Assembly (NCBI RefSeq): GCF_006345805.1 | Contig: NC_043011.1 | Location: forward strand, 35,104,464-35,168,463 | Reading direction: 5' to 3' | Source: Octopus sinensis | Lineage: Eukaryota | Length of the DNA stretch: 64,000 nt | Part shown: positions 1 to 64,000 of the stretch, piece by piece | How the letters are laid out: each line of letters begins with the position of its first letter | Numbering within the stretch: the stretch's first letter is position 1 | Notes under the pieces: generated by a model | What the model saw: only the letters and a program-made list of their open reading frames with translations | Databases searched by the model: none | What the model was told of the DNA's origin: nothing | Made by a program: the position numbers and the translations under genes

Positions 1-116
1 TTGATGTAAAGGCCCACAGGCCTAATATTAGTCTTGCAGAGTGAGTTATAAAAGTCATAATTTAAACGAGGAATTTAAATGAGAAATGATTCATTCATTT
101 AAATTTTATACATACA

Positions 117-147
<31 letters not shown>

Positions 148-284
148 ATGTGTGTGTACATGTGTGTGTGTATCCATGTGTGTTGTGTGTATATATACAT
201 GTGTGTTGTGTGTGTGTGTATGTGTGTGTGTGTGTGTATGTGCGTGTAGCTTGTCCCCCACCAGTGTTTGTTCCCCACCGGTGT

Positions 285-470
285 TTATCTCCCACCATCG
301 CCTGGCAGCCGGTGTCGGTGTGTTTACATCCCCATAACCTTAGCGGTTCGGGGAAAGTGACGATAGAATAAGTACCGACTTTAAACCATTTTAATCACTG
401 GGGGCGATTCATTCGCCATGGTAATGCCCCAGTATGGCCGCAGTTTAACGACTGAAACAGATAAAATATC
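285..470 (+). mobile_element. SINE family B, 3' half
   Basis: Matches the 3' half of the fuller copies at 19956 and 58105 (gtgtttacatcccc..ttagcggttcg..gatagaataagtac..atggccgcagt..gactgaaac). Confidence 0.8.
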
Positions 471-697
471 TTAATTATTTCCATTAGGTTTTAATCTTTC
501 TCAATTATTTTTCTGTTTTAAAATATTTTAAATGTTTTTAAAGTACTTTAATTATTTAATTATCATTAAAATCTTTGTCTAAATATTTTCTGATTATGGC
601 TTAATTTTATATCTTTAAACGGAATCTTTCAATTTCTTGCTTTTTAAATCTTTAATCTTAATATTTCATTTTGTTTTATAATATACACTACTTAGAA

Positions 698-975
698 GGC
701 GGCGAGCTGGCAGAATCGTTAGCACGCCGGGCGAAATGCTTAGCAGTATTTCGTCTGCGGCTACGTTCTGAGTTCAAATTCCACCGAGGTCGACTTTGCC
801 TTTCATCCTTTCGGGGTCGATTAAATAAGTACCAGTTACGTACTGTGGTCGATATAATCGACTTAATCCGTTTGTCTGTCCTTGTTTGTCCTCTTTGTGT
901 TTAGCCCCTTGTGGGTAGTAAAGAAATGGGTATTTCGTCTGTCTCTACGTTCTGAGTTCAAATTCCGCCGAGGAT
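698..975 (+). mobile_element. tRNA-head SINE family A with partial second body
   Basis: Head ggcggcgagctggcagaatcgttagc with A-box-like tggcagaatcg and B-box-like gagttcaaattcc; many copies in the window. Confidence 0.85.
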
Positions 976-1062
976 ATATAATTCACTTATACACACTGAC
1001 AACTGAGCTTTTTAAGTCGTTTTGACTCCTATTTCCAGCAAAAATGGAGCTATATACATATG

Positions 1063-1141
<79 letters not shown>

Positions 1142-1171
1142 CATATACACATATATATGTATATACATATG

Positions 1172-1215
<44 letters not shown>

Positions 1216-1474
1216 TATATTATATATATATGTATATGTATATACACACATACATACACACACACACACACACATCTATATGCATATATCGATAAAGCTG
1301 TATGAGTGCTTCTGTTGACGTCTATGTATGAGCATAGCTGTTTGCGTGCATGTGTGTATACGAGTGTGTGCGAACGTGCGTGTATGTGTGTGTGTGTGAA
1401 GGACTTTCGTCAGCTACTGACAAAAACCTACATTAAAAGCTTCTGTGTTTGTCAGAAAAAACATACAGTCTGGC

Positions 1475-1548
1475 GGCTGGGTATGCTGGGTGGCTGGGTA
1501 TGCTGGGTGGCTGGGTATGCTGGGTGGCTGGGTATGCTGGGTGGCTGG
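1475..1548 (+). repeat. 17-bp G-rich minisatellite (GGCTGGGTATGCTGGGT)x4.3
   Basis: Four exact tandem copies plus 6 bp. Confidence 0.95.
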
Positions 1549-1648
1549 TAGATTATGTAACTGGGCAACTACTACACTTCATTATGATCATCTCTCTGTT
1601 CTGGCTCATATATATATATATATATATCCATACACATTATATACATAC

Positions 1649-1689
<41 letters not shown>

Positions 1690-1855
1690 TACATACATGT
1701 CTACATATATATATATGTATATATATACATACATGTGAATGTGTTTGTGTGTGCGTGCGTACAAATGCATATATGGGAATGGCTAGATGCATTTTTATTT
1801 TTCTATTCAAACGTATATCCCAACATATCAATCAATCAACCAATCAATCAACCAA

Positions 1856-1994
<139 letters not shown>

Positions 1995-2808
1995 GTCTGT
2001 CTATCTGTCTGTCTGTCTGTTTGTGTACTTATGTGTGTGTGTGTGTGTGTGGTGTTCTCGGCTTCGAGTTTTAGGCAAAACTTCAAACATTTCACACACA
2101 TGAAAATAGTAAGGATGTTTAATGTAAAAGATGTCCGTACTAACAAAAAAAACTGATTAGGATACCTTAGTTTCGAGTAAACTTAATGAGCCACTCTCAT
2201 CAAACGCGTAAGTCATGGATCTCTGCTAAAAGTGGCAGCTGGAGAAGTTCTGTGTTGCAAAAACTTTCTGTAAAGTATAAAAAAAAAGTATTTCTTTTTA
2301 TAAAGTACAGAAGTATTGTTTTTATAAAAAAACAAGGAAGATTATATAATAACCCTCATTAAGCTTTCGTAGTGTAGTGGTGATAATTCCTGTTGATTAA
2401 CCGAAGACTTTTTTCTTTTGTGAGTGGAAAGGTAACTTTGGAAATTCTCTTTAGAAAAGGAAGCGACAGTGAGAGAAAGAAATCTTGTAGGAAGGAAAGA
2501 ATAAAACAAAAAATAAAAAAAAAACAAAAATGAAAGAATAGGGGACCAAAGTAATTAAATGCATGAAAGACTAAAGGGTGGGTCGGCTACGACAAGCAGC
2601 GAGGAAATAGGAATCGTTAGGTTCGATTCACGTGGGGCACTGTGGATTGATATTTTAGAACTTATTTACATTCCTGTAAACAAGGTGTAAACGTTTCCGA
2701 TTCGATATTTCGGTACATTCCGAACGTTAGGAATCTCCTATGTACCCGTCTGTTTGGTAGACTGTATATCAATGGAAGTCTGATATGCATACCTACACAC
2801 ACACACAT

Positions 2809-2858
<50 letters not shown>

Positions 2859-2870
2859 ACACACACACGT

Positions 2871-2935
<65 letters not shown>

Positions 2936-3482
2936 TACAACAAGATTCAGGTGAATAAGGTACTTAAAGGCGAGGTACCTAGTTAGGCAAGAGCCAGTCG
3001 TGGAATCACTAAATATGTATGTCCCGTGGATTTAAAAATCTTTTAAATGTCCTTGATTGTAAAATTCCTGTTTTAATCTGAAGAAAACGGTTTTTTATAA
3101 TTATATAATGTACGCATTGATCAATTAAAAAAGTTGTTAGAAACGGCTGTAATGAACTGACACCTGTCATTCAATTGTCACCTATTTATACGCACATGCG
3201 TATATACGTAGGTACCTATGTATATATGTATGTATGTGCGTATATATGTTTGTACGTGTGTGTGCGTGAGCATATGGTATATGATAAATAATGACAATTA
3301 CTAAATGTCCTACAAGGTTATTCAACCCGGATGAGGCATCAGGGTGTAACTTAAGTGGCCGTTTTTATTTATAACATAAAATATTGTGATTCGACATTTG
3401 GTATTGAGTCCTATTTTAGACAATGTTTTAATCATATACTAACATATTTGTATCTATGTTAAGCAACATTCTATATGCGTAC

Positions 3483-3582
<100 letters not shown>

Positions 3583-3632
3583 CCTTCCCTTCTCTCCCTA
3601 AACTTACATAAATACATACATATATACACACA

Positions 3633-3670
<38 letters not shown>

Positions 3671-3784
3671 CTCTTACATATACACATACATACGTACATA
3701 TATGCATACATACATACTCTCATCTACGCATTATATATATATATATGTGCGTGTATATATATATATTATATATATATATACATA

Positions 3785-3821
<37 letters not shown>

Positions 3822-4340
3822 CGGCCACTTTAAATGTCTCAAGTCTTCTCTTTGATGTTCTTAACTTTCATGTTGTTCGTTGCCAATTACCATTACGTAA
3901 CCATATACGTTCCTCTCTATCAGTGTGTCTATGTACGTGTGTGTGTGTGTTTGTGTGTTTGTGTGTTTGTGTGTGTATTTGTGTGTATATGTACGTGCGT
4001 GTATGTGTGTGTGTTTGTGTGTGTTTGTGTATATGTGTGTGTATGTGTGTGTGTGTGTTTTGTGTGTGTGTGTTTGTGTGTGTTGTGTGTGTGTGTGTGT
4101 GTGTGTAATGTTTACAAAATGGTTGCAGATAGTCAAATTTAAGTGGTTGTAGATTTCACACATCCGAAGTGGTTTCAGTCGTTCGTCTGTAGTCATACTG
4201 GAGCACTGTAAGCTATGTGCGTGTGATCGTTCGTTTGTTTGTTTGTGTGTGTGTGTGTGTGTGTGTGCATGTGTGTGTGTGCTTGTACGAGTATGTGCGT
4301 GTATGCATATATGTGTATGTATATGTGTGTATGTGTATAC

Positions 4341-4394
<54 letters not shown>

Positions 4395-4416
4395 GTATGT
4401 ATATATATATATATAA

Positions 4417-4449
<33 letters not shown>

Positions 4450-4472
4450 ATATATATATATATATATGTATG

Positions 4473-4588
<116 letters not shown>

Positions 4589-4811
4589 TATGTATTTACT
4601 TATAGTCCTTTACAAATCCTAACGCGATCCACAATTAAAAGGGTCAAATGTTTTATATCAAACGCTTGGCCCCTTTAGTACTAGACTGAGCCCTGAGCTG
4701 AGCAGTGGAGTGGGCCCTAGACCGAGCACTGGGGTCGATGCAATCGACTTGTCCCTCCCTACAAATTTCAGGCTTTGTGCTTATAGCACAAACGATTATT
4801 AAGAAGACTTA

Positions 4812-5437
4812 AGGTGGCGAGCTGGCAGAACTATTAGCATGCCGGACAAAACTTTTAGCGGCATTTCGTCCGTCTTTACATTCTGAGTTGAAATACTTTC
4901 TACTATGGGCACAGGTCCTGAAATTTTGGAGAGGGGACTAGTCGATTACGTCACCCCAGTGCTTCACTGGTACTTAATTCACCGACCCCAAAAGGATGAA
5001 TGGCAAAGTCGAACTCGGTGGAATTTGAACTCAGAACGTAAAGACAGACGAAATACCTATTTCTTTATTACCCACAAGGGGCTAAACACAGAGAGGACAA
5101 ACAAGGACAGACGAACGGATTAAGTTGATTATATCGGCCCCAGTGTGTAACTGGTACTTATTTAATCGACCCCGAAAGGATGAAAGGCAAAGTCGACCTC
5201 GGCGGAATTTGAACTCAGAACATAAGGACAGACGAAATACCGCCAAGCATTTTGTCTGGCGTTTTAACGATTCTGCCAGCTCGCTGCCTTCTGAGTTGAA
5301 ATTCTACCATGGTGGACGTTGCCTTTCATCTTTTCGGGATCGATAAATTAAGTACCAGTGAAGCACTGGGATTGATGAAACCAACTTGCTCCATCCCCAC
5401 AAAACTTTAGCCATTATACCTACAGCTGAAAGGATAT
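4812..5437 (+). mobile_element. SINE A interrupted by an antisense SINE A dimer (insert 4895-5288)
   Basis: 14-bp TSD ttctgagttgaaat at 4881-4894 and 5289-5302; the host SINE resumes in register. Confidence 0.85.
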
Positions 5438-5451
5438 TGTGGGTTAACTAA

Positions 5452-5880
5452 CGACGGCGAGCGGGCAGGATCGTTAGCATACGGGGCAAAATATATATTT
5501 TTTCTACTCTAGGCACAAGGCTCGAAACTTTTTAGGAGTGGGAGTCGATTAGCTCGACTCCAGTACACAACTGGTACTTAATTTATCGACCCCGAAAGGA
5601 TGAAAGGCAAAGTCGACCTCGGCGGAATTTGAACTCAGAACGTAATGACAGACGAAATACGGCTAAGCATTTCACCCGGCGTACTAACGTTTCTGCCAGC
5701 TCGCCGCTTTACGGGGCAAAATATTTAGCGGCATTTGAATGCTGAGTTCAAATTCCACCGAGGTCGACTTTACCTTTCCTCATTTCGGGCGTTCATAAAA
5801 CTGGTACTATCTGAGTACCAAGTTCGATAAATGTAATCGATAGACCTCTCCCCGCAAGTTTCAGGCCTTGTGTCTGTTGT
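5452..5880 (+). mobile_element. SINE A interrupted by an antisense SINE A (insert 5495-5709)
   Basis: 15-bp TSD tacggggcaaaatat at 5480-5494 and 5710-5724. Confidence 0.85.
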
Positions 5881-6169
5881 CGAAGAATTACTAAACATAC
5901 TTTCTGTAGATTGGAGACGAGCAGATGAACGAGGGCTGATGTGATCCCGGAACACCATTGGCGGTCAGGATTCTGTATCCGAATGGTTTATCGACTGATA
6001 TTAGTAGGATGTTCTCATGTATCAGAAGGGCTGCATCAGTCTTGTGTTCACATGTATACTTTTATCTAATATCACTGGGGGCAACGAAACCCCATTTCCA
6101 TTCTTTCCTCATATATTTTATGAAAACACCCACACAAAAAAATATCACAATCATTAAAATTTATCATTA

Positions 6170-6488
6170 GGCGCATGACTTGCTTGTTAGGGTATTTGGC
6201 TCACGATCGTGAAGTCGTGAGTTCAATTCCTGGCGAAGCGTTGTGTCCCTGAGCAAGTCACTTTATTTCACAATCATCCAGTCCACTCAGCTGGCAAAAA
6301 TGAGTAGTACCTGTATTTCAAAGGGCCGGCCTTGTTACATTCAGTGTCAATCTGAATCTCCCTGAGAATTACGTTTAGAGTACACGTGTCTATAGAGTGC
6401 TCAGCCACTTGCACGTTAATTTCAGGAGCAGGATGTTCCGGAGGTCAGACCAACTGTAAACGCTCGTCGTTACAACTGACGGGGCGCC
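6170..6488 (+). mobile_element. tRNA-head SINE family C with CORE-like block and a shared 3' tail
   Basis: tgtgtccctgagcaagtcacttt resembles the MIR/CORE segment; the tail is shared with 7180-7390, 34375-34626(-) and 59980-60139. Confidence 0.7.
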
Positions 6489-7949
6489 AGTTGTGGCTAT
6501 TGTTATTAAGGCGGTGTTCGTCCGTCTCTATGTTCTGAGTTAAAATACCGCCGAATTTGATTATGCCTTTGAAACCCTTCATAGTCGATAAAATAAGTAC
6601 CAGTTGAGTACTGGGGTCGATGTAATCGACCAGTCCCCATTCCAAACTTTCAGGCCTTGTGCATATTGCAGAAACGATTGTTTCTTTAGTTTCTGAGTTC
6701 AAATTCCACCGAGGTCGACTGTGTCTTTCATCTTTTCGGAGTCGATAAAATAAGTACCAGTTAACTATTGAGGTCGATGTAATCGATTTACTCCCTCGAC
6801 CGAATATGCTGGCCTTGTGCCTCAGTTTCAAATCAGTATTAAAGCGGCGAAGGCGGTGCAGCTGTAAAATTATTTCCTGCACTAGACAAAAGACTTAGAG
6901 GTATTTTTCTCAGGTTTACGTTCTGAGTTCAAATTGCGCCGAGGTTGACTTCGCCTTTTATCCTTTCCAGGTCAATAGAATTAATATCGGTTGACCCCCT
7001 CGAATCGATATAACTCCTGGAATCGATATACCCTTCTAAATTGCTGGCTTCGTGTCAAAATTTGAAACCATGATCAAGGCAGTGAGTTGGAAAAATCGTC
7101 GGACAAAATGCTTAGCAGCATTACTCTAGGCACTTTATGATCCGAGTTCAAATCCCTCTAGAATCGACTTAGCCTTAGCTCCAGTCCACTCAGCTGGCAA
7201 AAATGAGTAGTACCTGTATTTCAAAGAGCAAGCCTTGTCACTATATGTCACGGTGAATTTCCCTGAGAACTACGTGAAGAGTGCACGTGTCTGTGGAGTG
7301 CTCAGCCACTTGCACGTTAATTTCACGCGCAAGCTCTTCCGTTGATCGTATCAGCTGGGACCCTCGTCGTCGTAGCCGACGGATTGCTCCTATATAAATA
7401 TGCGTGTGTGTGTGTGTGTGTGTATGTATATGTGTGCATGTGTGTGTGCGTGCGTTTCGTTGTGTGTGTTAGTAATATAATAATATTAGTGTTGGTTTGC
7501 ACGAATAGAAAACATTTGGAAGCGGTGCTCTAGCATGGCCACAGTTCCATGGCTGAGAGAAGTAACAAAATATTAAAGAAATATATAGTGTTCCCGAATA
7601 ACTAAATAAAGCAAGCTGACTATTTGTGTTTTTCAAAGCATTTATGGATGTTTAAGGACTATCTGGAGGTGTAAGGATGAAGTTATATGGGTCTGTGCCA
7701 CCATGGCACCGTGACACTGCCCTGCGGCAGTGTGTACTTTGTTTAGATAGCGATAGACCATAGCAAACAAACGAAGCGTAACAAAAATAATAGGACAAAT
7801 TAATAGAGAAAAATATTTGCATGTAATTTCAACTATTAATTATCAGTGTAATTAATTAATTAATTAATAATTTTTTAATTAGTTGTCATGAAAGAGATGT
7901 ATATTTTTTCGAGTAGATGTGTATATGCGTAGTGTGTGTGTGTGTGTGT

Positions 7950-7990
<41 letters not shown>

Positions 7991-8178
7991 CATGTGTGTG
8001 TGTGCGTGTTCATGTGTGTGTGTGTGTGTGTGCTTGCAAGCGCATTCATCAATATATGGAAGTGGTTTCGAAACTGCTTGGATGGGTGCTATTATGCGAT
8101 GCTTTGTGGAGGTCCACGTAATCTGGTGTAAATATATTTTAATATCTGTAGAAGCAAATATAAATATACCCATTAACA

Positions 8179-8214
<36 letters not shown>

Positions 8215-8277
8215 TATGGGCTGGCCAAGCCTTGTGAGTGGATTTGGTAGACGGAAATGAAAGAAGCTCGTCGTATG

Positions 8278-8328
<51 letters not shown>

Positions 8329-8546
8329 GTGTGTGTATGCTTGTGTGTCTGTTTGTCCTCCCACCATCGCTTGACAACCACTGACGGTGTGTTTATACCC
8401 TGTAACTTAGCGGTTCGACAAAAGTGGTCGATAAAATAAGACTAGGCTTACAAAGAATAAATCCTGGGGTTAATTTGTTCGACTCAAAAACCATTCAAGG
8501 CGATGCTCCACAATGGCCGCAGTAAATGACTGAAACAAATAAAACA

Positions 8547-8637
<91 letters not shown>

Positions 8638-8756
8638 ACAATCAAGGAACGGCCATAATAGGCCATTCACCCACTAGAAATAACAGCCAAAGCTTCAAAC
8701 GCAAATAAAGATTAATTCCGTAAACAGGAGAAATTTTAAAAAACATTTACCCTGTA

Positions 8757-8863
8757 ATTTCTTGTACGATGCACCGTTTCATCTGCTGTTTAATGGTAAA
8801 CTAACCTGATTAAATTAAATCAAGCCAATCTTCCATAGGCCCTCAGATTCTTCAGCAAGAAAT
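8757..8863 (-). ncRNA. Type I hammerhead ribozyme (inverted arm copy)
   Basis: Reverse complement reads ATTTCTTG-CTGAAGA-ATCTG...CAGAT-GAAA-CGGTGCATC-GTA-CAAGAAAT. Confidence 0.9.
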
Positions 8864-9460
8864 AGCCAAGTCGGAACAGATATTTTCACGAGGCATTTCC
8901 GACCCTGCCAAGGTAATATCTGACCTAAAATTTTCAAATCGTCGCACTCGCGCCAAATTTATCGGCAGCCAGCAAATAATATAGCCGTCGATTCCATTAC
9001 GGAATTAACCAGAAAATTCATAATTAATCAATATAGGGTGCCAAAAAAAATTTTGTAGAATTCTTTTTGCCACCAGCGGCCTAGTGGGAAAAAATTAAAT
9101 AGTCATAGACCATTTTTAAGTTCAACATCAACAATCAAGGAACGGCCATAATAGGCCATTCACCCACTAGAAATAACAGCCAAAGCTTCAACCGCAAATA
9201 AAGATTAATTCCGTAAACAGGAGAAAATTTAAAAAACATTTACCCTGTAATTTCTTGTACGATGCACCGTTTCATCTGCTGTTTAATGGTAAACTAACCT
9301 GATTAAATGAATTTTCTGGTTAATTCCGTAATGGAATCGACGGCTTATATTTATTTGCTGCCGATAAATTTGGCGCGAGTGCGACGATTTGAAAATTTTA
9401 GGTCGATATTACCTTGGCAGGGTCGGAAATGCCTCGTGAAAATATCTGTTCCGACTGGCT

Positions 9461-9567
9461 ATTTCTTGCTGAAGAATCTGAGGGCCTATGGAAGATTGGC
9501 TTGATTTAATTTAATCAGGTTAGTTTACCATTAAACAGCAGATGAAACGGTGCATCGTACAAGAAAT
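9461..9567 (+). ncRNA. Type I hammerhead ribozyme, copy 1
   Basis: Helix I ATTTCTTG/CAAGAAAT (8 bp), core CTGAAGA 9469-9475, helix II ATCTG/CAGAT, GAAA 9544-9547, near-palindromic helix III ACGGTGCATCGT, GUA cleavage after 9559. Confidence 0.92.
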
Positions 9568-9949
9568 TACAGGGTAAATGTTTTTTAAATTTTCTCCTGT
9601 TTACGGAATTAATCTTTATTTGCGGTTGAAGCTTTGGCTGTTATTTCTAGTGGGTGAATGGCCTATTATGGCCGTTCCTTGATTGTTGATGTTGAACTTA
9701 AAAATGGTCTAGACTATTTAACTTTTTCCCACTAGGCCGCTGGTGGCAAAAAGAATTCTACAAAATTTTTTTTGCCACCCTATATTGATTAATTATGAAT
9801 TTTCTGGTTAATTCCGTAATGGAATCGACGGCATATATTTATTTGCTGCCGATAAATTGGCGCGAGTGCGACGATTTGAAAATTTTAGGTCAGATATTAC
9901 CTTGGCAGGGTCGGAAATGCCTCGTGAAAATATCTGTTCCGACTTGGCT

Positions 9950-10054
9950 ATTTCTTGCTGAAGAATCTGAGGGCCTATGGAAGATTGGCTTGATTTAATT
10001 TAATCAGGTAGTTTACCATTAACAGCAGATGAAACGGTGCATCGTACAAGAAAT
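9950..10054 (+). ncRNA. Type I hammerhead ribozyme, copy 2
   Basis: Same motif intact; predicted cleavage after 10046. Confidence 0.9.
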
Positions 10055-10439
10055 TACAGGGTAAATGTTTTTTAAATTTTCTCTCCTGTTTACGGAATTA
10101 ATCTTTATTTGCGGTTGAAGCTTTGGCTGTTATTTCTAGTGGGTGAATGGCCTATTATGGCCGTTCCTTGATTGTTGATGTTGAACTTAAAAATGGTCTA
10201 TGACTATTTAATTTTTTCCCACTAGGCCGCTAGTGGCAAAAAGAATTCTACAAAATTTTTTTTGGCACCCTATATTGATTAATTATGAATTTTCTGGTTA
10301 ATTCCGTAATGGAATCGACGGCTTATATTTATTTGCTGCCGATAAATTTGGCGCGAGTGCGACGATTTGAAAATTTTAGGTCAGATATTACCTTGGCAGG
10401 TCGGAATGCCTCGTGAAAATTCTGTTCCGACTTGGCTCT

Positions 10440-10546
10440 ATTTCTTGCTGAAGAATCTGAGGGCCTATGGAAGATTGGCTTGATTTAATTTAATCAGGTT
10501 AGTTTACCATTAAACAGCAGATGAAACGGTGCATCGTACAAGAAAT
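10440..10546 (+). ncRNA. Type I hammerhead ribozyme, copy 3
   Basis: Same motif intact; predicted cleavage after 10538. Confidence 0.9.
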
Positions 10547-10928
10547 TACAGGGTAAATGTTTTTTAAATTTTCTCCTGTTTACGGAATTAATCTTTATTT
10601 GCGGTTGAAGCTTTGGCTGTTATTTCTAGTGGGTGAATGGCCTATTATGGCCGTTCCTTGATTGTTGATGTTGAACTTAAAAATGGTCTATGACTATTTA
10701 ACTTTTTCCCACTAGGCCGCTGGTGGCAAAAAGAATTCTACAAAATTTTTTTTGCCACCCTATATTGATTAATTATGAATTTTCTGGTTAATTCCGTAAT
10801 GGAATCGACGGCATATATTTATTGCTGCCGATAAATTTGGCGCGAGTGCGACGATTTGAAAATTTTAGGTCAGATATACGTTGGCAGGGTCGGAAATGCC
10901 TCGTGAAAATATCTGTTCCGACTTGGCT

Positions 10929-11034
10929 ATTTCTTGCTGAAGAATCTGAGGGCCTATGGAAGATTGGCTTGATTTAATTTAATCAGTGTTATTTACCATT
11001 AACAGCAGATGAAACGGTGCATCGTACAAGAAAT
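10929..11034 (+). ncRNA. Type I hammerhead ribozyme, copy 4
   Basis: Same motif intact; predicted cleavage after 11026. Confidence 0.9.
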
Positions 11035-11415
11035 TACAGGGTAAATGTTTTTTAAATTTTCTCCTGTTTACGGAATTAATCTTTATTGCGGTTGAAGCTT
11101 TGGCTGTTATTTCTAGTGGGTGAATGGCCTATTATGGCCGTTCCTTGATTGTTGATGTTGAACTTAAAAATGGTCTATGACTATTTAATTTTTTCCCACT
11201 AGGCCGCTAGTGGCAAAAAGAATTCTACAAAATTTTTTTTGGCACCCTATATTGATTAATTATGAATTTTCTGGTTAATTCGTAATGGAATCGACGGCTT
11301 ATATTATTTGCTGCCGATAAATTTGGCGCGAGTGCGACGATTTGAAAATTTTAGGTCAGATATTACCTTGGCAGGGTCGGAAATGCCTCGTGAAAATATC
11401 TGTTCCGACTTGGCT

Positions 11416-11523
11416 ATTTCTTGCTGAAGAATCTGAGGGCCTATGGAAGATTGGCTTGATTTAATTTAATCAGGTTAGTTTACCATTAAACAGCATGATG
11501 AAACGGTGCATCGTACAAGAAAT
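11416..11523 (+). ncRNA. Type I hammerhead ribozyme, copy 5 (1-nt insertion in helix II 3' strand)
   Basis: Reads cagcaTgatgaaac; core intact; predicted cleavage after 11515. Confidence 0.8.
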
Positions 11524-11912
11524 TACAGGGTAAATGTTTTTTAAATTTTCTCCTGTTTACGGAATTAATCTTTATTTGCGGTTGAAGCTTTGGCTGTTTT
11601 TTCTAGTGGGTGAATGGCCTATTATGGCCGTTCTTGATTGTTGATGTTGAACTTAAAAATGGTCTATGACTATTTAATTTTTTCCCACTAGGCCGCTGGT
11701 GGCAAAAAGAATTCTACAAAATTTTTTTTTTTTGCCACCCTATATTGATTAATTATGAATTTTCTGGTTAATTCCGTAATGGAATCGACGGCTTATATTT
11801 ATTTGCTGCCGATAAATTTGGGGCGAGTGCGACGACGATTTGAAAATTTTAGGTCAGATATTACCTTGGCAGGTCGGAAATGCCTCGTGAAAATATCTGT
11901 TCCGACTTGGCT

Positions 11913-12020
11913 ATTTCTTGCTGAAGAATCTGAGGTCCTATGGAAGATTGGCTTGATTTAATTTAATCAGGTTATAGTTACCATTAAACAGCAGATGAAA
12001 CGGTGCATCGTACAAGAAAT
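11913..12020 (+). ncRNA. Type I hammerhead ribozyme, copy 6
   Basis: Motif intact; predicted cleavage after 12012. Confidence 0.9.
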
Positions 12021-12393
12021 TACAGGGTAAATGTTTTTTAAATTTTCTCCTGTTACGGAATTAATGTTTATTTGCTTTGGCTGTTATTTCTAGTGGGTGA
12101 ATGGCCTATATGCCGTTCCTTGATTGTTGATGTTGAACTTAAAAATGGTCTATGACTATTTAATTTTTTCCCACTAGGCCGCTGGTGGCAAAAAGATTCT
12201 ACAAAATTTTTTTTTGCCACCCTACATTGATAATTATGAATTTTCTGGTTAATTCCGTAATGGAATCGACGCGGCTTATATTATTTGCTGCCGATAAATT
12301 TGGCGCGAGTGTGACGATTTGAAAATTTTAGGTCAGATATTACCTTGGCGAGGGTCGGAAATGCCTCGTGAAAATATCTGTTCCGACTTGGCT

Positions 12394-12499
12394 ATTTCTT
12401 GCTGAAGAATCTGAGGGCCTATGGAAGATTGGCTTGATTTAATTTGATCAGGTTAGTTTAACCATAACAGCAGATGAAACGGTGCATCGTACAAGAAAT
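12394..12499 (+). ncRNA. Type I hammerhead ribozyme, copy 7
   Basis: Motif intact; predicted cleavage after 12491. Confidence 0.9.
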
Positions 12500-12884
12500 T
12501 ACAGGGTAAATGTTTTTTAAATTTTCTCCTGTTTACGGAATTAATCTTTATTTGCGGTTGAAGCTTTGGCTGTTATTTCTAGTGGGTGAATGGCCTATTA
12601 TGGCCGTTCCTTGATTGTTGATGTTGAACTTAAAAATGGTCTATGACTATTTAATTTTTTCCACTAGGCCGCTGGTGGCAAAAAGAATTCTACAAAATTT
12701 TTTTTTTTGCCACCCTATATTGATTAATTATGAATTTTCTGGTTAATTCCGTAATGGAATCGACGGCTTATATTTATTTGCTGCCGATAATTTGGCGCGA
12801 GTGCGACGATTTGAAAATTTTAGGTCAGATATTACCTTGGCAGGGTCGGAAATGCCTCGTGAAAATATCTGTTCCGACTTGGCT

Positions 12885-12991
12885 ATTTCTTGCTGAAGAA
12901 TCTGAGGGCCTATGGAAGATTGGCTTGATTTAATTTAATCAGGTTAGTTTACCATTAAACAGCAGATGAAACGGTGCATCGTACAAGAAAT
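12885..12991 (+). ncRNA. Type I hammerhead ribozyme, copy 8
   Basis: Motif intact; predicted cleavage after 12983. Confidence 0.9.
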
Positions 12992-13247
12992 TACAGGATA
13001 ATGTTTTTTAAATTTTCTCCTGTTTACGGAATTAATCTTTATTTGCGGTTGAAGCTTTGGCTGTTATTTCTAGTGGGTGAATGGCCTATTATGGCCGTTC
13101 CTTGATTGTTGATGTTGAACTTAAAAATGGTCTATGACTATTTAATTTTTTCCCACTAGGCCGCTGGTGGCAAAAAGAATTCTACAAAATTTTTTTTTGC
13201 CACCCTATATTGATTAAATATATTATATATATATATATATAATATAT

Positions 13248-13297
<50 letters not shown>

Positions 13298-13645
13298 CTC
13301 TTGTGTCTGGGGAGAGTAATTTTCTTTTTGTGCCTTAGGTTTAGACATGCACATATATACCATTACCATAAGTTTGTGTTGGCAAGTCGACGAACGATCT
13401 TCGGTGTGATTGCTTGGGCTTCTAAGAAAAAGAAACTACTGCCTTCGTTTTTCTTTCGTCCATTTCTGTTATCGTTTGAGAATCGGTAACGTGAAGCAAA
13501 ATAATTTTTGTGGAGTTTCAGCGTCAAATAAATATTATTTTATTATTTCACTACTTTATTTTATTAACTTATTTTTGGTTTACATTGCTTACACTAATAC
13601 GTATCTTCTAAATTGGTATGTGTGTGCATATGTAAATGTATATAC

Positions 13646-13696
<51 letters not shown>

Positions 13697-13965
13697 ATAT
13701 ATATATATAATATATATATATTATATATATGTTGTGTATATACATATGTAGGTATGTATATATTTGTATATGCGTGCATGAGAGATATGCATATGTATTG
13801 TGTTAGTCACTCTTTCTCGGTATATACATAAATAAATACATACACTCTCACATACATACATACATACATACATACATACATACATACATACATTCACGCA
13901 TATATAATCCCTGTGTCTATAAATATATATATAATCTATTTAGAAGTATATATATATGTGTATAT

Positions 13966-13997
<32 letters not shown>

Positions 13998-15096
13998 AAA
14001 TCTCTCTCTGTATATATATATATAGATAGATAGATAGATAGATATTATTTATAATCTATATGTTACTTTTGTGTGTATATGTGTATATGTGTATGCTATA
14101 TGTGTTGTGTGTGTGTGGTACATATGTGTGTGTGTGTGTATTTGTGTAAATAACGCATGAAAACAAATATATATGATCTGTCTGTATCAGTATCAGATGT
14201 GAAAAAAAAAGAAACTTAAGTATAATAATAACGACAACAACAACAACAACAACAACAAGAGCAGCAGCAGCAGCAGCAGTAGCAGCATCAACGACAGAAA
14301 CAACAGAAGCAAGAACAGAAACAATAATACCGATAATCCGATAAGTTGCGATAAATGATCGTTAGAGTGAGAAAACAGGAGCGTAATAGGAAGATAAAGT
14401 TTCGTTTTTTTCTTTCCTTTGCGGTTGGATGCAGGAAAAAAAATTGTTTACTGTATCGTAGGTCTTTAAGAGACTCGGTGATAATTGTGATCAATATTTA
14501 GCGATAAGAATGTTTGATAAACGGATAGACAAACAGCCAAGGGGACAGGGAGATAGTTTAAGTGGGCGGATATCTTGGTAGTTAGGTGATATATTAAAAT
14601 GGTTGGCAGAAAGGTAAGCGTATAAGATTATACAAACGCATACAGACATACAGACACATATAAACAGAGTTATTAGCGAGGAGTTATCAGTTATCAATCC
14701 AGGCAAAACACTTTATAAGCTCTCTGTTATTATATCAGGCTAACAATATTGTAAAAGAACTTCGCGTTTTCTTGCGGCAGGGTCAGAGGTTATAGTTCAT
14801 CACTATCCTAAAAGTGAATCCGTAGCTGCGCTCCAGTTATACTGTTTTTTTTTAAAAAAAACAGGGTGATATACAAGACAAGGCATAAATAATGGTCATT
14901 ACATATTCTGCTTTATTGAAGTAATTTTGACCTACAGCTGTTTCTAGAAGTTTCTACACGTTCGTTATTGATACGCTTACTCAATCGGCTCGTTCATTCG
15001 TTGAGAAAAACTGAACGACCTAGAATATGAAGGCTACTTTCATCAGAATAATTTCTCTCTGTCTCTTTCTCTATCGAATGCCTCTCCTCCTCAATT

Positions 15097-15573
15097 CGGT
15101 GCTTCTTTGGCGTGCGATCTACAAGGAGGATTACTTCAGGTTACTTTTTAATTTCTAAAAACCCATAAGATGTTGCCTGAAGATTTTTACAATGTGATCA
15201 GCGACGAACGAAGACAGATGCATTTTGACAAGAAACCAGAAGACAATTGCATTTTGACAAGAAACCAGCACTAAATTCATATCATTTCTTAAGAAAAAGA
15301 CAGGTGCCACTTTGGCGTGTGATCTACAATTTAAAGGGAGATTACTCTAGATTACTTTTTAGTTTACTTTGTGTTAATGCTACTTTCCGTGTGATCCATT
15401 TGAGCAAATTAACTTTGGTGGGTGATCTACGCGCTTATTTTAATTCTTATATGGTTTCTTATTAAAATAGTAAGAATTTTGAAAAAATACATTTACAATA
15501 TTAAGTATGCAAAAATAATTTAAAAAGTAACCTAAAGTAATCTCCCTTGTAGATCACACGCCAAAGGAGCACC
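15097..15573. mobile_element. MITE-like element with ~50-bp terminal inverted repeats
   Basis: ggtgcttctttggcgtgcgatctacaagg..ggttacttttt at 15098 is the inverted match of 15521-15573; a third direct copy lies near 15302 and a related end at 31873. No TSD seen. Confidence 0.65.
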
Positions 15574-16214
15574 CTCTGTTCTTTATATTCCTTTCTCGCT
15601 TCCTTTCTTTGCTTCTTTTCCAAATCACTTCATTTCCCCCTTTCCTCTTTATTTCTCTTCCACTTACCTAATACCAATTCTTATTGCTCCTCTTCGCCTA
15701 CCCCCATGCCTGTACCATTCTTTCAGTGTTCTGCTTCGTTATAATCAGAAATGACTCTGACGAACGTAGCATAATTTTTTTAGATCGTTCAACTGGGGAG
15801 AAGTAGAAGATATAGAAAAGTCGAGAATATTGGAGAAAAATCATTGATGGCCTACGCTCCACAGGAAGTATATTGATATGGCAAGACTAAGCAACTTGTA
15901 AGTTCCGATTTTTATGTGATCTTTGTAGGTTTTGTATGGCATGTATAATGTCAGGAACACACAAATATATCTTTTAGCAACTTTTTCTAATATAGTCTTC
16001 AGGTTAATTTGAACCATTTCATCACGTTTTCTGTCTCGTTCATTCACGCTTCCCCTTGATAAAATTCTCTTAGAATCGGACAGCTTACCGAATTAAAGAA
16101 CAATGACGAAAGAGAGTGAAAGTGAGTGAGTGAGTGAGTGAGTGAGTGAGTGAGTGAGTGAGTGAGTGAGTGAGTGAGTGAGTGGGTGAGTGGGTGAGTG
16201 GGTGAGTGAGAGAG

Positions 16215-16400
16215 AACGATGTATATTGGTTTCAGATTTTGGCATAAGAGCAGTAATTACATCGATCCCAGTGTTCAACTGGTACTCATTTTATCGACCC
16301 CGAAAGGTTGAAAGGAAAAGTCAACCACGGCGGAATTTGAACTCAGAACGTAAAAACAGACGAAGTGCCGCTAAGCATTTTGCCCGGCTTGCTAAAGATT
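16215..16400 (-). mobile_element. SINE family A
   Basis: Reverse-complement match to the family A body and tail. Confidence 0.75.
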
Positions 16401-16569
16401 CATATTACTATTATTTTACATTCTGTGATGTTATTTGATATACGATAGCTTGTGATCTTGAAGCAGGTTGGGAATACTTAATCTTAGTCTTTTATGCTAC
16501 AAACACATTAAATACTCTCCTAACGATTTCAGTTAAAAATTAATGCTTTTTCAAAGAAAATAATGAAAA

Positions 16570-17600
16570 GCAAACCAGCTTGTTTAATATATTCTTAATA
16601 CCTTTCTGTGTTTGAAGAACTTAACGTTAAGAGTCATTACATTTCTAAACACTGTGGGTATGATAAACTAAAAGGAAATATGAAAAAAACGTTTAAAATT
16701 GAAACAAACAGATTGGGATCATCCTGAATTAACGTTTTGCTAAAGGACACAAAGATTGTAAAAGAAATTATACACGTAATCAATGCTGTTAATTAAAAAC
16801 ACATTCTAAAATTCTTCAAATTTATTGATGGAGAATTTACGAAAGAATGCCTTGCGGCAGTTGTTGAAATTTTCTACCCGGAAAAGACAAAACCGCTTGG
16901 AAACATTAAATAACAGGAAGAGCAGAAAATTAACTAGAAGTTAGTTAATTTTCAGTGGTTATCGACAAAAGGTACCGAAATCAATTTTAAAATCAGCTCA
17001 AATTACTGTTTTTATTCGAGTTGTAGATAAAGTCAGTCTTTAAGGCTCGTGAAGAAATGAATTTGCATTCAAATAGTAGAAGATTAGCGATTAAAGAAAC
17101 TATATCTATAAAGAGGTAAAGAAATCGATAATAAAATTTAATCTATCCCTCGAAGGGCTTATGAATGTATCAATTGACAGAACGCCTGCCAGGGGTTCTG
17201 TCTATGATAGGCGATGGTGGGCTTACTTTCTCGATTAAAATCACAATTAATTTAGCAGATAAAGAATTTATAAGATTCCACTGCATGGTTTATCCTGAAA
17301 ATTTACGTGACAAATCTATAAAATTCGAAAATGTTTCAAGAACCTGCTACATTATACCTTAAGTATTTATCCATCTCTAAATTAAAGAACCTTTAGAAAA
17401 ATTTGAACGTGAGTATGGCGGTCTGGCATATTATTATTGTGGAACTCAGCTTGTTTGTAAAGTAAAGGAAGAATCTTCAACTTTTCTATAGACTCAGAGA
17501 AGAAATATATGGAGAGTAAATTTGTTTTCTCACTGAGAAAAAAGAGCCAAACGTCACCTGTGAACGAATATGTCTGGGTAACATGTAGCATGCTGTCACT
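16570..17600 (+). pseudogene. Decayed hAT (Buster/SPIN/GTF2IRD2-like) transposase
   Basis: Frame-broken translation gives KPACLI, GEFTKECLAAVVEIFYPEK, SAQITVFIRVVD, IYKEVKKSIIKFNL..VSIDRTPA, FHCMVYPENL and LFYRLREEI, in family order. Confidence 0.85.
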
Positions 17601-18013
17601 AATTGTTTAGGCGCCTATGTCGTCACGAGCGGACACAGAGGACTCTTTTGGCTCTCTCTCATTTTAACCCTGCTGTAATCCAGAACGTGATAGGCCGGAG
17701 GAAGTATGCGATTTCCTAATTTTGGCACAAGAACAGAGCTCTTGAGAGGAAGGGATTAGTCAATGCTGTCGTCCCCAAGTACTTGACTTCTACAGTATGC
17801 TATCAACCTCGAAAAAACGGAAGCCAAAGTTGATTCCCGCGTTATTTGAAGTCAGTACATAAAAAAATTGGAAGAGTTACCGCAAAGCATTTTGTCCGGA
17901 ACTCTGACGATTCCACCCTGGATTAGTAATCTTGCATTTCTCATGTATACCAATAGGTATTTAAATGATTTTAATTATTGAAGATTACTAATTATTTAGA
18001 ATTACTAATCTTC

Positions 18014-18290
18014 GACAAGATCAGGAATGAAGAGATCCTATGGTATGCTGACCTTCCTGCTATGATGGAAATCCTCACTGGTAGAAATTTACGGCGGTTG
18101 GGCCACGTACACCGGACTCCCTAGACAAATCCTTTACTCCTAACTGTGCAAGGGGAAAAGAAAGAGTGGTAGACCTAGACTGAGATCCAAAGATAATGCA
18201 AAAAGGAATATGAAGTAGAAAGGAATTCATCATAATAAATGGCAAACCCAAGCGAAAAACCGACCAGCCTGGAGAAAGCTTATCAAGTCA
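18014..18290 (+). mobile_element. RTE-clade LINE 3' fragment
   Basis: DKIRNEEIL..RRLGHV..LPRQILYS.L..GKRKSGRPRLR.KD..NKWQTQAKNRPAWRKLI. Confidence 0.85.
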
Positions 18291-18400
18291 TGCCTAAGCC
18301 ATGATCGGTCATGGTTGCGAAGATTGACTGCAGATAATAATACTAATTAATTTACGTTTAGTGATTTTTAATTCAATAATTTAAATCTAATGATCTTAAG

Positions 18401-18670
18401 GTGCGCAACTCGATCAGGGAGCCTGTCCTCATCGGGCCACTCCTTCTCCGCATTGAGTTACCACAGCTCCGGTTCTTTGGAGATGCGATTAGAATCACAA
18501 GATGGATAGCTCAAGCCGAAGCAACTGCCAGAAGGGTAGAATGAGATGGCAGGATAATATCCATAGTCGTTGCTCGTTAAGTTTTGGGAATCCTGCACGA
18601 TGGTTACTTCTTGTAGGACCTTACGGAAGAGAAGTCTGATCCCCGTGACTCTCCCAGGAGTAGTAGGCAG
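18401..18670 (+). mobile_element. RTE (Rex3/Expander-like) LINE 3' fragment
   Basis: VRNS.IREPVLIGPLLLRIELPQLRFFG matches the LLLRIERSQLRWFG motif. Confidence 0.7.
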
Positions 18671-18763
18671 AAAAAAATGGAGAGGTGCAGTTTAAAATTA
18701 TAAAGTTAATTCATAAATTATATTATATTCATGACAGTTTTTTGGAACCCAGTTCTAAGTTTG

Positions 18764-18839
<76 letters not shown>

Positions 18840-19544
18840 TGTGTGTGTGTGTATCAGCAAGTGTGTCTTTGTGTTGTTTCCCACTACCGTTTGACAACCA
18901 GTATTGTTTTTTTTGCGTCCTTGTAGCGGTTTGGCGAAAGAGAGTCCGATAGAATAAGCTTAAGAAAAACCCAAAAAAAAAAAAAAATTCCAAGCAACGA
19001 TATTGGGGTGGAGTTCTTCGACTAAATCTTTGAAGGTGGTTCCCACAGCACGGTCGCAGTCTCTGAACAGAAAGAAGTAAGAGACAAAGGAGATAAAAGA
19101 CAAATGGTTTCAAAGCTTAAAAAAAAAAAAGCCCCAAACAAAAAAGAAGCCGATTTTAAACTCTTATCAAACGTGTTTCATGCTAAAGTCGGGTGAGATG
19201 GGCGAAAGAAAATTCACTTGAGTTGAACTGAAAATGGAAATATGTAATCGAACATGAAAGTGATGTTGCAAAAATTTCAAAGCAAAAGGCGCAGTGATGG
19301 CTGAGTGGTAAGAAGTTTGCTTCCCAGCTATATAGTTTTCAGTTCAATCCCGCTGAGTGGCACTTTAGGCAAGTGTCTTCTACTATAGTGTCGAAACGAC
19401 TTCGAAAGCTTTGTACAGTAATCCCTCGCCGTATCGCGGTTCACATATCGCGGTTTATTGTTTAAGATTACGTCGATTCCTCCGTGTTTTTTTTTTTTTT
19501 TTTTTGCATTTGTAATTAAATAAATTTATACGAATTATAAAAAT

Positions 19545-19940
19545 AACAAGAACACCCAGAGAGCGCAAACTCCAGTCAAGGCAACACCAACGTCTCCTCA
19601 ACGATTAGCCAGAGATGATTTTTAAAATGAGAATATCTGAAATAAACTCGACTGCTCTCACAAACGAAAATACTAAAAATGAACCCGACCGCTCTCAAAA
19701 ATTAAGTAAAAAAAAAAACCCCAAAAAACAAAAAAAAAAAAAAAAGAAAAAATAATCCAGAATCCTTGTCCGGTATCGGATCGATTCCAGAATCTAATCG
19801 GTTCGTGCCAATCACGATGCCAAAATTCCTGAAAGTTTCATCAGAATCCATCAGGCGGTTCCTGAGATATCTTGTCCACAGACAAACAAACACGACTGAA
19901 AACAATAGCTCCGCCGCCCTCTCTAAGGCAGAGATACTAA
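19545..19940 (-). mobile_element. Helentron-associated interspersed element (HINE/DINE-1-like)
   Basis: 5' palindrome ctctgcc..ggcggcggag, (GTTT) microsatellite, core gatggatt..gatgaaacttt, 3' ggagtttgcgctctctg; second copy at 31986. Confidence 0.7.
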
Positions 19941-19955
19941 AAAACATAAATAAAC

Positions 19956-20356
19956 AGGCGCAGGAGTGGCTGTGTGGTAAGTAGCTTGCTTACCAACCAC
20001 ATGGTTCCGGGTTCAGTCCCACTGCGTGGCACCTTGGGCGAGTGTCTTCCACTATAGCTTCGGGCTGACCAAAGCCTTGTGAGTGCATTTGGTAGACGGA
20101 AACTGAAAGAAGCCCGTCGTATATATGTATATATATATATATGTGTGTGTTTGTGTGTCTGTGTTTGTCCCCCCAACATCACTTGACAACTGATGCTGGT
20201 GTGTTTACGTCCCCGTCACTTAGCGGTTCGGCTAAGAGGCCGATAGAATAAGTACTAGGCTTACAAAGAATAAGTCCTGGGGTCGATTTGCTCGATTAAA
20301 GGCGGTGCTCCAGCATGGCCGCAGTCAAATGACTGAAACAAGTAAAAGAGTAAAAG
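19956..20356 (+). mobile_element. SINE family B, full length
   Basis: tRNA-like head ggcgcaggagtggctgtgtggtaag..gggttcagtccc, CORE-like cttgggcgagtgtctt, internal (TA/TG)n, tail (gagtaaaa)n. Confidence 0.9.
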
Positions 20357-20486
20357 TACTGTTTCTACTTTTCGAATTTTCATCTACCGCAGGGATTTTT
20401 GGGACGTATCACCCGCGATAGTCGAGGGATTACTGTAAGTGGATTTACTGGATGGAAACTAAAAGATACCGTGCTATATATGCGCG

Positions 20487-22835
20487 CATGAGAGTGTGTG
20501 TGTGTTTGTGTGTGTATGTGTGTGTTTGTGGCGTGTGTGTGAGTGTTTTTGCGTGGCTGTGAATGCATGTTTGCGCATGTGTGTGATTGTGCTTTTGCGT
20601 GTGTGTGAGTGTGTGTATGTGTGTGTGTGTGTGTGTGTGTGTTTGCGTGGGTGTGAGTGTGTGTTTGCATGTGAATGTGTGTGTGAGAGTGAGTGTTTGC
20701 ATGTGAGCGTGTGTGTGTGTGTGTGTGTGAGTGTGTTTGCATGGATGTGAGTGTGTGTTTGCATGTGAATGTGTGTGTGTTTGCATGTGAATGTGTGTGT
20801 GTGAGAGCGTGTGTTTGCATGTGAGCGTGTGTGTGTGTGTGTGTGTGAGTGTGTTTGCATGGGTGTGAGTGTGTGTTTGCATGTGAATGTGTGTGTGAGA
20901 GTGAGTGTTTGCATGTGAGCGTGTGTGTGTGTGTGTGTGTGAGTGTGTTTGCATGGGTGTGAGTGTGTGTTTGCATGTGAATGTGTGTGTGTTTGCATGT
21001 GAATGTGTGTGTGTGAGAGCGTGTGTTTGCATGTGAGCGTGTGTGTGTGTGTTGTGTGTGAGTGTGTTTGCATGGGTGTGAGTGTGTGTTTGCATGTGAA
21101 TGTGCGTGTGAGAGTGTGTGTTGCATGTGAGCGTGTGTGTGTGTGTGTGTGTGAGTGTGTTTGCATGGGTGTGAGTGTGTGTTTGCATGTGAATGTGTGT
21201 GTGAGAGTGTGTGTTTGCATGTGAGCGTGTGTGTGTGTGTGTGTGTGAGTGTGTTTGCATGGGTGTGAGTGTGTGTTTGCATGTGAATGTGTGTGTGTGA
21301 GAGTGTGTGTTTGCGTGTGAGTGTGTGTGTGTGTGTGAGTGTGTTTGCATGGGTGTGAGTGTGTGTTTGCATGTGAATGTGTGTGTGTGAGAGTGTGTGT
21401 TTGCATGTGAGTGTGTGTGTGTGTGTGAGTGTGTTTGCATGGGTGTGAGTGTGTGTTTGCATGTGAATGTGTGTGTGTGAGAGTGTGTGTTTGCATGTGA
21501 GTGTGTGTGTGTGAGTGAGTTGTTTGCATGGGTTTGAGTGTGTGTTTGCATGTGATGTTGTGTGTGAGAGCGTGTGTTTGCATGTGAGCGTGTGTGTGTG
21601 TGAGTGAGTGTGTTTGCTGGGTGTGAGTGTGTGTTTTTGCATGTGAGTGTGTGTGTGTGTGTAGTGTGTTTGCATTGGTGTGAGTGTGTGTTTGCATGTG
21701 AATGTGTGTGTTGTGAGAGTGTGTGTTTGCGTGTGAGTGTGTGTCTGTGTGTGTGAGTGTGTTTGCATGGGTGTGAGTGTGTGTTTGCATGTGAATGTGT
21801 GTGTGTGAGAGCGTGTGTTTGCATGTGAGCGTGTGTGTGTGAGTGAGTGTGTTTGCATGGGTGTGAGTGTGTGTTTGCATGTGAGTGTGTGTGTGTGTGT
21901 GAGTGTGTTTGCATGGGTGTGAGTGTGTGTTTGCATGTGAATGTGTGTGTGTGAGAGTGTGTGTTTGCGTGTGAGTGTGTGTCTGTGTGTGTGAGTGTGT
22001 TTGCATGGGTGTGAGTGTGTGTTTGCATGTGAATGTGTGTGTGTGAGAGTGTGTGTTTGCATGTGAGTGTGTGTGTGTGTGTGAGTGTGTTAGCATGGGT
22101 GTGAGTGTGTGTTTGCATGTGAATGTGTGTGTGTGAGAGTGTGTGTTTGCATGTGAGTGTGTGTGTGTGAGTGAGTGTGTTTGCATGGGTGTGAGTGTGT
22201 GTTTGCATGTGAATGTGTGTGTGTGAGAGCGTGTGTTTGCATGTGAGCGTGTGTGTGTGTGAGTAGTGGTGTTTGCATGGGTGTGAGTGTGTGTTGCATG
22301 TGATGTGTGTGTGGTGGGGAGTGTGTTTGCATGGGGTGAGTGTGTGTGTTGCATGTGAATGTGTGTGTGTGAGAGCGTGTGTTTGCATGTGAAGCGTGTG
22401 TGTGTGAGTGAGTGTGTTTGCATGGGTGTGAGTGTGTGTTTGCAGTGAGTGTGTGTGTGTGTGTGAGTTGTTTTTGCATGGTGTGATTGTGTGTTTGCAT
22501 GTGAGTGTGTGTGTGAGAGTTGTGTGTTTGCATGTGAGTGTGTGTCTGTGTGTGTGAGTGTGTTTTCATGGGTGTGAGTGTGTGTTTGCTGTGAATGTGT
22601 GTGTGTGTGAGTGTGTGTGTGGTGTGTGTTTGTGCATGGGTGTGAGTGTGTGTTTGCATGTGAATGTGTGTGTGTGTGTGTGTGAGTGTGTTTGCGTGGG
22701 TGTGAGTGTGTGTTTGCATGTGAATGTGTGTGAGTGTGTGTTTGCATGTGAATGTGTGTGTGAGTGTGTGTTTGCATGTGAGCGTGTGTGTGTGTGTGTG
22801 TGAGTGTGTTTGCGTGGGTGTGAGTGTGTGTTTGT
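20487..22835. repeat. (GT)-derived satellite with ~90-bp higher-order repeat
   Basis: Three TTTGCATG-anchored subunits (tgaa, tgag, ggtg) cycle; atgtgaatgt recurs at 21371 and 21461. Confidence 0.9.
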
Positions 22836-23330
22836 CTCCAGCGCTAAAAAGTACTCTCGTTCAGTCAGCCGTGCCGAAGCATCAACGTCAAAACAACTAC
22901 GCCGAATCGCCTAAGTCCGCCTTGTGCAATACAGTTTCTTAAACCACCGTAAAACCAGAGCACATACCTCTATGCAGCTTAGCAGACTATAAGAGAATAC
23001 ACAGGCAATGATAAAATACATTATAGCATATTATGCAGTAATGCAATATAGTTAAAATGAAATATAGACATTTAATGCAGCCAGCATCAAGACGTTAATT
23101 AGAAATAATTAATATTAGTTCAATGATTAATAATCGGAAATATTATTCTATTACGGTCTACGTATATATTATGACTTTATATTATGAGCAAAACCGCAGA
23201 CATAACCAATTATAAGCACGTTTGTGTTAATCATAAGTTAATAGACCAATAAACAATGTAACGACATCGAAGTCATTCTGTTACACATATAACATTCATA
23301 TTATATTATCCGCGAAGCAGACGCGCACAC

Positions 23331-23361
<31 letters not shown>

Positions 23362-23723
23362 GTCACACACTTACACACACATACACAAATAAAACGAACT
23401 CGCGCGCGCATTAGAATGTACGCATACAGACAGAAAGAGCGAATGAGAGAGAAAGAGAGAGAGAGCGCGCGAGAGAGAGAGAGGGAGAGGGAGGGAGGGA
23501 GAGAGAAGCATTATAGGTTTTAACAAGATTGACATAACACTTCTCTTCTCCTCACATATAAAGAGAAATATGCCCAGACGTAAAGATAGACAGACAGACA
23601 AACAGACATAGATAAATGGATTATATATATACATACATACACCATTCTTGCATACACAACACATATATGTGTGTATATACATACATACATACATACATTA
23701 TATATATATTATATATATATATA

Positions 23724-23757
<34 letters not shown>

Positions 23758-23760
<3 letters not shown>

Positions 23761-23951
23761 TTAATCCAAACGGGAAAACAGAAAAAACAACAACACGTGA
23801 AACAATTACAGTATTAATATTATTAGGCGCTCAGGAAAATGGAAGAGGGAGTATGACATTTCGAGCGGAGCTCTTCGTCGAAACATAGGAGAAAGAAAGA
23901 TCCCGAGACGGGAGGACAGAGGAAAAAAATTGCAGGTATCTTCACGAGGTC

Positions 23952-23952
<1 letters not shown>
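23758..23952 (-). mobile_element. ~190-bp element in (TA)n with a decayed minimal hammerhead (Penelope-type pseudo-LTR-like)
   Basis: Minus strand reads tcgacga-a-GAGC-tcc-GCTC-GAAA-tgtc (23853-23884); related to 63540-63712. Confidence 0.6.
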
Positions 23953-23982
<30 letters not shown>

Positions 23983-24965
23983 ATATATATAACTTAGTAT
24001 ATATATAACTAGTATATGTATATTTTTATGTCTTTTGATAGTCAAACAGAAACGGGTATTCTATACTTTATAATTTAGCGAATGTTTGAATAAAACATAG
24101 CGGTTAAGTTTGCGGACATTTTAGTTATAAAATATTATGTTTACGAAAAATACGGTGTCATATGAATTATGTACCTTATGAAAAATTACATTCTCTATCT
24201 GGATGTAATTATATGTATGTTTGCATTTACTGTTTTATGGAAATATGTGAGTGAATCTACTTAGTTAATACCACGGCCTTGGTGTCGTTTGGGGTGGCTT
24301 GATGTCTGCATGCATGTATGTGCAGTCGGTTGGGTTCCTCTGTTTTGCATGTGTATAGTTGCGATACTACCTCTTATATTATCTATTTATTTATTTATGT
24401 TTTGGTTGTGTATGTGGCTATGTCTGTGTGTATGTGTGTGGTGTGTGTGTGTGTGTATACATATAACTATGTATGTATGTGCGCACGATCTGTGGATGTG
24501 CGTGCGCGTGTGTATGTTTCCTGGCTAACTAACCGTAAAATTTCCATTGTGATTCAAATTTAAAACTATAAGCCAATCGAATATATCTATGAAAATCAAT
24601 ACCAAGCGGGCAGAGGAATTCGACTTATTGAGTATATATGTGGATGTCCGCTTGCTTTAGATGGTACAATCATGGTTGTTATTATTATTATTATTAATAT
24701 TAATATTAATTTTATTGACTTTTTGTGTGGTTACACATTTTAATAGACTGGACTGTTAAATATATATGCCTGCTTTAAATGTGAGTGTACATGTATTTCC
24801 TTGATGTTGGTTATAAACTATGATTCAATATGGAACATTATGTGTTTGTTGTTAATGTATATTGATCTATATTGTTTATATTGTATTATTGTATATATAT
24901 ATATGTGTAGAATTATGAGTGTCTATGCACACATACTTATATTTATATGTAATTTTTTTTCATAC

Positions 24966-25097
24966 TTACATTAAATTCTCTGAAGAGGCCGTGAGACATT
25001 CTTGTTAATGTCTCATTTATACCTGCTTTATATGGCTAATAGGTTAAATGGGACATACCTGTCTTCACGGCCGAAACAGCTGTCAGCTACATTGTAA
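24966..25097 (+). ncRNA. Type I hammerhead ribozyme with canonical core and palindromic helix III
   Basis: CTGAAGA 24980-86, helix II GGCCGTGA/TCACGGCC, GAAA 25073-76, ACAGCTGT palindrome, GUC site after 25084; proximal helix I only 2 bp, plus distal ttaca/tgtaa. Confidence 0.75.
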
Positions 25098-25252
25098 ATG
25101 TATTTTCTATTTCTATTTCTATGTCTTGTTATATTTGTAATATATTATGTATAATATCATTGCTGTTGTGTAATGGTTTAATAAAGTATCGATTGGGTAT
25201 TATCTGATGGTTGATGATTGATTTAGGTATGTTTCTCCATTTTCTCATTTTG

Positions 25253-25284
<32 letters not shown>

Positions 25285-26244
25285 ATATGTGTGTGTGGTG
25301 TGTGTGTGTGTGTGTATGTATCAAATGAAATAAATAAAATGAAAAACACGACACAAAGGATGTCGCGGTACACATGTTTCGAGATTTATAAAACAAACTT
25401 ATTCTTACATCAATGTATAATCGACATAACAGATAGTTTAAGAGCCCTATATATATATATATGACGCTGAGGTCTCTTCCTGGAGACAACGGCCGACCAT
25501 GTGCTCCCATTCCTTTCAGTTACGGAGAGTCGTCGGCGACTAAACCGACTCCCCTCTTGGTTAAGCTTGCTTGAACTTGGAGGAGGGTGTGAGGGCACCC
25601 ATCAGAACTAAAAACAAGATCTGTTCAAACAAGGGTGCTGTCCTTCAAACAGAAGCGCTGTCATTGTCCCTCACCACATCAAACTGAGAGCCCAACGGTG
25701 GATTAAGCGAAGGAAGCTAGATCTCCGAATTCAACGATTGATCCTTGCGAAAGAGGGCAATGCCAGACAGACTGGCTAGAAAGGCGCAACTCTAATAACA
25801 TTGGAGCTAGCGGCATTCCATTGCAACCCATGTTCCGGACCTTGCATATCACTTCAAATAGTGCCGCAGCAGAAGGATTTTGGGTCATCCTAAAGAAATT
25901 CACGCCATTGATTGGTTTCTTTTAGATCCAACTCTCCTCATCTCCCCTCTTTATCTTTTTACAAAATCCCAACGACGATGGTATAAGGATGATGGGAGCA
26001 AGTTTTGGTGAAACTAGAAGCTACTAGTCCGGACCTGCACGTTAGCGGCAGATGCAAGATGGTCGCCTTCCTAGGACCTGGTGACAACCCAGGGATTCGG
26101 TCTTACATCTGCGACTGGGCAGGCCTATTTGGGAACGCTGCTGCTCACTCTGAATGGGGAAGGACTCTATACAAACACACACACACATATGGATAGGTAG
26201 ATAGATAGATAGATAGGTTGGTAGATAGGAAAGAGAGAGAGAAC

Positions 26245-26280
<36 letters not shown>

Positions 26281-27624
26281 ACGAGAGAAATATGGAAATA
26301 AGAAAAATAATAATGCCAAGCACGTCAGCGTCGGATAAGCGACGCCAAATAGGCTGCGCCGAAACGGTTGTGTCGCAGCCTTTTCATGTCCATTAAACCA
26401 CTTCGTATGACATTCAAGTGAACTCTTCCATATCAAAGGAATAACCTTCTCACTGACTTTGCAGCTTGAAGTTGTTTGTCATGTCTCCCTTTTCGGATCA
26501 CCTAGCTCGTAGTCGTGTTTACCTCGAACTTCTTCGGAGAAAACATTGCGGTGGAGTCAGTCGATTTTTAGAACCCATCCCGCCTCGTCTCCACACATGT
26601 TGTGAAAAATCAATCAAAATACTTTGTGATTGATTTTAACACTGAGATCGTTCACGGAGTTTCTACATCTCTCAAAATTTCCATTTCGTTTTTTCACACA
26701 TTAATCTGTGTAGGTTGAACTATATAAAATGTTAGAGAAAGAGACCCAGCTCTTTCTTGCAATAAATACATCTACATAAAATTTTTTTCCTGAACCCTTA
26801 AAATACTACGGTGCGTCTACAATCTACTGGTTTTCTTGCATGGACACCCCTAAAAGTCTTACATGGATACCAGGGAACATATGCCCCCCCCCCATCGGGT
26901 GAGAATCAGTGATTTTAAAAGATAATAGTTAAAAAATAATACAGACGTGTGTATAAGTGTGTATGTGTGTATATAATTACTTTTATGTACGTATATATGT
27001 GTATACACATACACAATATATATATATATACATATATATATATAAATCTAGGACGATAAATTACTCTCAACATCTCAAATATTAGATCTAATACACTATT
27101 TGTCAAATACGTTCTGTTTTTATTGTCCAACTTAGTATTTGCTATTTACATTTTACACACTTGCATAATACATGCGCACATATTTATACATATATATGCA
27201 TACTATATATATATATATAGTATGCATATATATGCACAAACAAGCACAAACACGTACGCATACACATACGAACTGACACACAGAGGCATAAATCACGCGA
27301 ATGTCAGAGATAGCCGTTGATATTATGTATAAAATTGGCAAATATAGATAAAAAGTTCAAAAGTTACCAGACGAATGCGTATTGTACGTTATTAAGAATT
27401 GAAATATATTCTATTGGACCATTACAAGTGAAGAAGAAATGGATACTGTGTTCAAAGCTATGTGTCACAAAATATAATCATATATTTATACACCCATAAC
27501 ATTCATGTATAAAAATATTGTAAACACAATTCAAAGGTCCTAATTACGTGCCTTTTCTACATTTGCTATAGAACGTCTAGGCTTTATTCATACATTATTA
27601 AAATTATTATTATTATTATTATTA

Positions 27625-27695
<71 letters not shown>

Positions 27696-27699
27696 GTTG

Positions 27700-27751
<52 letters not shown>

Positions 27752-27770
27752 TATCATTATTATTATTATT

Positions 27771-28313
27771 GAGTGAGAGAGCAGTGTATGCCATCAAAGT
27801 GACACTGGGGTAAAATATATAAGCCCAATATACCCATCATAACTACCTGTCTGATAAGGGTACACTAGGCACATGCATCACAACCATATGATGATCTCAT
27901 GTCAAGATAAATAGCACATGACCTTGCAGGTGGGGCCCAGTTAGAATTTTCTTCTGGTCGAGTAGCCCATCCCGCTCAAAAGGTCCCTGAATAAGGAGTG
28001 TTTAAGGATGTTGAAAGAAACATCCATGTTTCCAAAGTTGAATTATCCAAACCTCTTAGAATTCATTTCAACACACGGCTATGATGCTCCCCCACTACTT
28101 CTGCTCATGATCAGAGATGCACATATCGTCAGCCACTAAGGGACATGCTCAACTGGTTAAGGTCAAACAACTGACAAGCGAATCTGTGGTATTGAGCAGA
28201 ATATTTGATGTAGCCCATCTTATATACCAAGATAAAACAATGTACATGATAACACTTTCAATCAGTTAAGATCAGAAGCCACGAGAGCCACTGCCTGGTA
28301 CTGCAGCAGGGCA
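27771..28313 (-). mobile_element. ~550-bp non-coding interspersed element embedded in (TAA)n/(GAA)n
   Basis: Near-identical copies at 44997, 45313 and 56491, all abutting TAA-type tracts. Strand assigned by TAA polarity. Confidence 0.8.
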
Positions 28314-28382
28314 ATTCTTCTTCTTCTTCTTCTTCTTCTTCTTCTTCTTCTTCTTCTCTTCTTCTTCTTCTTCTTCTTCTTC

Positions 28383-28422
<40 letters not shown>

Positions 28423-28447
28423 CATTATTATTATTATCATCATTATT

Positions 28448-28662
28448 AAGGCAGCGAGCTGGCAGAATCGTTAGTACACCGGAAGAAATGCTCAGCGGTA
28501 TTTTGTCGGTCTTTACGTTCTGAGTTCAAATTCTGCCGAGGTTGGCTTTACCTTTCATCCTTTCGGGATCGATAAATTAAGGACCAGTGAAACACTGGGT
28601 CGATGTAATCGACTAGTTCCCTTCCCCAAAATTTGGGGCATTGGGCCTATAGTAGAAAGGAT
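28448..28662 (+). mobile_element. SINE family A
   Basis: Full head, body and tail ending tagtagaaaggattattatt. Confidence 0.85.
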
Positions 28663-28681
28663 TATTATTGTTGTTATTTTT

Positions 28682-28761
<80 letters not shown>

Positions 28762-28765
28762 CATT

Positions 28766-28846
<81 letters not shown>

Positions 28847-28964
28847 GTTATAAGCAAATAAAAAGTGCCATTGTTATCAAATGAGCAATATTTCGACATC
28901 TCGTGTGTCTTCCACAGGTTCAAAAATAAACTTGTCAATCGACTTCATGTTGGTAATATTTATA

Positions 28965-29290
28965 GGATTGAGGTTTCTCCTGCAGAAAGTATAGAAGTTA
29001 ATAAAGAAGAGTGCCATTGTTATCAGTTACCATTTCAATTTCCAGCTGGATTTCCGAGGGAAATCAACTGAGACATTGGATATTTTTCAACCATCTCGTT
29101 CTTGATCTTCCTGTAGGTGTCTTGCAGGTTGGCTTGGCTTGAAGAATCTGCAATGCGATCGTTTCCTGCAGTATTCTAATCATATATTCGATTCGTAGTT
29201 CTGGAGTTAGGATACCTGGATGTGGAGAAGTTCTGGTTCGACCTTGAGTGGTGACTCCTTGATTGATCTGCGAGTTACAGACAGTGTCGG
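28965..29290 (-). mobile_element. RTE-clade LINE 3' fragment
   Basis: LQILQAKPTCKTPTGRSRTRWLKNI matches the RTE C-terminal GRPRTRW.D.I motif. Confidence 0.65.
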
Positions 29291-29339
29291 AGGAACTCCG
29301 TTTCGGCCGCTTTTATTCGCACTATCACAACGACAACCG

Positions 29340-29371
29340 ATCCCAAAGCCACCGCCTTCATCACCAGCACC

Positions 29372-29404
<33 letters not shown>

Positions 29405-30062
29405 ACCACCACCACCACCACCACCACCACCACCACCACCACCACCACAACCACCAGAACCATCACGACGACGACGACAACGAGGACCACCACCACTACC
29501 ACCACAATCACCACTACCCCCACCGCCACGAACACCACGAACACCACTAGCATCACCAGCACCACCACCACCACCACCATCGCCGCTGCCGCCGCCTCCT
29601 CCACCACCACCAACAATAAGCACCATCAAAATCCCCAAAGCCACCACCACTACCACCAAAACCACCAGCACCGCTATCACCACTAGCATCACCAGCACCA
29701 CCACCACCACCACCATCGCCGCCGTTGCCGCCGCCACCACCACCACTAACAATAAGCACCATCAAAATCACCAAAACCACCACCACCGCCACCGCCACCA
29801 GTACCACCACCACCACCACCACCACCACCACCACCACCACTAGCAACAACACGTACCACCATCATTATCCACGTCGTCATCGTTGTCATCGTCATGACAG
29901 TGCGAGGCACTGTGAATTTGCTTAAGTCTCTCGTATCATTGCTTGCGCATCGATGGCAATCGATAGTAATGAGTCCAGCAGAATGAGAAGCAGCAGTAGC
30001 AGCAACAGCAGCAGCAGCAGAGGTGGGGGTAGTGGTGGTGGTGGTGGTGGTGGTGGTGGTAG
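29340..30062. repeat. Compound CAC/CAT/CAG/GGT trinucleotide block with internal ~136-bp duplication
   Basis: aacaataagcaccatcaaaatc recurs at ~29612 and ~29748. Confidence 0.85.
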
Positions 30063-30184
30063 TTGTAATGTGTCAAGTCTGTAAAGCCGCAAAGTATGGT
30101 ATGTTACATTGAGTGGAAAGTAAAGGAAATATGTAATGGCTTAGATAAACATCTTGAAGGAGACATAGATATTTATATATGCAT

Positions 30185-30227
<43 letters not shown>

Positions 30228-30771
30228 ACACACATACACACATACATACATACATACATACATACATACATACATACATACATACATACATACATACATA
30301 GGAGCAAGCGTGGGTGTGCAGTAAGAAGCTTGCTTCCATACAGCACGGTTCTGGGTTCAGTCCCACTGCGTGGCACCTTGCGCAAAAGGGGCTTCTGCTA
30401 TAGCTTTGGGCCAGCTAAAGCCTTGTGAGTTGATTTGGTAGACGGAAACTGAAAGAAGTCCGTCGTTTTATATTTTGATTTTCATTGAGCCCATGCGGTA
30501 CCCATTTATCGAGCTTTTCACCTTACCAATATTCTGCAGATTGCGTGAGACCATTGCAATATCGACACCAAGTGCCTGAGACATTTCTCAATTATTTTCG
30601 GAACAACCTAATAAATTACCAGTACGTTTATTGGATTTTACTATCCTTAATGCGGTTTGTAACCTTTATTTGAACTTAATATATATATATATATATATAT
30701 ATTATAATATATGTGTGTGTGGTGTGTGTGTGTGTATGTTGTTTGTGTGTGTGTGTGTGTTTGTGTGGTGT

Positions 30772-31068
30772 GGAGGCGCAATGGCCCGTGGTTAGGGCAG
30801 CGAACTCGCGGTCGTAGGATCGCGGTTTCGATTCCCAGACCGGGCGTTGTGAGTGTTTATTGAGCAAAAACACATAAAAGCTTCACGAGGCTCCGGCAGG
30901 GGGTGGTGATCCCTGCTGTACGCTTTCCCCACTCTTTCTCCCACTCATTCTTCTGTTGGCCTGCTCGCTTAGCCAGCGGGATGGCGTCATTCGAAGGCTA
31001 AGACAATGCGAACGCATTGTGACCAATGATATGTAACAACATCTGATGGTCCTGGTCGGTCACGTGAT

Positions 31069-31076
<8 letters not shown>
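30772..31076 (+). mobile_element. tRNA-head SINE family C, tail ending (cacgtgat)2
   Basis: ggaggcgcaatggccc.gtggttagggcagcg..ggtttcgattccc carries A- and B-box-like motifs. Confidence 0.8.
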
Positions 31077-31113
<37 letters not shown>

Positions 31114-31373
31114 GAGAGAGAGAAAGAGAGATATGTGGAGGTTATGAGAGGTAATGGTGTCACTGAGACCCAAAGGTGTCAGATAATGCTGAATAAGTGC
31201 TAAGATAGACCGCAGTTAAATTCCAGGTTCGGTGATTATGCGAATAAGGGGTTCAACGTTGGTCATATGTCAGCGTGTGTATATTGTGTATATAAATTTT
31301 ATTTCGTAATGAGATAAAAAACACACACACTCACATATATATTTTGTAAAGAACGTAGTAGAGAACAATATAA

Positions 31374-31442
31374 AGCTTGTCCACCTTCAGATTTACCTTG
31401 TGCGACTGGATAACACAGGGTAAATCTGAAGGTCGACGAGCT
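31374..31442. other. 69-nt near-perfect hairpin (pre-miRNA-sized)
   Basis: agcttgtc-c-ACCTTCAGATTTACCTTGTG / CACAGGGTAAATCTGAAGGT-c-gacgagct with an 11-nt loop. Confidence 0.8.
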
Positions 31443-31534
31443 ATATATATATATATATATATACATACACGCACACACACACACATACTCACGCGCACAC
31501 ACACATACACACACACACACACGCAAACACACAC

Positions 31535-31566
<32 letters not shown>

Positions 31567-31669
31567 TCGAATATAAAGATAAAGCAACGAAACTCAAAAG
31601 AACTAAACAGTGAATGTAATTAGGTTGAAGCTTGGTTCGAGAAAAGGAAAGAAAAAAAGAGGAAGTGCG

Positions 31670-31703
31670 TAACGTTTCGGGCCTGGCTCTTCTTCGTCAG
31701 AAA
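31670..31703 (-). ncRNA. Degenerate minimal hammerhead motif
   Basis: CTGACGA-agaa-GAGC-cag-GCCC-GAAA-CGTT; mismatch in helix II, weak helix I. Confidence 0.4.
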
Positions 31704-31985
31704 GATGAGACAGAGGAAAGGTCTGGAGAGAAAGGAAAAAATATAGTCCAAGTAAAGCACGTCTGGTTGTCTTCCACTATAGCCTCTGGTCCACCAAAGC
31801 CTGGTGAGTAGATTTGCTAGACGGAAACTGAAAGAAGCCCATCGTATGTATATGGAATATATATGTATATATCGGTGCTACTTTGGCACGCGATCTACAA
31901 CTTCAAGGCCGATTACTTTAGCTTAGTTTTTAACTTCGTTACCTTGCAGAACTCGCGGTTACCAAACTTGTGTGATCTACACGCT

Positions 31986-32180
31986 TATAACCTCCGCTTT
32001 AGTGAAGGCGGAAGTATTGTTTTCAGTCGTGTTTGTTTGTTTGTTTGTCCGTTGACAAGATATCTCAAAAACTGCTGGATGGATTCGATGAAACTTTCAG
32101 GGACGCTTGGTCTCGTGACTGGCACGAACCGATTAGATTTTGGGATCGATCCGGTACCGGATAAGGATTCTGGATTATTT
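31986..32180 (+). mobile_element. HINE (Helentron-type) 5' part
   Basis: Palindrome ctccgc..gcggaag, (GTTT)n and core shared with 19545-19940. Confidence 0.7.
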
Positions 32181-32198
32181 GTTATATTTACTTTACGT

Positions 32199-32518
32199 TA
32201 GTTAGTTAGTTAGTTAGTTAATTTGGCTCAAAAGCAAATAGCAAGGCCATGTAGGGGGACATGGAGTTAAGTACAGGGTGGTGTTCATGTAAAGAGTTCA
32301 GGCCACTTGAGGTCAAGGGAGGCTTTGAACAAAGCGGTCGTCGGCATCTTCACCATATCGTCTGGCAGCTTGTTCCACGGATCCGCAACCCGGACGGAGA
32401 AAGCTCCTCCCCTTCGATTGAGATGAAATCGTCGCAGGTAGAGCTTTTCGGAATGACCCCGCAGCCGACGCTCTGGAGCAGGAGTGAAGAACAGCTCTTT
32501 CGAGAGGTTACACTTTCC
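32199..32518 (-). mobile_element. CR1-clade LINE 3' end with (TAAC)n tail
   Basis: LRGHSEKLYLRRFHLNRRGGAFSVRVADPWNKLP..FKASLD is the typical CR1 C-terminus. Confidence 0.85.
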
Positions 32519-33172
32519 TCTTATGATTACAATCTCTAATTATCTTTCCTGAAAACACGATCATGGTTTCCACGTAAATTATGGCGGAGTTGCTGTTTCC
32601 AAAGTTTTTATTTTCGTTTCTCTATTATTAAGTTTACTCGCGTCTCTATCTTAGTAGAAACTGGTGGATAATGGACTACAGAAACAAATGGCAGCAAAAC
32701 CGTTCAGAAATTAAATAACACTAGCATATTCAGTAACAATAATAAATTTAATTTGTCTTCGAGAATTTTTAGTTTTACCAATTTTGAATATATCGTTTCT
32801 GTTTAAAACCTTTTACCTACTTGACAATTGCATTCCTAGCTCTGCCTTGAAAGAAGCTCTACTTCTTGGACTCACGTTTTTGTGTGCAACGATGTTGTTA
32901 AACCTCCGTTAACAGCACCGGATACAGGTCGTTTCCGTTTTCTTTCACGCACGGATACATTTTTCACTACAGACTTTAATGGTTGTAAAGACACTATATC
33001 AGCGGATAAACTAAAAAGTCCTTCATAGAGAAAACTGCCTTGTTCCCACTGCAGACGACACACACATAGCATTACAAACACGGTCTGCACGCTCACCATC
33101 ACATTCCATAACTACCATTGGGATCAATCAGGTACCGGACAATGCTACTATTGTTTAGCGCCCATATATATT

Positions 33173-33246
<74 letters not shown>

Positions 33247-33273
33247 TAATAAATCTATATACACATATATATA

Positions 33274-33460
33274 CGGTAATTCTTCGACTACCGCGGGTGT
33301 TACGTTTCCATTCCCAGCCGATAGTGAAAATCCGTGAAGAAAAAGCAGTATTGTACTGTATTTAAAAAAAATTATTTTCATAATTTGTATATATTTATTT
33401 TATCATAAATGCAAAACAACAGCAAAGCAATAATAAATTGCGATAGGTGAACCGCGATAT
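33274..33460. mobile_element. Tigger-like MITE, one TIR
   Basis: TA-cggtaattcttcgactaccgcggg; colinear with the split element at 19416-20435. Confidence 0.7.
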
Positions 33461-34124
33461 ATGCATACAAGACCGGTTCTACCCAGTTTTTGTCTTCCAA
33501 ATTCATTCCCCAGGCATCAGTCGGCACAGGGTCTACAGTAGGAGACACTTTCCCAAAGTGCTGCATAGTGGGACTGAACACGTAACCAAAGGGTCACAAA
33601 GTGAATTTCTGGTCTTTACGACTATGCCAGTGTCTCAGTATGACAAGGTATTTTACTTACTATTTCTGAGAAATTATTGACCACATCGAGACTCTCTCAA
33701 TGTAGTGTGTAGATATCTTGGTTAATTAATTAATCAATTAATCAATTAATTAATTACATATCCATTGAAGCAGCTATTTTGAAAGTAGATTAAAGGCTCA
33801 TTCTCGGAGACCAACCATTGCGGAGATGAGGTGACCATGTCAGAAACACGCAGTCATATGTGTTTATATATATATATATATATTATATATTGTGTGTGTG
33901 TGTAAATATATATATATATAGTATTTATATATCTACATATATATATCTATACATATATCCACATATATACGCATATTTATGTATTAATATATATATATAT
34001 ATTATATATAATGATATATATGGTTGTGCGTGTGTCTTCATATATATGAATCTATATATATATATGCATACATACATATATATACATATACATTATATAT
34101 ATAACACACACATATATATATAAG

Positions 34125-34155
<31 letters not shown>

Positions 34156-34209
34156 ATATACACACACACAAATATATATACAGTTATATATATATATATG
34201 TGTATATAC

Positions 34210-34282
<73 letters not shown>

Positions 34283-34374
34283 GTATAATATATTATTAAT
34301 ATATAATAACATATATATCTATACATATAGATATATATGTGTGTGTATTTATGATATATGTTAACATAAAGTTG

Positions 34375-34626
34375 GCTCTCCGTCGGTTACAACGACGAGT
34401 GTTCCAGTTGATCCGATCAACGGAACAGCCTGGTCGTGAAATTAACGTGCAAGTGGCTGAGCACTCCACAGAGCGGTACCCTTAACGTAGTTCTCGGGGA
34501 AATTGAGCGTGGCACAAGTGTGGCAAGGCTAGCCCTTTGAAATACAGGTACAACGGAAACAGGAAGAAAGAGTGAGAGGAGTACAGCTGCGGTGCAAGAG
34601 TACAGCAGGTTCGCCACCACCTCTGC
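34375..34626 (-). mobile_element. SINE family C 3' part
   Basis: Reverse complement of the tail seen at 59900-60139. Confidence 0.75.
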
Positions 34627-34646
34627 CTGCGGCGCCTTGTGGAGCT

Positions 34647-34746
34647 NNNNNNNNNNNNNNNNNNNNNNNNNNNNNNNNNNNNNNNNNNNNNNNNNNNNNN
34701 NNNNNNNNNNNNNNNNNNNNNNNNNNNNNNNNNNNNNNNNNNNNNN
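34647..34746. other. Assembly gap (100 N)
   Basis: Run of N. Confidence 1.
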
Positions 34747-35974
34747 AAGCGTTGACGGTGATATCGAAGTTTCAACCTGCTCGCCTTCATCGGACTGTGC
34801 TACATTTTGGTTCGTTTTGGCTTTAGATAGTCTCTGTTGAGTTGTTTCTCTTGGGTAGATAGAGCTATATGAAATTATAATTTGGCTTGGTATATGTATG
34901 TCTCGGAAAACAGATGTATAAGGAGAAAGATACAGCGAGGTAGGAGGAAAACATGTTTGTAGGTTACATGTGATAGAAGTTAATGTAGGTTACATGTGAT
35001 AGAAGTTAATGTTAAGGTTACATGTGATAGAAGATTTTGTTTGGTTTGAAGTGGTATTTGAGTTATTGTTTGAAGTGCAGTCATGCGTGGAAATAACTTT
35101 GTACAGGGATGAGCCTAGTTTAGCTGTGGCTATTATAATTTATACATGTTCATTTTTATATAGTAGCTTTCGCTTAAATTACCATGTTTACTAAGGCATC
35201 TACCTTTTGCTTATCCTGCAGTTTCGTCTAACATACTATATACCTTCGCTTGCATATAAGCGAAGTTCCCAATAATTGATCAGAAATCTTCCCTTGAGCA
35301 TAAAGGTAGTCTGGTACCATGCACTAAAAATAGCGCGTACCATAGTTTCGTATATTTTACCATGCACATTTTTCTGCTATATAACATAATACACCTGAAA
35401 CGTACCATATTTTGAGCATACAGTTTCGCATATTTCTCCATATACTATTTATTTTTGCTATGTAGTATCATACACGTAAAATTTACCATAGACTTTGCTG
35501 TACATATACGATTTCGTATAATAATTCAATATTTATGTTCTATCCTCACAAAGGAAAAATGAAAGCTGGGTTGTCTCCTATCGAATTACTTCCATGCAAC
35601 ATCTGTTTATGTAAAGAACCTCATCATATAACTTACCACGCAATTTCTGCTCCAGTATAGAACTGACTAGAGTTGTTTACGACAAAACTTTTATCCCTGC
35701 GCAATAGATTTTGCACACTGATTATTATAGCGCAATCTGTATTGGTGTATTGATCCATAAGCCTTAGTTCATCGTGTGTGGTCATTTTTATTTTTTTGCT
35801 GTGTTAGATTAGTGTCTGTTCTTTGGTTCACTTGCAGTTGCATTCTGGGAAACGGAAGGTTTTGTGATTTACAGTGTTGTCGTCTTATTGGAGAAGAAAT
35901 CAGTGGGGCTGTTGTTGAAACGTAGAGTAGAGCTTATAATGGTGGAATAGATAAGGAAGGCTTGCTAAGGAGAA

Positions 35975-36019
<45 letters not shown>

Positions 36020-36204
36020 GGGAGAGAGAGAGGGAGAGAGAGAGTGCAGAGAGGGAGAAAAAGAGAGAATGAATGAAAGGGTACAGCACACATGCATACA
36101 CACACACACACGCGCACGCACTCACACACACGCATGCACACATACGCACGCACACACACGCACGCGCACATACGCACGCACACACACGCACGCACACACA
36201 CACG

Positions 36205-36231
<27 letters not shown>

Positions 36232-36236
<5 letters not shown>

Positions 36237-36609
36237 TGCATACATACACACGCACGCACGCATGCACACACGGGCGCATACTCACACACCACAGAATAAT
36301 TTACTATTGACAGAATACACTACGAATCGTTTTGTACGATTGTAATGATTGCGTAACTTACAATGTAAGGATGCGAACTGCAACCGGTCTTGACTGAATA
36401 CCACACACACAACCACACACACACACACACCACACACACACACACATGCATACATACACACGCACGCACGCATGCACACACGGGCGCATACTCACACACA
36501 CACAGAATAATTTACTATTGACAGAATACACTACGAATCGTTTTGTACGATTGTAATGATTGCGTAACTTACAATGTAAGGATGCGAACTGCAACCGTCT
36601 TGACTGAAA

Positions 36610-36620
<11 letters not shown>
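36232..36620. repeat. ~210-bp tandem duplication bounded by (CA)n
   Basis: cagaataatttactattgacagaatacactacgaatcg...gactgaa occurs twice. Confidence 0.9.
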
Positions 36621-36680
<60 letters not shown>

Positions 36681-36940
36681 ACACACACAATCTCTCTCTC
36701 TCCCTCTCACTCTCTTTTTCTCTCACACGCACAAACACTCGCACATTTCTGAAGCATTCAGAGAATCTTCTTGTTTGCGTTTTCGTACAAAACGCAGTAT
36801 TATAACCATATTCGCCGATTTCGGATTTGCCGATGGCTATAATTAACTAACGTCAACAAGGAACATTTCGTATGAGTTAATATCAACAGAGAACGATACA
36901 TACATACAAACATGCATACATACATACATACATACATACA

Positions 36941-36972
<32 letters not shown>

Positions 36973-37126
36973 TAAGTATAGGAAAGAATGGAGCTGAACG
37001 AAGATTTAACAAAATTCCTTTATTTTATTTTCGACATATGTGCCCTTTCTGTTGTGATTTTGCTACCCAGGTACGCGTTATCTTTCGAATTATCGTAATA
37101 AGATAATTCATTTGTCGTTATTACAT

Positions 37127-37171
<45 letters not shown>

Positions 37172-37404
37172 TATATATATACGTGTGTGTGTCTGTGTGT
37201 CTGTGTGTGTTTAGTAAAGCTGGTGAAGCTATACATTATCAAAAGTTTCGTGGGCACACAGAGCAAGCCCGACTCATCAGATGTTCTGAGACAAAGTAGA
37301 GAGTTTGAAAGAATTTCAAACTGTCTTCTGTATATTTACGCCAGTATTAGTAAGCTCAGGTTACGTAGCTGTAATGCTATCAAAGCGAGACTTGTTATTT
37401 TATG

Positions 37405-37880
37405 TTTTATTATTTTTTCTCAGGTTCATGTGTTGTAGATAGCATGTCGACAGGATGTGTTCGCCACTTTGACGGCAAGATTCGGTGTGGTCTGTTCATT
37501 GATATATATCTGTTCCTTGGATTGGGTACCGCAGATAAAGGGATAAGCAACATGCTAATCTTAGTCGGTCGATCATCAAACATACATTAGCGATAGTAGT
37601 TATTATGCGGGAGCAATCTTCTTGATCGTGTGAATGCTTGACCAAGAGGAGTAGGCTGTAATCTTACCAGGCAGCTGGGATTTTATGCCCTGCCATTGTG
37701 AGAATATCAAGCTGACCTAGCGTTACACATCCGAGTTATCAGATATCACATGCTTGAAATTCAATAAAAATTGGTGAATCTGGTGCTCACAGTAAGATAG
37801 CTCATTCTTCATATTTGTTGACACCGCAGACTGGTGGAGTATGTGCAGCTTCTCAGAGATGCCGAGGTGGCAACTACTAG
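37405..37880 (-). pseudogene. Probable Gypsy integrase relic
   Basis: Broken frames give LHILHQSA..TNMK, ACDI, SWSSIHT and DR.TK..LIP in integrase order; heavily decayed. Confidence 0.4.
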
Positions 37881-38032
37881 AACCAGGGGAATAAATTGGG
37901 ATGCTGTCAAAGGTATTCGATTTCATGTCGGGAAGTCGTTTTGAGGGTCTTAGAATGGTAGATTAAAGACAAACAGGGAGGTTAAGTTCCCCTTGCCTGA
38001 CATTCGAATATATAGGAAGCATATATATATAT

Positions 38033-38080
<48 letters not shown>

Positions 38081-38159
38081 TATATATATATATATATATA
38101 ATATATATATATATAATATATAATATATACATATATATAACATATACATATATATATCT

Positions 38160-38376
38160 TTTATTCTTTTTTGTTTCAGTCATTTGATTGCGACCATGAT
38201 GGAGCACCGCCTTTAGTCGAAGAAATCGACTTATTCTTTGTAAGCCTAGTGCTTATTATATCGGTCTCCTTTACCGAACAGCTAAGTTACTGGGACGTAA
38301 ACACACCAACATTAGTTGTCAAGCGATGGTGGGGGGACAAACAGACGCACAAATACACACATGCGCGCGCACGCAC

Positions 38377-38421
<45 letters not shown>

Positions 38422-38603
38422 TGTATATATATATATACGATTGGCTTCTTTCAGTTTCCGTCTACTAAATCTTCTCACAAGGCTTTGGTCGGCCCGAAGC
38501 TATAGTAGAAGACACTTGCCCAAGGTGTCACACGGTGTGATTGAACCCGGAACCCTGTGGTTGGAAAACAATTTTTTCTTATACCACACAACCACTCCTG
38601 CGC
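38160..38603 (-). mobile_element. SINE family B
   Basis: Reverse complement of the bipartite consensus with internal (CA)n. Confidence 0.8.
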
Positions 38604-38997
38604 CTATATATGTGAGTGTGTAGTTTCCGGCTCAGAATTTCTGGAACCACCGTTGACATTGGCTTATCCTTATTGTCCGATTCCCATATATTGCATTAAT
38701 ATTCCTCGCATTTGTTTTTTGCGTTGTTGACTAACATGCCGAATATGGTCCTTAGTCACTTTCATTATAACTTTGAAAACATAACTGTTAAAATCGAACT
38801 GCATTTTTCAAAACGTGCCTTTAACAATATGCCAAGGTAAAATTACAACCTGCTATTCTAGCAAGCTGATGCAGGTAATTTATCCGGACTCCCTCAGACT
38901 TTTAGTCCATGCAATTGAAAAAGACCGCATTATTTATGGGATAACCCTATATATATATATATATGTATATATAAAAATATGTGTATTATATATATGC

Positions 38998-39125
<128 letters not shown>

Positions 39126-39126
39126 A

Positions 39127-39200
<74 letters not shown>

Positions 39201-39287
39201 TATATATATGTATATATATATACAACACACACACATATATGCATGCATATATCATACTACATCATACATACATACATACTACATACA

Positions 39288-39321
<34 letters not shown>

Positions 39322-39750
39322 CATACGCACACATCTGAATACACATATGTATAAGAGCACGCGAGACACAGAGAAAAGAGGAGGAGAGAGAGTGAGTGAG
39401 AGTGAGAGAGAGAGAGAGAGAGGGGGCAAATTCGTTCTCTTCATAAGTTATAGTCAATTCTGCAGCATATGCAACTTTTTATATGAATATAAATTATTTC
39501 AAATGTGAATTTTTAGAATTCATTTAACGTGATATACTTTGTATTCAGCTCTGATATATTGCGTTAGCTGTGTTGCTTACATAGCACATTATGACGTTGT
39601 ATACATACATACATACATACATACATACATACATACATACATACATACATACGTACATACATACATACATACATACATACATACATACATACATACATAC
39701 ATACATACATACATACAACGTACATACATACATACATACATACATACATA

Positions 39751-40138
39751 GAGTGGCTGTGTGGCAATTAGCTTGCTTACGAACCTCATAGTTCCGGGTT
39801 CAGTCCCACTGCGTGGCACCTTGGGTAAGTGTCTTCTACTATAGCCTCGGGCCGATTAAAGCCTTATGAGTGGATTCGGTAGACGGAAACTGAAAAAACC
39901 GTGGTATATATATATATGTATATGTGTGTGTATATGTTTGTGTGTCTGTGTTTGTCACCCCAACATCACTTGACAACCGATGCTGGTGTGCTTACGTCCC
40001 CGTAACTTAGCGGTTCGGCAAAAAGAGACCGATAGAATAAGTACTAGGCTTACAAAGAATAAGTTCTGGGGTCGATTTGCTCGACTAAAGGCGGTGCTGC
40101 AGCATGGCCACAGTAAAATGACTGAAACAAGTAATAGA
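39751..40138 (+). mobile_element. SINE family B, near full length
   Basis: Colinear with 19956-20356. Confidence 0.85.
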
Positions 40139-40190
40139 GAGAAGAGAGAGAGAGAGAGAGAGAGAAAAGACATATATGCATATAGATATA

Positions 40191-40778
40191 CGAGATCTGA
40201 TCAATAAGTATCCGGACTGTTGCTAAAGTAGACAGTGCAAAGTAGACAGAGCAAAGCCGCTTGGCAAACACTGACCATAAACTCTGCTCTGTTTTAACGT
40301 TCTGGCTCATTTCCGCTGTTTACAGCAGTGCTTGGAAGGAAGGTGTGTAGAATGTGATAGTCGCATTGACCATGCCAGAGAAAGTTGTCATGGCGATACC
40401 TGTTCAAAGGCCTACGCAAGGTTGCAGAAAGTGTATGGAGATGAGTGTATGAGTGTTTCAGACGTTTCCAAGATGGCCGAAAAATATCGATACTGACGAA
40501 TGTTCTGGGAGACCTGCAACCAGCAGAACTGAGAAAAACATCGCAGATGTGCGTGCAGCTGCGAGGGGAAATCGTCGAACACCATCTGTGAGTTATCAGA
40601 TGATGTGCAGATTAGTTACGGCTCAGTTCAGTCCATGATCACTGAAGATTTGGGTATGAGACGCTTGTCTACCAAGTTTGCGCCAAAACTGCTTTCAGCT
40701 GACCAGAAAGATACTCGGGTTTCAGTTGCTCAAGATCTTCTTGATTGTGCCGAGAACGATGAAAACTTTTGAAAATTT
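40191..40778 (+). mobile_element. Mariner-like transposon 5' half (TIR plus transposase N-terminus)
   Basis: TA-cgagatctgatcaataagtatccggact TIR; LQKVYGDECMS, SGRPATSRT, EDLGMRRLSTKFAPKLL (WVPKLL-like motif); truncated before the DD34D domain. Confidence 0.85.
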
Positions 40779-40970
40779 TGCGTACATACATACATACGTA
40801 CATACATACATACATACATACATACGTACATACATACATACATACATACATATATACATACATACATACATACATACATACATACATACATGCATATTTT
40901 GTTTCGAATTTGTGTGAATGTGTATAGAATAATATATCAGTTGAATAAAGGTAAAATATAGTCTGGTTCA

Positions 40971-41121
40971 CACGTTTTTTAATATGGTATTTTAACAAAA
41001 TTAGCGCTTTGATTTACAGTGTACTCTTTAGATTTCAAATGTGTTCAACATATTTGAAATCTGCTGAGAACACTATATATGAAAGCGCTAATTTTGTTAA
41101 AATACCATAAGAACACACGTG
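40971..41121. other. Fold-back inverted repeat containing a decayed hammerhead (41056-41095, +)
   Basis: 27-bp arms tatggtattttaacaaaattagcgcttt and its complement; right arm reads GAAAT-CTGCTGA-(no helix II)-GAAA-GCGC-TA-ATTTT. Confidence 0.7.
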
Positions 41122-41154
41122 AAAACCAGAGTAAGTTTTAAGTTTATTCAACCA

Positions 41155-41185
<31 letters not shown>

Positions 41186-41288
41186 TGTATGGATGTATGT
41201 ATGTATGTATGTATGTATGTATGTATGTATCTATCTATCTATCTATCTATCTATCTGTCTGTTTGTTTGTCTATCTATCTATCTATCC

Positions 41289-41372
<84 letters not shown>

Positions 41373-41385
41373 GTCCGTCTGTTTG

Positions 41386-41435
<50 letters not shown>

Positions 41436-41439
41436 CCCC

Positions 41440-41473
<34 letters not shown>

Positions 41474-41559
41474 TATATATGTATATATATATATATTATT
41501 ATATATATATTATATATATATATATATTGAATGATTACTGTGGAGCATTGTTGTAGAAT

Positions 41560-41822
41560 ATATTGTATAAAAGATCGTGGGTAGGGCCAAAACAATGCGA
41601 AATAAATGCAAGGTAAATCATAAGAAAACAAATATGTGAATTGATGTAGACTTGCCTTGTATTCAATATTTCGGGGTTATGACCCATTTTCAAGAAATAT
41701 TCGTCAAATTCTTGAAAATGGGGTCATAATCCCGAAATATTGAATAGAAGGTATTCATATATGCATATTTGTTTTCTTGTGATTTATCTTGCTTTTAGTT
41801 CGCACGATATTTTATACAATAT
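41560..41822. other. Fold-back inverted repeat with U3-A8 hammerhead-like motif (41708-41745, +)
   Basis: Arms pair around a spacer at ~41697-41708; ATTC-TTGAAAA-T-GGGG-tcataa-TCCC-GAAA-TAT-T-GAAT. Confidence 0.7.
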
Positions 41823-42569
41823 ATATACATATACACGCATATATATTATTGACCTCAAAGTCTCAATGTATGTGTTTTTCTTGTTCTCTTGTTCGTTATA
41901 ACATAATATTTTGGGGACAACCTCATAGTACTGAGTGTTAAAACACCTAAAAGTCATATACAGGGGAGACAACTCGCTTCCTGTCCTATTTGTGCCGATA
42001 TCTATATCGATTTGTTTTAGGTAGAAGAAAATACAGGAGGATCAGTTAAGTATGATCTTATCCAACATATTCCCCTCTCAGACACACACGTTTATTATAG
42101 CGATCCTTCAGTTTTGTGAGCCCTGTAAAAGAACTGGGAAGGTCCGGCTTCTAACCAGGCCTATCATGATACCCTTAAAGTCGGGAACGTTGCAGCACTC
42201 CCTCGTATATATGCGACCCACGTTAGTGGATTTGTATGACAGAAACTAAAGAGCTCATTGTATATATATATATATATATAATTATATATATATATATATA
42301 TATATTGGAAGGTTGGAGATGATGTACAGGTATTTTATATTAGGAGAAATTGTACTGCCTTATGTCCCTCCCCGCCACTACACACTCAATAACACTATAA
42401 ATGGTCAAAACGTTTCACACAACAGGAACTTAGTTCGATTTGAAAACCCCACTAGAATGGAGAAAGCGCTAATATATGATCTAAGTTATATGAGTATAAA
42501 AACATGTAATATGTCAAATAAATATCTGTAAATATAAACCATCCGATTTCTGAGTACCTCACTCATTTC

Positions 42570-42625
<56 letters not shown>

Positions 42626-42680
42626 TACGGAGATGTACTCGCATAGCAAGTAATTTGATCTGAGATCGTGGCTGAAACGA

Positions 42681-42971
42681 AAACAATTGCAGCGTGGAAG
42701 GTGTTTATAAGCCATTTAAGAAACACACAAAAGCCGTTCGATTCACTTCAACATTTAAGTTTAATTTGTCAAAATATTTTCGTCGCTAAAATCCGCGACC
42801 TGTTCACTGACAAAAATCCGTGCTGCATCTCCGAGATTTTTGCAGTGAACAGGTCGCGGATTTTAGCGACGAAAATATTTTGACAAATTAAACTTAAATG
42901 TTGAAGTGAATCGAACGTCTTTTGTGTGTTTCTTAAATGGCTTATAAACACCTTCCACGCTGCAATTGTTT
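42681..42971. other. 138-bp near-perfect palindrome between (TA)n tracts with G3-C8 hammerhead-like motifs
   Basis: Arms 42681-42818 and 42835-42971; minus strand of 42765-42814 reads TTTGTCA-GTGAACA-G-GTCGC-ggatttta-GCGAC-GAAA-ATAT-T-T-TGACAAA. Confidence 0.85.
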
Positions 42972-43015
42972 ATACATATATATATATATACTTGCGTGTC
43001 TGTGTTTGTGGATTC

Positions 43016-43470
43016 TAATTATTTATTTTAGTGTGTTTAAAGAAATGTGGATGAGAACACCAGGATCGATGAAACGGAATGGATCTACTCCGAGTATGGT
43101 TTTCAGGGTAAGAAGAAAGAAACTGGAACATGGCACTTCCCATGCCTTGGAGATTACAGAATGATCAGGGACTTTTTGTGAGGGAGTAATTCCACCCTCC
43201 TCAATTACCCCACGCTGACGGCCCATGTTTTTATGGATTCTATTTATTTCTTGTAGTGTGTTTATCCAAAGGTGGATGAGAGCAGCAAGATTAGTGAAAC
43301 TGAATGGATCTACTCCGAGTATGCTTTCCAGGGCAAGAAAACAGAAACTGGAAGATGGGAACTTCCCATGCTTGGAGATTAGAGAATAATTATGGACGTT
43401 TTTTGAGGGGAATTTTTCCCCCGAATTACCCCAGGCTGACGGCCATGGTCTTATGGATTCTATTTATTTA
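43016..43470. repeat. Diverged two-copy ~225-bp tandem repeat
   Basis: aatggatctactccgagtatg, cttcccatgc.ttggagatta and gctgacggcc..atggattctatttattt each occur twice. Confidence 0.85.
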
Positions 43471-43831
43471 TGCTTTTCACTTCTATTTTTGTATCATTTG
43501 TTATATGCTCGTTCTTGTTTCTCCCCTTTTGATCTATGCAAAACCTCACCGTTTTACGCGTTGTATTACGTCTTTTGATGTAGTTGACAGTGTCTTGGGC
43601 CCTCGCGGCCAATAAAGGAAATCATTATCGTTGGTGGCGGCAATGGTGGTGGTGGTGGTGGTGGTGGTGGTGGTGGTGTGGTTAGTGTTGTTCTGCTTGT
43701 TGTTTTAGTTGTTTTAGCTGGATATTGCTCCCGGTGTTATTTTAAAAATTGGATTAAGCTCTAAAGTGCGTAAGAATATCTTCTCTCTCCCGCTTTCTCA
43801 TTCGATTCAAAATAAGCGTTATTCAAAGAGA

Positions 43832-43886
<55 letters not shown>

Positions 43887-43965
43887 TGAGATGTAAGGTA
43901 GAGGAATAAGAGGAAGTAGAAATAGTCAGACAGATGGAGATAGACAGACAGATAGATAGATAGAC

Positions 43966-44019
<54 letters not shown>

Positions 44020-44033
44020 GGATTGATAGATAG

Positions 44034-44064
<31 letters not shown>

Positions 44065-44407
44065 GATAAAGGGAAGGAGAGAAGGAGGGGTGAAGGAGAG
44101 AGAGTGAGAAGGAGAGGAGAGAGGAGAAGGAGGAGATACAGAAAGTATAACAGAAGACCAAATAAATGTATAAAGATTTAAGAGGGAGAAAGGAGAGCAA
44201 TACACATATATTGTAGAGAAATTAAGAGAAAAAGAGAGTATACGTGTGTGTGTATGTGAAAGGGAAAGAGATGGTGAGAGAGAGAGAGAGATAACGATAG
44301 AGAGATATAAACAGACAAAGATAGAAAGTATGAAGACAGATTGAAAAATATATCCAGATTGCTAGTGGAAGAAAGAAATACACACGTGTATGTATTAAAG
44401 AATAATT

Positions 44408-44439
<32 letters not shown>

Positions 44440-44934
44440 TTGAGATAATAAGCGATGTGAAGGCAGGGAATGAGTTGGAAATAGTTGGCTTATGGCGGCA
44501 TTTTTTCCCATTAATATTCCTTTGTAAAATGAAAGGATTCACCATAGAATTGTAGCAGAACTTCACAGGTTTTTGGAATTGTAATCGCAAAGACCAATTC
44601 TGCTGATCTCTCAGATGTATTAAAACAATCCTGTATTCGTTTGAAATCCATTTTTACCGTTCTTCCTTCCAACTGTTGATATTTCTCTGACGTATTACGA
44701 TTCTAATCATGCATGAGGAACTATCACTGCTATTGTTGTTGTCGTTGTTGTTATTGTATTGTCCTGTACCGTCCTCGATCTGTTTGCAAACCCTTAGAGG
44801 TTACTAAACAAATCATCATCATCATCATCACCATCATCATAATCATCACTATTATTATTATTGTTATTATTATAATTATTATTATTATTATTATTATTTT
44901 ATTATATTATTATTATTATTATTATATTATTATA

Positions 44935-44974
<40 letters not shown>

Positions 44975-44996
44975 TATTTATTATTATTATTTTATT

Positions 44997-45251
44997 GAGT
45001 GAAAGAGCAGTGCATGCCATCAAGTGACACTGGGGTAAAATATACGAAGCCCAATATACCCATCATGACTACCCGTCCGATAAGGGTACACCAGGCACAT
45101 GCATCACAACCATATGTGCGCGACATGGTAATCTCATATCAAGATAACACACATGACCTTGCAGGTGGGGCCCAGTTAAAATTTTCTTCAGTTGAGTAGC
45201 CCATCCCGCTCAAAAGGTCCCTGAATAAGGGTTGTTTAAGGATGTTGAAAG
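44997..45251 (-). mobile_element. Truncated copy of the ~550-bp TAA-associated element
   Basis: Keeps the gagtgagagagc end; (TTA)n on both sides. Confidence 0.8.
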
Positions 45252-45269
45252 AATATTATTATTGTTGAA

Positions 45270-45312
<43 letters not shown>

Positions 45313-45872
45313 GAGTGAGAGAGCAGTGCATGCCATCAAAGTGACAATGGGGTAAAATATACGAAGCCCAGTATACCCATCATGACAACCCGTCTGATAA
45401 GGCTACCCCAGACACATGCATCCCAACCATATGTGCATGATATGGTGATCTCATATCAAGATAAACAGTGCATGATCTTGCAGGTGGGGCCCAGTTAAAA
45501 TTTTCTCCTGGTTGAGTAACCCATCCCACTCAAAAGGTCCCTGAATAAGGGTTGGTTAAGGATGTTGAACGAAACACCCATGTTTCCAGAGGTGAATTAT
45601 TCAAACCCCAAAGAATCCCCTTCAACACATGGCTATGATGCTTCCCTTCTACTTCTGCTCGTGATCAGAGATGCACATATCGTCAGATACTAAGGGACAT
45701 TGTCAAATGGTTATGGTCAAGCAACTGACAAGCAAATTTGTGGTATTGAGCAGAATATTTGCTGTAGCCCATCTTTTATACCAAGACAAAACAATGTACA
45801 TGATAACACTTCCAATCAGTAAGATCAGAAGCCACGAGAGCCACTGCCACTGCCTGGTACTGCATCAGGGTG
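45313..45872 (-). mobile_element. Full copy of the ~550-bp TAA-associated element
   Basis: Colinear with 27771-28313; (TTA)n on both sides. Confidence 0.85.
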
Positions 45873-45908
<36 letters not shown>

Positions 45909-45911
<3 letters not shown>

Positions 45912-48900
45912 TAGTTTTATTTTTATTTTTATAGCGTGCTTTCACTTCACTACCGAGCGCAGCTCTGTGTGCCTTGGGTATGTGCTGTGATTTGTTGTGA
46001 TGCTCTGATGGTTATTGTATGGAAAGTGTTCTGCGTAGGATGTGTGCAGTGCCTAGTAGTGCAATTTTCTGTATGTTATATGTGTTTGTAAGTCCTGGTG
46101 TTTTTGTTATGTATTTGTCTGAATATTTTTTTATCATGCCTAATGCACCTACTATGATAGGAATTGTTTCTGTTTTCAGATTCCACATTCTAGTTACCTC
46201 TATTTCCAGGTCTTTGTATTTTGAGAGTTTCTCCATTTCTTTTAGAGACACGTTGTCATCTGCCGGTACTGATACATCAATTAGAAAGCATTTTTTTTCT
46301 TCATGGTCTCTGACAACTATATCTGGTCTGTTGGCCTTAATTTCTCTATCTGTGTGTATCGGCATATCCCAGAGTATGGTTGCTTTCTCGTTTTCTGTGA
46401 CCTTTTCTGGTGTGTGCCTATACCATCTTTTTTCTGTTGTTATTCCATAATGTTGGCATAGCTTCCAATGTATGTAGTTCCAACTCTGTCATGTCTGTGA
46501 ATATATTCCTTCTTAGCCAGGACTGGGCAGCTAGAGATAATATGATTTATTGTTTCTTGTCCATCTCCACATATTCTGCAGTTACTTGTAATATTTCTTT
46601 TCATTACATGTTTTTGGTAATTTCTGGTGGGGAGGCTTTGGTCTTGTGCTGCAATTAAAAATCCCTCTGTTTCTGCTTTGAGTCCTGAGCTTCTCACCAT
46701 TGCTGGGGTTTTTCTTTGTCTATTTCTTTTGCGTTTAGTTTAGTCCAGTATTTACCATGAAGGGGCTTTTCTTGCCATCGTTTTATCATGGTTCGTTGCT
46801 GTTCTATTTTTAGTTTGGATTTCATTTTTTGTATAGCTTTTGTTGTTTCTTCATCTTCTTCTTCTTCTTCATTTTATTAGGTGGTATGATTTCTTGTTTG
46901 TATTTGTCAGCTTCCTTAAATACTGAGAACAGTTTTTTGTTTTGCTCGTGTTTTGCCGCTATCTGGATCAGTTTTCTTTCCTTCTGAGTAGATATTTTTG
47001 CAGTCCTATGGTGGTTATTTTATAGTAGTTTTCCATCCAGCTGTATAAGGCCTCTACCACCTTCTATACTTTGTATATATAGTCTTTCTATGTCAGATTT
47101 TGGGTGATGCACCTAGATCCTGTCATTATTTTTCTTGTTTTCCTGTCTATTTTGGTCAGTTCATTTCGTGTCCAGTTAAGGATATTGTAGCTGTAACTTA
47201 TAACTGGGACAGCTAAAGTGTTGATACCTATTATCTTGTTTTTAGCATTGAGCTCTGTGTTTAGTATTGATCTAACTCGTCTATAATATTCTTTTTTATT
47301 TTCTCTTTCATTCATTTGTGTGTGTTGTGTCTTATCTAGTTCATGGATTCCTAAGTATTTGTAAGTTTGGCTTTGGTCTAATTCTTTTATTTCATTTGCT
47401 TCATCTAGTGTGATGTTGTTACTCTCTTACTAGTTTTCCTCTTTTCATGGTTACTTTGGCGCATTTTTCTAATCCAAATTTCATATCTATTTCTTTGGTA
47501 AATCCATGAACTGTCTTTAATAGTGTTTCCAGCTGTTTGTCATTTGCAGCGTATAGTTTTAGGTCATCCATATATAAAAGGTGGCTGATCGTTTTGCCGT
47601 AACATTTATATCCGCATCCAGTTCTATTTAGCATATCAGATAGAGGTGACAGTGCCAAGCAGAAAAGGAGTGGAGAGAGCGTATCTCCCTGGAATATTCC
47701 TCTTCTAATGGGGATGTCTTTGGTTTTCATGAGTCCCTCTTTTGTTTGGAGGTGTAGGACTGTTTGCCATTTATTCATAGAGTGCTCTATGAATTTTATG
47801 ATTGTTGGTGCTACTTTGTTAATGGCTAGTGTTTCGAGGATCCATGTGTGGGGGATGCTATAAAACGCCTTTTTGTAGTCAATCCAGGCCATACTGAGGC
47901 CTTTCTTCTTTCTGTGGCTGGTCTTCAGTTATGGCTTTATTAATCATTAGTTGATCTTTACAGCCATATGAGCCCTTGCGGCATCCTTTCTGCTCTTCTG
48001 GGAACAGTTTGTTTTCGTCCAGGTGCTTGTTCAGCCTTTGTGATATCACTGCAGTAAATGCCTTGAACATAGTAGGGAGGCAGGTTATTGGTCTGTAGTT
48101 TTCTGGTTTTTCTGTTTCATTTGATTTGGGAATTAAGATGGTTTTCCCCTTCGTGAGCCATTCAGGCATTGTCTCTGGCTCTGCTAGTACGTTGTTAAAG
48201 TTTTCAGCCAGCTTTTTGTGCATTCCTGTTAGATATTTCAACCAGAGTTGGGGATCTTGTCATGCCCAGGTGCCTTCCAGTTGCTTAGTCTTTGCAGTGC
48301 CTGGGTGACCTCTTCAGTTGTTATGGGGGTCCAAATTTGTTCAGATGCCGAGTTTGTTATTTTGATACTCCTTTTTTTTGGTGGTTCGTTCGCCGACCAT
48401 ATTTCTCCCCAGAATTCTTCCAATTCTTCTGCGCCGTTGGTGCTGCAGTGACTTCTATTTTATTTTTGCCCAGTTCTTGGTAGAACTTTTTGGGGTTGGA
48501 GTTGAACTTTTTGTTTTCTTCAAAGAAGCGTTGGCGTTTCTGGTACCGGCGGATCCTTCGTGCTTTTGGCAAGGATATCTTGCTTCAGCTTTTCTTTTAT
48601 TTCAGGCAAATCTTTTTCTGTGATGTTATATTTGCGGAGTATTTTTGTTCTCTTTTTGTTGCTCAGTAGCGTTGATTCTTTGCTGATTTCATTAAGAATC
48701 GACAGGTCTTTTCTATATTTTTTTTTTATTTTACTTTGGATGTTATTTATCCCAGGGTTTTTGTTTGGGTGGTGGTACTCCTGTTTGGGCGGGTTTGGGT
48801 GAGTATCCAGCTTCTTTTGTGGCTGCAGTGGCTGCTGCGTATATTAGGTTATTTAGCTCAGTGATATCACTTTTTTTTGATTCAGTGGCTATCAGTTCAG

Positions 48901-49907
48901 TGACGGCTAGGTTTATGCTGTTTATAATAGGTGTTGTTATTTCGTTTATTTTGATTCTTGGGAGGTATGGTCGGTGGTCCATTTTGAGCTCTGTGGTTTT
49001 CAGTTCTTTGATTATTTTATTTTTTATATTATCATAATCATTAGGCTCCCCTTCGTTGTTTACATCGTGTTTGTTGGGAATGTTGCGTTTGTCTTCGTGT
49101 TTTACAGTTTCAGTGTTTATATTATTGGGCATTGTTGTGTGGCTTCTATCTACATTTTCCTGGTGTATGTTTTCTTTTAGGTGTTCTATTTCTATTTCTG
49201 ATATTTTTTTTGTGTTGAGAATGTATCTTCGTACGTTAGCTAATTTATTAGGGTTCATTGCTGTATCCAAGTCTAAATCTCTATTATTTTCCTCCCTATT
49301 TTATATGTATGTGTTGTTGTATTTTCATTTTTTGGGTAGAGTACTGCTGTGAAGTATGCGTGTAAGATAGAAATGTATTCCTCACGTGTCCATTTACGTC
49401 TTTTGGGTTTTATTTGCGGGACATGAGGTACAACGTCCGGCCCATTATTTTGACGGTCGTCATTTTCGTAGGGTACCGGTCCGTTTATTTCTGTTGTCAC
49501 ATTATTTCGCACGTGTAGTTTTTCGTACATTTTTTGTTGTAGGTTTAATGTACGTACCGCTCGATTGTTATTCTTGGGTTGAATAGTATCGGTGGCATTT
49601 AATTTCTTCGTAGTTCCTTTGTACATGGTGTTTGGGGTCGGAGATGATCGTGATGTTTCACTCATGTTTACATGTGTTGCGTTAGAGGCGGAGATGATAT
49701 CGAGTCAAAATACATCATTTCGTTTCGAAAATAGTAATAAATTTCAATTTGTATTACTTACTCGGATACAGTCCAATTCTTTGTTAGTAAAACTTTGGCT
49801 CCATAGGATGTCCTTGTTTTCGATGTTTGTAGATAGGTTTCGGAGCTCTGAATTTTCCTTCTTACATCTTAAAAGTCCCCCGGTGTTCTTAGTCCCCCGG
49901 TGTTCCT
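45909..49907 (-). mobile_element. Near full-length R4/Dong-clade non-LTR retrotransposon (single ORF: RT, CCHC, restriction-like endonuclease), frameshifted
   Basis: ORF pieces 49665 to 46012: KRRKWTREEY N-terminus, NYRPITCL, WIDYKKAF.S, GIFQGDTLSPLLF, YMDDLKL, FGLEKC, CRICG..ETINHIISSC, RHDRV, RPDIVV..IDVSVP..K..KY; (TAA)n at both ends. Confidence 0.93.
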
Positions 49908-49909
49908 TA

Positions 49910-49972
<63 letters not shown>

Positions 49973-49989
49973 CATCATCATCATTATTA

Positions 49990-50026
<37 letters not shown>

Positions 50027-50061
50027 TTATTATTATTATTATTATTATCTCATCATCATCA

Positions 50062-50109
<48 letters not shown>

Positions 50110-50138
50110 TATTATTATTACTATTAATTATTATTATT

Positions 50139-51144
50139 AAGGCGGCGAGATGGTAGAATCTTTAGCACGCCGGGCGAAATGTTTAGCAGTATTTCGTCTG
50201 CCACTACATTCTGAGTTCAAATTCAGCCGAGGTCGACTTTGCCTTTCATCCTTTCGGAGTCGATAAATTAAGTACCAGTTACGCACTGGGATCGATATAA
50301 TCGACTTAATCCGTTTGTCTGTCCTTGTTTGTCCTCTCTGTGTTTTGCCCCTTGTGGGTAGTAAAGAAATAAGTATTTCGTCTGCCGCTACGTTCTGAGT
50401 TCAAATTCCGCCAAGGTCGACTTTGCCTTTCATCGTTTCGGGATCGATAAATTTAGTACCAGTTGCTAAATGACTGTTCCCCTTCCATTGTGCCTGGAGT
50501 AGAAAGGATTATTGTTGTCGTTGTTGTTATCATCCTGTATCATCATCGATCTCTATGCAAACCCATAGCCGTCAATAAACAAATTCTCGTCATCATCGTC
50601 GTCATTATTATTATTACTATTAAGGCGGCGAGCTGGCGGAATCGTTAGCACGCCTGGCAAAATGCTTGGTATTTCGTCTGCCGCTACATTCTGAGTTCAA
50701 ATTCTGCCATGGTCGACTTTGTCTGTCATCTTTTCAGGGTCGATAAATTAAGTACCAGTGAAATACTGGGGTCGATGTAATCGACTAGTCCCCTTCCGCC
50801 AAATTTCAGGCCTTGTGCCCATAGTAGAAAGGATTATTATTATTATTAAGGCAGTGAGCTGGCCGAATCGTTAGCACGCCGGGCGAAATGCTTGGTATTT
50901 CAAATTCTGCCAAGGTTGACTTTGCCCTTCAGCTTTCGGGGTCGATAAATTAAATACCAGGTGAGTACTGGGGTCGATGTAATCGAGTTAGCCCCTCCTC
51001 ACAAAATCCAGGCCGTGTGCCTATAGTAGAAAGGATTCTTCTTGTTCTTCTTGTTCTTGTTCTTGTTCTTGTTCTTGTTCTTGTTCTTGTTCTTCTTGTT
51101 CTTGTTCTTCTTCTTCTTCTTCTTCTTCTTCTTCTTCTTCTTCT

Positions 51145-51204
<60 letters not shown>

Positions 51205-51440
51205 GTTATTATTATTATGCGGAGGCGCGTGGCTTAGTGGTTAGAGTGTCAGCACCATGATCGAAAGATTGTGATTTCGATACCTAGACCGGGCGACGCG
51301 TTGTGTTCTTGAGCAAAACACTTCATTTCACGTTGCCCAGCCCACTCAGCTGGGGAACCCATATGCCATAGAAACCAGGAAACTGAGCCCATGAGCCTGG
51401 CTAGGCTTTAAAAGGGCGCATTTATTTTATTTTATTATTA

Positions 51441-51493
<53 letters not shown>

Positions 51494-51849
51494 GCGCGCC
51501 GGTAGAAATACTTAGCGATATTTCATTGACGCTACGTTGTGAGTTCAAATTCCGCCAAGTTGAAATTTGCCTTTCATCCTTTCGAGATCGATAAACCAAG
51601 TACGAGTTAGGTACTGGGGTCGATGTAATCGACTCATCCCTCTCCTCCATAACTGCTGCTCTTGTAGCAAAATTTGAAACCATTATCATCATTATTTTTA
51701 AGCCGGCGAGCTGGCAGAATCACTGGCGTTGACTTTAGCGTTTACCCCTGCAAGGTACAAAAATTAAGTACCAGTGAAACACCTGCGATCGATGTAATCG
51801 ACCAGTTCCCTCTCCACAAATTTCGAGCCTTGTGCCTATAGTAGAAAAG

Positions 51850-51850
<1 letters not shown>
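50139..51850. mobile_element. Cluster of SINE A copies (50139, 50621, 50847 on +; ~51500-51690 on -; 51700 on +) and one SINE C (51219-51420), separated by (TTA)n/(TTC)n
   Basis: Repeated family A heads and tails recognisable in each copy. Confidence 0.8.
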
Positions 51851-51920
<70 letters not shown>

Positions 51921-52658
51921 CATCATCATCATTATTGGATGTACAAAAATGCTACACGTCTTTTGGATATGGCCTTCGGTTCTGTTTTAAAATTGGATAA
52001 TTCTCTTGAGTGCATATCTTTGTGCTTCTGTATTTTAAGGTTCTCTCTCTCCCTCTATCTCCCTCTCCCTCCCTCTCTCTCTCTCTCTCTCTTTCTCTCG
52101 CTCCCTCTATTTTGTCTTGTTTTCCTTAACTTTTTGAAGAAAGACGAACAGGTGGGGACTTAAAAGCCGGTTGCTTTTCTGTTTCGGGACGCAAATCCTT
52201 ATATTTCGTTCTTTTGTTTTTGTATCGAGTAGATAGTTATCTTTTCTCTTTCACTTGTTTCTATCATTAGAACGCGGCCATGCTGGAGTACCTCCTTGAA
52301 GAATTTTTAGGAGAATAAATTTTCCCAGCAATTATTTATCTTTAAGCTTGGTACCTATTCTATCGGTCTTTTGCCGGACTGTTGCGGGGATATAAGCGGT
52401 CCATCACCAGTTGCCGAGGAGTGTGGTGGCGGACATACACAGACACAAAGACACACACTGCGCACACATACATATATTCTTTTGCTTTAGTCATTTGACT
52501 GTAGCCATGCCGGAGCACCGCCTTAAGGATATTTTTAGTCGAAGACATCACCCCAAAGACGTATTTTTTGTAAGCCCTGCACTTATTCTATCGGTCTCTT
52601 TTGCCGAACGCTAATTTACAGGACGTAAACAAACCAACGTCAGTTGTTAAGTAATGAT

Positions 52659-52750
<92 letters not shown>

Positions 52751-52794
52751 TCAATAAACGGTGGGTTGTGTTGACCGCACGTGGAGAAATGATA

Positions 52795-52958
52795 AGCAAG
52801 GAAAAATTGTAAAAATGTAGAATGCTCGATTGAAAGAAAATTTTAATGAAATGAGAAAATGAAAAAATATATAAATATATATATATTTTTTCATTTTCTC
52901 ATTTCATTAAAATTTTCTTTCAATCGAGCATTCTGCATTTTTACAATTTTTCCTTGCT
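52795..52958. repeat. 79-bp-arm palindrome centred on a TA run
   Basis: Arms 52795-52873 and 52880-52958, one mismatch, 6-nt spacer. Confidence 0.9.
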
Positions 52959-53914
52959 ATATATATATATATAGAGAGAATTAAGAGATTGAACATCCAT
53001 AAGGTAATTCAATTAATACTGAAAGATATTATATAAATTTAAATATATTATTATTAACGTTGTACTAAAAATTTCTACACATTAAAATGACTTTATTATT
53101 AATATCGTGCTAAAAACTTCTATTCTAAAATATACATTAAAAATACACATTAAAACGACGACGCGCGTGTCGTGACTATGTATACGAATCTATAATATCA
53201 AAATCGATAATCAAAAATGAATATTTCTTTGATCCAACGATACATAGCCACTCTTCAGGTCTCAATATCATAAAATAAATTTATAACATAGATGCAGACG
53301 TTATAAATATATATTTATACACACACACATACACACTCACACACACCTATATATATATATATACACGACGGGTTTCTCTTAGTTTCATTCAGTTTCCGTC
53401 CACCAAATCCACTCACAAGGCTTTGATCAGCCCGAGGCTATAGTAGAAGACACCAGACGAGGGTGTCACGCAGTGGGACAGAACCCGGAACCACGTGGTA
53501 GGGAAGCAAACTTCTTACCAGCATTTTTGTAAGCATGGGGATTTCTGTTATAATAATTGGAAGGCGCTCCCTAGAAAGTAGAGAGCAGCAGCCTTTCTAT
53601 GGAAATGTGTTGAAGAACTATCTTCTCTCAAACGAACAAACAAATTGGCTTTGGAAATTGATATTGAGAATGCTAAAAGAAGAAAAAAAACGAAAAAAAG
53701 AAAGGATTGTTTGTTTTATATCAACGGTAGCTGTATCCCCACAAACATATTTTTGAACAATATGAACAACAATAACAATTAACAGTTTCTGGAAAAAAAA
53801 AGGTGGGTAAAGAAAAAAAGAAAGGGAAGAATGATAACAGGAAGAATAATGTTTCCAGCAATCCTCTTATTGACAATAGCGGCAATAAAATCGGCGTAAA
53901 AAAACCCAGTGACA

Positions 53915-54570
<656 letters not shown>

Positions 54571-54574
54571 ACAG

Positions 54575-55060
54575 CAAAGACGTGGTGTGGGTAAAACCCA
54601 GTAAGAGTAATCGAGAATGACACGCTAAAGATTCTGTGAGATGTAACGATCCAATATGATCAGGAAATTGAACATCGAAAACTGGATTTAGTGGTTGTGA
54701 ATAAAGAGGAGAAAAAAAAATGTTTAATCATAGATATTGCATGCTCTGGTGATGAGAGAGTATGGGAAAAAGAAGAAGAGAAGCGGATCAGATATAAGTT
54801 GAAGTGAGAGATAAAAAAGATTGTGGTCTTTGAAGAAGGTGAGTATTGCACCTGATGTTGTAGTTCTGGGAACTATAAGAAATAAGCTCAGAAACTGGAT
54901 TGCAAAGATAGGAGTAAATGTGAAGATAGAGATCTACGGAAAACAGTGTTGCTGAGAACTATACGAATCCCCCTGTGGCGTTCACGAAATCTGAATAAGG
55001 AACGTTACCTTGACCCACTGGCACTTTGCTGCTTTCTCTAATGAAGTTGCTGGGTTAAAA
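54575..55060 (+). mobile_element. R4/Dong-like RLE-domain 3' fragment (second subfamily)
   Basis: VIENDTLKIL.DVTIQYDQEIEHRKLDLVVVNKEEKK.CLIIDIAC; follows (TAA)n. Confidence 0.75.
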
Positions 55061-55489
55061 AAGAACAACGACGACGCCGGTAACAAAAACAACAGCAGCA
55101 ACAACAACAACAACAATTATTTCTGCTATAAAGGCAAGACCTGAAATTTGGTAGGGGAGGGAGAGAAATAATAGGCCACAATTTTCGGGCTATCCAGTGC
55201 TAACACTAAGCAAATGTGAAAGTTGTCACGATAGGGTAGGACGGTATTTACATTGAAAAATTCGCGAATAGTCGATTTCATTGACCACAGTGTTCTGAGG
55301 TCAATGTAATTGACTTATTTTTTCCTACTACCGAAACCGCCGGTCTTTTGCCGAAATCTGAGACCAATATTTCTGAAGGAAACAAAGCCGCGAACTGGTC
55401 GAATCGTTAATGCGCCGGTCATTAACTCTGAATTAGTTGAAGAACCTGAAATCACTGCAAGCAAGGAAGTAAGCAAGCAAACGAATTAA

Positions 55490-56425
55490 AGAGACTGTAA
55501 AAAATAATTACAAAAAAGCAGAAATAACTTAAGAAATGGTGGAGCCAGGAGTCCCTTCATGGACAATATATTCTTCGAAGTAAAAATGCTGATATTGACC
55601 AAGCGACAACCTATCAAGGCTGAGGAGTTCAGACTTGAAAGCAGAAACTAAAGACCAAAGTTTTTTTACCGGAAATTACAAGGAAAATGTCCATTAAAAA
55701 CAGTGCTGACCCAAAATACAGCTTCTGCAGCACATTTGATGTAATAATAGACCGTCTTCTTTCGTGCTGTCCTGTGCTAACGCCAAATGAATATAGAAAT
55801 TGCCACGATAGGGTAGAACAGTATTTACATTGAAAAATATGTAAGCACTACAAAATTGACACTATTGCTAAGTGGTATGAACACTATCATGAGACAATAG
55901 TTGAAGGTAAAGAAGACGCCATTGTTTTGCGATTTTTCGATCAACACAGACAGAATAATCTAGACTAAAGGATCAGGCCTGATTATTAAAAACAAGGAAG
56001 GAAATACTCGAAGACTGATAAATGTAAGTGTCAACACGGGTAAAAATATACCTGTGAAGTAATTTGACAAGCTTAGTAAATTTAAGGGTCTGAAAATTGA
56101 AATACAGCATATGTGCCATATTGAAGCAAAAGCTGTCCTGCTATTGCACGTGCCTATAGCAGATAAATGAATGGTCATATCCAGATAACATCCCAGGAGA
56201 AACATATATCTCAGAAATCCAAAAGATTGTGTTGACAAGTACCGCTCACATACTTAGAAAAACTTCATCATATAAAATGTTTGTGTTGTGTCGTATCCTA
56301 TGAATTTATTTCTGTACTACCCTCCTAAATTTCCCTAGTTATATCTAAACATCTCTTCACTTTCACTTGTGCTGTGAGTGCAACCCGGCAAGTGATTGCA
56401 TCAAAACCGCAATTTAAAAGAAATG
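55490..56425 (+). mobile_element. R4/Dong-like 3' fragment (third copy) ending in (TAA)n
   Basis: LHGQY, LRSSDLKAET, LSCCPVL..EY..HDRV, DKLSKFKGLKIEI, EIQKIVLTSTAHILRK, then 3' UTR and (TAA)n. Confidence 0.8.
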
Positions 56426-56490
<65 letters not shown>

Positions 56491-56491
<1 letters not shown>

Positions 56492-56891
56492 GCCCTGATG
56501 CAGTACCAGGCAATGGCTCTCATAGCTTCTGATCTTAACTCATTGGAAGTGTTATTATGCTGTCTTGGTATAAAAGATGGGCTACAGCAAATATTCTGCT
56601 CAATACCACAGATTTGCTTGTCAGTTGTTTGACCGTAACAATTTGAGCATATCCCTTAGTGGCTGACGATATGTGCATTTCTGATCACGAGCAGAAGTAG
56701 TGGAGTTGCATCATAATAATGTGTTGAGAGGAATTCTTTGGGGTTTGAATAATACACCTCTGGGAACATGGGTGTTTTGTCCATCATCCTCAAAACAAAC
56801 CTTATTCAAGAACCTTTTGAGCAGGATGGGCTACTCAACCTGAAGAAAATTCTGAGTTCCACCTGCAAGCAATGTCATGCGCTGTTTATCT
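56491..56891 (+). mobile_element. Partial copy of the ~550-bp TAA-associated element
   Basis: Begins tgccctgatgcagtacc directly after (TAA)n and ends at (TTC)n. Confidence 0.8.
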
Positions 56892-56922
56892 TCTTCTTCT
56901 TCTTCTTCTTCTTCTTCTTCTT

Positions 56923-56983
<61 letters not shown>

Positions 56984-57099
56984 GTAGTAGTAGTAGTAGT
57001 AGTAGTTGTAGTATGGCTGTCAGCCTGACAAGCCATGCTTGACCTCGCCCGGTGAATTTTATAAAGAAAAAATCCCATAATAGTGTATTTGCACTCGAT

Positions 57100-59292
57100 T
57101 ATAATTTTTGCCAGTCTCTGACCGCAGTAGTAAGGAACTAGTGCGGTCAGAGACTGGCAAAAATTATAATCCAGTGCCAGAAATAGCCATCCCTTGGCTA
57201 ATTGTGGCAGTGATGATAGACATTGAGGAAAACTCGAAAATCCTCGAAGCTTATGAAACCAAAAAAGGAAAACTGGTCTGGGATGACCGTAGAACTCCTC
57301 ATTCAAACAACACAAAAGATTGTGGATCTCATTCCAGACCATATATTTCTTTCTGGAGGCAGCATAATTCCTGTCAATGTGCTACTTTTGCTTTTCACCT
57401 AAGCATTTAAAAATTGACTGCCCCAAGCTAAACGAAAAAGATAGACAGCACCTTTCCTCCCTACACCAACGACGGCCAGCAGAACTCCAGCGGCAACAAC
57501 AGCAGCAGCACCATCACCATCACCATCAGAAGATTCAGCAATAGCACCAATAACACCAATACCAACAACCATGCCGACACCGAGTTGACCCTAACATTTC
57601 TCAGCGCCCGAAGATGTTCCACTTCCCGATGCAGAGCGGGTGGACATCATAGCTGGAGAGACGGACCGCGATGAAGATTGGCAGTAAAAACAAAAAGAAA
57701 CGTAAAAAAGAGACAGAAGGGAGAATAAACAAATGAACAAACAACAACAACAACAACAACGATACTCATCCACACAAGAAGAGGAAAGGAAAAAAGAAAT
57801 CAAGACAACAAACACGCCCAAAACAAACACTGCATCGACACCATCACCTCTAACATCTGAAGCTACAAGCCATTCCACAAATGCAACAACAACAGCAATC
57901 ACAACCACTACAAAAACAACAACGACCGTAACAACAACTACAAACACAATATAAAGACAGTAACATTACGAACTACATGGCAATAAATTCAAATAACGAA
58001 TTAATGGAATATATAATAACACGCACAAACTACACCAAAAAATGTTCTCACGCCCACATTCTCCCCAACTGCACACATACACAACTGCACCCAACTGCAC
58101 ACATAGGCGCAGGAGTGGCTGTGTGGTAAGTAGCTTGCTAAACAACCACATGGTTCCGGGTTCAGTCCCACTGCGTGGCATCTTGGGCAAGTGTCTTCTG
58201 CTATAGCCCCGGACCGACCAATGCCTTGTGAGTGGATTTGGTAGACGGAAACTGAAAGAAGCCTGTCGTATATATGTGTATATATATGTATATGTGTGTG
58301 TGTTTGTGTGTCTGTGTTTGTCCCCTAGCATTGCTTGACAACCCATGCTGGTGTGTTTACGTCCCCGTCACTTAGCGGTTCGACAAAAGAGACTGATAGA
58401 ATAAGTACTGGGCTTACAAAGAATAAGTCCCGGGGTCGATTTGCTCGACTAAAGGCGGTGCTCCAGCATGGCCGCAGTCAAATGACTGAAACAAGTAAAA
58501 GAGTAAAAGAGTATACAAACCATTAAAACAACTCGAAACACATACACATACTTAAAAACCCATATCTTACAGGAAATCGGAGATTTTCGCCAGAATATCA
58601 CCAAGAGAATTCTTGGTGTTGGAAACACCCCAAACCAACGGGAGGGACGGGCAATCCGCCCCTCCAAACAAAACCGAGTAAGTTTTTCCCTTTCTTTCCT
58701 TCATCTTTTACTAACAGCATGGTCCTTTTACAAAACCGGCAGCGTGAATGTACGTGGCCTGGGGTCGCCTTGGAAGCGGAGTCACCTGCTCAATGACCTC
58801 AGGGAAAGGGACTGAAAATAAACTCTTTTCTCTTTGGACAATCCCTGTTGAACTTCTTCAAGTTTCACTTGAAAAGGAAAATAGGGGTAGAGAGGGAAGT
58901 GTTGTCTTCTAGTCAGTTTGCCGAAAGGTGGATGAAAATGGCGAGAATGGTACGAGTGAACGGGCCTGTCCTGAGCATACGCCTGTAGTTAGAAAGAGGA
59001 AAGAAGGAAACAAAAAAAAAAAAAAAAAAGAAAAGGCACCTGCCCCAAAAGTTAGGGTACCCATGATTTTTATGGGTTTTTTTTTGTGAGCAGTACTCGA
59101 ACATCTCCTCGCTATTGAGGTTTACACATTGTTGATGTCTCTTTTTTTTTATTTAATTGATCTTGTTTACACGCAAAACCCTCGCAACTACACATACTCT
59201 CACATACACACACACACACACATTTTTTGTTTTATCCTCTAGTGTCCATAATGTTTTTCTTCATGTAAACCATTGTGGTTAATAAAGAAATC
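57100..59292 (+). mobile_element. Tx1/L1-like LINE relic with most of ORF2 deleted
   Basis: CCHC knuckle CYFCFSPKHLKIDC (57380-57421); APE start GSVNVRGLGSPWKRSHLLNDL (58735-58812) nearly fused to a C-terminal-like block FFKFHLKRKIGVER..FAERW (58836-58988); 3' UTR with AATAAA and (CAT)n tail. Confidence 0.7.
58105..58510 (+). mobile_element. SINE family B, full length, inserted in the Tx1-like relic
   Basis: Colinear with 19956-20356. Confidence 0.9.
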
Positions 59293-59311
59293 ATCATCAT
59301 CATCATCATCA

Positions 59312-59444
<133 letters not shown>

Positions 59445-59514
59445 CATTATTATTTTATTATTATCATCATCATCATCATCATCATTATTATTATTATTAT
59501 TAATAGTATTATTA

Positions 59515-59727
59515 AGCCGGCGAGTTGGCAGAGATGTTAGCGCACTGGATGTAAAGTTTAGCGGTATTTTGCCTGTCGCTACGTTCTGAATTCAAATTCC
59601 ACCAAGGTCGACTTTGACTTTCATCCTTTTGGGGTCGAAAAATTATGTACCAGTTGAATACTGGGGTCTATGAAATCGACTAATCCCGTTCCCACAAATT
59701 CCAGACCTTGTGCCTATAGTAGAAAGG

Positions 59728-59730
<3 letters not shown>
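59515..59730 (+). mobile_element. SINE family A
   Basis: Head, body and tail recognisable. Confidence 0.75.
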
Positions 59731-59759
<29 letters not shown>

Positions 59760-59762
59760 TGT

Positions 59763-60139
59763 GGAGGCGCAATGGCCCAGTTGTTAGGGCAGCGGACTCG
59801 CGGTTGTAGGAAAGCGGTTTCGATTCCCAGACCGGGCGTTGTGAGTGTTTATTGAACGATAACACTTAAAGTTCCACGAAGCTCCAGCAGGAGGTGGTGA
59901 TGAGCCCTGCTGTACTCTTTCGCCACAACTTTCTCTCACTCTTTCTTCCTGGTTTCTGTTGCACCTATATTTCAAAGGGTCAGCCTTGTCACACACTGAC
60001 ACGCTGAATCTCCTCGAGAACTACGTTAAGGGTACATGTGTCTGTGAAGTGCTCAGCCGCTTGCACGTTAATTTCACGAGCAGGCTGTTCCGTTGATTGG
60101 ATCAACTGGAACACTCGTCGTCGTAACCGACGGAGTGCC
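59763..60139 (+). mobile_element. SINE family C with long tail
   Basis: Head as at 30772; tail as at 6170-6488. Confidence 0.8.
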
Positions 60140-61084
60140 ACTACTATTCTTACTATTATTTCAGATCAATATCATTTTTGTGGTTTGGTAAATTTTTATC
60201 TATCGTCTCAACTTACACAGTGGTAGGAATCAATAGGAAAGGAAAATGACAATCTGTGAGCAAGTGTTTTTCTATTTACATAAACGCGTATATATACAAA
60301 CGTATACTTTACACGAACACACAGATGGACATATGTGTATATGTGTGTGTGTGTGTGTGTGCAGACATCCATCCATACATTCATACGTACATACACACAC
60401 ATATTGATATCCATACTCATGTAAGCATACATATATATATATATGTATGAAAGTATGTCTGTATTTATGTATATAAACACACACACATACGCGCACATAC
60501 TTATACTTTATCATATATACTTGTATAAGTTTCAATATAGATGTAGGCAAGTACGTATATTATCTATGTACGTATGTATAATTAAATCTTAGTATGTGTG
60601 TGTAGACATACACTTCCAATTAAATATGAACACCTGTGAAATTCATCATTTTTTCTTTGCATGTTCATTTATGTAGAAAACGGTTGGTTTAATGAAATTT
60701 AGATTTTGCAAAATAAAATAAATAAATAATGCAAAGATACTAAAAGAAGAGAAGGTAGACATTTCGGTTTTATTGAAACCTAGTAATAATTGCCTCAGGC
60801 ATGGTTTATTATGATGTGTTTCGATCTTTTTAATCAGACTGTGAGGAATCTCGTTTAATAATGACTTCTTTTATTTGAGTGTATTATAAGTCGACGAGCT
60901 GGAAGACTCGTTAGCACGCCAGGCAAAATAGCGACATTTTGTCCATGTTTAAGCTCTGAATTTAAATTCCGCCGAATTTGACTTTGTCTTTCATCCTTTC
61001 ACGATCGATAAAAATAGGTTCCAGTAGTCTACCCCCAACGCCACCTCTCCCAAATTTCAAGTCTTGTGCCGATAGTTGTTTGTT

Positions 61085-61380
61085 CCTTCTCATAAGCTAA
61101 GCCTGGCTCATAAGGGGCGGTTTCCCCGGTTTCATTGGCCTATAGGTTCCCCACCTGGACTGGACGGAAGTCCGTCGCTGGTAAGCTGCTAGATATAGGA
61201 GGAAAGACTGAGAGAAAGTTGCGACGAAATAGTCGGCAGAGGTTTGCCATTACCTTCTGCCGGAGCCGCATGGAGCTTAGATGTTTCGCTCATAAACACA
61301 CACATCACCCGGTCTGAGATTCGAACCCACGATCCCTCGACCGCAAGTCCGCTGCTCTAACCACTACCATGTGCCTCTAC
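61085..61380 (-). mobile_element. SINE family C with alternative tail
   Basis: Minus strand head tagtggttagagcagcggacttgcggtcg..gggttcgaatc, then gaaggtaatggcaaacc and gaaaccggggaaaccgccc tail. Confidence 0.75.
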
Positions 61381-62198
61381 CTTGTGGTTTCTTTACATTT
61401 TTCATTTTCATCTTGTCCTTACGCGTTTTTCATATGCTGTCCTATTTCCCCCCTGTTTTGTGTCCCCACATGTGATGTATCATCCCCTCTATGTTCGCCA
61501 CTTGGAGGGTAATATAAAGACTAGGACTTTGGTGTTACTTTGGCGGAGGTTTGCGCTCTCTGACTGCTGTTGTTAATATTACCATAGGTGCAGGCGTAGC
61601 TGTGTGATAAGAAGCTGAATATGTCCACTACATTTCTTCCTTGTAGTGCGGAGAAACTTTTCGAGATGGAATATTGATATATATCTTTTCACTAAATACT
61701 AAATGTAAGATTTATTATATTCCTTTAAAACAGAACCATTTCCTGCCATATATATATATATATGTTACTATTGTTCAGCTTCTATTCAGCCATCACCATG
61801 CAAACATATCTTCCAATTGTTCAAACCTTCACCATCTCATTCTTTTTTTCGGTTACTGTATACCTAGGTCTAAATAATCCAATATCTTTTTTTTCTTTTT
61901 CAGTACGGTTGGGTATAGGTTGAGGGAATATTTGGTTGTTATTTCTCACAAGTCAAGTGACTACGTGGCAGTTCCATCACTGGCTCGCCGGAGCAAGTTT
62001 TCTAATTGCTTATCTCCCTTTCTTGTGGGTTAATAGACTATTCTATGGAAGAGATTTTCGGTAATATCTAAATTTCATTCATCTTCGTTTATTTTTAAAC
62101 CGTCTTAAAACTAAAATTTGTTATAAAGTAAAAGAAGCTTTCAATCTGCGGATACGAATAAATGTGTGATTATATCACAAAGAGCTATCGAGCTAAAA

Positions 62199-62787
62199 GG
62201 CAGCGAGCTGGCAGAATCGTTAGCAGGCCGGGCGAAATACTTAGCGGTATTTCGTCTGCCGTTACGTTCTGAGTTCAAATTCCGCCGAGGTCGACTTTGC
62301 CTTTCATCCTTTCGGGGTCGATTAAACAAGTACCAGTTACGCACTGGGGTCAATATAATCGACTTAATCCGTTTGTTAGTCCTTGTTTGTTCTCTCTGTG
62401 TTTAGCCCCTTGTGGGTAGTAAAGAAATAGGTATTTCGCCTGCCGCTACGTTCTGAGTTCAAATTCCGCCGAGGTCGACTTTGCCTTTCATCCTTTCGGG
62501 GTCGATAAAATAAGTACCAGTTTCGCACTGAGGTCGATGTAATCGACTTAATCCGTTTGTCTGTCCTTATTTCTCCCCTCTGTGCTTAGACCCTTGTGAG
62601 TAGTAAAGAAATGGGTATTTCGTCTGCCGTTACGTTCTGAGTTCAAATTCCACCGAGGTCGACTTTACTTTTCATCCTTTCGGGGTCGATAAATTAAGTA
62701 CGAGTTACGCACTGGGGGGTCGATGTAATCGACTTAATTCCTTGTTTGTCCCCTCTATGTTTAGCCCCTTGTGGGCCATAAAGAAAT
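62199..62787 (+). mobile_element. SINE A with one head and three tandem 184-bp bodies inside one TSD
   Basis: Bodies start at 62246, 62430 and 62614; 19-bp TSD aagagctatc(g/a)agctaaaa at 62180-62198 and 62788-62806. Confidence 0.9.
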
Positions 62788-63299
62788 AAGAGCTATCAAG
62801 CTAAAATAAAGTGAAGCCTTACACCCTTATCCAATGCGGAAAAATAAAATGATAACGAAAAAGAAGTTTGCATAGAAATATTAATTTTAGCATCGACAAA
62901 ATATCTTAAATTTGTGAGGAGGATAAAAATCGATTTAGATCGACCAAATTTCTGCTTGTAATTATTTTCTCCCCTCTAGACGGTTGAAGTATGAATTTAA
63001 CTTTGACGGATTCGAAATCAAAACGGAAAATGCAAAACTACTTATGATCAGGCTTTTGTCCAGTGAGCGATCAGTTCTCCTGATTTACTAATACCAAATG
63101 GTCATTGTAAACTTCTTTTACCTCTTTACAGTCATTGGAATATGGCCATGCTGGGGCACTGTCAGGAAGAGTTTAGAGTTTAGTTTATTCAGTCTCTTTT
63201 ACCGAACTGCTAAATTACAGGATCTTATACCACCCATCATTGTTGTCAAGCTGTATTGGCAGAGGGAACAAACACTAAGACATACATGCACACGTTTAG

Positions 63300-63899
63300 A
63301 TATATTCTTTTATTCTTTTGCATCAGTCATTTTATTGCGGCCATGCTGGAGCACTACCTTTAGTCGAGCAAATCGACCCCACGATTTATTCTTTGTAAGC
63401 CTACTAATCCTATCGGTTTCTTATGCCGAACCGCTAAGTTACGGGGACGTAAACACACCAGCATCGGTTTTGAAGCGATGTTGGGGGGACAAACACAGAC
63501 ACACAAACATCTACACACACATACGTATAGATCGGTAGCCACTACACACACATTTTTTCCTCTCCTTGTTTTTTTTTTCTGTGTCCCTTTCTATTGAAGA
63601 GCGTAGGCTCGAAACGTAAAAGACTTTTTCAATTCCTGAGCGTTATACTAATACATCTGTTTGTTTTGTACACCACATGTCTTCATCTTTTGCTTTTTTC
63701 GTGAACTCTCCCTATATATATGTATATATATATATGTATACAACGGGTTTCTATCAGTTTCCGTCTACCACATCCACTCAAGACTTTGGTCGGCCCCAGG
63801 CTATAGTAGAAGATAGTTGCTCAAGGTGTCACACAGTGAGACTGAACCCGGAACCATGTGGTTGGTAAACAAGCTACTTACTACACAGCCACTCCTGCA

Positions 63900-63900
<1 letters not shown>
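63300..63900 (-). mobile_element. SINE family B split at its internal microsatellite by a hammerhead-like element
   Basis: Head 63900-63740, 3' half 63520-63300. Confidence 0.75.
63540..63712 (+). mobile_element. ~170-bp element with core-mutated minimal hammerhead (63587-63622)
   Basis: CTTT-CTATTGA-A-GAGC-gtag-GCTC-GAAA-CG-TA-AAAG; all helices intact, G5 and A6 altered. Confidence 0.6.
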
Positions 63901-63936
<36 letters not shown>

Positions 63937-64000
63937 GTAGAGTGAAAAAACGACAGAAGGCTTGAATGTTAAAAAATATATATATTTGCGTCAATATGTC

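What the first reader, a model, noticed from the sequence alone, without database searches (positions are those of the whole stretch)
8632..13217. Tandem array of ~489-bp units, each with a complete type I hammerhead ribozyme: candidate cephalopod retrozyme / circular RNA locus
Seen: every unit reads ATTTCTTG-CTGAAGA-ATCTG-(~58 nt)-CAGAT-GAAA-CGGTGCATC-GTA^-CAAGAAAT. That gives an 8-bp helix I, the CUGANGA/GAAA core, a 5-bp helix II, a near-palindromic helix III and a GUA triplet. There are nine full copies (8 on +, 1 on -). Predicted cleavage sites 9559, 10046, 10538, 11026, 11515, 12012, 12491 and 12983 give monomers of 479-497 nt. The core is unchanged in all copies. Established: tandem HHR repeats (newt satellite 2, Schistosoma SM-alpha, Dolichopoda pDo500, metazoan non-LTR retrozymes) are transcribed as multimers that self-cleave to monomers, and retrozyme monomers accumulate as circular RNAs. 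Inference: this is a protein-less, ribozyme-processed retroelement that borrows an RT in trans. The T6-T8 runs in the unit argue against Pol III read-through. I cannot confirm whether this family has been described.
Basis: partly seen in the sequence, partly recalled or inferred. Interest (0 to 1): 0.95.

Follow-up and report, generated by a model that had tools for sequence, protein, structure and literature searches.

The report
Hammerhead-ribozyme tandem repeat (animal retrozyme)
This is a 4.6-kb block of about 490-base repeats, each carrying a self-cutting hammerhead RNA motif, and it fits a mobile-element class already known in animals ("non-LTR retrozymes"), so it is a good new example rather than a new kind of thing.

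Summary
Window 8632-13221 contains 9.4 copies of a 491-nt, 36.7% GC unit with no ORF. Eight units are direct (9300-13221, +). Another 1.39 units are inverted, head-to-head, at the left end (8632-9311).

The motif occurs nowhere else in the window and in none of 100 shuffles. Rfam misses it at gathering level. Confined to one copy, Hammerhead_1 is the top hit in the same register (15.9 bits against 34), penalised for a 58-nt arm in helix II.

Helix III is weak as a hairpin (-1.2 kcal/mol) but is a 12-nt self-complementary sequence (-19.5 kcal/mol as a duplex). A dimer transcript is predicted to form a double hammerhead. That implies cleavage in multimers and stable monomer circles, as in newt satellite 2.

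The block sits inside an (AT)n microsatellite. Both outer ends are RNA-sense 3' ends. This is the tandem-plus-inverted signature of target-primed reverse transcription typical of Penelope-like elements.

Best reading: a new family of metazoan non-LTR retrozyme. Not tested: cleavage, circles, copy number and host (cephalopod unverified). Interest is moderate, not 0.95.

The parts
8549..8632 (.). Left (AT)n microsatellite, one half of the target site
   Evidence: TRF period 2, 42.5 copies. It abuts unit position 133 of the inverted part.
8632..9311 (-). Inverted, 5'-truncated part of the insertion: 1.39 units (unit positions 439-492, 1-492, 1-133 read on the minus strand). Its RNA-sense 3' end faces the left flank.
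   Evidence: blastn; inverted-repeat arms 96-99% complementary to the direct units, nearest arms 194 nt apart; junction alignment.
8757..8863 (-). Complete type I hammerhead on the minus strand. Predicted cleavage is after the A at 8765.
   Evidence: Regex; descriptor gives helix I 8 bp, II 5 bp, III 4 bp.
9250..9311 (-). Truncated hammerhead. It has helix I 3' strand, GUA, helix III, GAAA and part of the helix II arm, but no CUGAAGA half.
   Evidence: 24-mer match at 9250-9273. The unit breaks off at position 439.
9300..9311 (.). Head-to-head inner junction between the inverted and direct parts, with TGATTAA / AT microhomology
   Evidence: Junction alignments; overlapping BLAST hits.
9300..13221 (+). 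Direct tandem array of 8.0 units. The 5' end is at unit position ~237 and the 3' end at ~234-238. Units 1 and 3 versus 2 and 4 share variants, indicating a 2-unit higher-order repeat.
   Evidence: TRF; blastn; junction alignments; shared-variant table.
9461..9567 (+). Hammerhead 1, cleavage after 9559
9950..10054 (+). Hammerhead 2, cleavage after 10046
10440..10546 (+). Hammerhead 3, cleavage after 10538
10929..11034 (+). Hammerhead 4, cleavage after 11026
11416..11523 (+). Hammerhead 5, cleavage after 11515. The core is intact but a 1-nt T insertion gives a bulge in the 3' strand of helix II.
   Evidence: It fails the strict descriptor for this reason alone.
11913..12020 (+). Hammerhead 6, cleavage after 12012
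12394..12499 (+). Hammerhead 7, cleavage after 12491
12885..12991 (+). Hammerhead 8, cleavage after 12983. This is the copy that Rfam Hammerhead_1 aligns end to end below threshold.
13218..13297 (.). Right (AT)n microsatellite, the other half of the target site
   Evidence: TRF period 2, 41.5 copies. The unit merges into it at position 234-238.

Best explanation
The block is one genomic insertion of a non-autonomous, non-coding retroelement of the metazoan 'non-LTR retrozyme' type.

Shown by the sequence:
- There are 9.4 copies of a 491-nt unit.
- Each complete copy encodes, on one strand only, a type I hammerhead.
- Its helix III is too weak to stand alone but is a 12-nt self-complementary sequence.
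- The insertion lies in an (AT)n microsatellite with both RNA-sense 3' ends facing outward and an inverted, 5'-truncated partial copy upstream.

Inferred mechanism:
1. The array is transcribed, probably by Pol II, because U6-U8 runs would stop Pol III inside every unit. The product is a plus-strand multimer.
2. Neighbouring hammerheads pair through helix III into double hammerheads and cut after GUA. [quoted passage not shown]
3. A host tRNA-type ligase closes them into circles. The circles persist because a lone helix III is unstable.
4. A reverse transcriptase supplied in trans copies the circle, or an uncut multimer, by target-primed reverse transcription at a nicked (TA)n site. It starts in the accessible AU-rich loop at unit positions 222-247 and goes round about eight times. 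A Penelope-like element is the most likely source, a LINE less likely.
5. A second priming event on the other target strand produces the inverted 1.4 units. The two cDNAs join at TGATTAA microhomology.
6. Later unequal exchange adds the 2-unit periodicity.

Whether this particular copy is still transcribed is unknown.
For: Array and copies.

Motif specificity: 0 matches in 100 shuffles and none elsewhere in the window.

Its helix III stem ACG/CGU is identical to the model consensus.

Folding:
- The hammerhead-competent fold is -31.0 kcal/mol against an MFE of -31.5.
- Helix III is -1.2 kcal/mol as a hairpin and -19.5 as a 12-bp duplex. In the MFE of a 598-nt dimer transcript the two helix III segments pair with each other.
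- The plus-strand monomer folds at -147 kcal/mol (z -5.6) against -101 (z -3.4) for the minus strand.
- The circle is -145.7 kcal/mol, 62% paired, z -5.8, with helices I and II formed and III open.

Unit features: consensus GC is 36.7% and no ORF exceeds 57 aa. There is no B box, polypurine tract or plus-strand AATAAA.

Conservation: hammerhead-essential positions carry 1 of 82 copy differences against 8.3 expected (P = 0.0015).

Insertion signature:
- (AT)n lies on both sides.
- The outer junctions fall at unit positions 133 and 234-238, not at the cleavage site. The inner junction is head-to-head with microhomology.
- Both ends of the direct array fall in the longest unpaired stretch of the predicted circle, with P(unpaired) 0.73 against 0.36 overall.

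Literature:
- Features of non-LTR retrozymes: PMC7229834, PMC7761336.
- Penelope-like element insertions are partial tandems with an adjacent inverted 5'-truncated copy and a (TA)n bias: PMC8557442.
- Retrozymes as derivatives of Penelope-like elements, with consensus lengths of 51-972 bp: bioRxiv 10.64898/2026.07.22.740005.
Against: - There is no experimental or transcript evidence of any kind.
- Rfam Hammerhead_1 is far below its gathering score (15.9 against 34 bits) and invisible in normal scans.
- The 10.1-11.1 pair is A-U, whereas G-C is described as highly conserved (PMC4209133).
- No loop 1/loop 2 tertiary contact can be recognised, because helix I is an uninterrupted 8 bp and helix II carries a 58-nt arm.
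- Only one locus is visible, so mobility rests on the architecture of a single insertion.
- No relative was found in any searchable collection, though none of these holds the host genome.
- No Penelope-like element is in the window. The only RT there is a decayed LINE.
- Twin priming is also known for LINEs, so the partner is not settled.
- Copy differences are about half indels, and substitutions are mostly transversions (14 transitions, 29 transversions). Some may be assembly errors, which weakens the conservation argument.
Confidence: 0.7

Rival explanations
1. Dead relic or plain satellite. The array is an old, silent copy (or a locally amplified satellite) whose hammerhead motif survives only because the copies are young. 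Nothing is cleaved or circularised today.
For: - Copies differ by 2-7%, and one unit carries 21 differences including a 9-nt deletion.
- A 2-unit higher-order pattern points to unequal crossing-over, as in satellites.
- The pair at 10.1-11.1 is A-U, and Rfam scores the motif below threshold.
- There is no recognisable promoter.
Against: - The core and helices are intact in 9 of 9 complete copies, and differences are depleted there (1 against 8.3 expected).
- The strand-specific RNA structure is strong.
- The insertion signature shows that the family was mobile at least once.
- Related tandem hammerhead repeats are constitutively expressed wherever they have been tested (PMC7229834).
Confidence: 0.2
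2. Not a separate non-autonomous family, but a run of pseudo-LTR or terminal sequence from an autonomous Penelope-like element that lost or never included the ORF. Alternatively, it is a retrozyme mobilised by a LINE rather than by a Penelope-like element.
For: - Penelope-like elements carry hammerheads in their pLTRs and insert as tandem/inverted structures in microsatellites (PMC4209133, PMC8557442).
- Xenopus retrozymes are sister to pLTRs (bioRxiv 10.64898/2026.07.22.740005).
- Twin-priming inversions are classic for LINEs (established knowledge: Ostertag and Kazazian 2001), and a LINE RT is in the window.
Against: - Eight uninterrupted units contain no ORF remnant.
- The hammerhead has a real helix III, unlike the minimal Penelope-type variants (PMC4209133).
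- The unit has no similarity to the LINE or to anything else in the window, and no poly(A) or LINE-like tail.
Confidence: 0.12
3. Hairpin-RNA locus. Read-through transcription across the inverted 680-nt arm and the direct units gives a long double-stranded RNA with a 194-nt loop, which feeds small-RNA silencing of the family. The ribozyme is incidental.
For: Inverted arms 8632-9311 and 9506-10181 are 96-99% complementary with a 194-nt spacer.
Against: The inverted arm is explained more simply as a by-product of integration (PMC8557442). There are no small-RNA data. This reading does not explain the conserved hammerhead or the 8-unit array. It is compatible with the main explanation rather than an alternative to it.
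Confidence: 0.08
4. Chance motif or assembly artefact. The hammerhead-like pattern arose by chance in a satellite, and the inverted part is a fold-back chimera from long-read assembly.
For: There are many single-base indels between copies. Tandem repeats are hard to assemble.
Against: The descriptor finds 0 hits in 100 shuffles. The Rfam alignment is in full register. The inversion is not symmetric, since unit position 439 meets position 237, so it is not a simple fold-back of adjacent sequence.
Confidence: 0.02

Closest known systems
Metazoan non-LTR retrozymes (Cervera and de la Pena 2020, PMC7229834; e.g. the Mytilus galloprovincialis 350-390-bp repeats and the Acropora 220-240-bp repeats)
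   Same: Head-to-tail repeats, each with one type I hammerhead on one strand. GC is low (36.7%). There is no ORF, LTR, PBS or PPT. The monomer is predicted to be highly self-paired. As in mussels, the archetypal loop 1/loop 2 contacts are not recognisable.
   Different: - The unit is longer (491 nt against the ~170-400 nt first described, though within the 51-972 bp later reported).
- Helix II carries a 58-nt imperfect arm, helix I is 8 bp and the 10.1-11.1 pair is A-U.
- Rfam scores it below threshold.
- Expression and circles are not shown here.
Newt/salamander satellite 2 and the axolotl HHR_Amex retrozymes (dimeric hammerheads)
   Same: Helix III is weak and capped by a palindromic loop, so that two neighbouring motifs form one extended helix III. 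The prediction is poor cleavage as a monomer and good cleavage as a dimer (PMC7229834).
   Different: Here the stem is 3-4 bp with a UGCA loop and 12 nt of self-complementarity, against 1-2 bp in amphibians. There is no sequence similarity. The unit is 491 nt against 330-350 bp.
Penelope-like elements and their pLTR hammerheads (PMC4209133, PMC8557442)
   Same: The insertion architecture matches: a partial tandem plus an adjacent inverted 5'-truncated copy, sited in a (TA)n microsatellite with no discernible target-site duplication. The hammerhead is predicted to act as a dimer. Helix II is longer than usual.
   Different: There is no RT or GIY-YIG ORF. [quoted passage not shown] No 30-40-bp 'tail' was recognised.
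Schistosoma Sm-alpha and the cave-cricket pDo500 hammerhead repeats (Rfam RF00163 seed type)
   Same: Type I topology. The helix III stem ACG/CGU is identical to the RF00163 consensus. The organisation is tandem or dispersed repeats.
   Different: Sm-alpha is SINE-like with Pol III boxes. This unit has no B box within 2 mismatches and contains U6-U8 runs. Loop 2 is replaced by a 58-nt arm.
Plant LTR retrozymes (PMC4918200)
   Same: The proposed life cycle is the same: hammerhead-processed transcript, then circular RNA, then reverse transcription in trans.
   Different: Plant elements have type III hammerheads inside LTRs, a PBS and a PPT, GC above 55% and Gypsy-type mobilisation. None of these is present here.

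Membership tests
Hammerhead ribozyme, type I | Conserved core: C3 U4 G5 A6 N7 G8 A9, G12 A13 A14, the A15.1-U16.1 pair, and H17 not G | tested here: met
   CUGAAGA ... GAAA ... GUA|C is present and unchanged in all 9 complete copies. Rfam aligns the same register.
Hammerhead ribozyme, type I | Three helices around the core, with helix I open and helices II and III closed | tested here: met
   Helix I is 8 bp, helix II is 5 bp plus a 58-nt arm, and helix III is 3-4 bp with a UGCA loop. The competent fold is within 0.5 kcal/mol of the MFE.
Hammerhead ribozyme, type I | G10.1-C11.1 pair at the base of helix II (highly conserved, not absolute) | tested here: not met
   The pair is A10.1-U11.1 in every copy. 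PMC4209133 calls G10.1-C11.1 highly conserved.
Hammerhead ribozyme, type I | Score at or above the Rfam RF00163 gathering threshold | tested here: not met
   No hit at gathering level or at E<=10 over 4.9 kb. A search confined to one copy gives 15.9 bits against 34, E = 0.21. The penalties are for 58 nt in loop 2 and 6 nt in loop 3.
Hammerhead ribozyme, type I | Loop 1/loop 2 tertiary interaction | tested here: inconclusive
   Helix I has no internal loop within its 8 bp. Helix II has an internal loop after 5 bp. No canonical contact nucleotides can be assigned. Mussel retrozyme hammerheads also lack them (PMC7229834).
Hammerhead ribozyme, type I | Site-specific self-cleavage | not testable with these tools
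   This needs in vitro transcription of a monomer and a dimer.
Metazoan non-LTR retrozyme | [quoted passage not shown] | tested here: met
   8.0 direct units of 479-497 bp. Published range: 150-450 bp (PMC7229834) and 51-972 bp (bioRxiv 10.64898/2026.07.22.740005).
Metazoan non-LTR retrozyme | Low GC (<45-50%) with no ORF, LTR, PBS or PPT | tested here: met
   GC is 36.7% and the longest ORF in a consensus trimer is 57 aa. There is no purine run of 10 or more and no LTR. A PBS was not searched for specifically.
Metazoan non-LTR retrozyme | Highly self-paired monomer RNA | tested here: met
   The circle folds at -145.7 kcal/mol, is 62% paired and has z -5.8. The linear form has z -5.6.
Metazoan non-LTR retrozyme | Expressed as linear and circular monomer RNAs | not testable with these tools
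   No transcriptome of the host could be reached. A protein-space search with the unit's ORFs found nothing.
Metazoan non-LTR retrozyme | Many dispersed loci in the genome (mobility) | not testable with these tools
   There is one locus in the window. The pattern scans gave no true match in metagenome, prokaryote-genome or viral collections, and none of these holds the host genome.
Penelope-like-element-type insertion | Partial tandem with an inverted 5'-truncated copy next to its 5' end | tested here: met
   The inverted 1.39 units have their 5' end (unit 439) against the 5' end (unit 237) of the direct array. Described for Penelope-like elements in PMC8557442.
Penelope-like-element-type insertion | Insertion into a microsatellite, often (TA)n, with no clear target-site duplication | tested here: met
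   (AT)42 lies on the left and (AT)41 on the right.
Penelope-like-element-type insertion | RT plus GIY-YIG endonuclease ORF (autonomous element) | tested here: not met
   There is no ORF in the unit. The only RT in the window is a LINE-type RVT_1 at 46-49.7 kb. This is consistent with a non-autonomous passenger, not a Penelope-like element itself.
Dimeric (double) hammerhead, newt satellite 2 type | Helix III unstable alone but palindromic, so two motifs share an extended helix III | tested here: met
   The hairpin is -1.2 kcal/mol and the 12-bp duplex ACGGUGCAUCGU is -19.5 kcal/mol. The dimer MFE pairs the two segments.
Plant LTR retrozyme | Type III hammerheads in LTRs, with PBS and PPT | tested here: not met
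   Type I topology, no LTR and no PPT.
Sm-alpha-like Pol III SINE | Internal A and B boxes, with a transcript not interrupted by T runs | tested here: not met
   There is no B box within 2 mismatches. U6, U6 and U8 runs occur in the plus RNA.

The most novel reading that the evidence does not exclude
This may be an undescribed retrozyme family, possibly the first from a cephalopod if the host is one. Its hammerhead escapes Rfam because helix II carries a 58-nt arm and the 10.1-11.1 pair is A-U.

The locus may also preserve a twin-primed integration event. Both outer ends are internal positions of the unit, in predicted single-stranded AU-rich loops of the circle. The direct part is a whole number of laps (8.0). 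The target is (TA)n. If so, this would be direct structural evidence that a circular or multimeric retrozyme RNA is copied by rolling-circle target-primed reverse transcription using Penelope-like machinery. The literature so far only infers this step from co-occurrence and pLTR similarity.
Probability: 0.35. Interest if true: 0.5.

Novelty: new member of a known kind. Interest (0 to 1): 0.35.

Why it matters
Tandem hammerhead repeats are a known, ribozyme-based route to abundant circular RNAs in animals. How they move is still argued. The 2020 review states that the repeats show no motif that reveals their partner element (PMC7761336).

This locus adds two useful things. First, its hammerhead variant (long helix II arm, A-U at 10.1-11.1) is invisible to standard Rfam annotation, so such families are probably under-counted. 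Second, a single clean insertion has a layout that points to target-primed reverse transcription of a template without a fixed end: a (TA)n target, an inverted 5'-truncated copy, junctions away from the cleavage site, and a whole number of laps.

If confirmed across many loci of the host genome, this would support mobilisation by Penelope-like elements through RNA circles. It does not open a new class of biology.

Tried and rejected
- **Rfam.** The whole window at gathering level gave nothing. Positions 8500-13400 at E<=10 gave only noise hits: mir-297 on (AT)n, rli47 and WT1-AS_2. Hammerhead_1 appeared, below threshold, only in a 126-nt search.
- **Relatives through protein space.** Four unit ORFs, concatenated, were searched against 5.8 billion proteins with no hit.
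- **DNA pattern scans.** The metagenome scan gave two hits, L001 and L002. Both are chance, because only the 16-mer matches and there are no helices. Prokaryote genomes and viral contigs gave none.
- **Naming the host.**
  - The LINE RT ORF is not on record.
  - RT homologues reach 61% identity at best.
  - The LINE C-terminal part is 86-88% identical to an unannotated NCBI contig (GCA_024449705.1) and a Logan run (SRR7158634). I could not find the organism for either.
  - Sequence strings of the hammerhead and of the window's SINE are absent from the paper library.
  - My recollection that the SINE resembles an octopus SINE is only a lead.
- **Simple inversion of part of a direct array.** Rejected, because unit positions at the junctions are not continuous (133 at the outer end, 439 against 237 at the inner junction).
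- **Fold-back assembly chimera.** Rejected for the same asymmetry.
- **Pol III SINE.** Rejected on the missing B box and the U runs.
- **Coding element.** Rejected.
- **Covariation.** It could not be used, because the copies are too similar.

Full report
**1. What is there**

Tandem Repeats Finder reports one large array at 9300-13221, with period 490, 8.0 copies and 95% matches. I cut a monomer at the predicted cleavage site (12492-12983) and compared it with the whole window. This shows two parts.
- The direct part, 9300-13221, is unit positions 230-492, then seven complete units, then positions 1-240.
- The inverted part, 8632-9311, read on the minus strand, is positions 439-492, one complete unit, then positions 1-133.

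Nothing else in the 64 kb resembles the unit. The consensus is 491 nt and 36.7% GC. Its longest reading frame, even through a trimer, is 57 codons.

**2. The hammerhead**

Cleavage sites fall exactly at 9559, 10046, 10538, 11026, 11515, 12012, 12491 and 12983, and after 8765 on the minus strand.

In standard numbering the motif reads:
- helix I: AUUUCUUG/CAAGAAAU, 8 bp;
- C3-A9: CUGAAGA;
- helix II: AUCUG/CAGAU, 5 bp, continued by a 58-nt imperfect, G.U-rich arm;
- G12-A14, then A15.1: GAAA;
- helix III: ACG(G)/(U)CGU, closed by UGCA;
- U16.1 A17, then the cut.

A structural descriptor I wrote finds 8 of the 9 copies. The ninth, at 11416-11523, fails only because a single T is inserted in the 3' strand of helix II. 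The descriptor finds nothing elsewhere in the window and nothing in 100 dinucleotide-preserving shuffles. A tenth motif at 9250-9311 (-) is cut off by the inversion junction.

Rfam finds no hammerhead at gathering level or at E<=10 over the array. When the search is confined to one copy, Hammerhead_1 (RF00163) is the best family. It aligns over all 45 model positions in the same register at 15.9 bits (gathering 34, E = 0.21). Most of the cost comes from 58 nt inserted in loop 2 and 6 nt in loop 3. The helix III stem ACG/CGU equals the model consensus.

So the motif is real and complete by the classical definition, but it is an outlier. The base pair at 10.1-11.1 is A-U, where G-C is described as highly conserved (PMC4209133). 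No loop 1/loop 2 contact can be assigned.

**3. Folding**

- The 107-nt motif folds at -31.5 kcal/mol (z -4.1).
- The hand-built catalytically competent secondary structure costs only 0.4-0.5 kcal/mol more.
- Helix III alone is worth -1.2 kcal/mol.
- Its 12 nt, ACGGUGCAUCGU, are self-complementary (ten Watson-Crick and two G.U pairs) and form a -19.5 kcal/mol duplex.
- In the minimum-energy fold of a 598-nt dimer transcript the two helix III segments pair with each other over all 12 positions. This is the double-hammerhead arrangement known from newt satellite 2 and the axolotl retrozymes, which cleave poorly as monomers and well as dimers (PMC7229834).
- The plus-strand monomer is much more structured than its complement: -147 kcal/mol (z -5.6) against -101 (z -3.4). 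This fits its G>C and U>A skews.
- As a circle the RNA is 62% paired at -145.7 kcal/mol (z -5.8). Helices I and II are formed and helix III is open.

**4. Variation among copies**

There are 82 differences from the consensus, 43 substitutions and 39 indels, and most are private. Only one falls in the 49 hammerhead-essential positions, against 8.3 expected (binomial P = 0.0015). I treat this as suggestive only. The excess of indels and transversions (14 transitions, 29 transversions) hints that some differences are assembly errors.

Units 1 and 3 share three variants. Units 2 and 4 share two others. This is a 2-unit higher-order repeat. It shows either later unequal exchange or a heterodimeric template.

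**5. How the block got there**

It lies inside an (AT)n microsatellite, with 84 bp on the left and 80 bp on the right. Junction alignments show four things.
- The right end of the direct array stops at unit position 234-238 and merges into (AT)n.
- The left end of the inverted part stops at unit position 133.
- The two parts meet head-to-head, unit 439 against unit 237, sharing TGATTAA/AT microhomology.
- Both outer ends are therefore RNA-sense 3' ends, and both 5' ends are internal.

This is the topology of twin-primed, target-primed reverse transcription. It is also the layout described as typical for Penelope-like elements: partial tandems, an adjacent inverted 5'-truncated copy, a (TA)n bias and no clear target-site duplication (PMC8557442).

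Neither 3' junction is at the ribozyme cleavage site. The template therefore had no fixed 3' end, which suits a circle or an uncut multimer, not a linear monomer.

The direct part is a whole number of laps, from position 237 to 234-238. Both of its ends lie in the longest unpaired stretch of the predicted circle (222-247). Mean P(unpaired) there is 0.73 against 0.36 overall, and the stretch lies just 3' of a 16-bp hairpin. I infer priming in an accessible AU-rich loop and termination at a pause site. This is inference from one locus.

A simple inversion and a fold-back assembly chimera are both excluded, because the junction positions are neither continuous nor symmetric.

**6. Promoters and polymerase**

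The unit has no B box within two mismatches, no TATA consensus, no plus-strand AATAAA and no polypurine tract. It contains U6, U6 and U8 runs. Transcription by Pol II or by read-through is inferred, not shown.

**7. Comparison with what is known**

Type I hammerheads in short, low-GC, non-coding tandem repeats are the defining picture of metazoan non-LTR retrozymes. [quoted passage not shown] A 2026 preprint extends consensus lengths to 51-972 bp and argues that they derive from pLTRs of Penelope-like elements (10.64898/2026.07.22.740005). A giant-squid genome paper lists 235 Rfam Hammerhead_1 hits (PMC6962438). I found no description of a cephalopod retrozyme, and no paper containing this sequence.

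The element here meets every membership criterion that sequence alone can test. It differs in detail: a 491-nt unit, an 8-bp helix I, a 58-nt helix II arm and A-U at 10.1-11.1.

**8. What could not be done**

No collection available here holds the host genome or its transcriptome.
- The protein-space search with the unit's ORFs found nothing.
- DNA pattern scans found nothing real in metagenome, prokaryote-genome or viral collections.
- The host could not be named. The closest relatives of the window's decayed LINE are an unannotated NCBI contig and a Logan run of unknown organism.

The label 'cephalopod' is therefore unverified. The window is clearly a repeat-rich, AT-rich animal-type genome with SINEs, a LINE and very many microsatellites.

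**9. Verdict**

The object is a new member of a known class. The most interesting residue is the integration signature, together with the fact that standard Rfam annotation would miss this hammerhead.

Noticed in passing
window 690-973, 4940-5290, 5543-5711, 50139-50464, 62194-62788; fragment at about 8400-8548: An interspersed SINE-like element of about 280-350 bp, with copies 87-93% identical. At 62246-62738 it forms 2.7 tandem 184-bp sub-units. A fragment lies directly before the (AT)n tract that received the hammerhead array, so that microsatellite may be the SINE's own tail. ARAGORN finds no tRNA gene in the window.
   Followed up: partly
window 46012-49665 (minus strand): A decayed LINE. 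RVT_1 is split over two frames (47419-48241), with ORF1-like and C-terminal ORFs around it. It has no GIY-YIG domain, so it is not a Penelope-like element. Its closest relatives, at 86-88% amino-acid identity over the C-terminal part, are NCBI contig JAANSU013411523.1 (GCA_024449705.1) and Logan run SRR7158634. Finding the organism of these two records would narrow down the host.
   Followed up: partly
window 19956-20356, 39751-40146, 58105-58511 (also 63323-63523 and 63718-63912, inverted): A second dispersed repeat family of about 400 bp, 88-92% identical. It is unrelated to the hammerhead unit.
   Followed up: no
window 20494-22835: A 2.3-kb degenerate (GT)n-like tract (63% matches). It produces spurious His/Thr-rich ORFs of up to 767 codons.
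   Followed up: no
window 27614-28295 versus 44850-45848, and 45458-45932 versus 56432-56892 (inverted): Segments of 400-600 bp are repeated at 84-90% identity and are bordered by trinucleotide microsatellites ((ATT)n, (TTC)n(TTA)n). This may be another repeat family with microsatellite tails.
   Followed up: no
window 8632-9311 versus 9506-10181: The inverted and direct hammerhead units form a 680-bp inverted repeat with a 194-nt spacer. A read-through transcript would be a long hairpin RNA and a possible small-RNA source.
   Followed up: partly
window 36193-36674: A 211-bp unit repeated 2.3 times (93% matches), embedded in (CA)n tracts.
   Followed up: no
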